This document shows positions 1 to 51,086 of a stretch of 51,086 nt of DNA, in pieces. A program made the position numbers and the translations under genes. The stretch is from Candidatus Adlerbacteria bacterium (GTDB lineage: Bacteria > Patescibacteriota > Minisyncoccia > Phycocordibacterales > SBAW01), in assembly GCA_003135635.1 (NCBI GenBank), contig PLCJ01000003.1, positions 1 through 51,086 on the forward strand. The letters are read 5' to 3'. The first letter of the stretch is position 1; each line of letters starts with the position of its first letter. The notes beneath the pieces are model-generated. The model had not been told where the DNA came from and did not search any database. It saw only the letters and a program-made list of their open reading frames with translations.

Positions 1-2
1 AT

Positions 3-2387
3 TGGAAAAATATAATAGTAGGTATCTTATTATTTGCTAGTTTAAATATTTTTTGGTTACTTCCTACAATATTAGGTGGATTTTCTAGCGATATTTCTAG
101 TGTCGCTAATAGAGGTCTTTTTGGTAATTTTCTGTTTGATATTAATCACTCCTTCGCGTTATTTTACAATCCCTGGACTGGAGGTTTAGCTAATAATCAG
201 TTTATCGAACAACCAATCATTTGGTATTTTTGGTTGGCACCACTAATCGCTTTTTCCAGCCTCTTCTTTAAAAGAAACGTTAAATATAAAAAAGAAATTT
301 CATTTTTTTTGGCAATCTCTTTAATCGGAATATTTTTGACTAAACAAGCCGATTTTCCGCTATCGGGAACTTATCTTTGGCTCTATAACAATTTTCCTGG
401 ATTTAACTTATTTAGAGAAGCTTCTAAGTTTTATTTAATCACGGCAATTGGTTATACCGCTTTGCTCGGATACGTTTTGCTCGTTCTAAAAGAGAACAAA
501 AACAAAATTTGGAATAAATATGTATTTTCTGTTCTATCATTAATTATAATTACTACTTCTTTGTGGAACATTAAACCGTTGGTTACTGGCGAGATTGGCA
601 CGATGTTTGTTCAAAAACACATCCCAAGCGACTATGTTACATTGAAAGATTTTATATTAAAACAACCGGAGTATTTTCGTACAATGTGGGTCCCAAGAGA
701 TTCTCGGTGGGGTATTTACACAAACTCCTATCCAAAGGTGAGTGACATAAATACTATTCAATCCAGTTGGTTGGATTTATCTCAAGCGAGCAGTAGCGCT
801 CAAGTACAGGAGCAGATAGTAAATATACTCCAGCAACCATTTTCAAAAACATTATTTGATATCTCTTCAATTAAATACGTCATTATACCGATTCAAGACA
901 AAGCAAATGACGACGATTTCTTTGTTTATTATGGGGGAGATAAAGACCCAAATATTCGCCAATGGTATATTGATCAACTCGATAAGGTTAGTTGGCTGAA
1001 AAAGATAGACATAGGCACGAAAGATTTGGTCGTGTACGAGAATGCAAATTACAAAGAATCGATATCTTCGTTTACTACACTCTACTCTCTTGATTCTTTC
1101 AACAATCTTGATGCTAAATATAATTTTATTAGCAACCAGTTAAACGGGCAGTTTTATTTCACGACTCCCGAAACAAAGACCGACATTAAACCTACGACTA
1201 ATATTTTGCTCCCATTCGAAAATCTTGGAGCTGGAGATATCTCTACAAATAACACCCTTACTGCTACTACCAGCCTAGATATTCAAAAAAAGAACACCCT
1301 TTATAATATGGGAACTACCGGAGGAAGTATCCGTATCAATGGTTCGCCGATATCAAACAGTCTCAAAATCCCGCTCGCACTTCCTACGGGAGAGGACGAC
1401 ATTACTTATCAAAATACATTATATCCACTTGGTAATATTATTCCGAACGGTTCTTTTGAATCTGGAACATGGCAACCAAAGGTAGGCGATTGTAATAATG
1501 CTGACAAGAGTCCAATCCTTGCGATGAGTTTGAACAAAAAAGAAAAATCTGAGGGAACACAATCCCTTCAGCTAGAAGCCACGCATCACATAGCGTGTAC
1601 GGCGATAAATATTCCGGTTAAGGCGGGTGCGAGCTATTTGTTTAGTTTTGACTATCAAAGCCCGAATGCGGCTACTGCATCGTACTACCTCGGATTTAAT
1701 GACACAGCGAAGACTGTCTTGAACGCGAGCTTGTCAATCACCGACACATCATGGCATACGCTCTCTCAAACGATTACTGTGCCGGATGGAGCGACTACGC
1801 TTAGTTTATTTATCTACGCGCGAGAATCTGACGGCAAAACCAACAACATCAATCGCTATGACAATTTCAAACTGATAGAGATTCCTGATATCAGCAATTC
1901 GTATTATCTCGTGAGCCAGCCAAAGGCGACGTTACAGCAACCAGCTTCCACCACTTTTGAAATCATCAACCCGACCAAGAAGCTCGTGCATATCAAGGGC
2001 GCAACGACGCCATTCTTCCTCGCGATGAGCGAAAGCTACGATATGTATTGGCAACTTGAGCTCAATGACACTAAGGTGCAAGGATTCTTGAACAGTTGGT
2101 GGCCGTTTGCCAAGCCCGATGCGGTGCCGAGCTCGTATCACTACCAACTAGATGGCTTCCTCAATGCTTGGTATGTAGATACATCGACTCTGTGCGCGGC
2201 ACCGAATGCTTCCTGCACGAAAAATGCTGATGGCAGTTATGATATTGAGATGGTGATAGAGTTTTGGCCCCAGCGCTGGTTCTATCTCGGTCTCTTGATC
2301 TCTGGCGCGACGTTGGCCAGCTGTCTTGGCTATCTCGGATACGATTTCTATAAGAGGAGAAAGCTAAAAGTGAAAGATAAAAAATAA
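3..2387 (+). CDS. Large polytopic membrane protein, 5'-truncated by the window edge; GT-C/YfhO-like membrane part, extracytoplasmic carbohydrate-binding-like (CBM4/9-type) domain and C-terminal TM anchor
   Basis: The frame is open from nt 3 (WKNIIVGILLFASLNIFWLLP...), upstream of the TTG used by the ORF track. It has hydrophobic helices, a GFNLFREASKF motif like the neighbour's GFRDTEKW, an IIPNGSFESGTW...YLFSFDYQS segment typical of CBM-like beta-sandwiches, and a final TM helix with a basic tail. The family call is inference. Confidence 0.6.
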   Translation, partial: WKNIIVGILLFASLNIFWLLPTILGGFSSDISSVANRGLFGNFLFDINHSFALFYNPWTGGLANNQFIEQPIIWYFWLAPLIAFSSLFFKRNVKYKKEISFFLAISLIGIFLTKQADFPLSGTYLWLYNNFPGFNLFREASKFYLITAIGYTALLGYVLLVLKENKNKIWNKYVFSVLSLIIITTSLWNIKPLVTGEIGTMFVQKHIPSDYVTLKDFILKQPEYFRTMWVPRDSRWGIYTNSYPKVSDINTIQSSWLDLSQASSSAQVQEQIVNILQQPFSKTLFDISSIKYVIIPIQDKANDDDFFVYYGGDKDPNIRQWYIDQLDKVSWLKKIDIGTKDLVVYENANYKESISSFTTLYSLDSFNNLDAKYNFISNQLNGQFYFTTPETKTDIKPTTNILLPFENLGAGDISTNNTLTATTSLDIQKKNTLYNMGTTGGSIRINGSPISNSLKIPLALPTGEDDITYQNTLYPLGNIIPNGSFESGTWQPKVGDCNNADKSPILAMSLNKKEKSEGTQSLQLEATHHIACTAINIPVKAGASYLFSFDYQSPNAATASYYLGFNDTAKTVLNASLSITDTSWHTLSQTITVPDGATTLSLFIYARESDGKTNNINRYDNFKLIEIPDISNSYYLVSQPKATLQQPASTTFEIINPTKKLVHIKGATTPFFLAMSESYDMYWQLELNDTKVQGFLNSWWPFAKPDAVPSSYHYQLDGFLNAWYVDTSTLCAAPNASCTKNADGSYDIEMVIEFWPQRWFYLGLLISGATLASCLGYLGYDFYKRRKLKVKDKK

Positions 2388-2388
2388 T

Positions 2389-2784
2389 ATGGCTAAAGAA
2401 ATAACATTCAAAATAAAGATTCCAGACTTCACATTTTTGAAGAATGCTTTTAGACGTGTATTGCTTGATATTAAAACTAAATGGAAGAGGGGGATGCTGT
2501 CTCTACTTATCGCTGGTCTATTTTTCTGGTGGTACGACGTGAGCGCAGGAATACTTTGGCTTCTATTCTTACTCTTTCTCGTATACGAGTGGGAGAACCG
2601 CATCATCGGCGTGCTCGCGCTCATCGCGCTCGCCACATGTCCTTTTCTCCTTTCATTCAACCAAAATACGCTTGCCGAGCAAATGGCTGTCTATGCATGG
2701 TTTTTCCTGGTGATGACTGTCGCACTTCAACTGGTGGAATATAGACGGCATCCGGAGCGTTTCCAAGAACATGAGCAAAATTAA
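2389..2784 (+). CDS. Small membrane protein, hypothetical
   Basis: 131 aa with 3-4 hydrophobic segments; starts 1 nt after the upstream stop and overlaps the downstream start. Confidence 0.7.
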   Translation: MAKEITFKIKIPDFTFLKNAFRRVLLDIKTKWKRGMLSLLIAGLFFWWYDVSAGILWLLFLLFLVYEWENRIIGVLALIALATCPFLLSFNQNTLAEQMAVYAWFFLVMTVALQLVEYRRHPERFQEHEQN

Positions 2785-4441
2785 TAACTTCCTCTATCGA
2801 TTCCAGTACGAACTGTTTGCCGCACTTGGAGCCGTTATTATCCTCTGGCAGATGCTTCTGCCGGGTTACGTATTAACGCTCGATATGGTATTTGGTCCCA
2901 ACGTTGCCATACCTTCATATAGCGGCCTCTCAGCTTCGACCTTTCTACCCTCATACCTCATCTACCTACTTCATTTTTTTCTGAACAGTGTAGTAATAGA
3001 AAAAGTAATTCTCCTTCTCCTCTTTTTCGTACTGCTGTACATACCTCTGCGTGTATATCCATTTCAAAATAAATACGGCGAGGCATACTTTGTCTCAATT
3101 TTCTATACCATAAATCCATTCGTCTGCGAGCGATTCCTTGCCGGACAGTGGGAGGTACTTTTTGCGTACGCCTTTCTATTTCCATTTGTATCGTCCCTCA
3201 TACGTTTTTACAGAGAACTCTCATGGCACTCCATTCTCTCTGCGTGCGCATGGCTTCTTGGTATCGGAATGTTTTCGCTCCACGTGCTTGTGATGGGCAC
3301 CATCATCCTTATCCTCTACGCCCTTGGAGCCGCAGGACGGATGCTCTACCTTAAAGAAACACGCATGGCACGACAATTCTCTACGAGACTATGCGTCGCT
3401 CTTCTTTTGCTCGTAATTGCAAGTAGTTACTGGCTCATCCCCGCATTTGAAACGAGAGCAAGTGACGTAACTTCTTTTTCCCAAGCGGATTGGGCTACGT
3501 TCCAAACAGCAAGTGATGTTCATATCGGAGTGCTCGGTAACGTCACTGCGCTCTACGGATTTTGGGAAGAGCATGAACGGTGGGTGACATTTTTTCTTTC
3601 TCCAAAGGCTAGTATGTGGCTCTGGGGTACAAGTGGTGTGGCACTCGCAGCGCTTATTTGCCTTGGCATCGCAGTTGGCTTGTACCACACACGCACACGC
3701 TTTCTTGTCGCACTGCTTTGCGTTATAGGTTTCCTTGCTCTCGTGTTCTCAGCAGGAGTTGGACAGAGTGTGGTCCAACCACTCAACCTCTGGCTCTTTG
3801 AGCACATATGGTTTTGGAGGGGGTTCCGTGATACAGAAAAGTGGAGCGGCGTCCTTGTGCTCTGCTACGCACTCTTTGGTGGGCTTTCCATCGAATATCT
3901 AGCAAAGAAACTAGTGAAGTATAAAAGAGCGGCGGCATATCTCGTTCTTGGTGCGTGTCTGCTGCCGCTTCTCTACACACCAACGATACTTTTTGGTTTT
4001 GAGGGTCAATTGCAACCGGTATCATATCCTCCAGAGTGGGCACAAGCGAACAACATTCTCGCGCAAGATACACATTGCACCGCACTATTCCTACCGTGGC
4101 ATCAGTATTACATTCCCGTATTCAACAATCGGGTACTCACTGCCAACACCGCCCCCTCATATTTTGATTGCACCATTATTTCCTCCGCCAATGCAGAAGT
4201 GGGGGATATCACTGATCAAGCGGGTAATACACCTCAGTATTACCAGATAGAATCAGCTGTTACCTCAAACACAGCCGATCCTGACGCGACCGTGCAGCTA
4301 CTTCGAAGTATGGGAGTGCACTACATCATTTTCACCAACGACCAAGTGTACGACGATCCATACACGTATCCCTTTTTGCATTCAACACTGCTCCATGTAG
4401 TCGTTGACAACCCGCCACTTGTTCTATTCGCTATTCCATGA
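2771..4441 (+). CDS. Polytopic membrane protein, putative GT-C fold glycosyltransferase
   Basis: 556 aa with about 12 hydrophobic segments, an N-terminal LTLDMVFGP loop, ERFLAGQW and GFRDTEKWSG motifs, and a soluble C-terminal domain. This layout is typical of lipid-linked-sugar GT-C enzymes (inference). Confidence 0.55.
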   Translation: MSKINNFLYRFQYELFAALGAVIILWQMLLPGYVLTLDMVFGPNVAIPSYSGLSASTFLPSYLIYLLHFFLNSVVIEKVILLLLFFVLLYIPLRVYPFQNKYGEAYFVSIFYTINPFVCERFLAGQWEVLFAYAFLFPFVSSLIRFYRELSWHSILSACAWLLGIGMFSLHVLVMGTIILILYALGAAGRMLYLKETRMARQFSTRLCVALLLLVIASSYWLIPAFETRASDVTSFSQADWATFQTASDVHIGVLGNVTALYGFWEEHERWVTFFLSPKASMWLWGTSGVALAALICLGIAVGLYHTRTRFLVALLCVIGFLALVFSAGVGQSVVQPLNLWLFEHIWFWRGFRDTEKWSGVLVLCYALFGGLSIEYLAKKLVKYKRAAAYLVLGACLLPLLYTPTILFGFEGQLQPVSYPPEWAQANNILAQDTHCTALFLPWHQYYIPVFNNRVLTANTAPSYFDCTIISSANAEVGDITDQAGNTPQYYQIESAVTSNTADPDATVQLLRSMGVHYIIFTNDQVYDDPYTYPFLHSTLLHVVVDNPPLVLFAIP

Positions 4442-4500
4442 TAGCGTGACGCCATCAGTCGTACGTATACGTCTGGCCTTATCAAGTTTTGAAAATAGCT

Positions 4501-4992
4501 ATGTTTAATAAGATATTCACAGGGTTTGCAGTACCGACAGTCATTGCTGCGGTGCTCCTCATTGTGCCTGCTTCGGCGCTGGCCCAATTCGGCTATGGCG
4601 GCGGAGGCGGAGGTGGCGGCGGAGGCGGAGGTGTTTTTAGCGGTCCAACCTCTGTCGGGTTTGTAAACACAAACCCCACCGGCGGCCAGGTTCTCGGCGC
4701 CAGCACGGGCGGCCCAGGTCCCACCAGCAATGGGGGAAGTACGGGCGGCCAGGTTCTCGGCGCATCTACCTTTAACTTCACCATGAATCTCCACTACGGC
4801 GAGAGGAATGCCGATGTTTCTGAGCTTCAGAAAGTTCTCATTGCCGACGGCTATTTGCACATAGCTGCTCCGACCAGCTGGTTTGGACCGCTGACGCTTG
4901 CTGCGGTCAAGAAGTATCAGGCAGCAAACGGCGTTCCGGCAACCGGCTTTGTCGGTCCTCTGACGCGCGCAGTCCTCAATAAGGGTATATAA
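4501..4992 (+). CDS. Secreted peptidoglycan-binding domain protein with Gly-rich linker
   Basis: ATG at 4501 gives a signal-peptide-like N-terminus (..PASALAQ). The C-terminal VSELQKVL..GY..FGPLTLAAVKKYQ..GFVGPLTRAVLN matches the PG_binding_1 three-helix pattern. Confidence 0.8.
   Translation: MFNKIFTGFAVPTVIAAVLLIVPASALAQFGYGGGGGGGGGGGGVFSGPTSVGFVNTNPTGGQVLGASTGGPGPTSNGGSTGGQVLGASTFNFTMNLHYGERNADVSELQKVLIADGYLHIAAPTSWFGPLTLAAVKKYQAANGVPATGFVGPLTRAVLNKGI
4681..4763 (+). repeat. 20-bp exact direct repeat ggcggccaggttctcggcgc (4681-4700, 4744-4763)
   Basis: Read directly; 63-nt period, in frame, encoding GGQVLGAST twice. Confidence 0.9.
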
Positions 4993-5045
4993 CTTTGGAG
5001 TCTGTTAAGGGTCCTAGAAAGAAAAGAAAATAATAATTCGTAACA

Positions 5046-5080
5046 TACACCCGCCCCATCAAAAAGATGGAGCGGGTGTA
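5046..5080. terminator. Stem-loop downstream of the PG-binding gene, probable terminator
   Basis: tacacccgc-c-ccatc / gatgg-a-gcgggtgta inverted repeat with an A5 loop. No clean U-tract on the + strand. Confidence 0.6.
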
Positions 5081-5109
5081 GTGTTATAGAGATTTCTCAT
5101 TTCTTAATC

Positions 5110-5118
5110 TGCTATACT
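5110..5118 (+). promoter_or_regulatory. Extended -10 promoter (TGcTATACT), leaderless-type
   Basis: Lies 6 nt upstream of ATG 5125. Confidence 0.6.
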
Positions 5119-5124
5119 TTTTGT

Positions 5125-5901
5125 ATGGTTCTTTCCACAGACACGCTCACGCTGGTGTTTTACATCATGCAGCAGCTCGGCATGATGCTTGGATTTGGTG
5201 CCGAGGTCATTCTTCTTTTCACCTACCTCTTCGGCAAACGAAATGGTGTGATCAACGACACGGAGGACAGGATTGCCCACGGCATTTACCGCGTACTCCT
5301 CGTAGCGCTTTTCCTTATCGTCATCTCTGGGGTATGCATCACGGCGACGTATTTTGTCTCCGGTCAGACGAATATCGTATTTCAACCGGCATACCTTTTT
5401 AAATGGGCCCTTATTGCCATCGCGGTGGTGCTTGCAATTCTCCTTCGAGGTGCACGCATCTGGAATAGTTTTTTTGAAGGATTCGCTGGCGCGAATTGGG
5501 GAGCACTCTTCCTTATCCACATCTTCGCCCCCATTACCACAATCTTAATTCTCCTAGATTTCTACGGCATCTTGGTTTCTGGTTTCCTGTGCATTTGGTA
5601 CCTCTTGGTGTTCATCTTGCGCCCGAAGCTTGAGGTGGCTACTCCCGCACCAACTCCAGTGTCTCCGATCAAACCTCCTTTGCCTCCGCAGAAAATAATA
5701 ATGGACGTACCACGCCCTCCGATGGCACCCACGCCGCAAAAACCGCCCGTGCCAAGAGATTCATCACAACCCATCGTCATTCCCGCTATGCCCCAGCGTA
5801 TAATCCTCGATCCCGAAGCGCTGCCGGGACTCCCCACCATTCGGGTGATGCCCAAAACAGAGCAAGAATTAGAACAACAAACCCAGCCAAGCACTCCCTA
5901 A
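5125..5901 (+). CDS. Membrane protein with Pro-rich C-terminal tail, hypothetical
   Basis: About 5 hydrophobic helices followed by a PTPVSPIKPPLPP.. low-complexity tail. Confidence 0.75.
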   Translation: MVLSTDTLTLVFYIMQQLGMMLGFGAEVILLFTYLFGKRNGVINDTEDRIAHGIYRVLLVALFLIVISGVCITATYFVSGQTNIVFQPAYLFKWALIAIAVVLAILLRGARIWNSFFEGFAGANWGALFLIHIFAPITTILILLDFYGILVSGFLCIWYLLVFILRPKLEVATPAPTPVSPIKPPLPPQKIIMDVPRPPMAPTPQKPPVPRDSSQPIVIPAMPQRIILDPEALPGLPTIRVMPKTEQELEQQTQPSTP

Positions 5902-5906
5902 TCTTC

Positions 5907-6521
5907 ATGAGATTTTTCAGCGATCACGCAAAAAAGAAAATAATGATCCTCGTCGGGCACCCTGATCCGGAAAGCACCCTTTCCAGCCACCTGGCGCTTT
6001 TGTATGAAACTGCAGCACATGGGGCGGGCCATGAGGTGCGGCGCACGCATCTGGGGGAGATGCATTTTGACCCCGTGCTTCACCAAGGCTATAAAGTAAT
6101 CCAAGCGCTCGAACCCGATCTCAAAAAACTCCAAGAAGACATTGCCTGGTGCAATCATTTTGTGCTTGTGTATCCAAACTGGTGGTGCACGATGCCCGCC
6201 TCGCTTAAAGGAATATTTGACCGCATGTGGCTTCCTGGTTTTAGTTTTAACTTTTACAAAACCGGATGGCGAAGCCACCTGAGCCTCTGGAAGAGCGGCA
6301 TGTCGGGCAAAACGGCACGGGTCATGGTGCTCTCAGGCACCCATCCACTTCTTGTTTGGTTGCTGTTTGGTGATTACACCAACGAAATACGGCGAGGCAT
6401 TTTATGGTTTGCGGGTTTCAAAGTATCTCTTTCTCATTTTGGTCCTTCTGATAAGGCGCCAGAGTGGAAAAAAAACGAATGGCGCCGCATCGTGACACGT
6501 CTTGGCAAGTTAGGAGAATAA
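5907..6521 (+). CDS. NAD(P)H-dependent oxidoreductase, flavodoxin-like fold (Flavodoxin_2/MdaB-KefF-like)
   Basis: ILVGHPDPES, FDPVLHQGY, LEPDL, YPNWWCTMPASLKGIFDRMWLPGFSF motifs. Confidence 0.9.
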   Translation: MRFFSDHAKKKIMILVGHPDPESTLSSHLALLYETAAHGAGHEVRRTHLGEMHFDPVLHQGYKVIQALEPDLKKLQEDIAWCNHFVLVYPNWWCTMPASLKGIFDRMWLPGFSFNFYKTGWRSHLSLWKSGMSGKTARVMVLSGTHPLLVWLLFGDYTNEIRRGILWFAGFKVSLSHFGPSDKAPEWKKNEWRRIVTRLGKLGE

Positions 6522-6567
6522 TTCTAGCTCATAGATGACGTTTAAATCTTTCTATATAAGCCAGTTA

Positions 6568-6576
6568 TGCTATAAT
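6568..6576 (+). promoter_or_regulatory. Extended -10 promoter (TGcTATAAT) of hicB-hicA
   Basis: Perfect TGnTATAAT 6 nt upstream of ATG 6583. Confidence 0.7.
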
Positions 6577-6582
6577 CAAGGC

Positions 6583-6792
6583 ATGTTAACAGCAATCTAT
6601 AAAAAAGTACGCTCTGGCTATATCGCCTGGGTTGAAGAGATTCCGGGCGTTAATACGCAAGGTCACACTAAAACAGAGGCACGAAAGAATCTTGAAGATG
6701 CACTTCGAGAGTTTATTGCTGCACGCCGTTCACTCACCAAGCGCGAACATGCTAGTCGAGGTTCTCTTATACGTGAACGTCTACCAGCCTAG
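6583..6792 (+). CDS. hicB: HicB-family antitoxin, short form
   Basis: GYIAWVEEIPGVNTQGHTKTEARKNLEDAL matches the HicB N-terminal pattern. The start is reassigned to ATG 6583 from the promoter position. Confidence 0.85.
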   Translation: MLTAIYKKVRSGYIAWVEEIPGVNTQGHTKTEARKNLEDALREFIAARRSLTKREHASRGSLIRERLPA

Positions 6793-6798
6793 GCAGGG

Positions 6799-6993
6799 AT
6801 GAAACGGAAGAATCTCGAGAAACATTTACACAAATACGGATGTTACTTGCTTCGAGAAGGCAGTAAACATTCGGTCTATCACAATACTGAGAATGATCGG
6901 ATATCAACCGTCCCGCGTCACACAGAAATATTTCCTTCACTGATGCGAAAAATCTGTAAGGATCTTGGAATTCCGGCGCCACGGAGTAAATGA
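6799..6993 (+). CDS. hicA: HicA-family mRNA interferase toxin
   Basis: LLREGSKHSVY..TVPRH..LMRKICKDLGI matches the HicA dsRBD-like pattern with the conserved GxH. Confidence 0.9.
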   Translation: MKRKNLEKHLHKYGCYLLREGSKHSVYHNTENDRISTVPRHTEIFPSLMRKICKDLGIPAPRSK

Positions 6994-7026
6994 TTTATCT
7001 TTAGCTCCATCCGATAATAATTAATC

Positions 7027-8139
7027 ATGTCGAGCTCTGCACTATCCATCGGCATTGTTGGTCTCCCGAATGTGGGGAAGTCGACGCTCTTTAGCGCGCT
7101 TACCAAAAAAAGCGTTTTGATAGCCAATTACCCATTTGCCACCATTGATCCAGCAGTTGGCGTCGTGGCGGTCCCAGATGGGCGCGTCGATACACTGGCG
7201 GCATTCAGCAGCTCCGCCAAAAAAATCCCCGCAGCCGTTTCGTTTGTTGATATTGCGGGCCTGGTCAAAGGGGCAAGTGAAGGGGAGGGACTGGGTAATC
7301 AGTTTCTCTCCCACATCAGGGAGGTTGATGCGATTGCCCATGTGGTGCGCATTTTTGATAATCCCGAAATCACCCATGTGGAGAGTGAAGTGAATCCGCT
7401 TCGCGATATTGAAACGGTCACCCTTGAACTGGTGCTCGCTGACCTTGAGACCACAAATACGCGGCTGCACTCCCTTGAGCGCGAGATCAAGCGGGGGGAC
7501 AAAGAAGCTCTCCTGGAGCATCAAGCGGCGCGCAAGGTGCACCCCATTCTTGCCGCAGGGCAAGCAGCGAGCCTCGCGGGGCTTACTCCTTTGGAGCAAG
7601 AAGCGCTTAGCGGACTGCATCTTCTTACGCTGAAGCCCGTGTTGTACGTACTTAACCGCCAGAGCGGGGGACATAATCTCGATGAATCACGCGACGGTCG
7701 TTTCGAGCAGCTCCTTGAATATTTTACGCAGAGTAGTGCGACATATATCATCGTTGATGCACACCTTGAGCACGAGCTACGCGAGCTTCACCAAGAAGAT
7801 AAGGAAGTGTTTCGCAGAGAGTCTGAGATATTTGACGATGGCATTGACGCCCTTATTAAAGCAGGGTATCAGCTTTTGAGCCTCATCTCTTTTTTTACCA
7901 CCGGAGAGGATGAGACACGGGCGTGGACTATTCCCCAAGGCGCAAACGCTCCCCAGGCAGGAGCAGCGATCCATTCAGATTTTCAAGATAAATTTATCCG
8001 CGCGGAGGTTATTGCCTGGAATACTCTTCTTAGCGCAGGCTCATATGCCAAAGCGCGCGAGCAGGGCGCCATCCGCACGGAAGGCAAGGAATATATCGTT
8101 AAAGATGGTGATGTGATAGTATTTTTACATAGTCAATAA
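7027..8139 (+). CDS. ychF: Redox-regulated ATPase YchF (Obg family)
   Basis: GIVGLPNVGKST, ANYPFATIDP, FVDIAGLVKGASEGEGLGNQFL and the TGS-domain EGKEYIVKDGDVI. Confidence 0.97.
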   Translation: MSSSALSIGIVGLPNVGKSTLFSALTKKSVLIANYPFATIDPAVGVVAVPDGRVDTLAAFSSSAKKIPAAVSFVDIAGLVKGASEGEGLGNQFLSHIREVDAIAHVVRIFDNPEITHVESEVNPLRDIETVTLELVLADLETTNTRLHSLEREIKRGDKEALLEHQAARKVHPILAAGQAASLAGLTPLEQEALSGLHLLTLKPVLYVLNRQSGGHNLDESRDGRFEQLLEYFTQSSATYIIVDAHLEHELRELHQEDKEVFRRESEIFDDGIDALIKAGYQLLSLISFFTTGEDETRAWTIPQGANAPQAGAAIHSDFQDKFIRAEVIAWNTLLSAGSYAKAREQGAIRTEGKEYIVKDGDVIVFLHSQ

Positions 8140-8147
8140 CCTTTTTT

Positions 8148-9092
8148 ATGGATACACAAAAAGCTAAGACAACGCCTAAAGATTTTTTCCTGTGGGCCGG
8201 AGCAATCGTCACCTTCTACTGGAGCGTTGTTGCATTCCTGCAGCTCATGTTTACGTACATAGACTACGCATTCCCAAATGTTCTGGCGCCGTCCTTAAGC
8301 GATCCCTATCAAAGCGGCATGAGTTACGAGATGGCATCCCTCATCGTGATGTTTCCGATTTTTCTTTTGCTGATGTACTTTATTCGCCGCGACATAACGC
8401 GCGATCCTTCCCGCAGCGACCTCTGGGTGCGTCGCTGGGCACTCTTTCTTACCCTCTTTGTCGCAGGACTCACCATGGCGGTTTCTGTGATTACACTTCT
8501 CAATACATTTTTAAGTGGCACCGATATCGTGTCTTCTTTCCTGCTAAAAATTGCCCTAGTTTTTCTGGTTGCAGCGGCTGTCTTCATGCATTTTATCGCG
8601 GACCTCAGAGGATACTGGAAGGAATTTCCATCCCGCGCGCTCACCATGAGTTACGCCACAGGCGCTCTCATGATACTTACCATTGCGGCCGGCTTTATTA
8701 TCGTGGGAACCCCCCAGCATGCGCGCTTGTTGCGGTTTGACGCGCAAAAAATAAGCGACCTCCAGACACTCCAAGGAGAAGTGCTCTCCTACTTCCAGCA
8801 AAACCAGACGCTGCCCCCTTCCCTTAGTGCCCTCACGAGCGCGCTCCCCGGCTTCTCTGTTCCTATCGATCCGCAAAGCGGGGACACTTATACATACCAC
8901 CTGGCGGGAAAAACCTCTTTTGAGCTTTGCGCTACTTTCAATGCCCCCAGTGTTTCAGCGGTGTCTTTTGGTCCCTCCGCCCCAGCAATACCAGCGGGCG
9001 CAGCGCTGGTGGGGGCAGATAACTGGCAACACGTGGCCGGGAATGTCTGTTTTTCCCGCTCAGTGACCCCACAAACACTCCCGAAGGTATAA
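8148..9092 (+). CDS. CPR-type membrane protein (DUF5671-like) with pilin/pseudopilin-like C-terminal domain
   Basis: TTPKDFFLWAG N-terminus, about 5 TM helices, then RFDAQKISDLQTLQ..Y..LPPSL..DPQSG..YTY..FELCATF. The family name is from memory and unverified. Confidence 0.6.
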   Translation: MDTQKAKTTPKDFFLWAGAIVTFYWSVVAFLQLMFTYIDYAFPNVLAPSLSDPYQSGMSYEMASLIVMFPIFLLLMYFIRRDITRDPSRSDLWVRRWALFLTLFVAGLTMAVSVITLLNTFLSGTDIVSSFLLKIALVFLVAAAVFMHFIADLRGYWKEFPSRALTMSYATGALMILTIAAGFIIVGTPQHARLLRFDAQKISDLQTLQGEVLSYFQQNQTLPPSLSALTSALPGFSVPIDPQSGDTYTYHLAGKTSFELCATFNAPSVSAVSFGPSAPAIPAGAALVGADNWQHVAGNVCFSRSVTPQTLPKV

Positions 9093-9099
9093 ATACGCC

Positions 9100-11958
9100 A
9101 TGGAAGGGTATGATCACCGGAAAATAGAAAAAAAATGGCAAGAAAAATGGGAGCACGAAAAAGCATTTCAAGCGAAGGACGATACCTCAAAAGAAAAAGA
9201 ATACGTATTAATTGAGTTCCCGTATCCCTCCGGCGATGGACTGCATGTGGGACATATACGCTCCTGGACTGCGCTTGATATCGTAGCCCGTAAAAGACGC
9301 CTTGAAGGAAAAAATGTTCTCTACCCCATAGGATGGGATGCGTTTGGCCTGCCGACGGAGAACTATGCCATTAAAACCGGAAAAGATCCCCGCGTCGTAA
9401 CTAAAGAAAATACAGATATTTTTCGCCGGCAAATAAAATCTCTCGGTCTTTCTTTTGATTGGTCGCGTGAGATCAATACCAGCGATCCCACATACTATAA
9501 ATGGACGCAGTGGATTTTTTTGCAGTTGTATAAGCATGGCCTGGCATACAAAGCAAAAACACTCATCAACTGGTGCCCGAAAGATAAGATCGGGCTTGCC
9601 AACGAAGAAGTGATCGACGGAGCCTGCGAGCGCTGTGGCACCTTAGTTCAAAAGCGGGAGAAAGAGCAGTGGATGCTTGCCATCACCAAATATGCCAAAC
9701 GGCTCTACGAGGATCTGGATAGCGTCAATTACATCGAGCAGGCAAAAATTCAGCAAAGAAATTGGATCGGCCCGAGCGAAGGAGCACAAATTGCCTTTCC
9801 TGTTTTGGGAAGCGATAAAAAAATAGAAGTGTTCACCACTCGCCCCGATACCCTCTATGGCGCCACGTATGTGGTCTTGGCTCCTGAGCATCCCCTCGTG
9901 CTGGAGCTTGCACCACTGACAAAAAATAAGGGGGCAATAGAGACGTATGTCAAAGCGACCCGACAAACTTCCGAAATTGAGCGCACGGCAGAAGCAAGAG
10001 AAAAAACTGGCATCCTCATGGAGGGGATATGTGCGATAAACCCCGGGACGAAAGAAGCAGTTGCTATTTTTGTTGCTGACTATGTGCTGGGGAGCTACGC
10101 TACCGGCGCCATTATGGGCGTACCCCATCACGATGAGCGTGATTTTGAGTTTGCCAAGAGCAAGGGGCTTCCCATAAAAGAAGTTATAGAAGCACTTGTG
10201 GTGCGCGAGCAGGGTGAAGACGCGGTAAAAAAAGATATGCCCTTCACTGAGCGCCGCGCAGTGGTTGCGGTTATCAAGCATCCTTCAAAGGATAAATATC
10301 TCGGCGTGCGCTGGAAGCGCACCGGCTGGCAGGGGTTTGTTATTGGAGGGATTGAGGAAGGGGAAGAAGCACAAGAAGCCGCAAAGCGGGAAGTCAGGGA
10401 AGAGACGGGATATAAAAATATACGCGCTGTGGGAATACTCGGCGGCCCCATACACGCACAGTTCTACCAGACACTCAAAGCCGAGAATCGGTTTGCACAT
10501 TTTCAATTGGTACTCGTGGAGCTGGGCGACGAAGAGAAAACCGAAATAGCACCAGAGGAAAAAGTGTTACATGAATTTCTTTGGCTCAGCCCAGAGAAAA
10601 TGACGGCGTTCATTACGCACCGGGATATGCAAATTCTTTGGGATAGGGTTATCGGAAAGATCTGCTACAGCGGCACGGGAATACTCGTCAATTCAGGACA
10701 ATTTAGCGGCCTGCAAAGCGAAGAAGCAAAGAAAAAAATTACTGAGTTTGTGGGAGGTGTGTGGCTCACCGTCTTTAAACTGCGCGACTGGGTATTCTCT
10801 CGCCAGCGGTATTGGGGCGAGCCCATCCCTATGATCTTGTGCAAAAAATGCGGCTGGGTTCCGGTTCCCGAGGATGAGCTTCCCGTAATCTTGCCTGAAG
10901 TTACTCACTATCAGCCGACCGATACCGGAGAATCACCGCTTGCAACTATTTCACATTGGATACACACCACCTGTCCATCGTGCGGTGGAGAGGCTACCCG
11001 CGAGAGCGATGTGATGCCCAATTGGGCGGGCTCCTCGTGGTACTACTTGCGCTATTGCGATCCCAAAAATACCAAAGAATTTGCTTCGCCGGAGCACTTG
11101 AAATACTGGACGCCCGTTGATTGGTACAACGGAGGCATGGAACACACGACCCTCCACCTTTTATACTCGAGGTTCTGGCATAAATTTCTCTATGACCTCG
11201 CACTGGTACCAACCAGCGAACCGTACGCCAAGCGCACCTCCCATGGGCTCATTCTTGCCAAAGGAGGAGAGAAGATGTCAAAGTCAAAAGGGAATGTCAT
11301 CAATCCAGACGGCCTTATTGAACGCTTCGGCGCGGATTCGCTTCGGTTGTATGAAATGTTTATCGGGCCATTTGATCAACCGGTTATATGGAGCGACACA
11401 AATATTATTGGAACGAGACGTTTTGTAGAGCGAGCTTGGAGATTGATTTCTACCTTCACACAGCACCAAAAAACGGTGATGTCCCCTGAGGCAGTGCGCA
11501 TGATGAGTCACTCAATAGCAAAGATTTCTTCAGATATTGAATCGCTGAAAATGAACACGGCTGTCAGCCAATTGATGATTCTTCTTAATCATCTTGAGAG
11601 CACCACTCCAACAATGCAGGCCCTAGAGACGTTCCTGCGGCTCCTTTCTCCCTTTGCCCCCCATGTAGCAGGGGAGCTTTGGGAGAAAATGGGTACTACC
11701 ACTGCGATGGAAAAAGCAGGTTGGCCTACCACCCCCAAAGAGAGCGCCACAGAGCTTGAGGTAGCTTTAGTGGCGCTCCAAATAAATGGAAAAGTACGCG
11801 CTACGATAGAGCTTCCACTGAAAGCCTCCGAAAGAGAAGCCCTAGAAAAAGCCCGTCTGCACCCCGCCATCTCCCCAAGGCTCGCCCGGGGCAAAGAGGT
11901 GCGCGCGGTATACGTCCCTGGACGAGTCATTAATTTTGTTGTCTCCGACGTGGCTTGA
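9100..11958 (+). CDS. leuS: Leucine--tRNA ligase with a NUDIX domain inserted in CP1
   Basis: PYPSGDGLHVGH (HIGH), GWDAFGLP, TTRPDT, LRDWVFSRQRYWG, GGMEHTTLHL and KMSKSKGN; the NUDIX box lies at 10345-10413. Confidence 0.97.
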   Translation: MEGYDHRKIEKKWQEKWEHEKAFQAKDDTSKEKEYVLIEFPYPSGDGLHVGHIRSWTALDIVARKRRLEGKNVLYPIGWDAFGLPTENYAIKTGKDPRVVTKENTDIFRRQIKSLGLSFDWSREINTSDPTYYKWTQWIFLQLYKHGLAYKAKTLINWCPKDKIGLANEEVIDGACERCGTLVQKREKEQWMLAITKYAKRLYEDLDSVNYIEQAKIQQRNWIGPSEGAQIAFPVLGSDKKIEVFTTRPDTLYGATYVVLAPEHPLVLELAPLTKNKGAIETYVKATRQTSEIERTAEAREKTGILMEGICAINPGTKEAVAIFVADYVLGSYATGAIMGVPHHDERDFEFAKSKGLPIKEVIEALVVREQGEDAVKKDMPFTERRAVVAVIKHPSKDKYLGVRWKRTGWQGFVIGGIEEGEEAQEAAKREVREETGYKNIRAVGILGGPIHAQFYQTLKAENRFAHFQLVLVELGDEEKTEIAPEEKVLHEFLWLSPEKMTAFITHRDMQILWDRVIGKICYSGTGILVNSGQFSGLQSEEAKKKITEFVGGVWLTVFKLRDWVFSRQRYWGEPIPMILCKKCGWVPVPEDELPVILPEVTHYQPTDTGESPLATISHWIHTTCPSCGGEATRESDVMPNWAGSSWYYLRYCDPKNTKEFASPEHLKYWTPVDWYNGGMEHTTLHLLYSRFWHKFLYDLALVPTSEPYAKRTSHGLILAKGGEKMSKSKGNVINPDGLIERFGADSLRLYEMFIGPFDQPVIWSDTNIIGTRRFVERAWRLISTFTQHQKTVMSPEAVRMMSHSIAKISSDIESLKMNTAVSQLMILLNHLESTTPTMQALETFLRLLSPFAPHVAGELWEKMGTTTAMEKAGWPTTPKESATELEVALVALQINGKVRATIELPLKASEREALEKARLHPAISPRLARGKEVRAVYVPGRVINFVVSDVA

Positions 11959-11997
11959 CCGAAAAAGCAAACTGTGATATGAATATTGTACAGTATT

Positions 11998-13041
11998 ATG
12001 GTAGTTAAAGCCGATAAAACAGGGTTTAAGCCAAAAGTGATCGTGAAGCGACTCCTCTCGAGTCTTTCGGAGCGTTCGCGCTCTGTACTTGAGGCTCGCT
12101 TTGGGCTTGGCTCCAACCTTAACCGCACCACCCTTGAGGCGATAGGCAAACGCTACGGCATTACAAGGGAACGTGTTCGCCAGATTGAAAATCACGCTCT
12201 GATATCTCTCAAGAAATCTTCAGCATACAGTGACGCCCACGCAGCATTTGGTGAACTCGAGCGGATCATTACATCTCTCGGGGGAATCATCTGCGAAGAT
12301 GATTTGCTCAACTTTATTACGCAAGACGAGAGCATGCAGAACCATATTTATTTTCTCCTGGTTCTCGGCGATCCATTTAAATACCGCAAAGAAGACGATG
12401 AGATTAATCGCTGTTGGTACGTTGACCCAGAATTGGCCGACAAGGTCAAATCGGCACTCAAGCGCCTCTACGGAGGACTTTCAGATCAGGATTTAATACC
12501 AGAGGGAGAAATGATCAATCGTTTTCTGCGGGAACTTGAAGATATCAACGAAAAATACCTCACCGGAGAAGTGCTCAAACGCTGGCTTTCCGTTTCTAAA
12601 CAAATCGGTAAAAATCCGCTCGGCGAATGGGGCCGTGCCAGTTCGCCCAATGTCAAAACCAAAGGAGTGCGTGATTTTGCGTACTTGGCGGTAAAAAAAC
12701 ATGGCAACCCGCTTCATTTTCGTGAAGTAGCAGAGATGATAGAAAAAATATTTCACCGTGCAGCCCACGTCGCCACTACTCACAACGAACTTATCAAAGA
12801 TGAACGCTTCGTGTTGGTAGGCAGGGGCATGTACGCGCTTAAAGAATGGGGATACACGCAAGGCGTGGTGCGCGATGTCATTCGCAACGTACTGCGCAAA
12901 AGTGGACCCATGAGCAAAGAGCAGATCATTGAGAAAGTTCTAAAGGAGCGTCATGTGAAGCCCGGCACCATCGCCGTGAATCTCCAAAATCAGAAATATT
13001 TCAAAAGAAACAAGGAAGGACTTTTTGTGCTTATACGGTAA
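11998..13041 (+). CDS. DNA-binding protein with an N-terminal sigma-70 region 4-like HTH and C-terminal HARE-HTH/RpoE(delta)-like winged helices
   Basis: RSRSVLEARFGL..TLEAIGKRYGITRERVRQIE is a sigma4 HTH; HGNPLHFREVAEMI..THNELIKDERFVLVGRGMYALKEWG is HARE-HTH-like. No sigma region 2 is seen. The start may be 11986 (TTG) or 11998 (ATG). Confidence 0.8.
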   Translation: MVVKADKTGFKPKVIVKRLLSSLSERSRSVLEARFGLGSNLNRTTLEAIGKRYGITRERVRQIENHALISLKKSSAYSDAHAAFGELERIITSLGGIICEDDLLNFITQDESMQNHIYFLLVLGDPFKYRKEDDEINRCWYVDPELADKVKSALKRLYGGLSDQDLIPEGEMINRFLRELEDINEKYLTGEVLKRWLSVSKQIGKNPLGEWGRASSPNVKTKGVRDFAYLAVKKHGNPLHFREVAEMIEKIFHRAAHVATTHNELIKDERFVLVGRGMYALKEWGYTQGVVRDVIRNVLRKSGPMSKEQIIEKVLKERHVKPGTIAVNLQNQKYFKRNKEGLFVLIR

Positions 13042-13273
13042 CGTGTGCGATAGAGCGGATTATTTCCCAAAGAATAAAAAAGAAGATTAACAGGATTATT
13101 CCCCAGAGTGCCAGAGTATTGCCCTGGGAGCGTTCTGTAGCATTTTGGCGGGCAAAAGCAAAGATAATACCTCCCCACACAACCATAATAATCAAAAGGG
13201 CAGCGATTACGGAGAATCCGGCCCCGATGTAGAAGAGGGGATTCGCAAAAAATTGGTTAAGCGATGCTCCCAT
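13031..13273 (-). CDS. Small 2-TM protein, TrbC/VirB2 pilin-like
   Basis: 80 aa with two hydrophobic helices separated by a short polar loop (ARQNATERSQG). It has its own -10 box on the minus strand. Confidence 0.55.
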   Translation of the reverse strand: MGASLNQFFANPLFYIGAGFSVIAALLIIMVVWGGIIFAFARQNATERSQGNTLALWGIILLIFFFILWEIIRSIAHVTV

Positions 13274-13295
13274 GTATGCGTTATACTAGCACAGT
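13274..13295. promoter_or_regulatory. Overlapping divergent -10 elements (bidirectional promoter)
   Basis: Plus strand: TATACT 13282-13287, 8 nt before ATG 13296. Minus strand: TGcTAGTAT (hexamer at 13283-13288), 9 nt before ATG 13273. Confidence 0.6.
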
Positions 13296-14669
13296 ATGGC
13301 GTCGTTTCTCTCCTATGAGGGGGCCAAAAAATGGTCAGAGGAATTGGAAGAGCAAGATTTGCAAAGTGTCTTTTTGGCACCTGTCATCCTTTGCATTTTG
13401 TCTGTCATCGCTTTTTTTATTGATCCTTTGGTACTTCCAAGTGTTTTTTCAGCCCTGGCTGCGCTCATGCCCCTCTGGCTTCCGATATATTTAGCAAGAA
13501 TACTTTTTATTTCTCTGGTTGATTATAATCGGTTTATTTTTTGGTTTTCGCAGCAATATATTCTCCTTGAAATTACGCTTCCCCCGGAAATTGAAAAATC
13601 ACAATCTGCCATGGAAGTTTTTCTGACAGCCATGTGGAACATCGGTGGAGAAACGACATGGCTTGATCGAATTTTCTTTGGCAAGTTTCGTGCCATATGG
13701 ACACTTGAAATCGCAAGTAACGAAGGACGCCTCTCCTATCACATCTATTTGTTGCGTGTGTGGAAAAACACCATTGAGGCACGTCTCTATGGCCAGTTTC
13801 CCGAGGCGCATATAGAAGAAGTGGATGATTATGTCGATAAGGTGCCCTTCACCCTTGAGGAGTATGACATTTTCGGCATGGAGTATGACAAGCCAGAACC
13901 TCAAGCGCTTCCGATTAAAACCTACATCACGTACGAACTTGACAAAAATACTGATGCTCCTGAAACGCGCGTCGATCCGCTGACGCATGTGCTGGAACTC
14001 TTTGGAAGCGTTGGCAAAGATGAGTACCTGTGGCTTCAAATTATTATGCGTGCGCGAAAAAATACCGACGAGTGGCATGGTTTGTACAAAAAGAATACGG
14101 ACTCCTACCGAGGCCCGGCTGCTCAGGAGACGAAAAGCGTTACAGAAAAGACCATAATGCGCTCTAAAGAACTTGATGAAAAATTGAAGCTTACCTACTC
14201 ACCGTTTCCCCAGGCCACGGAAGCAGAAAAGCGGCGCGTGGATAACATTCAACGCTCGCTCAGCAAGCTTACCTTTGAATGCGGCATCCGCAGCGTGTAT
14301 CTTGCAAAAAAAGATCGCTTCAGTGGTGTCAATATTAGCGCTCTGGTGAATATCTTTACCCCACTTCGGGGGACGGACACCAGCGTAGATTATAACTCTC
14401 TCAATATTGCCTATAAGCGCGGTCTTCTGCGATTTAATTATCCGTGGCAGGATTTTATGGATATTCTTCACAATATCGACAAAAGAAATGTGTGGCACTG
14501 GTATAAACATCGCTCCTATTTCTATGTTCCGTATAATCAAACTCCCATTTTTCTAAGCACCGAGGAATTGGCAACGCTCTGGCACTTTCCGAATTCCGCA
14601 GTCCAAACGCCCGGTCTCCGGAGGGTCCCGTCTCGAACGGTTGAAGCACCGCCAAACCTTCCGACATAA
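13296..14669 (+). CDS. Conserved hypothetical membrane-anchored protein
   Basis: 457 aa with N-terminal TM helices, LLEITLPPEIEKS..AMEVF, IEARLYGQFPEAHIEEV and LSTEELATLWHFP motifs. These recall CPR proteins found near VirB4/VirD4-like ATPases (recollection, unverified). Confidence 0.7.
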   Translation: MASFLSYEGAKKWSEELEEQDLQSVFLAPVILCILSVIAFFIDPLVLPSVFSALAALMPLWLPIYLARILFISLVDYNRFIFWFSQQYILLEITLPPEIEKSQSAMEVFLTAMWNIGGETTWLDRIFFGKFRAIWTLEIASNEGRLSYHIYLLRVWKNTIEARLYGQFPEAHIEEVDDYVDKVPFTLEEYDIFGMEYDKPEPQALPIKTYITYELDKNTDAPETRVDPLTHVLELFGSVGKDEYLWLQIIMRARKNTDEWHGLYKKNTDSYRGPAAQETKSVTEKTIMRSKELDEKLKLTYSPFPQATEAEKRRVDNIQRSLSKLTFECGIRSVYLAKKDRFSGVNISALVNIFTPLRGTDTSVDYNSLNIAYKRGLLRFNYPWQDFMDILHNIDKRNVWHWYKHRSYFYVPYNQTPIFLSTEELATLWHFPNSAVQTPGLRRVPSRTVEAPPNLPT

Positions 14670-14672
14670 CGC

Positions 14673-15707
14673 ATGTTGGATACCGCTCCGCAACCTCCGC
14701 AAAAAAAACGCCCCCACCGTATTCTTCCGCAAGAGTACTGCGGGCCTTGGTGTTTGGAGTGCCAAGTGTATGAGCGAACCTTTCCAACAGCATTTTTATT
14801 CGGGGTGCTTATTTTTTTGCTCTATTACATAACGATTGGTGCCCCCATAGATTTCCCGAGCGCCTCTTTCGTTAAAATTTCTCCCGGAGAATCTGCGGGG
14901 CAGGTGGCAGGGGTCCTTACTCAGCGTCATATCATTCATGCGCCATATTTTTTTCTTGGAGCAACGAGGGTGTTTGGTAAAGGACAGGTGGTGCCTGGAG
15001 AATATTTCTTTTCGGGTCCAGAAACGGTACTCACGATTGCGCGCCGACTGTCTCGTGGAGATTACGAACTCATACCCGTACGGGTCACCATTCCTGAAGG
15101 AGTTGATTCCCGTCAGATGGGCGTCTTACTCACTAACAAGATTCCCGACTTCGATACCGCCGCATTCTTAGCCCTTGCAGGGCCGCAGGAAGGATATCTA
15201 TTTCCTGATACGTATTTTTTCTTGCCCGGCGAGAGCGCAACCAGCATCATTGAGACGATGGGAACAAATTTTGCGGACCAAACCATGCAGATCGCAACCA
15301 CCACCGCAAAATTTAATAAGCCCTTTGCCGACATAATAATCATGGCGTCGCTTTTGGAAAAAGAAGCACCCGATATCAAGGATCGACGCATCATCGCAGG
15401 CATACTCTGGCACCGCATAGCCATTGGCATGCCTCTTCAGGTTGATGCGGTGTTTCCGTATATTCTAGGGAAAAACACGTTTCAGCTTACGATACAAGAT
15501 TTAGCAGTCGCTTCTCCCTATAACACCTATATCCACGCCGGTTTGCCGCCAGGACCTATTGCAAATCCGGGCCTCAGTTCAATTCTTGCTGCAGCAACAC
15601 CTACCAAGAGCAATTATTTATTCTATCTCTCCGACTCGCAGGGTAATTTTCACTTTAGCGTCACCTATGCGCAACAGCTCGCCAATGAAAGAAAATATCT
15701 TCGCTAG
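14673..15707 (+). CDS. mltG: Endolytic transglycosylase MltG (YceG family)
   Basis: TM anchor, VTIPEG, EGYLFPDTYFF, MASLLEKEA, MPLQVDA, SPYNTY..GLPPGPIANPG. Confidence 0.93.
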   Translation: MLDTAPQPPQKKRPHRILPQEYCGPWCLECQVYERTFPTAFLFGVLIFLLYYITIGAPIDFPSASFVKISPGESAGQVAGVLTQRHIIHAPYFFLGATRVFGKGQVVPGEYFFSGPETVLTIARRLSRGDYELIPVRVTIPEGVDSRQMGVLLTNKIPDFDTAAFLALAGPQEGYLFPDTYFFLPGESATSIIETMGTNFADQTMQIATTTAKFNKPFADIIIMASLLEKEAPDIKDRRIIAGILWHRIAIGMPLQVDAVFPYILGKNTFQLTIQDLAVASPYNTYIHAGLPPGPIANPGLSSILAAATPTKSNYLFYLSDSQGNFHFSVTYAQQLANERKYLR

Positions 15708-15742
15708 TTGCCCCGTTGGGGTTGCTGCGCTACGCTCCAATA

Positions 15743-16825
15743 ATGTTTCTTAGGTCCAAAAAAAAGGAGCACGTCATGGTTGGTCTCTCTGGAGGCGTTG
15801 ATTCTGCCGTTGCAGCGGCACTTCTGCTGCGAGAGGGATACGATGTTACGGGAGTATTTGTCCGTATTGCCCTTCCGGGATACCCGTGTGCTGCGGGGGA
15901 GGATCGTTTGGAGGCACTGCGAGTTGCAGCGCATCTGAAGATTCCTTTTCTTGAACTCGATCTCTCCCGGGCGTATGAAAAAACTGTCTTTCAACCCACC
16001 ATAATTGAATTTTTCCGCGGGCGAACCCCAAATCCCGATGCACTGTGCAATCGCGAGATAAAATTTGGACTTCTCTACGACTTCGTTCGCTCCCATAACG
16101 CCACATACATCGCAACCGGGCACTACGTACAAACTGAAAAAAATGAAGGGAAAGTGGAGCTTCATAGGGGAGTAGATGCTCTCAAAGATCAAAGTTATTT
16201 TCTGTGGGGAGTGCCCGAGGAGGCCTTGGGGCAGAGTCTTTTCCCCGTTGGGGGATACCAGAAATCACGAGTTCGAGAACTTGCAAAGAAATTTAAGCTC
16301 CCCAACGCGCTGCGCAAAGACAGTCAGGGATTATGCTTTTTAGGCGATATTACTGTAGAGGACATGCTTGTGAAAGAAGGAACACTGAGCCCAGGGAACG
16401 TACTTGATGAAGAAGGTATGGTGATCGGTAAGCATCGGGGAGCGGCACTATATACATTGGGACAACGTCACGGATTTGAACTCGTGGCCCACTCACCCCA
16501 CAGCAAAGCACATTTTGTCGCTGGAAAAGATATGCTCCAAAATACTCTCACTGTCTCCGTAGAGAGAACCCCTATCCACTACAAAAAGACGAAGTTGCAT
16601 CTCAGCGAAGAAAATTGGATTGGTACAGTTTCGGAAGGTCCTTGCCAAGCGCGGTTTCGCTATCGCCAACCACTTATTGCTGCCCATCTTGAGCGCCAAG
16701 GAGGTAGCGCCGTAGTCACTTTGCAAGAACCTCACCGCGTGCCTGAGGGGCAGTCGGTGGTTTTATATAGAGAAACTCGGTGTCTCGGTGGAGGCATTGT
16801 TGATAACGCGCTTCTGCAGCAATAG
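15743..16825 (+). CDS. mnmA: tRNA-specific 2-thiouridylase MnmA
   Basis: GLSGGVDSAVAA, TPNPDALCNREIKFG, IATGHY, KDQSYFL, KDSQGLCF. The start is reassigned to ATG 15743. Confidence 0.96.
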   Translation: MFLRSKKKEHVMVGLSGGVDSAVAAALLLREGYDVTGVFVRIALPGYPCAAGEDRLEALRVAAHLKIPFLELDLSRAYEKTVFQPTIIEFFRGRTPNPDALCNREIKFGLLYDFVRSHNATYIATGHYVQTEKNEGKVELHRGVDALKDQSYFLWGVPEEALGQSLFPVGGYQKSRVRELAKKFKLPNALRKDSQGLCFLGDITVEDMLVKEGTLSPGNVLDEEGMVIGKHRGAALYTLGQRHGFELVAHSPHSKAHFVAGKDMLQNTLTVSVERTPIHYKKTKLHLSEENWIGTVSEGPCQARFRYRQPLIAAHLERQGGSAVVTLQEPHRVPEGQSVVLYRETRCLGGGIVDNALLQQ

Positions 16826-16853
16826 GGCCGGGGAGCGTATACTGAAAAGTACT

Positions 16854-17684
16854 ATGTCAGCACGCATCACTAAGGCCGATGGCACTACTGAGCTGTTTCA
16901 GCCAGAAAAACTCCGCAGTTCTCTGGAGCGCGCGGGCGCAACTCCTGGGCGAGCAGGAGAGATCACCAAAGACATGGAAAAGGAGATCTACGACGGCATC
17001 ACGACGAATGAAATATATCGCCATGCGTTCGCTTCGCTTAAAGAGGAGCACCATGCCGCAGCGGCCAGGTATTCACTCAAGCGCGCGATACTTGATTTTG
17101 GTCCATCCGGATTTCCTTTTGAGGCATATCTTGCTGAGCTCTTTCGGGCCGAAGGGTATAGTGCGAAAATAGATCAAATTATTCCCGGTCGTTGTGTTGA
17201 TCACGAGGTGGATGTCGTTATGATCCGCGAAAACAAAACTACCTATGTGGAAGCAAAATTCCACAATACCGCTGCTCTCAAGAGTGACCTCAAAACGGTA
17301 CTGTATGTACAAGCGCGCCTTGAAGATATTGCTGCACACAAGGGAAATCCCGAGCATATGAACGGGCTCATCGCCACAAATACAAAATTTACTAGTAAAG
17401 CCGTGCAGTACGGAGTGTGCGCAGGGATAGAACTCCTGAGCTGGGAATATCCCCTCAACCATACGCTCCACGATCGTATTGATAGAGCAAAGGTCTATCC
17501 CATTACGGCGCTTACCACACTTTCCAGAGATGAAAAAATATCTTTATTAAATGAAAAAATAGTTTTATGCACCGGACTGCCTTTACAAAGTGAAGCGCTT
17601 CAGCGAAGCGGGGTTCACGGCAAGCGCGCAGATGCCATTTTTAAGGAAGCGGCCGAGTTGTGCGTTTTAGGGAAGGATATATGA
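16854..17684 (+). CDS. ATP-cone domain fused to an Mrr-like PD-(D/E)xK restriction-endonuclease domain
   Basis: ITKADGTTELFQPEKLRSSL matches the ATP-cone N-terminus; FEAYLAELFRAEGY..HEVDVV..YVEAKFH gives the nuclease E..D..ExK. Start set at ATG 16854. Confidence 0.8.
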   Translation: MSARITKADGTTELFQPEKLRSSLERAGATPGRAGEITKDMEKEIYDGITTNEIYRHAFASLKEEHHAAAARYSLKRAILDFGPSGFPFEAYLAELFRAEGYSAKIDQIIPGRCVDHEVDVVMIRENKTTYVEAKFHNTAALKSDLKTVLYVQARLEDIAAHKGNPEHMNGLIATNTKFTSKAVQYGVCAGIELLSWEYPLNHTLHDRIDRAKVYPITALTTLSRDEKISLLNEKIVLCTGLPLQSEALQRSGVHGKRADAIFKEAAELCVLGKDI

Positions 17685-17731
17685 TACTGCTAGGAGTTCT
17701 CTAATTTTTAATCGTTATTTTAAGAGAACAT

Positions 17732-18310
17732 ATGTCAAATGAACAACCGAGGAACAACTTTTCAGTAAATAATTCAAATACCACTCCTCCCGTCGACACA
17801 TCAACGCTGAGGCTTATCAGTGCGTTTGTCGCGGGTGTTGTTTTATCCGGTCTTGTCATATGGGGAGTGGTGGCACTTCGAACGACCCACGGGCCAAGTA
17901 CACCCTCTTCAACAACCACAACTGCTACAACATCGCAACAACAAAGCGGCTCCGCGCTTGGAAGTTCTTTGGTACTTATAAACAATCAAGGACAAGCAGC
18001 GGTGCTCCTCCAAGGATCCCTGAGCGTAGCAGCACAGCCTGCGGGTACGAAAGTCGTAGTCGGCGGTATAGCAGTTTCTACTTCTACCTGGATTGTTGTA
18101 TATGACGATACCGCAAGCAAGCCGGGCAGGGTACTTGGAGCCATAAAGGCGTACCCAGGAGAGAGTTCCGTGACCGTGCCGCTCCTGCGGGCAACCGTAG
18201 CGGGAAGCACGTATCTGGTTGGCGAATCTACTCAAAATACAGGGAGCCATGGATACTCCAGCAAAACGACTCAGCAACTTAGTGTCTGGACCACATTCAC
18301 TGCAAAATAA
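17732..18310 (+). CDS. Single-pass membrane protein with Ser/Thr-rich linker and Ig-like extracellular domain, hypothetical
   Basis: One TM helix (LISAFVAGVVLSGLVIWGVV), an S/T/Q low-complexity linker and a beta-rich C-terminal domain. Confidence 0.7.
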   Translation: MSNEQPRNNFSVNNSNTTPPVDTSTLRLISAFVAGVVLSGLVIWGVVALRTTHGPSTPSSTTTTATTSQQQSGSALGSSLVLINNQGQAAVLLQGSLSVAAQPAGTKVVVGGIAVSTSTWIVVYDDTASKPGRVLGAIKAYPGESSVTVPLLRATVAGSTYLVGESTQNTGSHGYSSKTTQQLSVWTTFTAK

Positions 18311-18313
18311 AAC

Positions 18314-18802
18314 ATGCACGAAAACCTACCCTATCTCCTGCAGTCCTCTGGACTATTTCTCCAGGTGGTTGCCGCAACTCGGCTTCTTGTTGCGGCCGTG
18401 CTCGGGGGGCTTCTGGGGCTTGAGCGTTCAATCGCGGGCAAGCACGCGGGAATGCGCACGTATATCTTGGTGAGTCTCGGGTCGGCACTGTTTGTAGTTG
18501 TGGGAACGCTTGCGAGCTTTCAGCTCAGTGGATTTCCTTCCCTCAACCCGCTTCAGATAGCTGCCTCTATAGTCATCGGCATCGGATTTATTGGCTCCGG
18601 ACTCGCTGTGTTTCGCGGCGAGCAGCCAATTGAACTTACTACTGCCTCGGGTATCTGGGTTGCGGCGGGAATCGGCATGGCGTGCGGATACGGCTTTTTC
18701 ATTGTTGGGTTTGTGGCCATGCTTCTTGCAATTCTCACACTTTCTTTGTTGATCCCCGTTGAAAACAGCATTCGCAGCCGTTTTAGGAGAGAAAACCCTT
18801 AA
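18314..18802 (+). CDS. MgtC/SapB family membrane protein
   Basis: LGLERSIAGKHAGMRTYILV, IAASIVIGIGFIGSG, LTTASGIWVAAGIGMACG. Confidence 0.92.
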   Translation: MHENLPYLLQSSGLFLQVVAATRLLVAAVLGGLLGLERSIAGKHAGMRTYILVSLGSALFVVVGTLASFQLSGFPSLNPLQIAASIVIGIGFIGSGLAVFRGEQPIELTTASGIWVAAGIGMACGYGFFIVGFVAMLLAILTLSLLIPVENSIRSRFRRENP

Positions 18803-18843
18803 GCAAACTTTCCTTTTCTTCTGTTTTGTCCGACAATGAAAAG

Positions 18844-19683
18844 ATGCAGGGCTATGCAGTGCGAAAAAAAATTGCTTGGTTTAATCCGGACTCCCCAGAG
18901 CCCTATAAAATCAGCCGTACCCGCATCGACAATTTTCTTAAATGCCGCCGCTGTTTTTGGTTGGAAGAACGCTTCGGAATAAAAAAACCCGACAGCTATC
19001 CGCTCACACTCAACCTTGCCGTTGATGCGCTGCTCAAAAAAGAGTTCGATATACATCGAGCAAAGCAGGTCCCACATCCCCTAATGCGGGCCTATGGCAT
19101 TGATGCAGTGCCGTTTAAGCATGCCGAGCTTGATTCCTGGCGGCATAATTTCACCGGCGTTCGGTATCTACATCCAGACACCAATTTATTGGTATTTGGT
19201 GCCGTTGATGATGTGTGGATGGCCCCCCACGGGGAGTTATTTGTCGTTGATTACAAAGCAACTTCAAAAGCCGATACCCCGGCGCTTGAGGGTAGCTTGG
19301 GTGCGCAATACAAACGCCAAATGGAAGTCTATCAATGGCTTCTGGGGAAAAATGGCTTTACGGTTTCTAAAACAGGATACTTTGTCTATGCAAATGGCAA
19401 AAAAGATACTGAGGCGTTTGATGGAAAGCTTGAGTTTGAGATCACCGTGCTACCATGCAAGGGGGATATCCGTTGGATTGAACCCACGCTTGTTGAAATA
19501 AAAGCATGTCTGAGTAGCGATGTGATTTCCCCAAAAGGTACGGAATGCGAATATTGTCCGTACCGCGAAGCAGCAGGGGAGGCGCTCATGCGTCAGGAAT
19601 CAAAAGGCATAAAAACAAAATCAAATCGAAAAAAAATTGTCAAAAAACATGAAGAAGAACCGACCACAAAAAAGCTTTTCTGA
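18844..19683 (+). CDS. PD-(D/E)xK nuclease family protein (AddB/Cas4-like fold)
   Basis: ISRTRIDNFLKCRRCF, GAVDDVW..LFVVDYKAT, QMEVYQWL and a C-terminal CEYCPY. Start set at ATG 18844. Confidence 0.85.
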   Translation: MQGYAVRKKIAWFNPDSPEPYKISRTRIDNFLKCRRCFWLEERFGIKKPDSYPLTLNLAVDALLKKEFDIHRAKQVPHPLMRAYGIDAVPFKHAELDSWRHNFTGVRYLHPDTNLLVFGAVDDVWMAPHGELFVVDYKATSKADTPALEGSLGAQYKRQMEVYQWLLGKNGFTVSKTGYFVYANGKKDTEAFDGKLEFEITVLPCKGDIRWIEPTLVEIKACLSSDVISPKGTECEYCPYREAAGEALMRQESKGIKTKSNRKKIVKKHEEEPTTKKLF

Positions 19684-19915
19684 ACGAGTGTACGTAGTGG
19701 TGCAAAAGATTCCACGCGGCAAAACGCGTACGTATAAGGAAGTGGCCACACAGGCGGGAAGTCCGCATGCATACCGGGCCGTGGGGAACATTCTCAGTAA
19801 AAACTACAATCCAAGGATTCCGTGCCACCGAGTGGTGCGCACGGATGGCGCATTGGGAGGCTATAATCGCGGACTGGAGCGTAAGGCAGAGATGCTACGG
19901 GAGGAATCTTTGTGA
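19649..19915 (+). CDS. MGMT/Ogt-family methylated-DNA--protein-cysteine methyltransferase (C-terminal domain only)
   Basis: IPRGKTRTYKEVA..AYRAVGNIL..IPCHRVV, with the active-site PCHR intact. Confidence 0.9.
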   Translation: MKKNRPQKSFSERVYVVVQKIPRGKTRTYKEVATQAGSPHAYRAVGNILSKNYNPRIPCHRVVRTDGALGGYNRGLERKAEMLREESL

Positions 19916-19916
19916 C

Positions 19917-20510
19917 ATGTCCAAGTATGATGAGATGCGGCAGATACGCGATGAAGTCGTAGCGCTCAAAGAATCGCCTCTGTATGTCCAGCGGATAGAA
20001 AGCCATTATCTTCCGGTCATTGGTGAAGGGAATCACGATGCGCGCATTATGTTTGTAGGTGAAGCACCGGGGAAAAACGAAGCAAAAACCGGCCGACCCT
20101 TTTGCGGCGCAGCGGGGAAGCTTCTTGATGAACTCCTTCTCTCTATTGCTCTTCCGCGCAGCAATGTGTACGTCACCAATATCATCAAAGACCGTCCGCC
20201 AGAGAACCGTGACCCGCTCCCCGCTGAGATAGAGTTATACGGACCATTTCTTGATCGGCAGATAACCATCATTGAGCCCCGTGTCATTGCGACATTGGGG
20301 CGTTTTTCTTATGCGTATATTATGAAAAAATTTGACGTTGCTCTTTTTCTTGACCCCATAAGTGCGGCCCATGGAAAAATATTTGACGCTGAGGCTTCTT
20401 ATGGAGCAATTAAAATCATCCCGCTGTACCACCCCGCGGCGGCCATCTACAACCAGCATCTGAAGGCCACCTTATTTAAGGATTTTGAGGTGCTCAGGCA
20501 ATTTGTTTAA
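19917..20510 (+). CDS. Uracil-DNA glycosylase, family 4
   Basis: MFVGEAPGKNE, GRPFCGAAGKLLD, NIIKDRPPENRDP, PLYHPAA. Start set at ATG 19917. Confidence 0.93.
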   Translation: MSKYDEMRQIRDEVVALKESPLYVQRIESHYLPVIGEGNHDARIMFVGEAPGKNEAKTGRPFCGAAGKLLDELLLSIALPRSNVYVTNIIKDRPPENRDPLPAEIELYGPFLDRQITIIEPRVIATLGRFSYAYIMKKFDVALFLDPISAAHGKIFDAEASYGAIKIIPLYHPAAAIYNQHLKATLFKDFEVLRQFV

Positions 20511-20529
20511 CAGCAAACTTTAAGGTACT

Positions 20530-21819
20530 GTGCTTCTCGTGAAGAGTTTCTCGGTAAGGAAAATTCGCACCGCCTATGGCGTCTCGGAGTATCGCCTCGC
20601 AAACGGCTTGCGGGTGCTGTATCGCCATGAAACCGCTACGCCAGTGGTAGCGGTGTGTGTTACTTTTCATGTGGGGTCCCGCAATGAAGCGCGGGGACAT
20701 ACGGGCGCTACGCACATTCTTGAGCATTTGTTGTTTAAAGATTCAGTCCACTTCAACCGCGCAAATGATAATGCGATTACCGATTATCTAGAATGGTTTG
20801 GCGCCACGCTCAATGCGACAACGTGGTCTGACCGCACCAATTATTTTGAGCTCTTACCCCGTGAGCGTCTTCCGGAGGCGCTCCGGCTTGAAGCCGATCG
20901 CATGCGCGGCTCTCTTTTTTCCGACGCTGATCTTGCGACCGAAATGACCGTGGTGCGCAATGAATATGAGCGCTCACGAAACAACCCCTTTGAGCTTCTT
21001 GATGAAGCGGTCATGGCAACCGCTTTCACTACACACCCGTACCGAATTCCTACCATCGGTCTTAAGAAAGACATTGAAGGATCGACCGCGAAAAAACTTC
21101 GAGAATTTTATGATGCGTTTTATTGGCCCAATAACGCAACGCTTACCGTTATCGGGGACGTGCCGTGGAGTGTGGTGCGCAAATTTATACTTGCGTATTT
21201 TGCGCCAATCCCGCACTCTCCACATAAAATTCCATCCATGAATATACGAGAACCTATCCAAACCGCTTCCCGTACGTGTAGTCTAAAAAAACCACTGGGC
21301 ATTTCTCTTGCGTCTTTGGCATATAAAATTCCTGAGGGAACACATGCGGATTATCCCGCGCTACTTCTTCTTGGTATGGTACTTGCGGGCGGTTTTTCAA
21401 GTCGCCTTCAGAGAGTACTTGTTGATACCGGTTTGGCAGCTGGTCTTTCCGTAAATGCTTTTGCACTGCACGATCCCGGAGTGCTGAGCTTTATGGTACA
21501 TGTCGCCGAAGGAGTGAAGCCGCAAACAGTACTTACTGTGATGCATAAAGAGCTTGCGCGCTTTATCAAGGAAGGATGCACCGGGCGGGAACTCGCGCAC
21601 GCCAAAGAGCGCATCTTTTCTTATCTTGCGGCAGGGCGCGATGGGGTACTCAATGAAGCGCGAACGCTTTCTGAGGCGATAGCGGCGGGGGATTGGACGA
21701 TAGAATATAGTCTTGAGAGCATGCTCCGAAGGGTAGGAGTCGCTGAAGTCTCTCGTGTGGCAAAGAAATACCTCAGGAAGAGTCACGAAACTTCAGGGAC
21801 ACTTCGCAGCACAACATAA
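20530..21819 (+). CDS. M16 family zinc peptidase, active subunit
   Basis: Inverted zinc motif HILEH, with NATTWSDRTNY and a downstream E in VVRNEY. Confidence 0.92.
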   Translation: MLLVKSFSVRKIRTAYGVSEYRLANGLRVLYRHETATPVVAVCVTFHVGSRNEARGHTGATHILEHLLFKDSVHFNRANDNAITDYLEWFGATLNATTWSDRTNYFELLPRERLPEALRLEADRMRGSLFSDADLATEMTVVRNEYERSRNNPFELLDEAVMATAFTTHPYRIPTIGLKKDIEGSTAKKLREFYDAFYWPNNATLTVIGDVPWSVVRKFILAYFAPIPHSPHKIPSMNIREPIQTASRTCSLKKPLGISLASLAYKIPEGTHADYPALLLLGMVLAGGFSSRLQRVLVDTGLAAGLSVNAFALHDPGVLSFMVHVAEGVKPQTVLTVMHKELARFIKEGCTGRELAHAKERIFSYLAAGRDGVLNEARTLSEAIAAGDWTIEYSLESMLRRVGVAEVSRVAKKYLRKSHETSGTLRSTT

Positions 21820-21822
21820 TGT

Positions 21823-23097
21823 ATGTACGCATCGCGCATTAAAGAAAAGAAAACTTCTTGGGGTGGACGCATTTTTGTGACTACCTACCCCGCACAGGGA
21901 AGTGTTTCTATCGTGGGCAGTATCTTGGGTGGTTCACGACTTTCAAGCGCTCAGTGGGCAAAGGTGCATGCGGCAATGCTTCTTGAAGGGACGCGCTCGC
22001 ACTCAAAAAAAGAGCTTCAGATTATGCTTGATACTATCGGCGCGTCGCTCTCTTTTTACGCGACAAACGATCGTTTATGCTTTGCGGGCCGGGTCCGTGC
22101 AGTGCATATACAAGCCCTCCTCGCTCTTATTATGGAGTTGCTCGCTGAACCGACGTTTCCTGAGGCGGAACTCGCTATTTTAAAAAAGCGCGAAGAAACT
22201 GCGTTGACCCTTGAAGCGCAAGACACCAGAGCCCAAGCGAGCATTGCGTTTGCGCGCGCACTCTTTACCAAACAGCATCCGAATTTTTCTGAGACGACTG
22301 CAGAGAGTCGCCAGGAGCTTGTGCGCATGACGCGAACATCACTTGTGGCGCTTCACCGCAAAATACTCAATGGTCAATCACTTATTCTTTCCCTGGCAGG
22401 CGATATCACGCTTCCTCGGGGTGCGTCGTTGGTTGAGAAATATTTTAAGCGCCTTCCGCACAAGCGCGTGATGCTTCCGTCCTATACAAAAGCGTTCCCC
22501 ACAAAACCGCAGCATATCGCACTGCCGATAGCACATAAGGCAAGTATCGATTATTTGCTGGGGCTTACCGTGGGCATCGACAATGATCATCCTGATTTTC
22601 CTGCCTTGCTGCTGGGGTTGCAGATACTTGGAAGCCCAAGAGGGTTCACGGGAAGACTTATGAAAACGGTAAGAGAAAAAGAAGGTTTCACCTATGGAGT
22701 CTACGCATATGCTGCCGGATTTTCTCTAAAGTTAGACGGATACATTTTCATATGGGGCACGTTTGCCCCGGAACTTTTTGCGCAAGGACGAAAAGCTATT
22801 ATGCGCGAGATTACGTTGATTGCGGAAAATGGAGTGAGTGAAAAAGAGGTGAAAAAACATCGAGAGATGTTTGAAGCGCGCACCCGAGTGAGACTTTCAA
22901 CTTCCGAGGCATTTGCCCAAAGTGCTCATGATTTAGCCGCGGAGGGAAGGGCGATGACATATCTTGATGAGTTTTCAAAACGCATCCTCATGCTTTCAGC
23001 AAAAGAGATTAATCCTGTACTCAAACGCTATCTCAAACTGAAGCAGATGGTAGAGTCTGCCGCAGGACCAGTTGAGCAAAACATGCTCTCCCAGTAG
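21823..23097 (+). CDS. M16 family peptidase-like protein, inactive subunit
   Basis: M16 fold features (GRLMKTVREKEGFTYGV) but no HxxEH; adjacent to the active paralogue. Confidence 0.85.
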   Translation: MYASRIKEKKTSWGGRIFVTTYPAQGSVSIVGSILGGSRLSSAQWAKVHAAMLLEGTRSHSKKELQIMLDTIGASLSFYATNDRLCFAGRVRAVHIQALLALIMELLAEPTFPEAELAILKKREETALTLEAQDTRAQASIAFARALFTKQHPNFSETTAESRQELVRMTRTSLVALHRKILNGQSLILSLAGDITLPRGASLVEKYFKRLPHKRVMLPSYTKAFPTKPQHIALPIAHKASIDYLLGLTVGIDNDHPDFPALLLGLQILGSPRGFTGRLMKTVREKEGFTYGVYAYAAGFSLKLDGYIFIWGTFAPELFAQGRKAIMREITLIAENGVSEKEVKKHREMFEARTRVRLSTSEAFAQSAHDLAAEGRAMTYLDEFSKRILMLSAKEINPVLKRYLKLKQMVESAAGPVEQNMLSQ

Positions 23098-23107
23098 AGT
23101 ATAGATA

Positions 23108-24562
23108 ATGCTTATCAGCGACATACGTGCAAAGTATTTAGCGTTTTATAAAGAGCGAGGGCATGCGGTCATCCCTTCCTTCCCGCTGGTGCCGAAGAAT
23201 GACTCCTCAACTCTTTTTGTGAGCTCCGGTATGCAGCCACTCATGCCGTATTTTTTGGGCAACACTCATCCCGCAGGAGTGCGGCTTGTCGATGCTCAGA
23301 AATGTTTCCGAGCGGTGGATATCGAGGAGGTGGGAGATAATCGCCACACCACCTTTTTTGAGATGCTGGGGAACTGGTCTTTTGGCGATTATTTTAAAAA
23401 AGAACAATTGTCGTGGTTATTTGAATTTCTGACTAACCCGAAAGAGGGGATTGGCCTTGATCCAGAGCGCCTCTATATAACGGTGTTTGGGGGCGATGAT
23501 GCTCACACCATTCCCAAAGATACCGAGTCAGCGGCGATTTGGAAAAAACTTTTTGCCGATAAAAATATTAAGGCCAAGGAGGTATTTTTGGGAAGCGAAG
23601 AAGAAGGCTACCACAATGGCATGCAAGGAGGCCATATTTTTTATTACAACGTCAAAAAAAATTGGTGGAGTCGCGCAGGAGAGCCGGAGCATATGCCTGT
23701 GGGTGAACCGGGGGGGCCCGACGCTGAAGTATTTTATGATTTCGGCACCCCCCATGACTCACGCTTTGGGGCACAGTGTCATCCTAATTGTGACTGCGGC
23801 CGTTTTGTTGAAATCTGTAATTCCGTTTTTATGCAATACATAAAAAAGGAAGACGGGTCATTTGTCTCACTGTCTAAACATAACGTTGACTTCGGGGGTG
23901 GTCTTGAGCGTCTCGCGGCTGCCAGTAACCACAATCCGGATGTTTTTTCCATCGATGTGCTGAGTGCCATAATCCATGAGCTGCAATCATTATCGGGCGT
24001 ATCATACGAGGATGAATCTCATCGGAAATCATTTCGTATCGTGGCAGATCATATGCGTGCCGCTGTGTTTATGCTGGCCGATGGGGTTATTCCTTCCAAC
24101 ACAGAGGCTGGCTATATCGCTCGCCGTCTTATCCGTCGCGCGGTGCAACATGCCGACAGGTTAGGAATCATCGCTCCCGGCTCTTTAACTCCAATTGTCG
24201 CGGTGATCGCAAAAGAATATTATCAATGGTATCCGGAACTGAGCTCAGAGCGTATGGATGCTATTGCCCAGCTTATTGGACGAGAAGAGGAGCGTTTCCG
24301 TAGCACGCTTGCAGAAGGTATGCGACAACTTGATGTGTGCATTAAAAAGAGAGAAGTCACCGGACATGATGCTTTTATTCTTTTTACGACCTACGGCTTT
24401 CCTTTTGAGTTAACAAAGGAAATCGCCGAAGAGCATGGCATCACGGTTGATACAGAAGCATTCAAAAATGCTATGCGTGAGCACCAGGAACGCTCTCGAG
24501 TCGGAGCTGAGCAGCGATTTAAGGAAGGTCTTGGTGATACTAAGGATAAAAGCAGCACTTAA
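23108..24562 (+). CDS. alaS: Alanine--tRNA ligase, short form lacking the editing and C-Ala domains
   Basis: TLFVSSGMQPL, QKCFRAVDIEEVGD..HTTFFEMLGN, VDFGGGLERL, IVADHMRA, TYGFPFELT. It stops at TAA after 484 aa, before the HTATH editing motif. Confidence 0.93.
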   Translation: MLISDIRAKYLAFYKERGHAVIPSFPLVPKNDSSTLFVSSGMQPLMPYFLGNTHPAGVRLVDAQKCFRAVDIEEVGDNRHTTFFEMLGNWSFGDYFKKEQLSWLFEFLTNPKEGIGLDPERLYITVFGGDDAHTIPKDTESAAIWKKLFADKNIKAKEVFLGSEEEGYHNGMQGGHIFYYNVKKNWWSRAGEPEHMPVGEPGGPDAEVFYDFGTPHDSRFGAQCHPNCDCGRFVEICNSVFMQYIKKEDGSFVSLSKHNVDFGGGLERLAAASNHNPDVFSIDVLSAIIHELQSLSGVSYEDESHRKSFRIVADHMRAAVFMLADGVIPSNTEAGYIARRLIRRAVQHADRLGIIAPGSLTPIVAVIAKEYYQWYPELSSERMDAIAQLIGREEERFRSTLAEGMRQLDVCIKKREVTGHDAFILFTTYGFPFELTKEIAEEHGITVDTEAFKNAMREHQERSRVGAEQRFKEGLGDTKDKSST

Positions 24563-24610
24563 TATGTAGAAAGTGCTACCTAACTCCGCCATTTGTGGGA
24601 ATGAGTTATA

Positions 24611-24654
24611 TAAAACAGGAAACCGCCTCATCATGAGACTCGGCGGTCTCTTTT
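24611..24654. terminator. Bidirectional intrinsic terminator between alaS and the convergent orphan ORF
   Basis: accgcc (24622-27) / ggcggt (24642-47) stem with an inner ctca/tgag helix, followed by ctctttt on + and preceded by an A-rich run (U-rich on -). Confidence 0.7.
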
Positions 24655-24702
24655 GTGGCGGTTGTAGTGTCTCTTTTAACAACTTCGCGACTCGGCCTTC
24701 AT

Positions 24703-25173
24703 CTATGCTCTTACCGCTGCCTCTCCAGACAAAAAACAGCAGGGCCTCAGGTCGATGGACCATTCTGTGGCAGAAGCGGTTACTGGCGTCTCCTGTGAAG
24801 TAATGTGTCTTCCTGTGACCATCAATTCAATATGAACCACAGTGGGGCTGCTCCGTTTGAGGAAGTCTTGCAAGCCTTCTTTGAGCCACTGGTCTCCCTT
24901 GTGACCTCCTAGGATATCTACAAGATCCAGCTCTCTGCACCAGTTCTTTTCCTGGTAGCTACATGAATATAAAGCCGAAGCGTGTGGACCCCCTCGCATA
25001 GTAGTGACACACACTGTGATGCTGAGAGGAAAAGAAACTGCGTTTAGGTCTCCTTTCTTATGTTCGTATTTGGCGAGGGCTCGTGAAACAATGCGGCGCA
25101 GATTAGGGTTGCGCTTGCAGAGTTCTGGAAAATCGAGGATGTATTCCACTTGCTGCCTTTCTAGCAAAGCCAA
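24703..25173 (-). CDS. Orphan hypothetical protein (156 aa)
   Basis: Fills an otherwise empty interval. A minus-strand promoter ATGACT-17-TATAAT lies upstream (TATAAT at 25197-25202) and it ends near the 24611-24654 terminator. No recognisable motif. Confidence 0.55.
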   Translation of the reverse strand: MALLERQQVEYILDFPELCKRNPNLRRIVSRALAKYEHKKGDLNAVSFPLSITVCVTTMRGGPHASALYSCSYQEKNWCRELDLVDILGGHKGDQWLKEGLQDFLKRSSPTVVHIELMVTGRHITSQETPVTASATEWSIDLRPCCFLSGEAAVRA

Positions 25174-25256
25174 CGATACAGATAACCTCTGGCGAGATTA
25201 TATATCGGCCTTATTTGAAAGTCATCTATCTTTTTTGTTGCTGCTGAAATATCCAC

Positions 25257-25285
25257 TTGACAGTTTTTTTTGATATCCATATAGT
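25257..25285 (+). promoter_or_regulatory. Near-consensus sigma-70 promoter TTGACA-17-TATAGT
   Basis: TTGACA 25257-25262, 17-nt spacer, TATAGT 25280-25285. No long + strand ORF follows. Confidence 0.85.
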
Positions 25286-25291
25286 TATCTG

Positions 25292-25576
25292 TGGAAGAGA
25301 GGCAGTCTCGGGGCGAATTTTGGAGCTTAGGCTCCAGACAGAACGCAAAAGGAGGAGTTCTGTTCAAATGCGCTTTTTCACGGCTACCTGAGTTTCCGCC
25401 ACCCGTGTATAAGGAGAATTAGTGTACATGATTCGACTTACTCAGCCCCAAGGGGCTTCGAGAACCGGTTTGCGGGTGTTAGGTACGACTAAGAGCTAAC
25501 AAAGCTCATCCACCGTACCTAGCACGAAACGGTCCGATGTTGTTTGCTGCAAAGCATCCGCATCGGGCCGTTTTTT
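25292..25576 (+). ncRNA. Candidate structured RNA of unknown family (~285 nt)
   Basis: Bounded by the promoter above and a terminator with a U6 tail. Hairpins: tggagc/gctcca (25321-36), acagaac/gttctgt (25338-63), gtgttaggtacg/cgtacctagcac (25476-25525) enclosing gagct/agctc, and aaacggtccgatg/catcgggccgttt (25527-73). Confidence 0.6.
25527..25576 (+). terminator. Intrinsic terminator closing the candidate RNA
   Basis: 13-bp stem (one G-U pair) with an inner hairpin, running into tttttt (25571-76). Confidence 0.8.
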
Positions 25577-25590
25577 GATTGAGAACAAAG

Positions 25591-25638
25591 TAAAAAAGAA
25601 TTTGGGTCCGTCAAGAGTATTAATCTCAGACGGACCCA
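25591..25638 (-). terminator. Intrinsic terminator of the minus-strand orphan ORF
   Basis: Perfect 10-bp inverted repeat tgggtccgtc (25603-12) / gacggaccca (25629-38); the A-run at 25592-97 gives the U-tract on the minus strand. Confidence 0.8.
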
Positions 25639-25654
25639 GTGAGTGTCGAAACTT

Positions 25655-25906
25655 TCAGTGTCTCAGGTTATTGCAAATGCGTCTAACGTGCCCATGATCA
25701 TCAACTCTAAACTTCGCGAGAATACATGGGCGCCGCTCTTGTGATTTGTCTTTCTGCACTACAGTGCACACTCGAGCATCCCTGTCATACTCATGAGATC
25801 GTATGACGTGTTTTGGGGACGCGAGCAAAGGATGGTGTTCTTCAAGATATTCACGCACCGCCGCTATTGCTTCCTTTTCGGAAATCCTCCTCACCAATTC
25901 CTCCAT
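25655..25906 (-). CDS. Orphan hypothetical protein (83 aa)
   Basis: ATG start and a stop 16 nt before its own terminator. No recognisable motif. Confidence 0.55.
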   Translation of the reverse strand: MEELVRRISEKEAIAAVREYLEEHHPLLASPKHVIRSHEYDRDARVCTVVQKDKSQERRPCILAKFRVDDHGHVRRICNNLRH

Positions 25907-26102
25907 TCAGGATTAGTCTACTATTGGATATCAGAGTCACTACTCTTACTCCCTTATATTCTATTAATCCTTTCTCACCATTTAGTCAAATTACTCTCTC
26001 CACAGATAGATAGTTTTCCAAATGCTTAGATTTGCTTCCTGTAGACAGATTAACCCCCCAGTGCGCCCCTCAGTGGCTGTTTTGTTTTGCTATACTATAC
26101 AA

Positions 26103-27062
26103 ATGTCTTCTCTTTTCGGAAAGAAAAAGCTGGAAGAAAAAACAGTTGCTATCGTTGATATTGAAAATTCAAGCGTCGCAGCTGCACTCGTACAACTATC
26201 TCAAGAGGAACCAAAACTTTTCGCGGAAAAACGTACTTTTCTTTCCATTCCCCAGAGACTCCATGGGGAGAATCTTTTACACACCACGATTGCAGCCGCG
26301 CAGGAATTGCTTCTGCATGTGAGCGAAGTAGCGGCCCGCATGCGCATGCATAGGAAGCTGGCTCTCATGGGAGACGTACAGCAGGCGGTCGTATTTTTTG
26401 GACCACCTTGGGCTGAAATTGATACGACATCATCGGGCTCTGTCCAAGTGAATGCCCCGCGGGTACTCACTCAGGAGTTGCGCTCACAGATTGGAAGCGT
26501 ATTTGGCGATGTAGAAACTTCCTTCCACTCATTTGCAACTGCAGCAGCTCGCATTGCCCAAAGGAGTGTCCCTGATGAGCCATATCTTCTGTGCACCATA
26601 ACCGGGGAGATTACAGAGCTTACCCTCGCGCAAGAAGGGCGTATACTTGCTCGCGCCACACTTCCGGTGGGACTTTATACGCTGCTGCGCACGCTTACCA
26701 CTCACGGAGGGCTCTCACAAGCTGAGGCATACTCTGCACTGAAGCTGCAGTTTTCGTACTTAAAGGAACCCTTTGATTCAGTGGGTGAGCACTTTTCCAA
26801 TGCTTTGTATCATGGGCTGGAGGACATGGTTGCGTCGCTACCGACACGCAACGTATTTGTACTTGCTCATGAACCCAATGGTGAATGGTTTGCTCAGGCT
26901 ATTGTGTCGGATCCAAAAGTAGCCACCCTTTTTAAAGATGGAGGAGTAGTTCGCGCACTGCGCCCGGCACATCTCTCGCCATTACTTGCAGCACATGCTA
27001 CTCACCCAGATCTTTTTTTAATGCTTGAAGCGCTTTTTGTTGACGTACGGCATGGTGTATAA
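26103..27062 (+). CDS. PilM/FtsA-like actin-fold protein, divergent
   Basis: TVAIVDIENSSVAAALV resembles actin-fold phosphate-1; LCTITGEITEL..LPVGLYTL..LSQAEAYSAL resembles phosphate-2 and the following helix. TGcTATACT lies 6 nt upstream, fixing the start at 26103. Confidence 0.55.
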   Translation: MSSLFGKKKLEEKTVAIVDIENSSVAAALVQLSQEEPKLFAEKRTFLSIPQRLHGENLLHTTIAAAQELLLHVSEVAARMRMHRKLALMGDVQQAVVFFGPPWAEIDTTSSGSVQVNAPRVLTQELRSQIGSVFGDVETSFHSFATAAARIAQRSVPDEPYLLCTITGEITELTLAQEGRILARATLPVGLYTLLRTLTTHGGLSQAEAYSALKLQFSYLKEPFDSVGEHFSNALYHGLEDMVASLPTRNVFVLAHEPNGEWFAQAIVSDPKVATLFKDGGVVRALRPAHLSPLLAAHATHPDLFLMLEALFVDVRHGV

Positions 27063-27074
27063 TCTTTTCTATCT

Positions 27075-28361
27075 ATGCAAGACATGATTCCGCCTCAGGA
27101 TCGCTCCATTCGAAACATCCCTATAACCTTCAACGCTCGTCGCGGTCCTTCTTCTCGCGATGAGGCTCAGCAGACGCCACCACCGCGTCCCAGGCGCCCC
27201 TCTCATCATTCATCTTCCTCCCACGGGATCTGGCTTTGGGGCGGAGGCATTATTATCATCTGCGCTGTTCTCGGTATTCTTCTCTCCACTCTTTTTGTGG
27301 GGACAACAATAACGCTCTACCCCCGTACTGATACCGTTACGCCGGGCCCGATCACCGCAGCGCCGGGTGTTGGCGCAGGGGGACTGGCGTATCAAACGAT
27401 TTCTTTGACGCGTGTGGCAAGCACAACCGTAACTGCTTCTGGTAGCCAGCATATTTCCAATCCGGCGATGGGAGTTATAACAATTTACAATGCCTATAGC
27501 TCTGCAAGCCAGATATTAGTCGCCACGACACGCTTTGCAGCTCCAGACGGTAAGATATACCGCATTCACAGTGCCGTGACCGTTCCGGGGGCAACACAAA
27601 ACAATTCTGGGACACTACAGCCTGGTTCTGTTATCGCGACGGTATATGCAGATCAACCAGGGGCAGCATATAATCGTAGTGATCCAACAACGTTTACTAT
27701 TCCTGGATTTATGGGTGATCCGCGCTACAACAAGTTTTACGCACAATCTACTAATCCGATTTCTGGAGGATTTGTCGGAAATGAACCAGCAGTGGCGAAA
27801 GCAGATCTCACACAAGCTGAAACTGCGCTCAAGCAATCTCTTAATACCGACATTAGTGTAGCGATTACCGATAGCATCCCGAGCGGTTTTATTATAATTC
27901 CCGGTACCCTTGAAGCTTCCTACAGTGATATCTCCCAAACACCCACCTCAAGCAGCAGCACCGTAGCGCTCTCTCAAAATGCAACCGGTCGCGCGGTGAT
28001 GGTGAAAGAAACAGATCTAGCGGCAGCGGTTGCAGCTCAAAGCGTTTCGGGCTATAGCGGTGAAGCAGTTGCATTTGCCAACCCCAATGCAATCTCCGTT
28101 GCTCTCTCCTCCGGAAGCGCCACAAGCAGTGTACTGGGGCCCCTCAGTATCCAAGTATCGGGGCCCCTCACGCTCCAGTGGCAGCTTGACCAGGGAGCGA
28201 TAAAGCAAGCGCTTCTGGGCAAGCCAAAAGCCTCTTTTCAAACTATCATTCAGGCATTTGAGCCAGCGGTTCAGCGTGCAGAAGCAAAAGTACGACCGTT
28301 TTGGGAATCAACTTTCCCCACAGACCCCAATAGGATTACGGTGGTGATCGCGACCCAGTAA
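27075..28361 (+). CDS. Single-pass membrane protein with large extracytoplasmic beta domain (baseplate J-like)
   Basis: Disordered basic N-terminus, one TM helix, then GVITIYN..LVATTRF..DGKIYR..VTVPG..VYADQPG..FTIPGF, recalled from CPR proteins labelled baseplate J/gp47-like (unverified). Confidence 0.55.
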   Translation: MQDMIPPQDRSIRNIPITFNARRGPSSRDEAQQTPPPRPRRPSHHSSSSHGIWLWGGGIIIICAVLGILLSTLFVGTTITLYPRTDTVTPGPITAAPGVGAGGLAYQTISLTRVASTTVTASGSQHISNPAMGVITIYNAYSSASQILVATTRFAAPDGKIYRIHSAVTVPGATQNNSGTLQPGSVIATVYADQPGAAYNRSDPTTFTIPGFMGDPRYNKFYAQSTNPISGGFVGNEPAVAKADLTQAETALKQSLNTDISVAITDSIPSGFIIIPGTLEASYSDISQTPTSSSSTVALSQNATGRAVMVKETDLAAAVAAQSVSGYSGEAVAFANPNAISVALSSGSATSSVLGPLSIQVSGPLTLQWQLDQGAIKQALLGKPKASFQTIIQAFEPAVQRAEAKVRPFWESTFPTDPNRITVVIATQ

Positions 28362-28367
28362 AAATTA

Positions 28368-28396
28368 TTGACAGACAATAGTAGATACCGTAAGAT
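28368..28396 (+). promoter_or_regulatory. Sigma-70 promoter of the infA-alpha operon, TTGACA-17-TAAGAT
   Basis: TTGACA 28368-73, TAAGAT 28391-96. Confidence 0.85.
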
Positions 28397-28413
28397 ACGA
28401 TACGTCGCCTGCA

Positions 28414-28626
28414 ATGGAGAAAGAAGCATCTGAGGTACAGGGTATCGTGGAAGAAGCTTTACCTAACACCTTATTTCGTGTGTCCTTGGAAGAAACAAAA
28501 GAAGTAGTGCTTGCATATTTGGCGGGTAAAATGAGACTGCATCGCATCAAAGTCCTGGTCGGAGACCGGGTGGTGATGCAGCTTGAACCGTATGGAGGCA
28601 AAGCACGCATTGTGAGGCGGTTGTAA
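28414..28626 (+). CDS. infA: Translation initiation factor IF-1
   Basis: GIVEEALPNTLFRV..LAYLAGKMR..IKVLVGDRV. Confidence 0.97.
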   Translation: MEKEASEVQGIVEEALPNTLFRVSLEETKEVVLAYLAGKMRLHRIKVLVGDRVVMQLEPYGGKARIVRRL

Positions 28627-28632
28627 TTCTCA

Positions 28633-28746
28633 ATGAAAGTAAAAACATCCTTAAAAGCGCGTTGCGCGAACTGTAGAATTACTCGCCGAGGAGGGCGAGT
28701 GCGTGTTCTTTGCAGCAACCCGCGCCATAAGCAGCGTCAGGGATAA
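28633..28746 (+). CDS. rpmJ: 50S ribosomal protein L36 (absent from the ORF track)
   Basis: Translates to [37 protein letters not shown], with CxxC..C..H zinc ligands. Confidence 0.97.
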
Positions 28747-28758
28747 CAAATAATTGCT

Positions 28759-29139
28759 ATGCGTATTTCAGGCATTACTATTCCTGACAACAAACGTCTT
28801 GTCTTTGCGCTCACCGCGCTTTATGGTATTGGACTGCCACGCGCGAAAGTAATTTGTGCACAGGGGAAGCTCGACCCCATGCGTAAGACCAAAGAGCTCT
28901 CCGTAGAGGAGGAAAGCAAAATTCGCACCATTATCGATACGCTAAAGCTCGAGGGAGATTTAAAGCGGGAGGTCGCAGGTAATATAAAACGACTCAAAGA
29001 TATTCAGTCCTACCGTGGCTCGCGTCATACACGCCACTTGCCCTCACGCGGACAGCGCACCAAGACTAATTCCCGTACCGTGCGAGGCAATGTCCGCAAA
29101 ACAATGGGTTCAGGTCGCCGAAAGACTGAAAAAACATAA
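28759..29139 (+). CDS. rpsM: 30S ribosomal protein S13
   Basis: ALTALYGIG..SYRGSRHTRHLPSRGQRTKTNSRT. Confidence 0.97.
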   Translation: MRISGITIPDNKRLVFALTALYGIGLPRAKVICAQGKLDPMRKTKELSVEEESKIRTIIDTLKLEGDLKREVAGNIKRLKDIQSYRGSRHTRHLPSRGQRTKTNSRTVRGNVRKTMGSGRRKTEKT

Positions 29140-29166
29140 AGATTCTCTATAACCACTGATACACCT

Positions 29167-29595
29167 ATGGGTAAGAAACGAATAGTTAAAAAAGGAGGAG
29201 ATACAGAGAGCACAAAACGTGGGTCTCCTGCACGTGCTCCACGCCGAAAGATGGAGAGCGGGGTACTCCACGTTGAATCAACCTACAACAACACCAAAGT
29301 GCACCTTGCCGACAACATGGGTAACGTCGTCGTCTGGTCTTCAAGTGGAAGCCTCGGTTTTTCGGGAGCGAAAAAAGGTACGCCGTTTGCCGCTGCAAAA
29401 GTGGGAGAGTTTATAGGGGAGCGCGCCAATGCCATGGGTGTCAAAGAGGTCTCTGTTATCGTGACCGGAGTTGGTGCAGGACGAGAATCTTCCATCCGTG
29501 CTTTTGCGACCAAGGGTATTGTTATCGGCTCCATCAAGGACACCACCCCGGTGCCCCACAACGGTCCGCGACCGCGTAAGGCGCGTCGTGTATAA
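29167..29595 (+). CDS. rpsK: 30S ribosomal protein S11
   Basis: STYNNT..GFSGAKKGTPFAA..DTTPVPHNGPRP. Confidence 0.97.
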   Translation: MGKKRIVKKGGDTESTKRGSPARAPRRKMESGVLHVESTYNNTKVHLADNMGNVVVWSSSGSLGFSGAKKGTPFAAAKVGEFIGERANAMGVKEVSVIVTGVGAGRESSIRAFATKGIVIGSIKDTTPVPHNGPRPRKARRV

Positions 29596-29608
29596 CTCAT
29601 AACTATTT

Positions 29609-30211
29609 ATGCTTGTAGGACCAAAATATAAAATATGTAAACGCCTCGGTGCTTCGGTGTTTGAAAAATGTCAGACACAAAAATTCCAGCTTGCCGAAGC
29701 GCGCGCACCACGCCGAGCACGGCGTGGGGGAAGTGATTACGGATTACAATTGCTTGAAAAGCAAAAAGCACGCTTTACCTACGGAATTTCTGAAAGTCAG
29801 TTTAGCCGCTACGTGCATGAAGCAATGGAAAAAAAAGGTGCCGATACAAAACGGACACTTCTTTGGCGTCTTGAGGCTCGACTTGATAACGTGGTGTACC
29901 GCGCAGGATTTGTAAAAACACGCCGCGCAGCCAGGCAGATCGTTTCCCATGGCCATGTGATGGTAAATGGCCGCCGCGTGACTATTCCTTCTTATTGCGT
30001 TGCTGAAGGTGATAGTATTTCCATTCGTCCCGAAAGTCGCACCAGCCCCTTGTTTGCCGCTCGAAGCGAACAGGCCCAAGAGCACAAAGCACCAGGATGG
30101 ATGAGCGTGAGTGGAGAGGACTTTGTGGCTACGATTTCTGGAAGCCCCGATGTGGGGGAAACAGAGGCCCCTTTTGATGTGGCAAAGACAATACAGTTCT
30201 ATAGTCGATAG
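29609..30211 (+). CDS. rpsD: 30S ribosomal protein S4
   Basis: GPKYKICKRLG, SDYGLQLLEKQK, LEARLDNVVYRAGF..ARQIVSHGH. Confidence 0.97.
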   Translation: MLVGPKYKICKRLGASVFEKCQTQKFQLAEARAPRRARRGGSDYGLQLLEKQKARFTYGISESQFSRYVHEAMEKKGADTKRTLLWRLEARLDNVVYRAGFVKTRRAARQIVSHGHVMVNGRRVTIPSYCVAEGDSISIRPESRTSPLFAARSEQAQEHKAPGWMSVSGEDFVATISGSPDVGETEAPFDVAKTIQFYSR

Positions 30212-30249
30212 AAGTTTATTTATTAGCTAGAGTAAAAAACGATTGAGTT

Positions 30250-31212
30250 ATGATGGAATATTCTATAACGCTCCCCAGTAAGCCTCGCATTATATCCGAT
30301 GGAGAACATGAGGGTGTGTATGAAATAGATGGTCTGTATCCAGGCTATGGGCACACTCTGGGCAATAGTCTTCGTCGCATTATCCTCTCTTCGCTTCCGG
30401 GATCTGCTATCACGAGTGCCAAAATCGAAGGGGTTGAGCATGAATTTTCAACTATTTCAGGAGTTCGTGAGGACGTCGTCACCATACTCCTTAACCTCAA
30501 GAAACTTCGCTTTGAGATAGTAAGCGGAGATGCGCAAACGGTCACTCTTTCAGTGAAGGGGCCCAAAAAAATCTCTGGCAGCGATCTTACGGTTCCGGGT
30601 CAGGTACGACTTCTTAATCCCAATTCCTATATCTGCGAGATAACCGAGAAGGGTACTTTTAATGCTGAATTTCGCGTTGAGCGGGGTCTCGGCTATGTCT
30701 CTCGTGAGATGCTTAAAAAAGAGCGCGTCGATGTGGGGGAGATTTCTCTTGATGCCATTTTTTCTCCGATTCGCCGGGTAAACTACGAAGTGGAAAATAT
30801 GCGTGTCGGAGATCGCACTGATTTTAATCGTCTCCGTATCTCCATTGAAACAGACGGGACCTTGACGCCACACATGGCACTTGAGCAAGCAATAGAGATC
30901 ATGATCACCCAGCTCAAAGCCATCGTTGGGTTTCGCGAAGAAGAGCTTTCTGTAGAAGTCGCCGCTCAAGTTGTCAATGCTCCTGCCACTTTAAACGGCG
31001 ACCCAGCGACCGAGGCAATGAAAACGCGTATTGAAGATCTTGATCTCTCTGCGCGCACTACCAGCGCTCTTGAAAAAGCAAACATCCGCACGGTAAGTGG
31101 CCTAGCTCGCAAACGAGAACAGGACCTCATGGAAATAGAGGGGCTCGGTCCCAAAGCCATCCAAGACATTAAACGGGCACTGGCCAATTTCGGCATCATG
31201 CTCAAGGAATAA
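30250..31212 (+). CDS. rpoA: RNA polymerase alpha subunit
   Basis: GYGHTLGNSLRRIILSSLPG, DAIFSPIRRVNY, and an alpha-CTD IEDLDLSART. Confidence 0.97.
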   Translation: MMEYSITLPSKPRIISDGEHEGVYEIDGLYPGYGHTLGNSLRRIILSSLPGSAITSAKIEGVEHEFSTISGVREDVVTILLNLKKLRFEIVSGDAQTVTLSVKGPKKISGSDLTVPGQVRLLNPNSYICEITEKGTFNAEFRVERGLGYVSREMLKKERVDVGEISLDAIFSPIRRVNYEVENMRVGDRTDFNRLRISIETDGTLTPHMALEQAIEIMITQLKAIVGFREEELSVEVAAQVVNAPATLNGDPATEAMKTRIEDLDLSARTTSALEKANIRTVSGLARKREQDLMEIEGLGPKAIQDIKRALANFGIMLKE

Positions 31213-31214
31213 TC

Positions 31215-31562
31215 ATGCGCCATCATAACACCAACAGAAAATTTGGTCGTACCTCAGGACAACGCCGGGCACTTTTGCGCTCCTTGGCTCGTTCGTTGGT
31301 ACTACGGGGTCGTATCACTACCACCCAGGCACGTGCCAAGGAAGTGCGACCGTTTATAGAAAAGATGCTCACCCGCGCCAAGAAAGATACGCAAGCAAAT
31401 CGCCGGATTCTTATTGCATCCTTGGGTGATAACACCGTGGCCGTGAAGCTTATAAAAACAGCAGAAAACTATACCACCAGAGCTGGCGGCTATGTGCGTA
31501 TTGTAAAAACTGGTCCTCGCAAAGGGGACGCCAGTCCCATGGCGCTTATTGAGTTTGTATAA
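31215..31562 (+). CDS. rplQ: 50S ribosomal protein L17
   Basis: MRHHN..KFGR..RRALLRSL..ITTTQARAKE..RKGDASPMALIE. Confidence 0.97.
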   Translation: MRHHNTNRKFGRTSGQRRALLRSLARSLVLRGRITTTQARAKEVRPFIEKMLTRAKKDTQANRRILIASLGDNTVAVKLIKTAENYTTRAGGYVRIVKTGPRKGDASPMALIEFV

Positions 31563-31569
31563 CCCCTGT

Positions 31570-31914
31570 ATGACTATCACGATTGATGCACAAGAAAAAA
31601 CACTCGGGCGCGTTGCTTCTGCTGCTGCCAAAGCACTTTTGGGTAAACATAGTGCTGATTTTGCAAAGCATGTCGTTGCACCAGTTGAAGTGAAAGTTAT
31701 TCATGCCTCAAAAATTCGTCTCACCGGTACCAAGGAGAAAACGAAACAATACATCCGCTACTCCGGTTACCCGGGCGGTCAAAAAAAAGAGAGCTATCCG
31801 CAACTCACAGCGCGCAGAGGCCACTCCGAGGCGATACGCCGCGCGGTCCTTGGCATGCTTCCCAAAAACCGCTTACAGATGCGCCGCATCAAGCTCCTTA
31901 CTATTGAGAACTAG
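31570..31914 (+). CDS. rplM: 50S ribosomal protein L13
   Basis: IDAQEKTLGRVAS..RYSGYPGG..AVLGMLPKN. Start set at ATG 31570. Confidence 0.95.
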   Translation: MTITIDAQEKTLGRVASAAAKALLGKHSADFAKHVVAPVEVKVIHASKIRLTGTKEKTKQYIRYSGYPGGQKKESYPQLTARRGHSEAIRRAVLGMLPKNRLQMRRIKLLTIEN

Positions 31915-31917
31915 CAT

Positions 31918-32328
31918 ATGGCAACTAAGACAACAGCCTCAAGATATATCGAGACCGTAGGTCGGAGAAAAACCGCCGTGGCGCGTGCGCGACTGACACC
32001 AAGCAGTAGAACCTCAGTCATCATCAATAACAAAGATATAAATACTTATTTTGCCACTGAGCCCTTGCGCATCACGGCTCTTGAGCCATTTCTGAAAGTT
32101 ACCTTGCCGTCGCCCTATAGCGTCACTATAGTGGTGCGCGGTGGAGGCATTGCAGGCCAGGCGGTGGCGGTGCGCCATGCAATTTCTCGGGCGCTCAACG
32201 AGTATGACCCCGCACTGCGTAATATTCTTAAAAAAGAAGGATTTTTAAAACGTGATCCGCGGGCTAAAGAGCGCCGCAAGGCAGGATTTGTAAAAGCACG
32301 CAAGCGCAAACAGTGGAGTAAGCGATAA
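31918..32328 (+). CDS. rpsI: 30S ribosomal protein S9
   Basis: GRRKTAVAR..GGGIAGQAVAVRHAISRAL..KARKRKQWSKR. Confidence 0.97.
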   Translation: MATKTTASRYIETVGRRKTAVARARLTPSSRTSVIINNKDINTYFATEPLRITALEPFLKVTLPSPYSVTIVVRGGGIAGQAVAVRHAISRALNEYDPALRNILKKEGFLKRDPRAKERRKAGFVKARKRKQWSKR

Positions 32329-32377
32329 GATATTTTTTCTTGACCCGGTCTAGTTTTACACTAAAATGACGGTATCT

Positions 32378-32917
32378 ATGAGTGCATCTCAAGAGGAGGA
32401 AGAGATAATTTCAGATGATGAGTCGGAAAACCCACAATTGGCCCTCAAGCGCCTACGAGAGAAGCTTGATCGGGCAGTACAAGAGAAACAAGAATATTTG
32501 GCGAGTTGGCAGCGCGAGCGAGCAGACTTTGCCAATTATAAACGGGAGGAGGAAAAGCGGCGGCATGACCATGACCTCAAGCTAAAAATGCAGTTTGCAG
32601 AAAGTCTCATACCCACGCTTGATTCCTTTGAGATGGCTCTGAAGGATAAAACCTTTCAAGAGAGCGATGTGCAGTGGAAAAAAGGGATGGAAGCGGTGTA
32701 TGCGGGACTGCAAAAATCTCTCGAGCGCATTGGCGTTACCCGGTACTGGCCGTCAGAGGAAAAATTTAACCCACATACCCACGAAGCACTACGCGAAGTG
32801 GTAACCCACGAGGAAAAACAGAATCATTTTATTGACGAAGTTGAGCGAGCGGGGTATAGTATTGGGGACAGAATCATTCGTCCGGCACAGGTTTCAGTTT
32901 ATACATATAAGAAATAA
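32378..32917 (+). CDS. grpE: Nucleotide exchange factor GrpE
   Basis: [38 protein letters not shown]. The start is 32366 or 32378; TACACT at 32357-62 favours 32378. Confidence 0.94.
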
Positions 32918-32921
32918 CATT

Positions 32922-34802
32922 ATGGCAAAAATTCTTGGTATTGATTTAGGCACCACCAACTCCGCAATGGCAATCATGCGCGGTGGAGAGCCAGAAATCC
33001 TTGAAAACGCTGAGGGAGCGCGCACAATGCCTTCAGTAGTGGCGGTTTCTAAAACCAATGAGCGGTTAACTGGTCTTATTGCGCGCCGGCAAGCAGTAAC
33101 AAACCCCAAAAATACCATTTACCAGATCAAGCGCTTTATCGGGCACACGTTTGACGAACCTGCGGTACAAAAAGACCGTGCAGCGGTCCCCTATGAAATG
33201 CGGAAATCTCAAAATGGCGGCATCGAGGTCAAAATGGGTGACAGTTGGTACCGACCGGAGGAAATCTCGGCGATGATTCTACAAAAACTTAAAACCGACG
33301 CTGAGAAGCGTTTAGGAGAGACTATCACTGAGGCAGTTATTACCGTTCCTGCATATTTCAACGACGCACAACGGGCAGCTACGCGCGATGCAGGTAAAAT
33401 TGCTGGGCTTGAGGTAAAGCGCATCATCAATGAGCCGACCGCGGCAGCGCTTGCGTATGGGTTTAATAAGAAGAAAAACGAAAAGATTGCGGTATTTGAC
33501 TTCGGTGGTGGTACTTTTGATATCTCCGTGCTTGAAGTCGGCACCAGTGATGAGGGCGAGGGTTCCATTGAAGTAAAATCAACCGATGGTGATGCACACC
33601 TTGGAGGAAAAGATATAGACCAGAAAATAATTGATTGGCTGGCAACGGAATTCCAAAAAGAAAGTGGTATTGATGTTCGCAAAGACCCGCTTGCCCGGCA
33701 GCGTCTTGACGAAGGAGCTGAGAAAGCAAAAATAGAGCTCTCAACAGCGCTTGAAACCGAAGTCAATATCCCCTTTATTACTTCAGATAGCTCAGGGCCC
33801 CGACACCTGCTCATTAAAATGACCCGCGCCAAGCTTGAAGAGCTCTCGCGTGAATTTGTAGATAGCGCGCTTGCGATAACCAAACGAGCTATGGAAGCCT
33901 CCCCGTTTAAAGTTGGAGATATCAATGAAATTATTCTGGTAGGGGGCCAGACACGTATGCCAGCTATCCAGGCTGCGGTTGAGAAATTCTTCGGTAAGAA
34001 ACCCAATATGAGTGTCAATCCCGATGAAGTGGTAGCTATTGGTGCTGCCATTCAAGGCGGCATTCTGGGGGGAGAAGTGCGCGATGTACTCCTGTTGGAC
34101 GTTATTCCGCTGAGCCTCGGGATTGAGACCATGGGAGGTGTTGTATCGAAACTCGTTGAGCGCAATACCACCATTCCTACGAATCGCTCACAAGTCTATT
34201 CAACCGCTGCAGATAACCAAACGAGCGTAGAGATTCATATCGTACAAGGGGAGCGCGCTATGGCTTCCGATAACAAATCCCTTGGGCGCTTTGTGCTTGA
34301 CGGCATACCACCCGCCCCGAGAGGTCTTCCTCAAATCGAAGTAAGCTTTGATGTTGATGCAAACGGCATCCTTTCGGTCAAAGCAAAAGACAAAGCCACG
34401 AATAAAGAACAAAGTATTCGCATAGAAGCATCCTCTGGTCTTTCAGATAAAGATATTGAGCGCATGCGCTCTGAGGCGGAAGCAAATGCTGAGGCTGATA
34501 AGAAAAAAGTTGAGCTGGTTGAGGTTCGAAACGCTGCAGATCAGGCGATTTACGCAGCAAACAAAGCTGTCGCTGATAATGCAGGCAAGATTCCAGCGGA
34601 ACTGGAAGCCACGATAAAAGAGAAGGTGGGTGCGCTTGAGCCCATAAAGCACTCCGACGACGCTACTGCTATCAAAGGAGCAACGGAAGAACTTATGAAA
34701 GAAATGTCCAAACTGTATGAGGCAGTGCAAAAAGCAGGCACCGAACAAACCCCTCCACCTTCCCCAGAAGCGGAGCAACAAGGCGAAGAGAAAACTCAGT
34801 AA
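32922..34802 (+). CDS. dnaK: Chaperone DnaK
   Basis: [44 protein letters not shown]. Start set at ATG 32922. Confidence 0.98.
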
Positions 34803-34825
34803 CCCCGCCGTGATAGAGTGACCAA

Positions 34826-36688
34826 ATGAAAGTAACGCCTGACAAGCTGGCGAGCGCGAGCTCCGTTTTTGGTGTGTATTTTACCTATACCCGCCGCCAT
34901 CTATCGCTTCTAGTATTGGCGCTTGTGGGGAGCATCGTCGTGCAAGTGGGAAGTCTTATAGCGCCCCTGTACTTGCGGCAGCTCTTTAACTTGTTGGCGA
35001 CCGGTAACCACAGCGCCGCGATCGTACACATGCTGCTTGTCGTACTCGGGTTTATTGCACTGTGGTGGGTTATAGAGTGGGCTGCTGGACGGGTGCAACA
35101 GATAAGCACAACGTTTTTGGAGTCTCGGGTGATGTTTGAGCTTTTCTCCCATGCCTTTCAATACCTCATTGCGCATTCGTACGATTTTTTTATATCGCAT
35201 TTTGCAGGGTCACTCACCCACAAGGTAAACCGCTTTGGGCGTGCATATGAGACGCTCCTTGATAGCATCACGACAGTGTTTTTGCCGACGCTCTTTTTTG
35301 TATCCGGCGCTGTCTTCATATTATTTCTGCGCAACCACGTCATCGGTATAGCTCTTGGCCTCTGGGCGATCGGCTTTATCGCACTTCAGCTCTATGTTGC
35401 CCGGATTCGTCGGCCGATACGAGAGGCTCGCTCACAGGCAGACACGAAAGTAACCGGAACGCTCGCCGATGCCATTTCAAATCAAGTGACTATACTTCTC
35501 TTTGCGGGAGGCAGGCACGAGCACAATCTCTTTACCAATACTGTAGAGACTTGGCGGCAAGCAACACTGCGCTCGTGGCTTGCCGACATTTGGACCTGGA
35601 CTGCAGTTGGGATTTTTATACTAGGAATAGAAATAGGCCTTATCTATTGGGCGATTATTTCTTGGCAGCAGGGGCTTCTTACCATTGGAGATTTTGTACT
35701 TATTCAAACGTATTTGCTCACCACGTTTGATCGCCTCACGAGCATCGATCGCGAGCTCAGACGTTTTTATGATGCATATACCGATGCCAGCGAGATGACC
35801 ACGATACTGGAAACCCCGCACGCAGTACCTGACGTTCCGGGGGCAGAAATGCTCAAAGTACGAGAGGGCTCGGTGGTATTTGACCATGTTAGTTTTTATT
35901 TTCATGAAGATCAACCGATTCTTTCTGATTTTAATTTATCGGTACGAGCCGGGGAGAAAATTGCTCTTGTCGGACCCTCTGGCGCAGGAAAAACAACGAT
36001 TACGAAGTTACTGTTGCGTCTGTACGATATAAATACAGGAGCAATTTTTATAGATGGCCAAAATATTGCCTCAGTGACTCAGAATAGTCTTCGCAGCACG
36101 ATTGCATTTGTTCCTCAGGAACCTATACTCTTTCATCGCTCGCTCATGGAAAACATCCGCTATGGACGCCTGGAGGCAAGCGATGAAGAGATAATTGCTG
36201 CTGCAAAAAAAGCCCGCTGCCATGACTTTATTATGGCGCTTCCCCAGCAATACGAAACGCTGGTAGGGGAGCGTGGCATCAAACTTTCAGGAGGGGAGCG
36301 GCAGCGAGTCGCTATTGCCCGCGCGATTCTCAAAAACGCCCCGATTCTTCTACTTGATGAGGCGACGTCGAGCCTCGATTCGGAGTCCGAGATGCTTATT
36401 CAAGCTGCGCTTGAAGTGTTAATGATGGGCAAGACGGTCATGGTGATTGCCCATCGGCTATCAACTATTATGAAAATGGATAGGATTGTGGTGCTACAGC
36501 ATGGGACGATCGTAGCGCAGGGAGATCATAAAACGCTTCTCACTCAAGATGGTTTGTATCAAAAACTCTGGAGTATTCAGGCAGGTGGATTCCTTCTTGA
36601 TGAAGAAGATGCAATCTCTGAGAAGGCGTCACTGCCAGAGAATGACGAGAAGGGCGATGAGCTTGCAGAGCACTTAGAAAAGCTGTAA
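34826..36688 (+). CDS. ABC transporter, fused permease/ATP-binding (type IV exporter)
   Basis: Six TM helices, Walker A GPSGAGKT, signature LSGGERQ, Walker B LLLDEATS, and the H-loop. TGaTAGAGT lies 6 nt upstream. Confidence 0.95.
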   Translation: MKVTPDKLASASSVFGVYFTYTRRHLSLLVLALVGSIVVQVGSLIAPLYLRQLFNLLATGNHSAAIVHMLLVVLGFIALWWVIEWAAGRVQQISTTFLESRVMFELFSHAFQYLIAHSYDFFISHFAGSLTHKVNRFGRAYETLLDSITTVFLPTLFFVSGAVFILFLRNHVIGIALGLWAIGFIALQLYVARIRRPIREARSQADTKVTGTLADAISNQVTILLFAGGRHEHNLFTNTVETWRQATLRSWLADIWTWTAVGIFILGIEIGLIYWAIISWQQGLLTIGDFVLIQTYLLTTFDRLTSIDRELRRFYDAYTDASEMTTILETPHAVPDVPGAEMLKVREGSVVFDHVSFYFHEDQPILSDFNLSVRAGEKIALVGPSGAGKTTITKLLLRLYDINTGAIFIDGQNIASVTQNSLRSTIAFVPQEPILFHRSLMENIRYGRLEASDEEIIAAAKKARCHDFIMALPQQYETLVGERGIKLSGGERQRVAIARAILKNAPILLLDEATSSLDSESEMLIQAALEVLMMGKTVMVIAHRLSTIMKMDRIVVLQHGTIVAQGDHKTLLTQDGLYQKLWSIQAGGFLLDEEDAISEKASLPENDEKGDELAEHLEKL

Positions 36689-36706
36689 CGTAGCGATACC
36701 ACTATT

Positions 36707-37789
36707 ATGTCCACAAAACGAAATTTTTATGAAGTCCTAGGAGTGACGAAGACCGCCTCAAAAGACGAAATCAAAAAAGCGTTCCACAAACTCGCGCATA
36801 AATATCACCCTGATAAGAGCTCTGGTAATCCTGAGAAGTTCAAGGAAGCAAGCGAAGCATACTCTGTGCTTTCAGATGATAAAAAACGTTCTGAATATGA
36901 CTCCTATGGTCGGGTCTTTACTGATGGGGCACCAGGAGGCGGAGGGTTTAATGCCCAGAGTGCAAACTTTGATTTCTCGCAATTTCAAGATGCCTTTCAA
37001 GGTGGTTTTGGCTTTGATATGGGAGACGTCTTCGGCGACTTCTTTGGAGGAAGCTCTCGCGCTGCTCGTCGCGGCCGGGACATTTCTATAGATCTTGAGG
37101 TGTCATTTAAAGAATCAGTATTTGGTACAAGACGCCGGGTATTGCTTGCTAAAATCGCACAGTGCGAGACATGCCATGGCACTGGTGCTGCTCCAGGAAG
37201 CGCTATGGAAACCTGTAAACACTGCGGGGGCGCGGGTAAGGTACATGAGACCAATAATTCTATTTTCGGCTCAATAACAACCGTGCAGCCATGTCGGCAC
37301 TGTCACGGGACAGGAAAAATTCCTAAAGAACGTTGCCAGACCTGTCGAGGGGAAGGGGTATATCGTAAACAGGAGGAAGTAGAAGTGGTGGTACCGGTAG
37401 GCATTGAAGGTGGTGAAATGATTCGTTTGAGTGGGATGGGTGAAGCACTCTCTGGCGGTGCTCCGGGCGATTTATATGTAAAAATCCATGTAACCTCTGA
37501 TCCGCGGTTTAAAAAAGAAGGCGCGAATCTCGTTACTGATCTTTCTGTTAAGCTTTCCGATGCGCTTTTGGGTGCTGACTACAAAGTTGCAACCTTAGAT
37601 GGGGATGAGCCTCTCACTATTCCTCAAGGAATTTCGCATGGTGAACTAATTCGGATTAAGGGGCGCGGTGTGCCACAAGGAAGGGGGAAGCGCGGAGATT
37701 TATTTGTAAGAATTAAGATTACGCTACCACAAAAAATCTCTCGTTCAGCTAAAAATTTGATTGAAAAACTACGCGAAGAGGGAATCTAA
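36707..37789 (+). CDS. dnaJ: Chaperone DnaJ
   Basis: J-domain HPD, a G/F-rich region and four CxxCxGxG zinc repeats. Confidence 0.98.
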   Translation: MSTKRNFYEVLGVTKTASKDEIKKAFHKLAHKYHPDKSSGNPEKFKEASEAYSVLSDDKKRSEYDSYGRVFTDGAPGGGGFNAQSANFDFSQFQDAFQGGFGFDMGDVFGDFFGGSSRAARRGRDISIDLEVSFKESVFGTRRRVLLAKIAQCETCHGTGAAPGSAMETCKHCGGAGKVHETNNSIFGSITTVQPCRHCHGTGKIPKERCQTCRGEGVYRKQEEVEVVVPVGIEGGEMIRLSGMGEALSGGAPGDLYVKIHVTSDPRFKKEGANLVTDLSVKLSDALLGADYKVATLDGDEPLTIPQGISHGELIRIKGRGVPQGRGKRGDLFVRIKITLPQKISRSAKNLIEKLREEGI

Positions 37790-37825
37790 AATATAAAATT
37801 GGTTACTTCAAACCATTTGAAATAC

Positions 37826-37855
37826 TTGACAATATACTATATTGTGGTTTATAGT
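37826..37855 (+). promoter_or_regulatory. Sigma-70 promoter TTGACA-18-TATAGT
   Basis: TTGACA 37826-31, TATAGT 37850-55. Confidence 0.75.
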
Positions 37856-37911
37856 TTACGCTAGTGAGGTCTCCTTGACTTCAGCTATCGCAGAGACCTT
37901 CTGCAAGCATC

Positions 37912-38226
37912 ATGGAGGAAAATAGGGTGTACGGTTTCATCTTTCTTAGTATCATAATGAGCCTGCTTGTTCTATGGCTGTTATGGGGCAGGTTCAGTCC
38001 ATGTCCCAACTGCAGCAGACGTCACCGACTGAAGAGTGTGTTAGTATTTCCGTCTCTTGCCGATGCCTTGAAGGCGCGTTTCGAGATCTATAATCGCACT
38101 CCTACAGGATATTTCGTTCGTACCCGTACTGCTACGGGTTGGAGGATGGCAATCGTAGAGACGCAATGTCCTAAGAATGGAGTGGGCTGGTATCCCATTT
38201 GGCACCCCTTTCTGAAAAGAGGTTAG
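37912..38226 (+). CDS. Orphan membrane-anchored protein with CxxC
   Basis: N-terminal TM helix, CPNC and a later C; has its own promoter and terminator. Confidence 0.65.
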   Translation: MEENRVYGFIFLSIIMSLLVLWLLWGRFSPCPNCSRRHRLKSVLVFPSLADALKARFEIYNRTPTGYFVRTRTATGWRMAIVETQCPKNGVGWYPIWHPFLKRG

Positions 38227-38238
38227 GGAAAAACTATC

Positions 38239-38264
38239 AGGCTACACATCATGTGTAGCCTTTT
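38239..38264 (+). terminator. Intrinsic terminator
   Basis: Perfect aggctacaca / tgtgtagcct inverted repeat followed by T-run. Confidence 0.85.
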
Positions 38265-38337
38265 CATTACATCGTCTACGATCTGCAGCAGGTATGAGGT
38301 AGGGTTAGGACTTAAATAGAATGGTAAACTTATACCA

Positions 38338-38673
38338 ATGAACTCAGGACTGCACCATCTACACACTAGAAAAAGAGTTTACAAAAACTTAGAAACATAT
38401 CCAAGTCCGCTGAAAATGCGGAGGATGTTTGATTATGTCATGTACGCTGTGGCGTTGGTGGCACCGTTCGCATTGTTTCCACAAGTACTCCAAGTGTTTG
38501 AATATAAAAATGCTAGCAGTCTCTCTCTTTTAACATGGGTGCTACTTGGTGCTGGAAGCTTTCTGTGGTGTATGTATGGTCTCATGCATCATGATAGGCC
38601 TATCTTTATTACTAACCTTTTTCTCAGTATCTTGGATTTTATTATTGTTTTTGGTATCTTTTTATATCGGTAA
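38338..38673 (+). CDS. SemiSWEET/PQ-loop family small transporter
   Basis: Three TM helices with FPQV..KNASSLSLLTW..LWCMYG..PIFITN. TGgTAAACT lies 7 nt upstream. Confidence 0.8.
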   Translation: MNSGLHHLHTRKRVYKNLETYPSPLKMRRMFDYVMYAVALVAPFALFPQVLQVFEYKNASSLSLLTWVLLGAGSFLWCMYGLMHHDRPIFITNLFLSILDFIIVFGIFLYR

Positions 38674-38778
38674 TAAATAACTATGCTGTAGAGGAAGACT
38701 CGGGTAGTACACTTTTATACAAAGGGTGCTGAAAAATCTCTTCAATAAAGCTATATTTCCTGGTACTATAAGCTCTAT

Positions 38779-39744
38779 ATGGCAGAGAAAAAGAGACTTT
38801 TTACCGGACTGCAATCTTCGGGGGAACTACATATAGGCAACTATTTGGGGGCACTGAAACCCTTCGTAGAGATGTATGGCCAGTATGACAGCATGCTGAT
38901 GGTTGCAGACTATCACGCTCTCACGTCGCTCAAGGATCCAGATCAGCTACGGAAAAATATTTTTGACACTGTTGCAGATTACCTTGCAGCTGGCGTTACT
39001 CCTGAAAATGCAGTTATTTTCCAGCAGTCTGATGTGCCAGAACACACAGAAGCAGCATGGATTTTTGAATGCCTAGTCACGGTGCCATTTCTCATGCAGG
39101 CGCATGCCTACAAAGACAAGGTTGCAAGGGGCCTGGAGGCAAACGCAGGGCTATTCAATTATCCTATGCTTATGGCAGCCGATATCCTCCTTTATGACAC
39201 AGACATCGTGCCAATTGGACAAGATCAGCGACAGCACGTTGAGTACGCCCGGGAAGCCGCAGCAAAATTTAACAGTACGTATGGACAAACCTTCAAAGAA
39301 CCACAAGAGCTTATCCGTGCTGAAGTGGGAAATATCCCGGGTGTAGATGGCAAAAAAATGAGCAAGAGTTACAAAAACACCATACCGCTTTTTGATAGTG
39401 ACGATGCAATCAGGGGCGCAGTCATGAGTATAACAACCGATTCTACACCCGTGGGACAGCCGCTTAATCCTCAAACAGATATCGTCTTTGCACTTCACCG
39501 ACATTTCGCTAAAAACCTCCCTGATCTTGAGAAACGCTACCAAGAGGGGACTATCGGGTATAAAGAGTCAAAAGAACTGCTGGTCCAAAGTATCATTGAT
39601 ACGATAGGACCCATGCGCGAAATCCGTGCCTCACTCTCCCATGACGCAGTCAGTAAAATCCTCAAACAAGGAGCCGAAGCGGCAAGAGCACGAGCATCAC
39701 AAAAAATGAAAGACGTACGAAAGAAAATTGGCGTAACACTGTAA
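38779..39744 (+). CDS. trpS: Tryptophan--tRNA ligase
   Basis: LHIGNYLGA, YPMLMAADILLY, VPIGQDQRQH, KMSKS. Confidence 0.97.
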   Translation: MAEKKRLFTGLQSSGELHIGNYLGALKPFVEMYGQYDSMLMVADYHALTSLKDPDQLRKNIFDTVADYLAAGVTPENAVIFQQSDVPEHTEAAWIFECLVTVPFLMQAHAYKDKVARGLEANAGLFNYPMLMAADILLYDTDIVPIGQDQRQHVEYAREAAAKFNSTYGQTFKEPQELIRAEVGNIPGVDGKKMSKSYKNTIPLFDSDDAIRGAVMSITTDSTPVGQPLNPQTDIVFALHRHFAKNLPDLEKRYQEGTIGYKESKELLVQSIIDTIGPMREIRASLSHDAVSKILKQGAEAARARASQKMKDVRKKIGVTL

Positions 39745-41102
39745 TGCGTATGGAACGAACACTTATCACAGATCTTCCGAACCATATAGAGCACTCGGTC
39801 AAGATTGCTGGCTGGATAAACACGCGGCGTGACCAAGGGAAAATGGTTTTCTTTGATATTCGAGACGCAAGCGGCACAGTGCAAGGGGTCGTGCTGCCCA
39901 AAAGTGCTGCGTTTGAAGCAGCAAAAGAAATTAGATCTGAGTTTGTGGTTTCCATAGAGGGAGTGGTGAACAAGCGACCAGAAAATAACATTAATCACAA
40001 TGTCCAAAATGGCGACATCGAGCTTGAAATACAGGCTATTCAAATACTTTCCATAGCTATTGATTTGCCCTTTGAGCGTGAAGCAGAAGTTAACCTAGAC
40101 ACCTATCTTGACCATCTACCCTATACTCTGCGCAAAGGAAAAGCACAGGAAATCTTCAAGCTCCAAGCGACCATTATCGAGGCCTTCCGCGGTAGTCTCC
40201 GTAATCAGCGATTCATCGAATTTCAAGCGCCAGAACTCGTCGGCACCGATGCTGAGGGGGGAGCCGCCGCTTTTGAGGTGAAGTACTATTACGACAAGAA
40301 AGCGTACCTAGCGACAAGCCCACAGTTTTACAAACAAATCATGGTAGGGGTATTTGAGCGCGCATTTACTACAACAAAAGCGTTTCGCGGAGAAAAACAT
40401 TCGACCACAAGACATATGTCGGAATACGCTACTCTTGATTTTGAGATGGGTTTTATAGAAGACCACCGGGACGTCATGGCAACTCTTGAGACTTGCATAC
40501 GGCACGTCATTGCAGAAGTAACTAAGAAGCACACTGACACATTCAAACTACTGGGCGCAGAGCTCCCACTTCTGCCAGAAAGTATCCCTATCTTTAAATT
40601 ACAAGAAGTGCAGGAAATATTAGAAACAAAACTTGGTATGAAAGCACTCGGTGAGCCAGACCTTGAACCTGAGCACGAGCGTCAAATATGCCAGTGGGCA
40701 AAGAAAGAATATAATTCAGACTTTGTATTTGTGACTCATTACCCGGTATCAAAGCGACCGTTTTATGTTTTTGAAGATGAACAGAATCCTGGGTTTACAA
40801 AAAGTTTTGACCTCCTTTTTCGTGGACTTGAGATAACAACTGGAGGACAGCGCATACACGACTACGATGTGCTGGTTGATAAAATTGTGAAAAAAGGACT
40901 TGTACCAGAAAATTTCTCCTTCTATCTACAAGCCTTCAAAGCCGGTATGCCTCCTCACGGCGGCTGCGCCACGGGGCTCGAGCGTATCACCGCCAGGATG
41001 CTTAACCTCCCCAATATCAAAGAAGTCACCCTGTTCCCTCGTGATCTTAATCGTATTGATATATTGCTCTCAGATACCGACGATGAAGATAAAAATAACT
41101 AA
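39744..41102 (+). CDS. aspS: Aspartate--tRNA ligase, short archaeal-type (probably non-discriminating Asp/Asn)
   Basis: 452 aa with no GAD insertion; YLATSPQFYKQ, FRGEKHSTTRHMSEY, EITTGGQRIH, GMPPHGG..GLER..FPRD. Confidence 0.9.
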   Translation: MRMERTLITDLPNHIEHSVKIAGWINTRRDQGKMVFFDIRDASGTVQGVVLPKSAAFEAAKEIRSEFVVSIEGVVNKRPENNINHNVQNGDIELEIQAIQILSIAIDLPFEREAEVNLDTYLDHLPYTLRKGKAQEIFKLQATIIEAFRGSLRNQRFIEFQAPELVGTDAEGGAAAFEVKYYYDKKAYLATSPQFYKQIMVGVFERAFTTTKAFRGEKHSTTRHMSEYATLDFEMGFIEDHRDVMATLETCIRHVIAEVTKKHTDTFKLLGAELPLLPESIPIFKLQEVQEILETKLGMKALGEPDLEPEHERQICQWAKKEYNSDFVFVTHYPVSKRPFYVFEDEQNPGFTKSFDLLFRGLEITTGGQRIHDYDVLVDKIVKKGLVPENFSFYLQAFKAGMPPHGGCATGLERITARMLNLPNIKEVTLFPRDLNRIDILLSDTDDEDKNN

Positions 41103-41234
41103 CATGGCACGAAAAAAAACAATCTTGATAAATTTTCGTGAAGGGGTATCAAAATTTGTTGAAACAAAAGGGGCAGCAGGTGCACCGGTGCGACTCCTCG
41201 GTGCGTTGTGTGAGTCTTATAGTAAGTAAGTATT

Positions 41235-41963
41235 ATGGTAGGAGCAACATCTGTCGTCGTGAAAACGTCGGTCTACGAAGGGCCGCTTGATCTTTTATTG
41301 GAGCTGGTAGAAAAACGGAAGCTCCTTATCAATGACATAGCGCTCGCCGCAGTGACCGATGAATATATTGCGCGTCTCAATACACTCCCCCAACAGCCGA
41401 TAGGGGAGATGGCGCAGTTTATCTCCCTTGCCGCAACACTTCTTCTTATAAAATCTCGCTCTCTGTTGCCGCTGTTGTCGCTATCTGAAGAGGAAAATCG
41501 TGATATTAAGGAATTACAGTACCGCCTCGCGCTCTATCAGATCCTCAAAGAAACAGCACGCGAGCTTGCGGTTCAAACCCAAGCGCTCTTTCTTTATGAA
41601 GGAGAACCACCTGAACTCGAAGTAATTTTTTTGCCCGACGAAACGGTAACACCTTCTTCTTTATATGGCGCCGCGCGAGCGCTCATCGATGGTTTCTCCC
41701 AAATACCTGCACTCCCTAAAGTTGAAGTGCGCAAAGTGCTCTCGCTTGAGGAGGCTATTGAGCAGCTCTCCAAGCGGGTTTCTCGGGCGCTCAGGATGTC
41801 TTTTAGCGAGTTTGCGCAGTCAAATACATCGCGCTACGACATCATCGTAAGCTTCTTAGCCCTTTTGGAGCTTATAAAACAAGGTATAATTAGAGCCACC
41901 CAAAAAGACAAGGGTGAGATAATTCTCGAGCCTGACGCTATATCAACACCATCGTATGAATAG
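41235..41963 (+). CDS. scpA: Segregation and condensation protein A
   Basis: YEGPLDLLLEL..A..LLLIKSRSLLP..FLALLELIK. Confidence 0.93.
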   Translation: MVGATSVVVKTSVYEGPLDLLLELVEKRKLLINDIALAAVTDEYIARLNTLPQQPIGEMAQFISLAATLLLIKSRSLLPLLSLSEEENRDIKELQYRLALYQILKETARELAVQTQALFLYEGEPPELEVIFLPDETVTPSSLYGAARALIDGFSQIPALPKVEVRKVLSLEEAIEQLSKRVSRALRMSFSEFAQSNTSRYDIIVSFLALLELIKQGIIRATQKDKGEIILEPDAISTPSYE

Positions 41964-42528
41964 TACCGAGCATGCCAAAGTCCTTGAAGCGCTTCTTTTT
42001 GCGCTTGGCAAACCGCTCACCAGAAAAGAACTCTCCCAAAAGCTCAACCTCACGAGCGGAGATATAGAAGCGGCGCTTGGCCTCATTCGTGATCGGGATG
42101 GTGGGATTGTGCTTGTGGATGATGGCGTTTCTGTAGAGTTGCGTACCACCCCTGAGGCGGCGGATACAATAGAGCGACTGCGCAAGGAAGAATACACACG
42201 CGACATCGGCCGAGCGGGACTGGAAGCATTGGCAGCAATTCTCTATCGCGGCCCACTAGCGCGCAGTGAAATAGATTTCATTCGCGGGGTTAACTCTTCC
42301 CAGACATTGCGTACTCTCGTCGTGCGCGGACTTATACGCAAAGTAATGCCGCCAAATAATACACGCTCTTTTTCTTTCGAACCAACCACCGAACTTCTCG
42401 CTCAGCTTGGCGTGACACATATCTCCGATCTCCCCAATTATGCTGCCGTGCGAGAAAAGCTCACGGCGCTTGAAGCAGCGTATCGTCTCCAAGTAAGTGA
42501 GGAAAAAACTCATGAAATTCAAACCTAA
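41956..42528 (+). CDS. scpB: Segregation and condensation protein B
   Basis: LEALLFA..ALAAILYRGP..EIDFIRGVNS..L..RGLI. Confidence 0.93.
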   Translation: MNSTEHAKVLEALLFALGKPLTRKELSQKLNLTSGDIEAALGLIRDRDGGIVLVDDGVSVELRTTPEAADTIERLRKEEYTRDIGRAGLEALAAILYRGPLARSEIDFIRGVNSSQTLRTLVVRGLIRKVMPPNNTRSFSFEPTTELLAQLGVTHISDLPNYAAVREKLTALEAAYRLQVSEEKTHEIQT

Positions 42529-43408
42529 GGGCATACTTACTGCGGGACTTATCACCCTGAGTATTGTTGTCGGTATCGTTATCGTTGGGTTAAGTGGTCT
42601 CTCAGTGTTGGAGCCAACCCCCAATAAAGTGATTTCTCAGTATGTGCAGCATCCACAACCCCTAGCTCTTGATCCATCGCATATCGTGGCCAAAGCGGCA
42701 ATACTATACGATCCAACAAATAAGCAAGTTCTTTTTGAGAAAAATTCAAATGAACCACTTCCTTTGGCCTCGCTGACTAAGCTTGCAACAGCAGAGACTG
42801 CACTTGCTCAAGAGGCCCCGAATGTATCCATAACGATCACGTCAGCCGATCTTCTTCCTGGAGGGGATTGGCGATTGCACGTGGGTGATAAATTGTCTCT
42901 TTTCCAGCTGCTGCAGATGGGATTCGTGGCATCATCAAATGATGCCATGGCGGCTGTAGCGGCAAGTATGGGCCCCAATGCCGTTGAAGAGATAAATGCT
43001 ACGACTGAAAATCTAGGGCTCACCCAAATGACCTTTGCTAATCCAACCGGTCTTGATGTAAGCACCACTACTGCCGGCGCATATGGCTCTGCATATGATG
43101 TCGCACTCCTTGCGACTGATTTTTATAAAACATATCCACGTTATTTTGAGCTTACGCAGAAATCTTCAGTTTCTGTTAACGATAATGGCCGAATACTGAC
43201 TTCTCCTGCGACCGACGCACCTCTATTGTCCATTCCAAGTCTCATAGCCGCAAAAACCGGGTATACTGATCTTGCAGGGGGAAATCTGGTTGCGATATTT
43301 GATTTAGAAATTGGACATCCACTGGTTGCGGTCGTTTTGGGCTCAACCGAAACAGGACGCTTTAGTGACATTCAAACGCTCATTGCCGCCGCACAACAAT
43401 CACTATGA
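42512..43408 (+). CDS. D-Ala-D-Ala carboxypeptidase-like serine peptidase (S11)
   Basis: LASLTK (SxxK), SSN (SxN), FANPTGL and KTG motifs, with an N-terminal TM helix. Start set at ATG 42512. Confidence 0.88.
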   Translation: MKFKPKGILTAGLITLSIVVGIVIVGLSGLSVLEPTPNKVISQYVQHPQPLALDPSHIVAKAAILYDPTNKQVLFEKNSNEPLPLASLTKLATAETALAQEAPNVSITITSADLLPGGDWRLHVGDKLSLFQLLQMGFVASSNDAMAAVAASMGPNAVEEINATTENLGLTQMTFANPTGLDVSTTTAGAYGSAYDVALLATDFYKTYPRYFELTQKSSVSVNDNGRILTSPATDAPLLSIPSLIAAKTGYTDLAGGNLVAIFDLEIGHPLVAVVLGSTETGRFSDIQTLIAAAQQSL

Positions 43409-44451
43409 CCGTTAGCGTAATGCAAATCTTTATACCAGCAACCATTGCCTTTCTCATCGGCATAGCACTTACTCCATTTTTCACCCATTTTCTTTATATC
43501 AATAAGATGTGGAAGCCTAAGGGGGGCAAAGTAGCCCTCGATGGCACGCCTGCTGAGGTTTTCAACCAACTCCACGAAGAGGTGGGTGTCCCGCGTTTTG
43601 GTGGCGTCATTGTGTGGGGAAGTGTATTTCTCACCGCAGGATTATTGCAGCTTTTGTGGATATTTTTTCCAAGCGCATTTGCCTCGCTTGAATTTATTAG
43701 TCGTGATCAAACTTGGGTCCCTTTGGGAGCGTTGGCAGTAGGATCCTTTGTTGGTCTTCTTGATGATCTTTTTGAAATTAAAGGGCGGCAGGGATTGAAG
43801 TTGCGCATTCGACTAGGCATTGTAGCGATAGTTTCGCTCCTGTGTGCTTGGTGGTTCTTTGAGAAGCTCGCCGTCGTGAGTATTTCTTTTCCATTTATTG
43901 GTCATCCGCTTGAGCTGGGCATATGGTTCATCCCATTTTTTATGCTAGTTGCACTTTTTATATATGCGGGGGGTGTCATTGATGGAATTGATGGTCTTGC
44001 AGGAGGAGAGTTTTCTATAATCTTTGCAGCATACGCCAGTATTGCGTATTTTCAACATCAATACGATATTGCTTCACTGTGTGCCGCCATCACGGGAGGG
44101 CTTCTGGCATTTTTATGGTTCAATGTCCCGCCAGCGCGTTTTTATCTTTCTGAAACTGGAACTATGGGGCTTACGCTTGTGCTTACGGTAGTAGCATTTT
44201 TAACCGATGTCTTGGGTGGAGGCAGGGGAGTCACCGTACTTCCCATTATTGCTCTGCCCCTTGTGGTTACGGTTTTTTCAAATCTACTGCAAGTATTTGG
44301 AAAAAAGGCACTCAAGAGAAAGATACTGCGTATTGCGCCCCTGCACCACCATTTTGAAGCAATCGGATGGCCATCGTATAAAGTAACGATGCGGTATTGG
44401 ATCGTAGGGGTCATTGCTGCAATCATCGGCATGGCCATAGCCCTGCTATGA
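43405..44451 (+). CDS. mraY: Phospho-N-acetylmuramoyl-pentapeptide transferase
   Basis: VPRFGG, GLLDD, DGIDGLA, FNVPPARFYL, APLHHHFE; located next to ftsW and murG. Confidence 0.88.
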   Translation: MTVSVMQIFIPATIAFLIGIALTPFFTHFLYINKMWKPKGGKVALDGTPAEVFNQLHEEVGVPRFGGVIVWGSVFLTAGLLQLLWIFFPSAFASLEFISRDQTWVPLGALAVGSFVGLLDDLFEIKGRQGLKLRIRLGIVAIVSLLCAWWFFEKLAVVSISFPFIGHPLELGIWFIPFFMLVALFIYAGGVIDGIDGLAGGEFSIIFAAYASIAYFQHQYDIASLCAAITGGLLAFLWFNVPPARFYLSETGTMGLTLVLTVVAFLTDVLGGGRGVTVLPIIALPLVVTVFSNLLQVFGKKALKRKILRIAPLHHHFEAIGWPSYKVTMRYWIVGVIAAIIGMAIALL

Positions 44452-45545
44452 AAAGAGGTATCGATGTTCCGTTTCTTTTGGTGACGTGTGGACTGGTTAT
44501 TGCCGGTCTTCTTATTTTTACTTCCGCCTCACTGGGACTTTTAGCCCACAGCACTGGCTCTGCGTTTGCCTCAGCGGCAGTCAGCCAAATACTGCTTGGG
44601 CTTGTGTGTGGCGCGGTGTTATTTATTTTTTTCTCTCGTATCGATTATCGAAAATTGCGCCCCTACACGCCATACTTTTTTATCGGCGCCATGGCCCTTA
44701 CCATACTAACGTTTGTGCCACACATTGGCCTCTCGCTCAAAGGCGCATCGCGGTGGATAGAGGTGGGTAGTTTTTCTTTTCAACCAGAAGAGATTTTAAA
44801 GTTTGCAACGATTATGTTTCTCGCTGCCTACTACGCAGCACATTTCAAAGCAGTGTCCACCATTAAAGGAGGAATCTTGCCCTTGATATGTATTGCGGGG
44901 AGTGCCGCAGTAGTGCTCATTTTGCAGCCGGATGTCGCTGACGTTGTGGTGCTTGGCATAACCTCAGTAGTACTGCTATTTTCTGCGGGAGGACGCCTGA
45001 GTCACTTGTTAATTTTAGGACTTGTTGGTGTTGCAGCAATTGGTATTGCCGCATATGAAAAACCCTATGTTGCACAGCGCATCGAGACATACATCAATGG
45101 GGGGTCTGATCCCCAAGGATCTGGATGGCAAATACAGCAGGCGCTCATCGCAGTAGGCTCTGGTGGGTTAACCGGTAGGGGATTGGGCCAGGGGGTTGAG
45201 AAGTTTTCCTACCTGCCAGAGGCAACCGGTGACTCTATATTTGCTGTTGCGGGGGAGGAGTTCGGATTTATTGGCAGTGCTCTGCTTGTTTTGCTTTTTG
45301 GAATATTTGGCATTTTGGGCCTCCGCATTGCATCAAAGGCTCCCGACCCATTTGGCGGTCTTTTAGCTTCGAGTTTTACGGTGCTTATTCTTGGACAGTC
45401 ATTTTTTAACATGGCATCAATCGTGGGACTGGTCCCGCTTGTCGGAATTCCTCTTATTTTCGTATCTCACGGCGGCACGGCGCTCGCGCTCGCGCTTGCC
45501 GAGGCGGGCGTCATATTGAGTGTCTCAAGGTACATGCGAAAATAG
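44448..45545 (+). CDS. ftsW: SEDS peptidoglycan polymerase FtsW/RodA
   Basis: GASRWI..FQPEE..K, QPD, WQIQQALIAVGSGG, LPEATGDSIF, FVSHGGT. Start set at ATG 44448. FtsW over RodA is inferred from the murG adjacency. Confidence 0.88.
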   Translation: MKRGIDVPFLLVTCGLVIAGLLIFTSASLGLLAHSTGSAFASAAVSQILLGLVCGAVLFIFFSRIDYRKLRPYTPYFFIGAMALTILTFVPHIGLSLKGASRWIEVGSFSFQPEEILKFATIMFLAAYYAAHFKAVSTIKGGILPLICIAGSAAVVLILQPDVADVVVLGITSVVLLFSAGGRLSHLLILGLVGVAAIGIAAYEKPYVAQRIETYINGGSDPQGSGWQIQQALIAVGSGGLTGRGLGQGVEKFSYLPEATGDSIFAVAGEEFGFIGSALLVLLFGIFGILGLRIASKAPDPFGGLLASSFTVLILGQSFFNMASIVGLVPLVGIPLIFVSHGGTALALALAEAGVILSVSRYMRK

Positions 45546-45571
45546 AGCACATTTGTTACACTTTCTGATAC

Positions 45572-46699
45572 ATGAAGATACTTTTCACGGGCGGAGGAAC
45601 GGGAGGGCATTTCTATCCAATTATTGCTATTGCCGAAGCGATTAACGAGCTCTCCTACACACGAAAACTACTCGATCCGCAATTGTATTATGCCGCCCCT
45701 GAGCCCTACGATCGACAAATGCTTCTTGGCCAAAATATTACCTTTGTGCCTACGAGCGCGGGCAAAATGCGTCGATATTTTTCTCTGCTCAATATCCTCG
45801 ATTGGTTTAAAACTGCCTGGGGTATCATACGGTCCATTGTGCGTATTTTCTTTTTATATCCTGACGTAATTTTCGGGAAGGGTGGCTATGCAAGTTTCCC
45901 GACACTCCTTGCCGCACGCATATTTAATATTCCCGTTGTTATCCATGAGAGCGACTCCGTGCCCGGCAAGGTTAATCGGTGGGCAGGACGGTTTGCAAAA
46001 AAAATCGCCATCTCATATCCTGAAGCAGCAGAATTTTTCCCGAAAGAGAGGGTTGCATTTACGGGAAATCCCATTCGTAAGGCAATACTTTTCCCTGCAC
46101 GCGAAGGAGCAGTAGAATTTCTAAAACTTGATCCGACCGTGCCTCTTATACTGGTACTCGGCGGTTCACAGGGTGCCACCGCACTCAACGAGGTAGTACT
46201 GGGAGCACTTCTTGAACTCGTCAAAACATACCAAATCGTACACCAAGTCGGTACTACAAACCTCGAAGAAGTTCAAGGAAGGGCGAAGATTATTCTTGAA
46301 AATTCTGAGAATGCTAATCATTACAAACCATTTGCATACCTTAACGACCTTGCTATGCGGATGAGTGCGGGTGTAGCGACACTGGTAATTTCTCGCGCTG
46401 GCTCAACTATTTTTGAAATTGCTGCTTGGGGATTACCCTCTATCATCGTGCCGCTGCCGTCTTCTGCTGAGGATCATCAAACCAAGAATGCGTTCTCCTA
46501 CGCACGTTCAGGCGCGTGCTCGGTTATAGAGCAAAATAATTTAACGCCGACGTTAGTAGTTTCTGAGGTGCACCGCATACTTAACAATCCCGAAATTCAG
46601 CAGCGCATGAGCGAAGGAGCAAAAAGCTTCGCTCGAGAAGATGCCCCGAAACTTATAGCAGAAGCCTTGGTTGATATCGGACTTTCGCATGAATCCTAA
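45572..46699 (+). CDS. murG: MurG glycosyltransferase
   Basis: GGGTGGHFYP, GKGGYASFP, HESD, GNPIR, GGSQGA, SRAGSTIFE, HQTKNA. Confidence 0.96.
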   Translation: MKILFTGGGTGGHFYPIIAIAEAINELSYTRKLLDPQLYYAAPEPYDRQMLLGQNITFVPTSAGKMRRYFSLLNILDWFKTAWGIIRSIVRIFFLYPDVIFGKGGYASFPTLLAARIFNIPVVIHESDSVPGKVNRWAGRFAKKIAISYPEAAEFFPKERVAFTGNPIRKAILFPAREGAVEFLKLDPTVPLILVLGGSQGATALNEVVLGALLELVKTYQIVHQVGTTNLEEVQGRAKIILENSENANHYKPFAYLNDLAMRMSAGVATLVISRAGSTIFEIAAWGLPSIIVPLPSSAEDHQTKNAFSYARSGACSVIEQNNLTPTLVVSEVHRILNNPEIQQRMSEGAKSFAREDAPKLIAEALVDIGLSHES

Positions 46700-48128
46700 G
46701 CCAGTTGTTACTCGTTTTGCGCCAAGCCCCACCGGCTTTATGCACGTAGGGAGTGTTCGTACCGCGATTTTTGCGTGGCTATTCGCAAGAAAAAATCATG
46801 GCACTTTCATACTGCGTATCGAAGATACTGATAAGGAACGTCAGGTCTTGGGATCAATTGAGCATATTACCGATTCACTCCATTGGCTCGGCATAACTTG
46901 GGACGAAGGAATTGAGGTGGGTGGTTCTCACGGGCCGTATATACAGTCACAACGACTAGATTCTTACAAAAAATATGCGCAAACTCTGATCGACAAGGGG
47001 TATGCCTACCCTGACCCATACACGCAGGAAGAAGTTGAGCAGTGGCGCATGCAGGCTGAGGCACAGCAGCGGCCGTTTCTTTTCCGAGATCATCGACCCC
47101 ATGACACCCGAAAGTGGGATGGTATTCAGCCTCTGCGGTTCAAAATCCCCGAAATTAAACGCTATACATGGCACGATATGGTGCGTGGGAACCTTTCTGC
47201 AGGTGAAGAGGCACTTGATGATTTCGTGCTCATTAAAGGTGATGGATATCCTACGTATAATTTTGCGCATGTCATAGATGATCTAGAGATGAAAGTGACT
47301 CACATAATTCGCGGAGAAGAATTTATTTCTTCAACACCAAAGTTTCTCTCCTTATATGATGCGCTTAGTATTAAGCCTCCCATACTGGCAACGGTGCCTG
47401 TTGTGCTAGCTCCAGACGGCAAGAAAAAACTCAGTAAACGCGATGGGGCAAAAGATGTTCTTGAGTATCGCAAAGAGGGATATCTTCCAGAGGCAATCAT
47501 AAATTTTCTTTCTCTTCTTGGCTGGCATCCAGAAGGGGAACAGGAGGTGATGAGTATTGCGGAGCTTACTGATGCATTTGAACTTGAGCGTGTACAAAAA
47601 GGAGGCGCTATTTTCGACAATATTAAATTACGATGGATGAACCAACAACATCTCAAACGTATCTCTGATAAGGAGTTTATAAAGCAACTTACTGTGCTCA
47701 TGAATGAACGTGGTGAACAGGTACCCACGTATACGCAGCAGATACTTTCGCTCTTACGTGAGCGTTCAGCAACACTTGGTGAGGCGGCTAACATGCTTTC
47801 TTCTGGAGAATTTAATTTTTATGAAGCAGTATCTGTTGATGCTGCTCTCCTTATGCAGAACGTCCAAGCCGACCGAGAAACGGTGAAGCGCCATCTTGAA
47901 AAAGTACGGATATTAATTGAACCAACTTCTGGCGAAAACTTCAGTGCAGAAAGGATAAAAGAACTCATATTTCCATATGCAAATGAACAGGGTAGGGGAG
48001 CAGTACTATGGCCCTTACGTGTGGCACTTTCAGGAAAAGAAAAATCTCCAGATCCCTTTACCCTTGCAGAGTTATTGGGTAAAGATCAAACACTTCAACG
48101 CATTAAATCGGCACTCCAGGTGCTTTAA
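46689..48128 (+). CDS. gltX: Glutamate--tRNA ligase
   Basis: RFAPSPTGFMHVGS, LRIEDTD, PTYNFAHVIDD, RGEE, KLSKR. Start set at ATG 46689. Confidence 0.97.
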   Translation: MNPKPVVTRFAPSPTGFMHVGSVRTAIFAWLFARKNHGTFILRIEDTDKERQVLGSIEHITDSLHWLGITWDEGIEVGGSHGPYIQSQRLDSYKKYAQTLIDKGYAYPDPYTQEEVEQWRMQAEAQQRPFLFRDHRPHDTRKWDGIQPLRFKIPEIKRYTWHDMVRGNLSAGEEALDDFVLIKGDGYPTYNFAHVIDDLEMKVTHIIRGEEFISSTPKFLSLYDALSIKPPILATVPVVLAPDGKKKLSKRDGAKDVLEYRKEGYLPEAIINFLSLLGWHPEGEQEVMSIAELTDAFELERVQKGGAIFDNIKLRWMNQQHLKRISDKEFIKQLTVLMNERGEQVPTYTQQILSLLRERSATLGEAANMLSSGEFNFYEAVSVDAALLMQNVQADRETVKRHLEKVRILIEPTSGENFSAERIKELIFPYANEQGRGAVLWPLRVALSGKEKSPDPFTLAELLGKDQTLQRIKSALQVL

Positions 48129-48243
48129 ATCATCTTAACTTTATCAACAGGGTTCGCTTTTTTTCCTTTCTAGAAAGCTCATACTTAAGGGTGCGGGAGA
48201 AGGTCGAGCCGCAAATAAACTAACTTTTCAGTATCCTATATTC

Positions 48244-48480
48244 ATGAAAGCACTTCATGTCATTGCGTTCATACTTCTTATAATCGGTGGTCTCGATTGG
48301 GGATTGGTAGGCCTTGGTGCCTTCCTTGGCGGTGCAAATTGGAATGTAGTCAATTTGCTTCTGGGCAACTGGCCCCAAGTCGAATGGGCTGTCTATGTTC
48401 TTGTGGGCCTCTCCGCTCTCGTATTGCTGTTTTCACACAAGCGAGATTGTAAAACGTGCTCAGCAGGCGCAAGTCAGTAG
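48244..48480 (+). CDS. DUF378-like small membrane protein
   Basis: LLIIGGLDWGLVG..NVVNLLLG..VYVLVGLSAL pattern. Confidence 0.85.
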   Translation: MKALHVIAFILLIIGGLDWGLVGLGAFLGGANWNVVNLLLGNWPQVEWAVYVLVGLSALVLLFSHKRDCKTCSAGASQ

Positions 48481-48512
48481 TAGGGAAGTAGTCTTGTCTC
48501 GTTATTTAAGAT

Positions 48513-48545
48513 AACCCTCTTTTTCTAAAGGGGGTTCTCTTTTTT
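48513..48545 (+). terminator. Intrinsic terminator
   Basis: aaccctcttt / aaagggggtt stem followed by ctctttttt. Confidence 0.8.
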
Positions 48546-48851
48546 ATGAAATAAGTCACTTCCCTTTCTTTGAGTATTTTGATCTAGATTTATTTCTATA
48601 CTCAAAAAACAATTTCTCTGTTGAGAAAAAACGATTTATAAGGTAGCAAAGAAGGGGAGGGGTAAGGGATGTCTCCTTAGACAGTGATCCGGGAATACAC
48701 TGGTGCTGAAGTAGACTATACGTCGCACAATATACCTTTTGCGACCTATTATACAAGCCTTTTAATATCGGCTTCAAAATAACCTCAGGAAACTTTCTTT
48801 ACTCTTCTCCTGAGGTTCTAGATATATAATTTCAGTGCTAACATGTAAAAA

Positions 48852-49142
48852 ATGGCAAATCCCCTAAATGGTACTTCTTATATTGTAAGTTTTGAGCTGG
48901 GAACTGGAGCAAACAAAGAGGCCTTAATTGCTGCTTTAAAATCCTATGGGACATGGGGGCGGGTAACAAATGAGACGTGGGTAATCGTGGCCCTCTCTGA
49001 TAATGCAGCTTCTGTGAGGGATAAACTCACTCCTTTCATTGGCACTGGCGGAAGGATATTTATCGTAAAGTCTGGCTTCGAAGCTGCGTGGCAAAATGCG
49101 GCATGTGATAGTGAGTGGTTGAAAAAATATCTAGAGAACTAA
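48852..49142 (+). CDS. Small ferredoxin-like-fold protein, VapD/Cas2-like
   Basis: YIVSFEL..LIAALKSYGTW..ETWVIV..VRDKL..IFIVK..AAW..WLKKYL has a beta-alpha-beta-beta-alpha-beta pattern with an acidic residue ending beta1, as in VapD/Cas2. The fold call is inference. Confidence 0.55.
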   Translation: MANPLNGTSYIVSFELGTGANKEALIAALKSYGTWGRVTNETWVIVALSDNAASVRDKLTPFIGTGGRIFIVKSGFEAAWQNAACDSEWLKKYLEN

Positions 49143-49143
49143 A

Positions 49144-49575
49144 ATGGGAAATCAAAATCAGAGCGAAAACCCTATACAAATAGAACGAGCAAGAATTGGT
49201 TCTATATCCGTTTACGACGTTACTGAAGATGAGTTAGAAATAATAGAACAAGGCCCCATAGGATCAGTTTATTTGAATATATGTGTGGCTTCCTTTTCAA
49301 TAGGTTTAACTTTCATACTTACACTTACGACGGCGACATTTTCAGACCTGAGATGGTTCACGGTTTGCGTTGTTATAGCGGTGTTAACCATAATGAGCGG
49401 AATAATTACTTTAATTATATGGCTACAAAATAGAAAAAACTACGGGAAAGTTTTTAAAAGAATAAAGGGTCGTAAAAATACGGCACTCAAAAAAGATATT
49501 GAGCCAAATGCCATATTAGAAGCCTATACACTTTTAGATTCGAGCAATAATAGGAAAGAAGCGAAGAGAGGATAA
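49144..49575 (+). CDS. Two-TM membrane protein, hypothetical
   Basis: Acidic N-terminal domain, two adjacent hydrophobic helices and a basic C-terminal tail; starts 1 nt after the upstream stop. Confidence 0.75.
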   Translation: MGNQNQSENPIQIERARIGSISVYDVTEDELEIIEQGPIGSVYLNICVASFSIGLTFILTLTTATFSDLRWFTVCVVIAVLTIMSGIITLIIWLQNRKNYGKVFKRIKGRKNTALKKDIEPNAILEAYTLLDSSNNRKEAKRG

Positions 49576-49688
49576 GGTTTTAAAATCTCCTCTTAAAATA
49601 TTCAAAAATAGGATGCCGACTCCGGTCTTCCCTATTGTCCCCATCTCCACAACTCCTATGCTTGTTAAAACCCATGTAAAGTATAGAA

Positions 49689-50069
49689 ATGGACCGCTGG
49701 ACCAAACTCTATTCTCCGCTTATTGGTCGCATCTTCTTAGGCGGATTTTTCCTTTGGAATGGAATTGAGGAAATTCTTAATTTCTCGGGCACACAAAATA
49801 TTTTTCTTGCTATCAATAACCTGCCTTATCCCACCATATTTGCGATCCTCGCAACTGCAATTGAAGTTCTCGGAGGCATTATGCTAATCGTCGGCCTTAA
49901 AACACGAATCTCAGCTACAGTACTTATCCTCTACATACTCGTTACTTCAACACTGTTTTTCAGTTCGTCAACCTCGCTCACGACACAATTATTCTTAGAA
50001 AACATGGCCGTTGTAGGCGGTCTGCTGTACGTCACTGCCTATGGGGCCGGCAGTTGGAGTAAGGACTAG
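49689..50069 (+). CDS. DoxX family membrane protein
   Basis: LIGRIFLGGFFLWNG..IEVLGGIMLIVGLKTRISA..FLENMAVVGGLL. Confidence 0.9.
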   Translation: MDRWTKLYSPLIGRIFLGGFFLWNGIEEILNFSGTQNIFLAINNLPYPTIFAILATAIEVLGGIMLIVGLKTRISATVLILYILVTSTLFFSSSTSLTTQLFLENMAVVGGLLYVTAYGAGSWSKD

Positions 50070-50075
50070 AGGTTT

Positions 50076-50534
50076 TTACTTAACAGCGTCTGCGAGTGCT
50101 TTTCCAGCATTAGATTTGCTCCAGCAGGCTGAAGATGAGGCCCAAGGTTGGGTTCCCTGCTTCTCATACAAATATTGTGCGTAGGCAACATTGCCCTGAA
50201 GCGTGTAGAGATCAAAACCGAGTTTCTTTGCTGCTGCCCCTTGATAATGTTGGTTAATTTGCATAACCCCCACATCTTTATTATTTATCTGCCCACGGTA
50301 TACCGATCCGTCACTGGCATACTGACGGTCATGAGATTCACATTGCGCGATAGCAACCATAATCGGCTCATCGGCGAAATAGGAGGCAACATACTGCCCA
50401 ACGCTCTGAGCTTGGGGCATTTCTACTTGTTGCGTTTGATCTAGAGAGATTGATTGCGCGGTGCTTGTAGCACTCACTGCTGTACCGTTTAGCGCTAAAG
50501 AAAGTGCTAAAGATACACCGATAATAAGAGGCAT
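50076..50534 (-). CDS. Secreted lysozyme-like/lytic transglycosylase (SLT-like) protein
   Basis: Signal peptide, IAQCES (catalytic Glu), DVGVMQIN, and a GTQPW..S..CW end. Confidence 0.8.
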   Translation of the reverse strand: MPLIIGVSLALSLALNGTAVSATSTAQSISLDQTQQVEMPQAQSVGQYVASYFADEPIMVAIAQCESHDRQYASDGSVYRGQINNKDVGVMQINQHYQGAAAKKLGFDLYTLQGNVAYAQYLYEKQGTQPWASSSACWSKSNAGKALADAVK

Positions 50535-50737
50535 TAGTTTTGTAGTTCTAGTTTAAGATTCAAGAATAAGCGCACCGGAAACAAAAAAGCTCCGGCTCGA
50601 CTGCCAGAGACAAAGAATATGATAGCAGGTTTCTTTAAGTGAGGGCAATAGGGAGGTATTGACAGAAAAACCCTCTTCCCCATTGCGATTGAGGATAACT
50701 TTCTTGACCAAAATCTCCTTATTTTATAACGTTTTTA

Positions 50738-50808
50738 TCGGGCCGCCGGGAATCGAACCCGGTCTACATCCACCCCATGGACGCGTACTGCCGGTATACT
50801 ACGGCCCG
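50738..50808 (-). tRNA. tRNA-Pro(GGG)
   Basis: Minus-strand cloverleaf: acceptor CGGGCCG/CGGCCCG, discriminator A, anticodon stem CGTCC/GGATG with loop ATGGGGT, T-arm CCGGG-TTCGATT-CCCGG. CCA is not encoded. Confidence 0.92.
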
Positions 50809-50904
50809 CTTTTATTTCTGCCTTTTGATCTCTACGGGGGCATTATAACCCAGAATGTCTTGATATTTCTTGCGTAAGGAGGATTTATGTGCTATTTGTG
50901 ATAC

Positions 50905-51086
50905 ATGGCTTCAAAGAAAGCAGGCGGTACCGCTAAAAACCTAACCGATTCTCAGCCGAAATACCTCGGGGTAAAGCTGTTTGCTGGGCAGATTGCTAAG
51001 CCAGGCGACGTCCTGGTGCGCCAGCGCGGTACACGAATGATCCCGGGCGCTCATGTAGGCATCGGCAAAGACCACACCCTATTTGC
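50905..51086 (+). CDS. rpmA: 50S ribosomal protein L27, 3'-truncated by the window edge (absent from the ORF track)
   Basis: Translates to [46 protein letters not shown]. Confidence 0.96.

Follow-up and report, generated by a model that had tools for sequence, protein, structure and literature searches.

Why does the leucyl-tRNA synthetase (LeuRS) gene of a Candidatus Adlerbacteria bacterium encode an apparent NUDIX hydrolase within its CP1 editing domain, and what might that domain do there? Few enzymes are as highly conserved as the aminoacyl-tRNA synthetases; their accessory domains are usually terminal and are best known from eukaryotes. No description of a LeuRS-NUDIX fusion was found in the full-text literature searched, where co-occurrences of the terms were incidental only. 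The gene lies on contig PLCJ01000003.1, in the stretch of 51,086 nucleotides that was analyzed (the window). The host gene and its landmarks, with conservation among 92 LeuRS orthologues, are as follows.

9100-11958, plus strand: leuS, a bacterial-type LeuRS with an inserted domain, 952 aa in one uninterrupted open reading frame.
9244-9255, plus strand: HIGH motif of the synthetic site (HVGH, aa 49-52); H49, G51 and H52 invariant in the 92 orthologues.
9745-10191, plus strand: segment of the CP1 editing domain ahead of the insert (aa 216-364), matched by PF13603; mean pairwise identity 64% among orthologues.
9835-9852, plus strand: threonine-rich editing motif TTRPDT (aa 246-251); T246, T247, R248, D250 and T251 invariant in the 92 orthologues.
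10129-10143, plus strand: editing-site motif HDERD (aa 344-348) with the conserved Asp; H344, D345, R347 and D348 invariant in the 92 orthologues.
10663-10779, plus strand: segment of the CP1 editing domain following the insert (aa 522-560), where query residue 522 onward corresponds to Thermus thermophilus (Tth) residue 376 onward; identity 53%.
11272-11286, plus strand: KMSKS motif of the synthetic site (aa 725-729); K725, S727, K728 and S729 invariant in the 92 orthologues.

The 952-residue protein scored 939.7 bits against the NCBIfam equivalog TIGR00396 (leuS_bact; cut-off 548.4) and contains the Pfam domains tRNA-synt_1, editing domain and Anticodon_1. A full-length AF2 model (pLDDT 87.9, pTM 0.77) was compared with known structures using Foldseek and matched the LeuRS of Tth (1h3n/2bte) and E. 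coli (4aq7/4arc) in overall fold, with TMt values of 0.75-0.83. Identity to the Tth enzyme is 36% over the catalytic, CP1, anticodon-binding and C-terminal domains, whereas the leucine-specific domain of Tth (residues about 582-636) is missing from the query. The HIGH and KMSKS motifs, the threonine-rich motif and the conserved Asp of the Tth and E. coli enzymes are all present. Because HIGH, KMSKS, TTRPDT and HDxRD are all kept, the host is most likely a functional, proofreading LeuRS, its activity being predicted from these intact motifs. The retention of TTRPDT and HDERD had been noted in the original prediction for this locus, which was made from the DNA alone.

The insert and its landmarks are the following.

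10192-10662, plus strand: inserted NUDIX domain with its linkers (aa 365-521), delimited by alignment to 1h3n, Pfam, AF2 and Foldseek.
10345-10413, plus strand: NUDIX box GGIEEGEEAQEAAKREVREETGY (aa 416-438), the metal-binding/catalytic motif, an exact match to GX5EX7REUXEEXGU.
10462-10584, plus strand: conserved residues past the box (F455, K460, N463, R464, L475, E487, H491 and W495), each kept in at least 81 of the 92 orthologues.

Alignment to Tth LeuRS (1h3n) paired query residues 1-364 with Tth 1-363 and query residues 522-722 with Tth 376-581. Between these blocks ∼157 inserted residues stand in place of a 12-residue hairpin loop (Tth residues 364-375), a net gain of ∼145. The Pfam profile of the LeuRS editing domain (PF13603, 204 bits) aligned at aa 220-366 with profile positions 1-143 of 185, its match ending at position 143 immediately ahead of the insert. 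Within the insert, the NUDIX profile PF00293 was matched at aa 385-501 with 51.6 bits (gathering threshold 21.1, E 1.3e-13). The AF2 model of the insert (pLDDT 89.4, pTM 0.83) has the alpha/beta/alpha NUDIX fold and was matched by Foldseek to many NUDIX structures with a probability of 1.00 and TM values up to 0.72/0.83. A chance match is excluded by the Pfam E-value, the NUDIX fold matches of the model and conservation in more than 100 clusters (50% identity). These analyses bear out the proposal of a complete NUDIX domain added in a late CP1 loop; the limits first given for it (10195-10665) were correct to within one codon, the segments GLPIKEVI and GILVNSG were found at its edges as predicted, and the box was located exactly. 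The linkers were modelled with pLDDT values of 89-92 in the full-length prediction, which hints at a fixed orientation of the NUDIX domain on CP1 and perhaps at a tRNA-directed role instead of that of a free module.

Conservation of the insert was assessed in the same 92 orthologues. In the box G416, E431, E435 and G437 are invariant and E434 is found in 88 of 92; beyond it E487 is kept in 91 and W495 in all 92. K460, N463, R464, H491 and W495 are near-invariant or fully invariant, and together with F455, L475 and E487 are candidate substrate-binding or catalytic positions. Mean pairwise identity is 42% for the NUDIX core and 43% for the anticodon-binding/C-terminal region, with 28% and 16% for the two linkers. 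The strict box pattern is missed by about 30% of the best 120 LeuRS clusters. In these variant boxes, which occur in a sizeable minority of orthologues and in all of the nearest free-standing relatives, the first Glu is replaced by Q or D and the Arg by A, M or K, which could mean altered chemistry. In a second, distant lineage 113 of 120 clusters have the strict box, and both lineages and both box variants show little or no change at the Glu triad of REUXEE and at E487. Poor conservation of the box in orthologues had been named beforehand as evidence that would count against the proposal; the box was found to be strongly conserved.

The fusion was found in Patescibacteria (Paceibacteria, Magasanikbacteria) and in a large group of metagenome-assembled genomes (MAGs) labelled Bacilli. 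Contigs were scanned with the generic LeuRS motif M[AG]VPAHD[ED], and the taxa with the fusion are examples among the matches listed, not frequencies. On the sequences compared, the fusion is conserved in hundreds of uncultured lineages. The suggestion that it may occur in other CPR annotations was therefore right and understated, the fusion being the norm for a large Patescibacteria clade and present also in the Bacilli-labelled MAGs.

Related NUDIX domains occupy two CP1 loops in this family of proteins, site A at about aa 207-243 and site B at aa 365-521. Both are hairpin loops, site A just ahead of TTRPDT and site B 16 residues past HDERD. Some relatives have two or three copies of the same NUDIX family in one LeuRS; such copies are only 30-50% identical to each other and are therefore old paralogues. 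Such recurrent association speaks for a functional connection with LeuRS, as judged from these comparisons. LeuRS of relatives also carry alpha/beta-hydrolase (serine hydrolase), HAD and Ham1/ITPase domains at further hot spots, and these modules are likewise small-molecule hydrolases.

The same NUDIX family also exists as free-standing proteins. Among the best 150 representatives, recovered with a query that included the LeuRS flanks and was thus biased to LeuRS, all those above 400 aa in length, whole proteins or fragments, aligned with one or more LeuRS segments, and 17 proteins of 154-388 aa with none. Free-standing proteins of 160-180 aa from uncultured bacteria (P0001-P0013) resemble the insert over its whole length, sharing the N-terminal strand and C-terminal helix, with 34-43% identity by alignment and 37-49% by local BLAST. 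They differ in being independent genes and in having, without exception, the variant box (Q/D for the first Glu, A/M/K for the Arg). Linkage of these genes to leuS was considered and rejected, P0005 lying between SIMPL and miaA-like genes and P0001 on a short contig. Within the window no other NUDIX box was present among open reading frames of at least 100 aa. The window's other synthetases have no inserts and are of normal length: TrpRS (identified only by eye), Asp/AsnRS and GluRS.

An origin can be proposed in which a free-standing ancestral NUDIX gene entered, in frame, a surface beta-hairpin loop of LeuRS CP1, the fusion then being maintained by purifying selection across a large clade. 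Since the full metal-binding Glu set and the family-specific residues are kept, the inserted domain is most likely an active pyrophosphohydrolase, which would depend on Mg2+ or Mn2+. Its most probable substrate would be a small nucleotide-type molecule, such as an Ap4A-like dinucleoside polyphosphate, another nucleoside diphosphate-X or a non-canonical NTP, and long RNA would be less likely. The NUDIX domains of the family are acidic on average (mean net charge about −4.6, pI about 5.9), and small-molecule substrates therefore fit better than extended RNA binding. The domain would be a self-contained module held permanently beside LeuRS, possibly with some kinetic coupling. An active nucleotide pyrophosphohydrolase of this kind, with a small-molecule substrate and tethered to a functional LeuRS, is favored as somewhat better than an even chance.

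The original prediction had named Ap4A clearance, RNA decapping and action on misactivated adenylates as possible functions. An aminoacyl-adenylate is a mixed anhydride and not a nucleoside diphosphate-X, and is for this reason an unlikely NUDIX substrate. Compared with LysRS or PheRS, LeuRS makes only little Ap4A, and a rationale specific to Ap4A is therefore not compelling. In animals the LysRS-Ap4A-NUDT2 axis pairs Ap4A synthesis by a synthetase with Ap4A breakdown by a NUDIX enzyme. Its likeness to the LeuRS-NUDIX fusion would lie in this functional pairing, if LeuRS made Ap4A and the inserted domain cleaved it; the components of the axis are separate proteins, the synthetase is another one and the organisms are eukaryotic. 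A closer architectural parallel is IleRS with an N-acetyltransferase (NF040702, ileS_w_GNAT), a curated exception family in which a class Ia synthetase carries an extra enzymatic domain, albeit with both synthetase and accessory enzyme differing from LeuRS and NUDIX. No comparable exception model for LeuRS with NUDIX was among the NCBIfam matches to the query.

The insert was also compared with named NUDIX enzymes. The nearest structures to the insert in Foldseek were E. coli RppH, the Ap4A hydrolases of Aquifex and Chlamydia, the mycobacterial ApnA hydrolase Rv2985/MutT1 and the Tth Ap6A hydrolase Ndx1. RppH/NudH and the ApnA hydrolases (Aquifex 3i7u, Chlamydia CT771 4mpo, Tth Ndx1 1vc8, M. 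tuberculosis Rv2985 9cxx) share the NUDIX fold and the canonical box with the insert. They differ in that identity is 16-27%, the insert is acidic and nested in another enzyme, and its scores lie far under the family cut-offs. The fold likeness is generic, with 455 PDB chains at E<1e-3, TM values of 0.6-0.72 and identities of 16-27%, and a profile search of PDB sequences gave a best value of only E 1.8e-7. Fold and profile neighbors lean to RppH and ApnA hydrolases but are not discriminating. Residue 455, 17 residues after the box end Y438, is aromatic (F in 81 and Y in 10 of the 92 orthologues) and lies within the distance from the box, ∼16-18 residues, at which ApnA hydrolases have their adenine-stacking Tyr; structural equivalence to this Tyr is only a lead. 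Membership of the RppH/NudH families (NF001934-NF001938) was rejected at a best score of 34.9 bits against a cut-off of 118. The MutT 8-oxo-dGTPase models (TIGR00586/NF008044) were rejected likewise, the query having no match at E≤0.01 and one of 25 family members matching weakly, as were NudI, NudE and ADP-ribose pyrophosphatase, for which profile scores were far under the cut-offs.

Unlikely, though still to be reckoned with, is a broader arrangement in which the NUDIX domain forms part of an expanded quality-control platform on CP1, with its active site positioned to act in cis on the ligands or products of LeuRS. It might strip blocks from the ends of tRNA(Leu) (3'-pyrophosphate/phosphate, 5'-cap/triphosphate) or destroy nucleotide by-products where they are synthesized, and relatives would extend the platform by more NUDIX paralogues together with Ham1, HAD and alpha/beta-hydrolase modules. 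If so, this would be a new class of multifunctional synthetase in which charging is coupled to tRNA or nucleotide repair in ultra-small cells.

A low probability is likewise given to a role on RNA, in which the insert would resemble RppH and work as a 5'-pyrophosphohydrolase or decapping enzyme (on 5'-PPP, NAD or Np4N caps), with LeuRS as its RNA-binding platform. Its targets would be tRNA(Leu), in which the 5' end is next to the CP1-entering 3' end, or other RNAs. RppH is the most frequent named neighbor by fold and by profile, its models being the most frequent weak NCBIfam match (18 of 25 family members); the decapping effectors AvrM14 and Dcp2 are among the matches; and the domain sits on the tRNA-handling CP1 through confidently modelled linkers. 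The RppH scores are nevertheless 34-35 bits against cut-offs of 116-259, and the average acidity of the domains counts against this role, RppH being a basic protein, as do the free-standing homologues that have no RNA-binding partner domain.

It is rather improbable that the domain is non-catalytic, with the NUDIX fold sensing nucleotides or forming a structural or regulatory appendage to CP1 that would, for example, tune editing or translocation of the tRNA 3' end. The high confidence of the linkers would suit such a role, as would the loss of two box residues, the first Glu and the Arg, in the clusters with the variant pattern, whereas the (near-)invariance of the REUXEE triad and E487 is hard to explain without catalysis.

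Slighter still are the prospects of tRNA 3'-end repair or detoxification, in which the NUDIX domain and the HAD and alpha/beta-hydrolase domains of relatives would unblock the CCA end for charging. Candidate blocks would be the 3'-pyrophosphate added by toxic RelA-SpoT homologues, 3'-phosphate and related adducts. CP1 receives the tRNA 3' end, as is established for LeuRS, and some NUDIX enzymes hydrolyze ppGpp-type 3'-diphosphates; both NUDIX sites adjoin the editing-site motifs in sequence, and HAD phosphatases are found at another LeuRS site of relatives. Against this, the idea is purely inferential and no toxin genes were seen near leuS in the annotated part of the window.

An artefact of assembly or annotation, through a chimeric contig or mistaken read-through of a separate NUDIX gene, has practically no chance of being the explanation and was rejected, since the 952-aa frame is unbroken, the identical protein occurs on four contigs from at least two samples, base composition of the insert matches that of the rest of the gene (GC/GC3 0.507/0.529 and 0.493/0.521), PF00293 is present in all 120 of the best LeuRS clusters and at the same position in the 92 that aligned colinearly, and 110 clusters (50% identity) have the fusion at E<1e-30. 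The contig copies, the composition and the orthologues show no sign of misassembly, against which the original prediction had cautioned.

With the artefact set aside, the preferred reading of an active small-molecule pyrophosphohydrolase places a second, predicted catalytic domain within the proofreading domain of an essential bacterial synthetase, an arrangement conserved across much of Patescibacteria and in abundant Bacilli-labelled MAGs. Members of a single NUDIX family occupy more than one LeuRS loop, sometimes several to a protein, and three other kinds of hydrolase are added in relatives, so that in these reduced genomes LeuRS resembles a scaffold on which hydrolases for nucleotide house-cleaning or repair are mounted. 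The arrangement bears on how minimally regulated organisms keep auxiliary enzymes expressed. Benzoxaborole-type inhibitors act on the CP1 pocket of LeuRS, and the altered CP1 may matter for them. For annotation, the inserted domain is invisible in public protein names: the fusion proteins are recorded simply as 'leucine--tRNA ligase' or 'class I tRNA ligase family protein'.

The host gene and its NUDIX box were located at the following positions.

9100-11958, + strand: LeuRS gene, a single uninterrupted ORF of 952 aa
10345-10413, + strand: NUDIX box GGIEEGEEAQEAAKREVREETGY, aa 416-438, by sequence pattern

The protein was identified as a bacterial-type LeuRS with NCBIfam TIGR00396 (939.7 bits, cut-off 548.4), and Pfam returned tRNA-synt_1, the LeuRS editing domain PF13603 and Anticodon_1. 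NUDIX PF00293 was matched at aa 385-501 (51.6 bits vs gathering 21.1, E 1.3e-13) and the PF13603 match was broken off at profile position 143/185, directly ahead of the NUDIX domain, in agreement with the original prediction of a NUDIX domain nested in CP1. Alignment to Thermus thermophilus (Tth) LeuRS (PDB 1h3n) paired residues 1-364 with Tth 1-363 and residues 522-722 with Tth 376-581, so that aa 365-521 (nt 10192-10662) occupy the place of a 12-residue Tth loop. The predicted flanking peptides, insert coordinates and box were confirmed by translation, alignment and pattern match. The leucine-specific domain was absent: at window 11230-11290 (aa ∼715-729) the query passes from aa 722 to aa 725 where Tth has this domain, leaving Tth ∼582-636 (HGxIL strand to KMSKS) without counterpart. 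It was likewise absent from the NUDIX-less and Bacilli-labelled relatives inspected.

Misassembly at the insert, which the original prediction had raised as a check, was ruled out. Four contigs, representing at least two samples and including one of 340 kb, encode the identical protein, and GC/GC3 of the insert (0.507/0.529) equalled that of the remainder of the gene (0.493/0.521). PF00293 was present in 120/120 of the best LeuRS clusters (90% identity clustering), with 56-69% identity in those for which the alignment given was full-length. When the 50%-identity representatives were searched exhaustively with aa 330-560 as query, 110 clusters were obtained at E<1e-30, and in most of them the protein was a LeuRS whose NUDIX domain has the same position.

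The insert modelled alone gave a classical NUDIX alpha/beta/alpha domain (pLDDT 89.4, pTM 0.83). The full-length model (pLDDT 87.9, pTM 0.77) matched bacterial LeuRS structures with TMt 0.75-0.83; pLDDT was 86-95 for the NUDIX domain and ∼89-92 for both linkers, and beta-hairpin strands 363-368 and 527-529 flanked the emerging insert. In an alignment of 92 colinear LeuRS orthologues the synthetic motifs (H49/G51/H52 and K725/S727/K728/S729) were invariant, as were the key TTRPDT and HDERD residues of the editing site (T246/T247/R248/D250/T251 and H344/D345/R347/D348), which had been predicted to be retained. Within the NUDIX domain G416, E431, E435, G437 and W495 were invariant and G417, E434, K460, N463, R464, L475, E487, H491 and R385 were kept in ≥90% of sequences, answering whether the box is conserved among orthologues. 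Mean pairwise identity was 74% for the N-terminal part of the Rossmann fold, 64% for CP1 ahead of the insert, 42% for the NUDIX core, 43% for the anticodon-binding and C-terminal region, and 28% and 16% for the N- and C-terminal linkers of the insert. Together these values indicate, at the sequence level, that the inserted domain is under purifying selection with its catalytic residues retained.

Source names of the best 120 clusters were Candidatus Paceibacterota, Kaiserbacteria, Taylorbacteria, Nomurabacteria and Parcubacteria, bearing out the guess that the fusion would occur in other CPR annotations. A scan of species-representative genomes added, among the matches listed, Magasanikbacteria and MAGs labelled Bacilli, Mycoplasmatota, Clostridia and Muribaculaceae. 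A search from one Mycoplasmatota-labelled protein revealed a large, heavily sampled second LeuRS-NUDIX lineage (P0285-P0404; proteins of 937-940 aa, clusters of up to 599 member sequences), whose sole source name was 'leucine--tRNA ligase [Bacilli bacterium]'. Here the NUDIX domain lies at the same CP1 site, the strict box (GX5EX7REUXEEXGU) was found in 113/120 clusters, the KMSKS motif reads KMGKR, and ∼1100-aa variants carry two tandem NUDIX domains. L020 and L023 (MAGs labelled Bacilli/Mycoplasmatota), which belong to the same lineage, also seem to lack the zinc-binding cysteines. The LeuRS backbones of L019 (labelled Bacilli) and L026 (labelled Muribaculaceae) shared 48-50% identity with the window protein, a level similar to that of divergent CPR members, which makes whole-gene leuS transfer between CPR and these lineages plausible, with labels as given by the sources.

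The canonical box was found in most orthologues, the window protein included, and a variant box in a sizeable minority (∼30% when the strict pattern was applied to the best 120 clusters), in which the first Glu is Q or D and the Arg is A, M or K, with the E..EE triad kept. The closest non-LeuRS homologues of the insert were free-standing proteins of 160-180 aa (37-49% identity, local BLAST) that aligned from end to end of the insert, N-terminal strand and C-terminal helix included; all carry the variant box, and none of their genes adjoined leuS at the loci inspected. The 379-aa protein P0192, from outside the window, has no detectable LeuRS part; its tandem NUDIX domains belong to this family and are mutually 74% identical.

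In longer LeuRS relatives (1100-1360 aa) extra domains were inserted at recurrent positions (window-protein numbering).

Site A, ∼aa 207-243, including the hairpin directly ahead of TTRPDT: second/third same-family NUDIX, Ham1/ITPase, or alpha/beta serine hydrolase (PF06821)
Site B, aa 365-521: NUDIX domain, with tandem pairs in some proteins
Site C, ∼aa 584-586: alpha/beta hydrolase
Site D, ∼aa 628-633: HAD phosphatase (PF13419)

Across the four sites, nine LeuRS relatives from outside the window (P0029, P0054, P0067, P0071, P0080, P0095, P0097, P0135 and P0136; 940-1360 aa) combine as many as three NUDIX domains with Ham1/ITPase, HAD or alpha/beta serine-hydrolase domains. NUDIX copies sharing one protein were only 30-50% identical to each other and are therefore old paralogues; usually the site A copy has the variant box and the site B copy the canonical one. 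In some CPR LeuRS the NUDIX domain is missing and site B is a short loop. Among these is the 991-aa protein L064 of a Candidatus Kaiserbacteria MAG, in which an alpha/beta-hydrolase-like segment (GHSFGG motif, by eye) occupies site A, just ahead of TTRPDT.

The best fold matches were an uncharacterised E. faecalis NUDIX protein, E. coli RppH, Aquifex and Chlamydia Ap4A hydrolases, mycobacterial MutT1/Rv2985 and Tth Ndx1, as part of a generic match (TM 0.6-0.72, 16-27% identity, 455 chains at E<1e-3). RppH models were the commonest named profile match (18/25 family members) at ∼35 bits, far below cut-offs of 116-259, and a PDB sequence profile search with the NUDIX domain gave a best E of 1.8e-7; membership in the named NUDIX subfamilies was therefore ruled out. 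The domains are acidic on average (mean net charge ∼-4.6, pI ∼5.9), which would suit a small nucleotide substrate more than a long RNA. F/Y455, an aromatic residue, sits 17 residues past the box, where ApnA hydrolases have their base-stacking Tyr, and was treated as a lead only. From fold neighbours, profiles, acidity and this lead, the best-supported reading is a predicted active nucleotide pyrophosphohydrolase attached to a LeuRS that remains fully functional. Its substrate would most likely be a dinucleoside polyphosphate or a nucleotide that is non-canonical or a by-product. The modular hydrolase set of the relatives fits such house-cleaning. That a single NUDIX family entered LeuRS repeatedly speaks for a functional link over random fusion, and this link may amount simply to guaranteed co-expression. 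Alternatively the domain could act on tRNA, by 5'-end pyrophosphohydrolysis or decapping or by 3'-end repair; NUDIX sites A and B both lie beside the two editing motifs, and the linkers are modelled with confidence. Aminoacyl-adenylate is chemically unlikely as a substrate of a NUDIX enzyme.

No description of a LeuRS-NUDIX fusion was found in the full-text literature searched, with most subscription journals outside it, and source names were mostly leucine--tRNA ligase, leucyl-tRNA synthetase or class I tRNA ligase family protein. NCBIfam returned no exception model for LeuRS with NUDIX on searching the window protein; it does hold one for IleRS with a GNAT domain, likewise a synthetase with an accessory domain. 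Synthetases with an accessory catalytic domain are known as such; what is unusual in this fusion is its nesting in CP1, its breadth and its modularity.

Other features of the window were as follows.

11986-13041, + strand: gene directly 3' of leuS, ∼350 aa, precomputed Pfam sigma-70 region 4 and faint HARE-HTH
23108-24562, + strand: alanyl-tRNA synthetase, 484 aa, PF01411 profile positions 1-435 of 552
50738-50808, - strand: tRNA-Pro(GGG), ARAGORN

Scanned in full against Rfam at gathering thresholds, the window gave zero matches, tRNA family included. The AlaRS, which may be truncated or split, has no editing or C-Ala domain after PF01411, and the next ORF is encoded on the other strand. YchF and a DUF5671 membrane protein lie directly 5' of leuS, and the gene order around leuS was kept on the 340-kb source contig.

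Follow-up and report, generated by a model that had tools for sequence, protein, structure and literature searches.

A shortened alanyl-tRNA synthetase gene with an orphan insert in place of its editing-domain codons in a Candidatus Adlerbacteria genome from peat

Does a bacterium whose alanyl-tRNA synthetase (AlaRS) gene stops short of the editing domain still correct serine and glycine wrongly attached to tRNA-Ala? The question is raised by alaS of a Candidatus Adlerbacteria bacterium, a tiny-genome organism from peat. To our knowledge, no proofreading step of translation is regarded as more strongly guarded than AlaRS editing, which is described as preserved across all domains of life, and we know of no earlier cellular organism that has dropped the safeguard against Ser and Gly in place of Ala. 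Beyond the cis domain, cells have added AlaX, DTD or ANKRD16 (PMC6918089), and passages of one review describe an AlaRS active site unable to exclude serine (PMC7373986).

The window, the whole stretch of DNA that was analysed, comprises 51,086 nucleotides of contig PLCJ01000003.1 (GenBank assembly GCA_003135635.1). The assembly totals 602,608 bases in 3 contigs and is 95.31% complete. Features around the end of alaS are as follows.

23108..24562, plus strand: alaS, shortened; an ORF of 484 aa with an ATG start and a PF01411 match
24560..24562, plus strand: TAA stop codon, at which homology with relatives ceases
24563..26102, no strand: orphan insert (islet) of 1,540 nt, sitting where relatives have ~150 editing-domain codons
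24625..24657, both strands: two-way terminator-like hairpin with T-runs, which could end alaS (plus) and orf156 (minus)
24703..25173, minus strand: orf156, an ORFan of doubtful coding status, with no Pfam, PHROG or NCBIfam family
25257..25285, plus strand: promoter-like site TTGACA-17-TATAGT, 11/12 consensus positions, of a kind no commoner than in shuffled sequence
25400..25585, plus strand: structured stretch with a long terminal hairpin and U-run (MFE -77.6 kcal/mol, z = -6.82)
25655..25906, minus strand: orf83, a small ORF with no relatives in the family libraries searched
26103..27062, plus strand: conserved neighbour downstream, the orf346 homologue, with 37-41% tblastn identity to the frame after alaS in L011, L012 and L013

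The C-terminus of the alaS product reads ...EQRFKEGLGDTKDKSST, with TAA as the next codon. Aligned with 119 relatives, the protein has its last residue two columns before the first His of the HTAxH/HxxxH motif. Its Pfam content is tRNA-synt_2c (PF01411) alone (E 5.6e-123), spanning residues 5-470 and profile positions 1-435 of 552; tRNA_SAD (PF07973) is not found by Pfam search in the 484-aa protein. The class II catalytic core and the tRNA-recognition domain of an AlaRS are present, the HxxxH/CxxxH editing domain is missing, and the curated equivalog cut-offs are not reached, with scores of 469 bits for NF002436 (cut-off 529) and 411.3 bits for TIGR00344 (cut-off 457.05) that fit the missing C-terminal part. 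The gene is ~150 residues shorter than those of relatives: a median of 152 residues (range 138-170) lie beyond this end point in the 116 full-length relatives among the matches listed. PF01411 is matched once in the genome, making this the sole AlaRS gene.

The initial annotation, made from the sequence alone, had placed the end of the frame just before the editing domain, with no editing motif in the three frames after the stop and a terminator 60-90 nt downstream; the observation holds. The three forward frames after TAA contain no editing motif and each meets further stops, and over 24500-26150 all six frames give negative bit scores with a 165-position HMM built from the relatives' editing domain. 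Read-through or an altered genetic code was rejected on account of these stops and the lack of an editing-HMM match. The plus strand of the terminator-like hairpin has its stem at 24635-24650 with a T-run, 73-95 nt past the alaS stop, and is mirrored by a minus-strand hairpin at 24639-24625.

Comparison with relatives indicates that the editing domain is lost here, not absent from the start. Among the matches listed, all 119 non-self homologues are bacterial and the named ones are Patescibacteria-type (59-63% identity), with Ca. Kaiserbacteria (Patescibacteria) as the closest named relatives and the nearest AlaRS 63% identical. PF07973 is carried by 116 of these 119, at 613-669 aa, and the remaining three, shorter at 498-550 aa, extend into the start of that domain; all 116 full-length proteins listed keep HxxxH and CxxxH without exception. 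In a genus and order sample, an AlaRS match occurs in 40/41 genomes, and every complete frame is at least 562 aa long except the one studied here (485 aa). Of the 251 genomes sampled in the order, this one alone has lost the AlaRS editing domain. A phylum-wide survey matched PF07973 in 401/401 genomes, a count blind to other editing-less AlaRS because the ThrRS domain scores equally high outside the order; this genome has the weakest best E value of the 401 (4.1e-6; next weakest 1.2e-8). With the nearest AlaRS at 63% and the truncation a singleton, no close relative is at hand to show whether it is old or fixed.

The proposal that proofreading is remodelled across the lineage, drawn from this truncation and a NUDIX-modified LeuRS, does not survive the comparison, as the truncation is seen in this genome alone. 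The LeuRS NUDIX insert itself is real, and it is common to ~20/40 relatives with a full AlaRS editing domain, so the LeuRS and AlaRS features are independent and the supposed tie between them is not borne out.

Where the editing-domain codons would lie, the genome carries the 1,540-nt insert. In three same-genus genomes (L011, L012 and L013), alaS abuts or overlaps the orf346 homologue, which bears out the alternative raised in the initial annotation, displacement of the alaS 3' end by the orphan islet next to it. The start of the homologue at 26103 is inferred from starts in relatives; the frame has a codon score of 0.225 and no Pfam family. Gene order is collinear with two relatives (G004 and G001) for >20 kb to either side of alaS and with a third (G024) for ~12 kb around it. 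The insert is single-copy in the genome and absent from 79 other genus genomes, save two marginal matches (35 and 52 nt), and an HMM search finds no editing-domain remnant within it. Its GC content is 0.461, against 0.465 for the genome, with an ordinary tetranucleotide distance. A mobile element or phage piece was considered and rejected on account of this native composition, the single copy, the lack of terminal repeats >25 nt at 76% and the lack of any match in phage records.

The contents of the insert offer little that resembles a gene. The codon score of orf156 is -0.012 and that of orf83 is -0.061, values like those of non-coding DNA; real genes average 0.235, with a 5th percentile of 0.096. 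Among 5.8 billion clustered proteins orf156 finds itself alone, and among 1.84 billion representatives itself plus one marginal 36-residue match; its AF2 model has a pLDDT of 46, too low for a fold search, and its Atlas recognition is 1609 with no usable Atlas match. The exact sequence of orf83 is absent from the protein collection, and a perfect 10-bp hairpin (25603-25638) follows this frame. The stretch at 25400..25585, which none of 200 shuffles matches in folding, is possibly a small RNA outside known families, judging by its predicted structure. It has no Rfam match that reaches the gathering score, and none with E<=0.3; two chance-level matches (E 0.37 and 0.98) were discarded. Elsewhere in the genome a tmRNA is encoded at C3:39374-39753, and 6S RNA was not detected, in a search whose control finds it in just 5/14 genomes.

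If editing were supplied in trans, by an AlaX-like or unfamiliar-family deacylase that is unassembled or unannotated, conceivably in the insert, fidelity would be kept. The initial annotation had asked for a search for AlaX or a split C-terminal AlaRS, and the assembled 602,608 bases yield neither. No free-standing AlaX homologue occurs in the assembled genome (95.3% complete), and no second gene of a split AlaRS is found there by tblastn or HMM. The only PF07973 match in the genome belongs to a ThrRS-type protein (C1:135103-136851). tblastn with the C-terminal parts of four relatives recovers no editing domain in the assembly, and the editing-domain HMM gives no credible match over 11,226 six-frame ORFs. 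Its best match (C1:54256-54035, E 0.36) runs antisense within a 496-aa frame, and a tblastn candidate (C3:230375-230494, E 0.007) belongs to a 279-aa frame missed by the HMM; both were set aside. DTD (PF02580) has 0 matches in the genome and is not found in any of the 41 lineage-sample genomes, and for a YbaK/ProX-type gene tRNA_edit (PF04073) reaches just E 0.1, below cut-off, within a 725-aa frame.

The relatives do not point to trans editing either. Most genomes of the order sample match PF07973 exactly twice, once in AlaRS and once in ThrRS, and at least three matches occur in 10/251. Free-standing AlaX in relatives was suggested by short PF07973 frames in four genomes (G157, G113, G121 and G244) and rejected, as these frames lie within ~400 nt of a contig end and all four are pieces of alaS. 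Trans editing draws its remaining support from the incompleteness of the three-contig genome and from the insert, whose two ORFs and structured RNA have no assigned function. The 'GGPH' string in the 156-aa orf156 was weighed as a sign of a hidden AlaX and discounted, with no family, relatives, Atlas match or usable model behind it. Given the empty searches, the order-wide pattern and the non-coding scores of both ORFs, we consider a trans-acting deacylase improbable. A substitute function hidden in the orphan insert is a bolder and unlikely reading.

By sequence, the core of the truncated enzyme looks functional. Of 175 highly conserved columns in the core, 167 are kept and 8 changed, and two full-length relatives of equal divergence have 9/177 changed apiece; an earlier impression of core decay (8/170 columns versus 0-3 in controls) was dropped on the strength of these relatives. 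Two changes, K470R and G473E, affect residues at least 97% conserved in relatives and fall within the last 15 residues. The codon score of alaS is normal (0.214). Catalytic fragments in the PDB match the protein with E values from 2.6e-84 to 1e-72, and the alignments with 9jc7 (435 aa) and 3hxu (441 aa) extend to ~16-19 residues from its C-terminus, residues 465-468 aligning with residues 427-437 of the fragment chains. G3:U70 is kept in 3/3 tRNA-Ala genes. Conservation of this kind suggests that the sole AlaRS most likely still aminoacylates tRNA-Ala species that carry G3:U70. A two-domain AlaRS is not to be assumed active, because E. coli N461, in the published passages that describe it, is a poor binder of tRNA-Ala and cannot rescue yeast (PMC10036535). 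The relatives' AlaRS already work without C-Ala.

On the reading we favour, a replacement event would have taken ~150 codons, encoding the AlaX-like editing domain, off the 3' end of alaS in one Patescibacteria genome. The 1.54-kb orphan DNA now in place would have brought the stop codon at the breakpoint together with the terminator. As the assembled genome contains no cis- or trans-acting tRNA-Ala editing gene, Ser-tRNA-Ala and Gly-tRNA-Ala would escape correction, and the cell would put up with a degree of Ala-to-Ser/Gly mistranslation. We infer enzyme activity, mischarging and the tolerance of mischarging. We hold this account as a whole, from removal of the domain through a charging enzyme to uncorrected and tolerated errors, to be reasonably probable. 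The stricter claim that the cell has no tRNA-Ala proofreading at all, its sole AlaRS having two domains and no AlaX, DTD or other deacylase being encoded, has about an even chance of being right.

The data show the gene structure and the replacement, and the genotype persists in two studies. A 17,959-nt Logan contig from run X1 spans 22500-27500, including both junctions, without a single difference or gap; as X1 is probably the source run, this contig represents an independent assembler and not independent data. Run X2, a peat metagenome from another study (2025; the first study dates from 2018), yields 19 contigs at least 99% alike, which lie on alaS, the insert and orf346 and show 0 differences in the pieces listed. 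They leave ~24504-24596, the left junction, bare at a depth of 2-4x, so the gap is neutral. No alternative joints or loose ends occur at the junctions in the X1 and X2 contigs, and run X4 has no contig on this stretch. Records in NCBI, ENA and Logan contain the identical 484-aa protein on 2 contigs, of which the longest measures 340,336 nt. Junction and orf156 patterns have 0 matches in metagenome_contigs and genome_contigs, collections from which the genome's own records are possibly excluded. The Logan contig and the synteny on both sides support the annotated short gene over an assembly break.

The truncated allele could also be a recent, mildly harmful strain variant, co-existing with a full-length allele or on its way to disappearing. 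It is a singleton among the 251 order genomes and among the 119 non-self homologues listed; the supporting runs are represented by contigs, which drop rare variants; and the core lacks the extra divergence expected from long evolution without the domain. Against this, the insert sequence is identical in the 2025 and 2018 data over the listed pieces, neither run's contigs hold an alternative continuation at the junction, and K470R and G473E fit some time spent without the domain. On balance, a passing variant seems unlikely. An assembly or binning artefact, with the 5' part of alaS misjoined to the insert and the true gene full-length, is very improbable: the genome is metagenome-derived, contig ends cut alaS in several relatives and the only record of orf156 is a 1,099-nt contig in JGI/IMG, but the insert has the genome's base composition, the same sequences recur in a second study, a different assembler gives one contig across the stretch with 0 differences, and the flanks are neighbours in relatives inside a >20 kb collinear block, so that two false joins restoring gene order would be required.

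The protein consists of catalytic and tRNA-recognition domains alone, encoded by a complete ORF with its own stop and a terminator-like hairpin. By sequence, the cellular "mini-AlaRS" is real, and it is probably without proofreading. The published passages on the Tupanvirus mini-AlaRS (TuAlaRS) describe the same two domains in an enzyme that charges tRNA-Ala, is G3:U70-specific, rescues a yeast knockout and supports growth (PMC10036535). TuAlaRS is, in that account, viral and kin to the eukaryotic AlaRS of its amoeba host, which retains a full enzyme. The AlaRS here, in contrast, is bacterial and the cell's only copy, and its loss is traceable to the insert replacement. Common descent with the viral/eukaryotic enzyme finds no support: the homologues listed are bacterial and the named ones Patescibacteria-type, so the loss is independent and the likeness is one of architecture only.

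The nearest known architecture by descent is the small-AlaRS of CPR bacteria, DPANN and Asgard archaea, described in a preprint (bioRxiv 10.1101/2023.05.29.542759). The relatives conform to it, with ~600-640 aa comprising catalytic, tRNA-recognition and editing domains and no C-Ala; the protein studied here derives from them but has none of the editing domain that small-AlaRS retains. Engineered AlaRS fragments (E. coli 1-441 and N461; A. aeolicus 1-453/465; 3hxu, 1riq and 9jc7) have nearly the same end point. These are laboratory constructs, whereas the present AlaRS occurs naturally, as the only such gene of its genome, in a lineage that already works without C-Ala. The split AlaRS of Nanoarchaeum equitans, as outlined in passages of PMC10036535, likewise encodes its catalytic part in an ORF from which the editing part is missing; unlike that case, no second piece is found in this genome.

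Editing loss in host-restricted bacteria is reported in review passages for LeuRS and PheRS of Mycoplasma and for 'many aaRSs' (PMC7373986, PMC10057733), with Li 2011 and Melnikov 2018 cited for editing-defective synthetases of Mycoplasma and other host-restricted bacteria. As there, a small-genome, probably host-dependent bacterium would have dropped a proofreading step, and a statistical proteome would be expected; these review passages do not describe loss of a whole AlaRS editing domain. Apart from the viral mini-AlaRS and the preprint on small-AlaRS, a literature search on AlaRS without an editing domain, in CPR or elsewhere, yielded nothing further.

If the stricter claim of no tRNA-Ala proofreading is true, this bacterium would be the first cellular organism known to us without the Ser/Gly-for-Ala safeguard. 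Either its catalytic site would be more discriminating than that of any studied AlaRS, or its alanine codons would be statistically mistranslated. The weight of the case is limited by its resting on one metagenome-derived genome with no close relatives. It would offer a test of whether a minimal, probably host-attached bacterium can live with Ala-to-Ser/Gly errors or has another route to specificity, and the loss would have arisen in one step, by replacement at a variable site, and not by slow decay. At 484 aa, the AlaRS is small enough to express and assay beside a full-length relative.

A minor observation concerns the tRNA set, in which ARAGORN calls a 'tRNA-Stop(tta)' at C3:117592-117665. 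This gene is more simply read as tRNA-Lys(UUU), with the anticodon stem off by one and the loop CTTTTAA, since Lys(ttt) is otherwise absent from the set.

The alanyl-tRNA synthetase (AlaRS) gene of the window and its flanking features are arranged as follows:

20530..21819 and 21823..23097, M16-type peptidase gene pair just upstream of alaS
23108..24562 (+), alaS, an ORF of 484 codons
24635-24650, terminator-like hairpin with a T-run 3' of alaS, with a mirror hairpin on the opposite strand
26103-27062 and 27075-28361 (+), genes conserved 3' of alaS across the genus and tightly linked to it

The AlaRS ends in ...EQRFKEGLGDTKDKSST, followed by TAA, and contains a single Pfam family, tRNA-synt_2c (PF01411; E 5.6e-123, residues 5-470, profile positions 1-435 of 552), with no tRNA_SAD domain found by Pfam in its 484 aa. 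Two bacterial alaS NCBIfam models match below their cut-offs (469 versus 529 bits and 411.3 versus 457.05 bits). Crystallised catalytic fragments (9jc7, 435 aa; E. coli 3hxu, 441 aa; 1riq, 465 aa) align with the protein almost to its C-terminus, query residues 465-468 pairing with chain residues 427-437, and the gene therefore ends at a natural boundary after the tRNA-recognition domain. Each of the three frames 3' of the TAA meets further stops, and an editing-domain HMM built from relatives stays negative in bit score across the six frames of 24500-26150. The initial annotation, which described a frame stopping just before the editing domain, no editing motif in the three frames beyond, and a terminator soon after, is thus borne out.

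Contig C1, which the window opens, belongs to a genome of 602,608 bases (3 contigs, 95.31% complete, 0.06% contaminated). A protein search gave at least 8000 candidates with E below 0.001; among the matches listed, the closest non-self AlaRS is 63% identical, and named matches belong to Ca. Kaiserbacteria, Paceibacterota, Parcubacteria, and Patescibacteria. The editing-type family PF07973 is present in 116 of the 119 listed non-self homologues (613-669 aa), and the other three (498, 535, and 550 aa) still contain its beginning and appear to be cut genes. In all 116 full-length relatives the His pair of HxxxH is invariant, as are Cys and His of CxxxH, and these proteins continue for a median of 152 residues (138-170) past the last residue of the AlaRS here, whose stop falls two alignment columns ahead of the first His. 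Their layout matches that of the small-AlaRS of CPR and DPANN, which excerpts of the source describe as catalytic, tRNA-recognition, and editing domains without C-Ala (bioRxiv 10.1101/2023.05.29.542759).

Comparison of AlaRS length across relatives, as had been proposed, separated this genome from the rest. Of 41 genomes sampled from the genus and order, 40 gave an AlaRS match, and all uncut, unsplit frames measure at least 562 aa, bar that of the window's genome (485 aa). A larger set of 251 genomes from the order (completeness 90% or more) gave an AlaRS core match in 247; frames among the 150 matches listed, with 119 more outside the list, span at least 582 aa, except in the window's genome and for a frame of 435 aa that meets a contig edge. 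PF07973 matches occur in 250 of the 251, and the window's genome is unique among those with an AlaRS core in that its sole match is weak (E 4.1e-6); other single-match genomes reach E 1.2e-12 or better, the match adjoining the AlaRS core where both are listed. The truncation is thus confined to this genome within the 41- and 251-genome samples, among the matches listed. Some genomes of the order carry extra AlaRS-core matches beside a full-length alaS, which may be catalytic-core-only paralogues or pseudogenes: G027 has two such frames (its C1:125050-126072, 402 aa, and C1:128279-129544, 439 aa and interrupted by one TAG), and four core matches occur in G272.

In three same-genus genomes, the alaS stop abuts or overlaps the start of the homologue of 26103..27062, and to either side of alaS gene order is collinear with that of the window for more than 20 kb (G004 and G001) or about 12 kb (G024), the block comprising genes 13290-19680, alaS, and genes 26010-36685. 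The sole difference between alaS and this conserved neighbour is 1,540 nt (24563-26102) in place of ~150 editing-domain codons in the relatives. Homology persists to the last alaS codons (GLGDTKDKSST versus GLADTSEKTTR), placing the breakpoint at the stop codon. An orphan islet displacing the 3' end of alaS, raised initially as an alternative, is the mechanism that the locus supports. The insert is single-copy, with no terminal repeats of note found and no match in phage records, and comparison with 79 further genomes of the genus gave only two marginal matches (35 and 52 nt). Its GC content is 0.461 (genome 0.465), and in tetranucleotide composition 54.5% of random windows deviate from the genome as much or more. 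A second variable spot directly precedes alaS (19680-23105), where the M16-type pair has no counterpart at the same place in the three same-genus genomes, which carry 3.4-4.4 kb of other sequence instead; plastic spots thus flank alaS on both sides. For the two conserved genes downstream, no Pfam family (first gene) and only chance-level NCBIfam matches were found.

The proposed search for AlaX or a split C-terminal AlaRS elsewhere in the assembled genome found neither. PF07973 occurs at one place, a 582-aa protein (C1:135103-136851) whose tRNA_SAD, class II core 2b, and HGTP_anticodon domains identify it as ThrRS. A tblastn search with the C-terminal 175 residues from four relatives recovered nothing beyond the alaS tail and one chance match, and a 165-position editing HMM, run with filters off on 11,226 stop-to-stop frames, reached E 0.36 at best, in antisense orientation within a long frame. 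DTD (PF02580) went unmatched in this genome and across the whole 41-genome sample, the same profile being found in 8 of 14 control genomes; YbaK/ProX (PF04073) reaches E 0.1, below the cut-off. Among the known safeguards of tRNA-Ala, this group appears to have the cis editing domain alone, and supply of tRNA-Ala editing by an undetected trans factor is unlikely.

The remaining catalytic core is about as conserved as in full-length relatives. The gene is single-copy with a normal codon score (0.214), and the protein's mean identity to relatives (0.616) is like that of two full-length sequences (0.610 and 0.616), as is the number of changed columns among those at least 97% conserved (8 of 175 versus 9 of 177 in each). 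K470R and G473E, two of those eight changes, lie in the last 15 residues beside the lost domain, a position that fits relaxed constraint on a former linker. All three tRNA-Ala genes keep G3:U70. The pocket's conserved stretches are present in the alignment to solved fragments, including the Asp of V-D-x-G-x-G-L-E-R, which we take to be Asp235. In excerpted text, Asp235 of AlaRS is blamed for unavoidable serine activation (PMC7373986). Precedent for activity comes from the two-domain Tupanvirus AlaRS, which charges tRNA-Ala specifically and rescues yeast, and caution from the E. coli fragment N461, which binds tRNA poorly and does not, both as excerpted from PMC10036535.

We hold it moderately probable that a real, genome-specific replacement left an enzyme still charging tRNA-Ala, with mischarged Ser- and Gly-tRNA-Ala uncleared. 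The replacement would have turned a small-AlaRS into a cellular mini-AlaRS, which would still charge tRNA-Ala, and the Ser- and Gly-tRNA-Ala it might form would be cleared by no known factor. Direct observation covers the structure of alaS and the failure to detect any editing gene; activity, mischarging, and tolerance are suggested by AlaRS knowledge (PMC7373986, PMC6918089) and by the editing loss known in small-genome, host-restricted bacteria (PMC10057733, PMC7373986), as far as excerpts of these papers report. A two-domain AlaRS in a giant virus, three-domain small-AlaRS in CPR, and editing loss in other synthetases of reduced bacteria are already known; the main texts of the literature searched yielded no cellular organism whose sole AlaRS lacks the editing domain and which is also devoid of the known back-ups. 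At the level of the gene the finding is solid and lends itself readily to bench work, its support being one metagenomic genome without close relatives.

Two peat metagenomes bear on whether the short gene is real: X1 (2018), probably the source of this DNA and hence a separate assembly but not independent data, and X2 (2025), from a different study and sample. X2 gave 19 contigs, each at least 99% alike. Both consist of contigs, from which assembly drops rare variants; a transient strain variant co-existing with a full-length allele is improbable. The four loose ends in X1 belong to two short contigs touching conserved alaS motifs (23354-23391 and 23775-23808). An assembly artefact is very improbable, as it needs a false join twice, yet with ancestral neighbours restored; the exact 484-aa protein is on record (NCBI, ENA, Logan) on 2 contigs, the longest 340,336 nt versus 165,337 nt here; one 17,959-nt Logan contig of X1 crosses 22500-27500 unbroken with 0 differences and 0 gaps; the X2 pieces listed on alaS (23234-23673), the insert (24597-24857, 24832-25040, 25086-25363, and 25607-26119), and the neighbour gene show 0 differences each; and no alternative joint or loose end was reported at either insert junction in the X1 and X2 contigs.

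The initial annotation also linked the short AlaRS to a NUDIX-modified LeuRS as signs of remodelled proofreading in the lineage.

9100..11958 (+), LeuRS gene, 952 aa, with a NUDIX insertion

The NUDIX domain is real, lying at residues 385-501 and immediately following the CP1 editing domain (220-366), whose profile continues beyond the insertion. It recurs inside LeuRS-sized frames (at least 880 aa) of about 20 of 40 relatives, so it is a lineage feature. The remodelling claim fell: each of these relatives has a full AlaRS, and ThrRS in the window's genome retains its editing-type domain; there is therefore no sign of general remodelling, the LeuRS oddity being lineage-wide and the AlaRS loss private.

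The insert contains the following:

24703..25173 (-), orf156, an ORF
25257-25285 (+), promoter-like TTGACA-17-TATAGT
25400-25585 (+), strongly structured stretch (z = -6.82) ending in a hairpin and U-run

Both minus-strand ORFs, orf156 and orf83, are doubtful as genes, with codon scores of -0.012 and -0.061 (real genes, mean 0.235, 5th percentile 0.096; spurious ORFs, mean -0.111). For orf156, Pfam and other libraries gave no family, 5.8 billion clustered proteins no relatives, and 1.84 billion representatives nothing but itself and one marginal 36-residue match; its predicted structure has a pLDDT of 46. Rfam offered no family for the structured stretch, nor did 79 genomes of the genus contain a match to it; 25257-25585 (+) may encode a small RNA of ~280 nt. 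The T-run at 25571 has a 1-nt length variant in one run.

Among the 47 tRNA genes, ARAGORN called a tRNA-Stop with anticodon tta at C3:117592-117665. A one-base shift of the anticodon stem gives a canonical CTTTTAA loop and tRNA-Lys(UUU), otherwise missing from the set, and the gene is probably not a suppressor. ARAGORN also called a tRNA-Ile(tat) at C3:36808-36881.

Follow-up and report, generated by a model that had tools for sequence, protein, structure and literature searches.

The window analysed here, a 51,086-nt stretch of a Candidatus Adlerbacteria contig, contains a small plus-strand transcription unit that lies between a shortened alanyl-tRNA synthetase gene (alaS) and a conserved gene downstream of it (Table 1). 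Pfam detects only tRNA-synt_2c in this alaS, a tblastn comparison with a 635-aa relative aligns residues 1–480, and homology to the relatives ends at residue 480, leaving six bases to the stop codon. The last 155 AlaRS residues, with the tRNA_SAD domain, left no trace that tblastn could find anywhere in the 51-kb window; AlaRS is 585–653 aa long in 25 of 25 CPR relatives measured, and all 25 of the CPR relatives checked keep tRNA_SAD. The block that separates the truncated alaS from the downstream gene is lineage-specific, since in relatives alaS adjoins the homologue of 26103–27062 directly or after one small variable gene. The closest available relatives are 43–47% identical in the downstream gene and have an alaS that carries tRNA_SAD, and in relatives the homologue of 26103–27062 is followed by a 428-aa gene, infA, rpsM, rpsK, rpsD and rpoA. 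By these comparisons the insertion replaced the 3' end of alaS and removed the editing domain. This loss raises the question of how Ser/Gly mischarging of tRNA-Ala is avoided, and the truncation of alaS by the insertion is more notable and more consequential than the small unit itself.

The junction between alaS and the downstream gene varies among the relatives. It is empty in L084 (2420–2443), holds a 134-aa ORF with a hydrophobic N-terminus in L082 (1052–1486) and L083 (173–577), and holds a DUF5680 protein in L085 (802–1347) and L086, which suggests that it is a hot spot for small accessory genes. The downstream ORF of our window, 26022–27062 (346 aa), probably starts at ATG 26103 (319 aa), its homologues being 303–327 aa long; a TATACT box lies 6 nt upstream of this ATG.

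The insertion holds three units, a 156-codon ORF on the minus strand, the unit studied here on the plus strand and an 83-codon ORF on the minus strand, none of which has a homologue in any of our searches. The GC content of block 25001–26000 is 0.45, as compared to about 0.48–0.49 in the flanking blocks. The coding status of the 156-codon ORF is doubtful: its only match among 1.84 billion representatives is itself, its AF2 pLDDT is 45 and its codon score is -0.058. We considered it as a free-standing AlaX and rejected this, as it gives no tRNA_SAD signal. The 83-codon ORF reaches a single-sequence AF2 pLDDT of 79.7, in a predicted fold of a helix and four strands with PepSY-like topology that most closely matches the YpeB C-terminal (PepSY) domain (prob 0.93, E 0.23); no sequence match to it was found, and it was not called by the gene caller on the Logan contig. 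Searches of the viral collection, Pfam, PHROGs, PADLOC and NCBIfam gave no match to either ORF, and blastn of the insertion against phages and plasmids gave nothing. A mobile-element or repeat reading of the block was likewise discarded, there being no notable terminal repeats and no second copy in the window. The position of the unit inside an alaS-truncating insertion was overlooked in the first-pass annotation.

Table 1. Features of the alaS insertion, of the small transcription unit within it and of the twin-promoter locus (positions in the 51,086-nt window).
Feature	Position	Strand	Description
alaS, 484 aa	23108–24562	+	tRNA-synt_2c catalytic/tRNA-binding region kept; tRNA_SAD editing domain missing
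Lineage-specific insertion/replacement, ~1.5 kb	24563–26102		between truncated alaS and conserved downstream gene (ATG 26103)
Orphan 156-codon ORF	24703–25173	-	divergent 10/12 promoter ATGACT-17-TATAAT at 25225–25197
Sigma-70-type promoter	25257–25285	+	-35 TTGACA 25257–25262, 17-nt spacer, -10 TATAGT 25280–25285
Predicted transcript, ~285 nt	25291–25576	+	predicted start G25291 to G25293; 3' end in U-run 25571–25576
ORF1, 43 codons	25291–25422	+	MEERQSRGEFWSLGSRQNAKGGVLFKCAFSRLPEFPPPVYKEN; GTG is sixth base after -10 box; candidate leaderless start
H1 and H2 hairpins	25321–25364	+	H1 UGGAGC-UUAG-GCUCCA 25321–25336; H2 25337–25364
Middle three-way junction, H3 and H4	25396–25475	+	H3 pairs AAGGAG 25411–25416 and part of ORF2 GUG/AUG start region
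ORF2, 25 codons	25422–25499	+	MYMIRLTQPQGASRTGLRVLGTTKS; GUG overlaps ORF1 UAG by one base (UAGUG)
H5	25476–25525	+	12-bp stem (one G.U) around GAGCU-AACAA-AGCUC hairpin; no U-tract after it
Intrinsic terminator	25527–25576	+	13-bp stem (one G.U), inner GCAA-capped stem, U6
Orphan 83-codon ORF	25655–25906	-	convergent with the unit; own terminator 25603–25638 and U-run, z -6.27
104-codon membrane ORF	37912–38226	+	twin promoter TTGACA-18-TATAGT at 37826; terminator ~38240–38265

The unit had been described as a stand-alone RNA gene with one of the best promoters in the window, a terminator made of a 13-bp stem and U6, no long ORF and no gene downstream to regulate, and each of these points agrees with our own measurements. 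In a scan of both strands (102 kb) the promoter scores 11/12, joint best in the window; the only other site with this score lies at 37826–37855, and all remaining sites reach at most 10/12. The terminator, whose arms (25527–25539 and 25561–25573) form 13 pairs including the G.U pair, encloses the cap UGCU-GCAA-AGCA and runs into U6 at 25571–25576; a simple built-in scan missed it because of the inner loop. Promoter and terminator hairpin are ~240–290 nt apart on the same strand, and the transcription start is a predicted one. ORFs that overlap the unit have at most 44 codons, and a same-strand candidate for regulation is absent, the next plus-strand gene being 526 nt away. The unit has, then, its own promoter and a Rho-independent terminator outside coding sequence, the features by which an sRNA gene is recognized. 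On present evidence it is a self-contained orphan small transcription unit and not a large structured RNA, a genuine-looking orphan small gene of an ordinary kind.

We compared the unit with 80 CPR alaS loci and with 5 loci that carry homologues of the downstream gene. Neither nhmmer nor blastn (word size 7) found a homologue in these 85 CPR loci, and a single-sequence covariance model run over 1.0 Mb of sequence found no true one; its sole match (locus L008, 23 bits) lies inside the S4 gene (rpsD) and is a false positive. Two purine/pyrimidine-degenerate pattern scans of metagenome contigs and four degenerate-pattern scans of viral contigs returned nothing for the unit, and neither did a six-frame translation of the RNA region against 5.8 billion proteins, a query meant to catch spurious ORFs called over homologous RNA genes. 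The only other copy of the unit is in an identical Logan contig, and run SRR7151668 contains the genome.

The folding calculations locate what structure there is. The predicted transcript (285 nt, plus strand) has a minimum free energy (MFE) of -114.1 kcal/mol (z -5.57) and its reverse strand one of -93.6 kcal/mol (z -3.16), and in a sliding 285-nt fold scan of the window, regressed on GC, the locus occupies all of the top 6 of 2260 places and is the strongest-folding stretch for its GC content. The whole-transcript z of -5.6 is due to the two 3' hairpins, H5 (segment 25474–25527, z -6.56, with none of 200 shuffles folding as well) and the terminator (segment 25525–25577, z -6.07). The 105-nt 5' domain, which encloses H1 and H2 (the loop of H2 contains AAAGGAGGAG), has a z of -1.05 with 28 of 200 shuffles folding as well, and its fold is therefore not above chance. 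The middle junction (25395–25476) is borderline on the plus strand (z -2.74; 2 of 200 shuffles) and has a z of -0.31 on the minus strand. For the 185-nt body as a whole (25292–25476) z is -1.12, a value equalled or bettered by 25 of 200 shuffles. A plus-strand orientation is consistent with these structures, since H5 and the terminator each contain a G.U pair that the opposite strand would turn into A.C. The idea of a globally structured large RNA fails because the folding energy of the body is indistinguishable from that of its shuffles; in a structured RNA family the energy should lie clearly below shuffles throughout the molecule, and only H5 and the terminator are exceptional here. Thus all of the "at least five hairpins" first reported are in the MFE structure, only H5 and the terminator among them exceed chance, and the description of the unit as a highly structured RNA was overstated.

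Elsewhere in the window, the twin promoter at 37826 was considered as the start of a second RNA gene and set aside, as it drives the 104-codon membrane ORF, which has a 56-nt leader that lacks a Shine-Dalgarno (SD) motif, looks unannotated and belongs to no Pfam family. The second-best folding locus, 48286–48850, was rejected as a sister RNA, being a DUF378 small-protein gene and its terminator. The 1-kb "gap" at 48128–49144 holds this 78-aa gene (48244–48480; Pfam E 2.7e-11) with its terminator as well as a 96-aa orphan ORF (48852–49142). A stretch at 11476–11900 on the minus strand, antisense to ORF 9100–11958, has an unusually stable predicted fold given its GC, with a residual z of -3.3 to -3.7 in the sliding scan.

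Two small ORFs cover 209 of the 236 nt ahead of the terminator. Upstream of ORF1 the -10 box TATAGT is followed by TATCT and then by GTG 25291, which, counted from the preceding in-frame stop, is the earliest possible start; the ORF ends in UAG at 25420–25422. This GTG and its leaderless arrangement were overlooked in the first-pass annotation, which had noted AAGGAG in front of a GTG/ATG of a short ORF. That motif is present, with AAGGAG (25411–25416) 5 nt before GTG 25422 and with ATG at 25428, and the ORF that it precedes, ORF2, has 25 codons and a stop, UAA, in the inner loop of H5. From this stop to the terminator stem is 27 nt, similar to the stop-to-hairpin distances of roughly 15–30 nt at the small genes 38226, 48480 and 25655. 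Among 20,000 dinucleotide shuffles, 1.9% opened an ORF of 40 codons or more in their first 3 nt and 1.3% had an ORF chain reaching at least nt 205 (p about 0.013); both statistics are post hoc, having been computed after the ORFs were seen. Scored by codon usage, ORF1 (-0.118 per codon) and ORF2 (-0.163 per codon) rank with spurious frames, native genes scoring +0.156 +/- 0.109, but this test is a weak one because the 83-codon and 104-codon ORFs score alike (about -0.11 to -0.13 per codon). Neither peptide has a homologue or a family match, and both are hydrophilic and look disordered. ORF2 was tried as a ribosomal protein L34-like sequence (M.R..QP) and dropped, as it had no HMM support at E<=10.

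None of about 45 genes in the window has an SD motif, in keeping with the earlier remark that such motifs are rare here. Where more than 100 nt separate a gene from the one before it, a -10-like box mostly lies 5–8 nt ahead of its ATG (genes at 5125, 7027, 13296, 26103, 48244, 48852 and 49689), which suggests that translation of operon-first genes is mostly leaderless in this Paceibacteria-like genome. GTG 25291 lies 5 nt after TATAGT, inside this range of spacings, at a predicted start site; the clear leaderless genes of the window all start with ATG and none with GTG, and a start at G25293, which is predicted about equally well, would leave the transcript without this codon. In mycobacteria an ATG or GTG at the very 5' end of a transcript is both required and enough for leaderless translation, and small proteins are encoded at many 5' ends classed as "non-coding" (PMC4633059). 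The micropeptide first proposed for the unit gains weight from this arrangement, though in another form, as a putative leaderless 43-codon ORF that would be coupled through UAGUG to the 25-codon ORF.

Whether the unit belongs to a known RNA family was examined with Rfam 15 (4227 models) in E-value mode; the queries were stretches of 295, 651 and 1601 nt that include the unit, and the complete window. No family matches the unit at or near its gathering threshold; only chance-level miRNA and snoRNA matches of at most 20.7 bits, against gathering thresholds of 70–100, were returned. We relied on E-value mode because the gathering-mode scan of the whole window missed our positive control, the window's tRNA-Pro (GGG; 50738–50808, minus strand), which scores 48.3 bits in E-value mode; gathering-mode negatives are thus not to be trusted alone. 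ARAGORN found no tmRNA and no Rfam tmRNA model matched at E<=10, and the family can still be called unrecognized. Since the Rfam E-value search and ARAGORN were both negative, c-di-GMP-I, RNase P, tmRNA, SRP and 6S readings are all unsupported.

Least probable among the alternatives is a divergent housekeeping RNA (RNase P RNA, tmRNA, 6S or SRP RNA) that the covariance models missed. CPR RNAs can be reduced, and by eye GAGAGGCAGUCUCGGGGC bears a loose likeness to CR-I of RNase P and GAGAACCGGUUU to CR-V; paired by hand, however, the two strings make at most 4 P4 pairs, and there is no room for P1–P3 because the CR-I-like string lies ~6 nt from the transcript start. Inspection and Rfam found in the unit no CR-I and CR-V that form P4 with P1–P3 before them, no RNase P, tmRNA, 6S or SRP model matched it even at E<=10 in the same mode that found the tRNA at 48 bits, and the gene is absent from the relatives, lying inside a lineage-specific insertion. 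It is also very unlikely that the unit is a riboswitch or cis-regulatory leader of a GEMM-like kind, or a type I toxin mRNA whose ribosome-binding site would be sequestered. Pairing of AAGGAG and of the ORF2 start region in H3 would suit either, and a three-way junction is one way to draw the 5' domain, but no Rfam riboswitch or leader, RF01051 (c-di-GMP-I) included, matched the 295 nt at E<=10, the 5' domain folds at z -1.05, and the next plus-strand gene stands behind a convergent gene with its own terminator. The GEMM-like echo that had been seen in the 5' arm thus finds no match, and a riboswitch controlling a micropeptide draws no support from any known aptamer. Type I toxins of the hok/mok type are membrane-active peptides. 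The type I toxin-antitoxin-like mRNA also put forward earlier is unlikely here, as the peptides are hydrophilic and lack a hydrophobic stretch, and as no overlapping minus-strand promoter of at least 10/12 lies inside 25291–25576.

A possibility that we take seriously, if tentatively, is an ordinary orphan non-coding sRNA, whose weakly structured body of ~185 nt would work in trans, through base pairing or by binding a protein, with H5 and the terminator blocking 3' exonucleases and with the ORFs there by chance. A promoter and an intrinsic terminator of its own in a gene-free stretch are the classical signature of an sRNA gene, and the unit is the top-folding locus of the window; the far better fold of the plus strand (-114.1 versus -93.6 kcal/mol), the G.U pairs of H5 and the terminator, which are valid on that strand only, and the middle domain, whose z of -2.74 is confined to it as well, point the same way, as do the non-native codon usage of the ORFs and their featureless peptides. 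Against this, the body fold is not above chance, no homologues were found and hence no covariation, and chance would produce such a tiling of ORFs, which begins at the predicted start and stops 27 nt short of the terminator, in 1–2% of cases. A target search within these 51 kb of genome found nothing above shuffles: 22 of 60 shuffles did as well as the best duplex with 51 translation-start regions, and z values for the neighbouring mRNAs ran from -1.9 to +0.7. As an sRNA the unit would join a very short list of candidates in Paceibacteria, with no route to a family or mechanism because it is a singleton. We regard it as improbable that the unit is inert debris of the insertion event, that is, promoter-like and terminator-like sites in foreign or decayed DNA with no selected product. 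The 1.5-kb block is indeed an orphan of non-native composition and codon usage that lacks a homologue in any collection searched, and the event destroyed part of an essential gene. Yet both strands together (102 kb) contain just two promoters that score 11/12, and this one has a z -6 terminator as its partner, in the right order and on the right strand. A convergent, confidently folding ORF has its own minus-strand terminator back-to-back with that one; the block looks like organized, maintained transcription units, and an identical sequence, with zero differences, is present in another assembly. A further reading, which we consider quite unlikely, would make the unit the founding member of a lineage-restricted RNA, possibly dual-function with two micropeptides, that arrived with the cassette that deleted the editing domain and whose middle junction and H5 would form a protein- or ribosome-binding module; the middle-domain z of -2.7 is all that speaks for it.

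The reading that we favour, at a rough probability of 0.4 and followed closely by the orphan sRNA, is that the unit is a tiny leaderless mRNA. The promoter, the terminator, the layout of the ORFs, the leaderless-like style of genes in this genome, the lack of a match to any known RNA family and the position in the insertion are observations; the start site, the translation of either ORF, their coupling and any function of the peptides are inferred. Transcription from the strong promoter would start at or beside G25291, and the 5'-terminal GUG would be used directly by ribosomes to give a 43-residue peptide, in the way that operon-first genes of this SD-less genome generally seem to be read. 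A ribosome terminating at UAG 25420–25422 would unwind hairpin H3 and then start anew at the overlapping GUG (UAGUG), producing a 25-residue peptide, while termination and a stable 3' end would be provided by H5 and the terminator hairpin.

Both the micro-mRNA and the sRNA accept a real, independent transcription unit, and besides its promoter and terminator three features alone give a statistical signal. The ORF tiling favours an mRNA, and the 3' hairpins are neutral. The strand-specific middle domain fits either, and it pairs the ORF2 start region, as is expected for coupling. Nothing argues for an RNA that depends on its fold, since the 185-nt body is no more structured than chance (z -1.12). 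Against an mRNA, the gene caller behind the Logan contig called no gene at the unit, and the last 8 codons of ORF2 lie inside the 12-bp stem. If the micro-mRNA reading is true, a promoter and terminator that enclose no long ORF do not amount to a non-coding RNA in SD-less, leaderless CPR genomes, and small-protein genes would be systematically overlooked in such genomes.

Set beside known systems, the unit resembles the c-di-GMP-I aptamer (GEMM-I, RF01051) in no more than the loose string GGGCGAA ... GAACGCAAAA. It differs in its H1 loop, which is UUAG, and in having no GNRA loop or receptor, no covariance-model match at E<=10 and a 5' domain fold that is not above chance; no same-strand gene follows it before 26103, and a convergent gene lies between. 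With type I toxin mRNAs of the hok/mok type it shares a short length, a stable 3' end and a small-ORF start region that lies paired within a hairpin and overlaps the ORF before it, but its peptides are hydrophilic, no overlapping antisense promoter was found and there is no homology. Classical intergenic sRNA genes (sigma-70 promoter, Rho-independent terminator, 50–300 nt) are matched by the unit in promoter, length and gene-free site, and in a U6 terminator that is preceded by another stable hairpin; it departs from them in lacking above-chance targets, found homologues and a known chaperone context, and in that ORFs tile the transcript. Finally, like the leaderless small-ORF transcripts of mycobacteria (PMC4633059), the unit is short, has an RTG at its predicted +1 and an unannotated small ORF with no SD requirement, and belongs to a genome whose operon-first genes look leaderless. 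Unlike in the mycobacterial transcripts, its start site is predicted, its peptide shows no conservation and its start codon is GTG while the clear leaderless genes of the window use ATG; it also adds a coupled 25-codon ORF with an SD-like motif, in a genome that otherwise makes no use of SD sequences.
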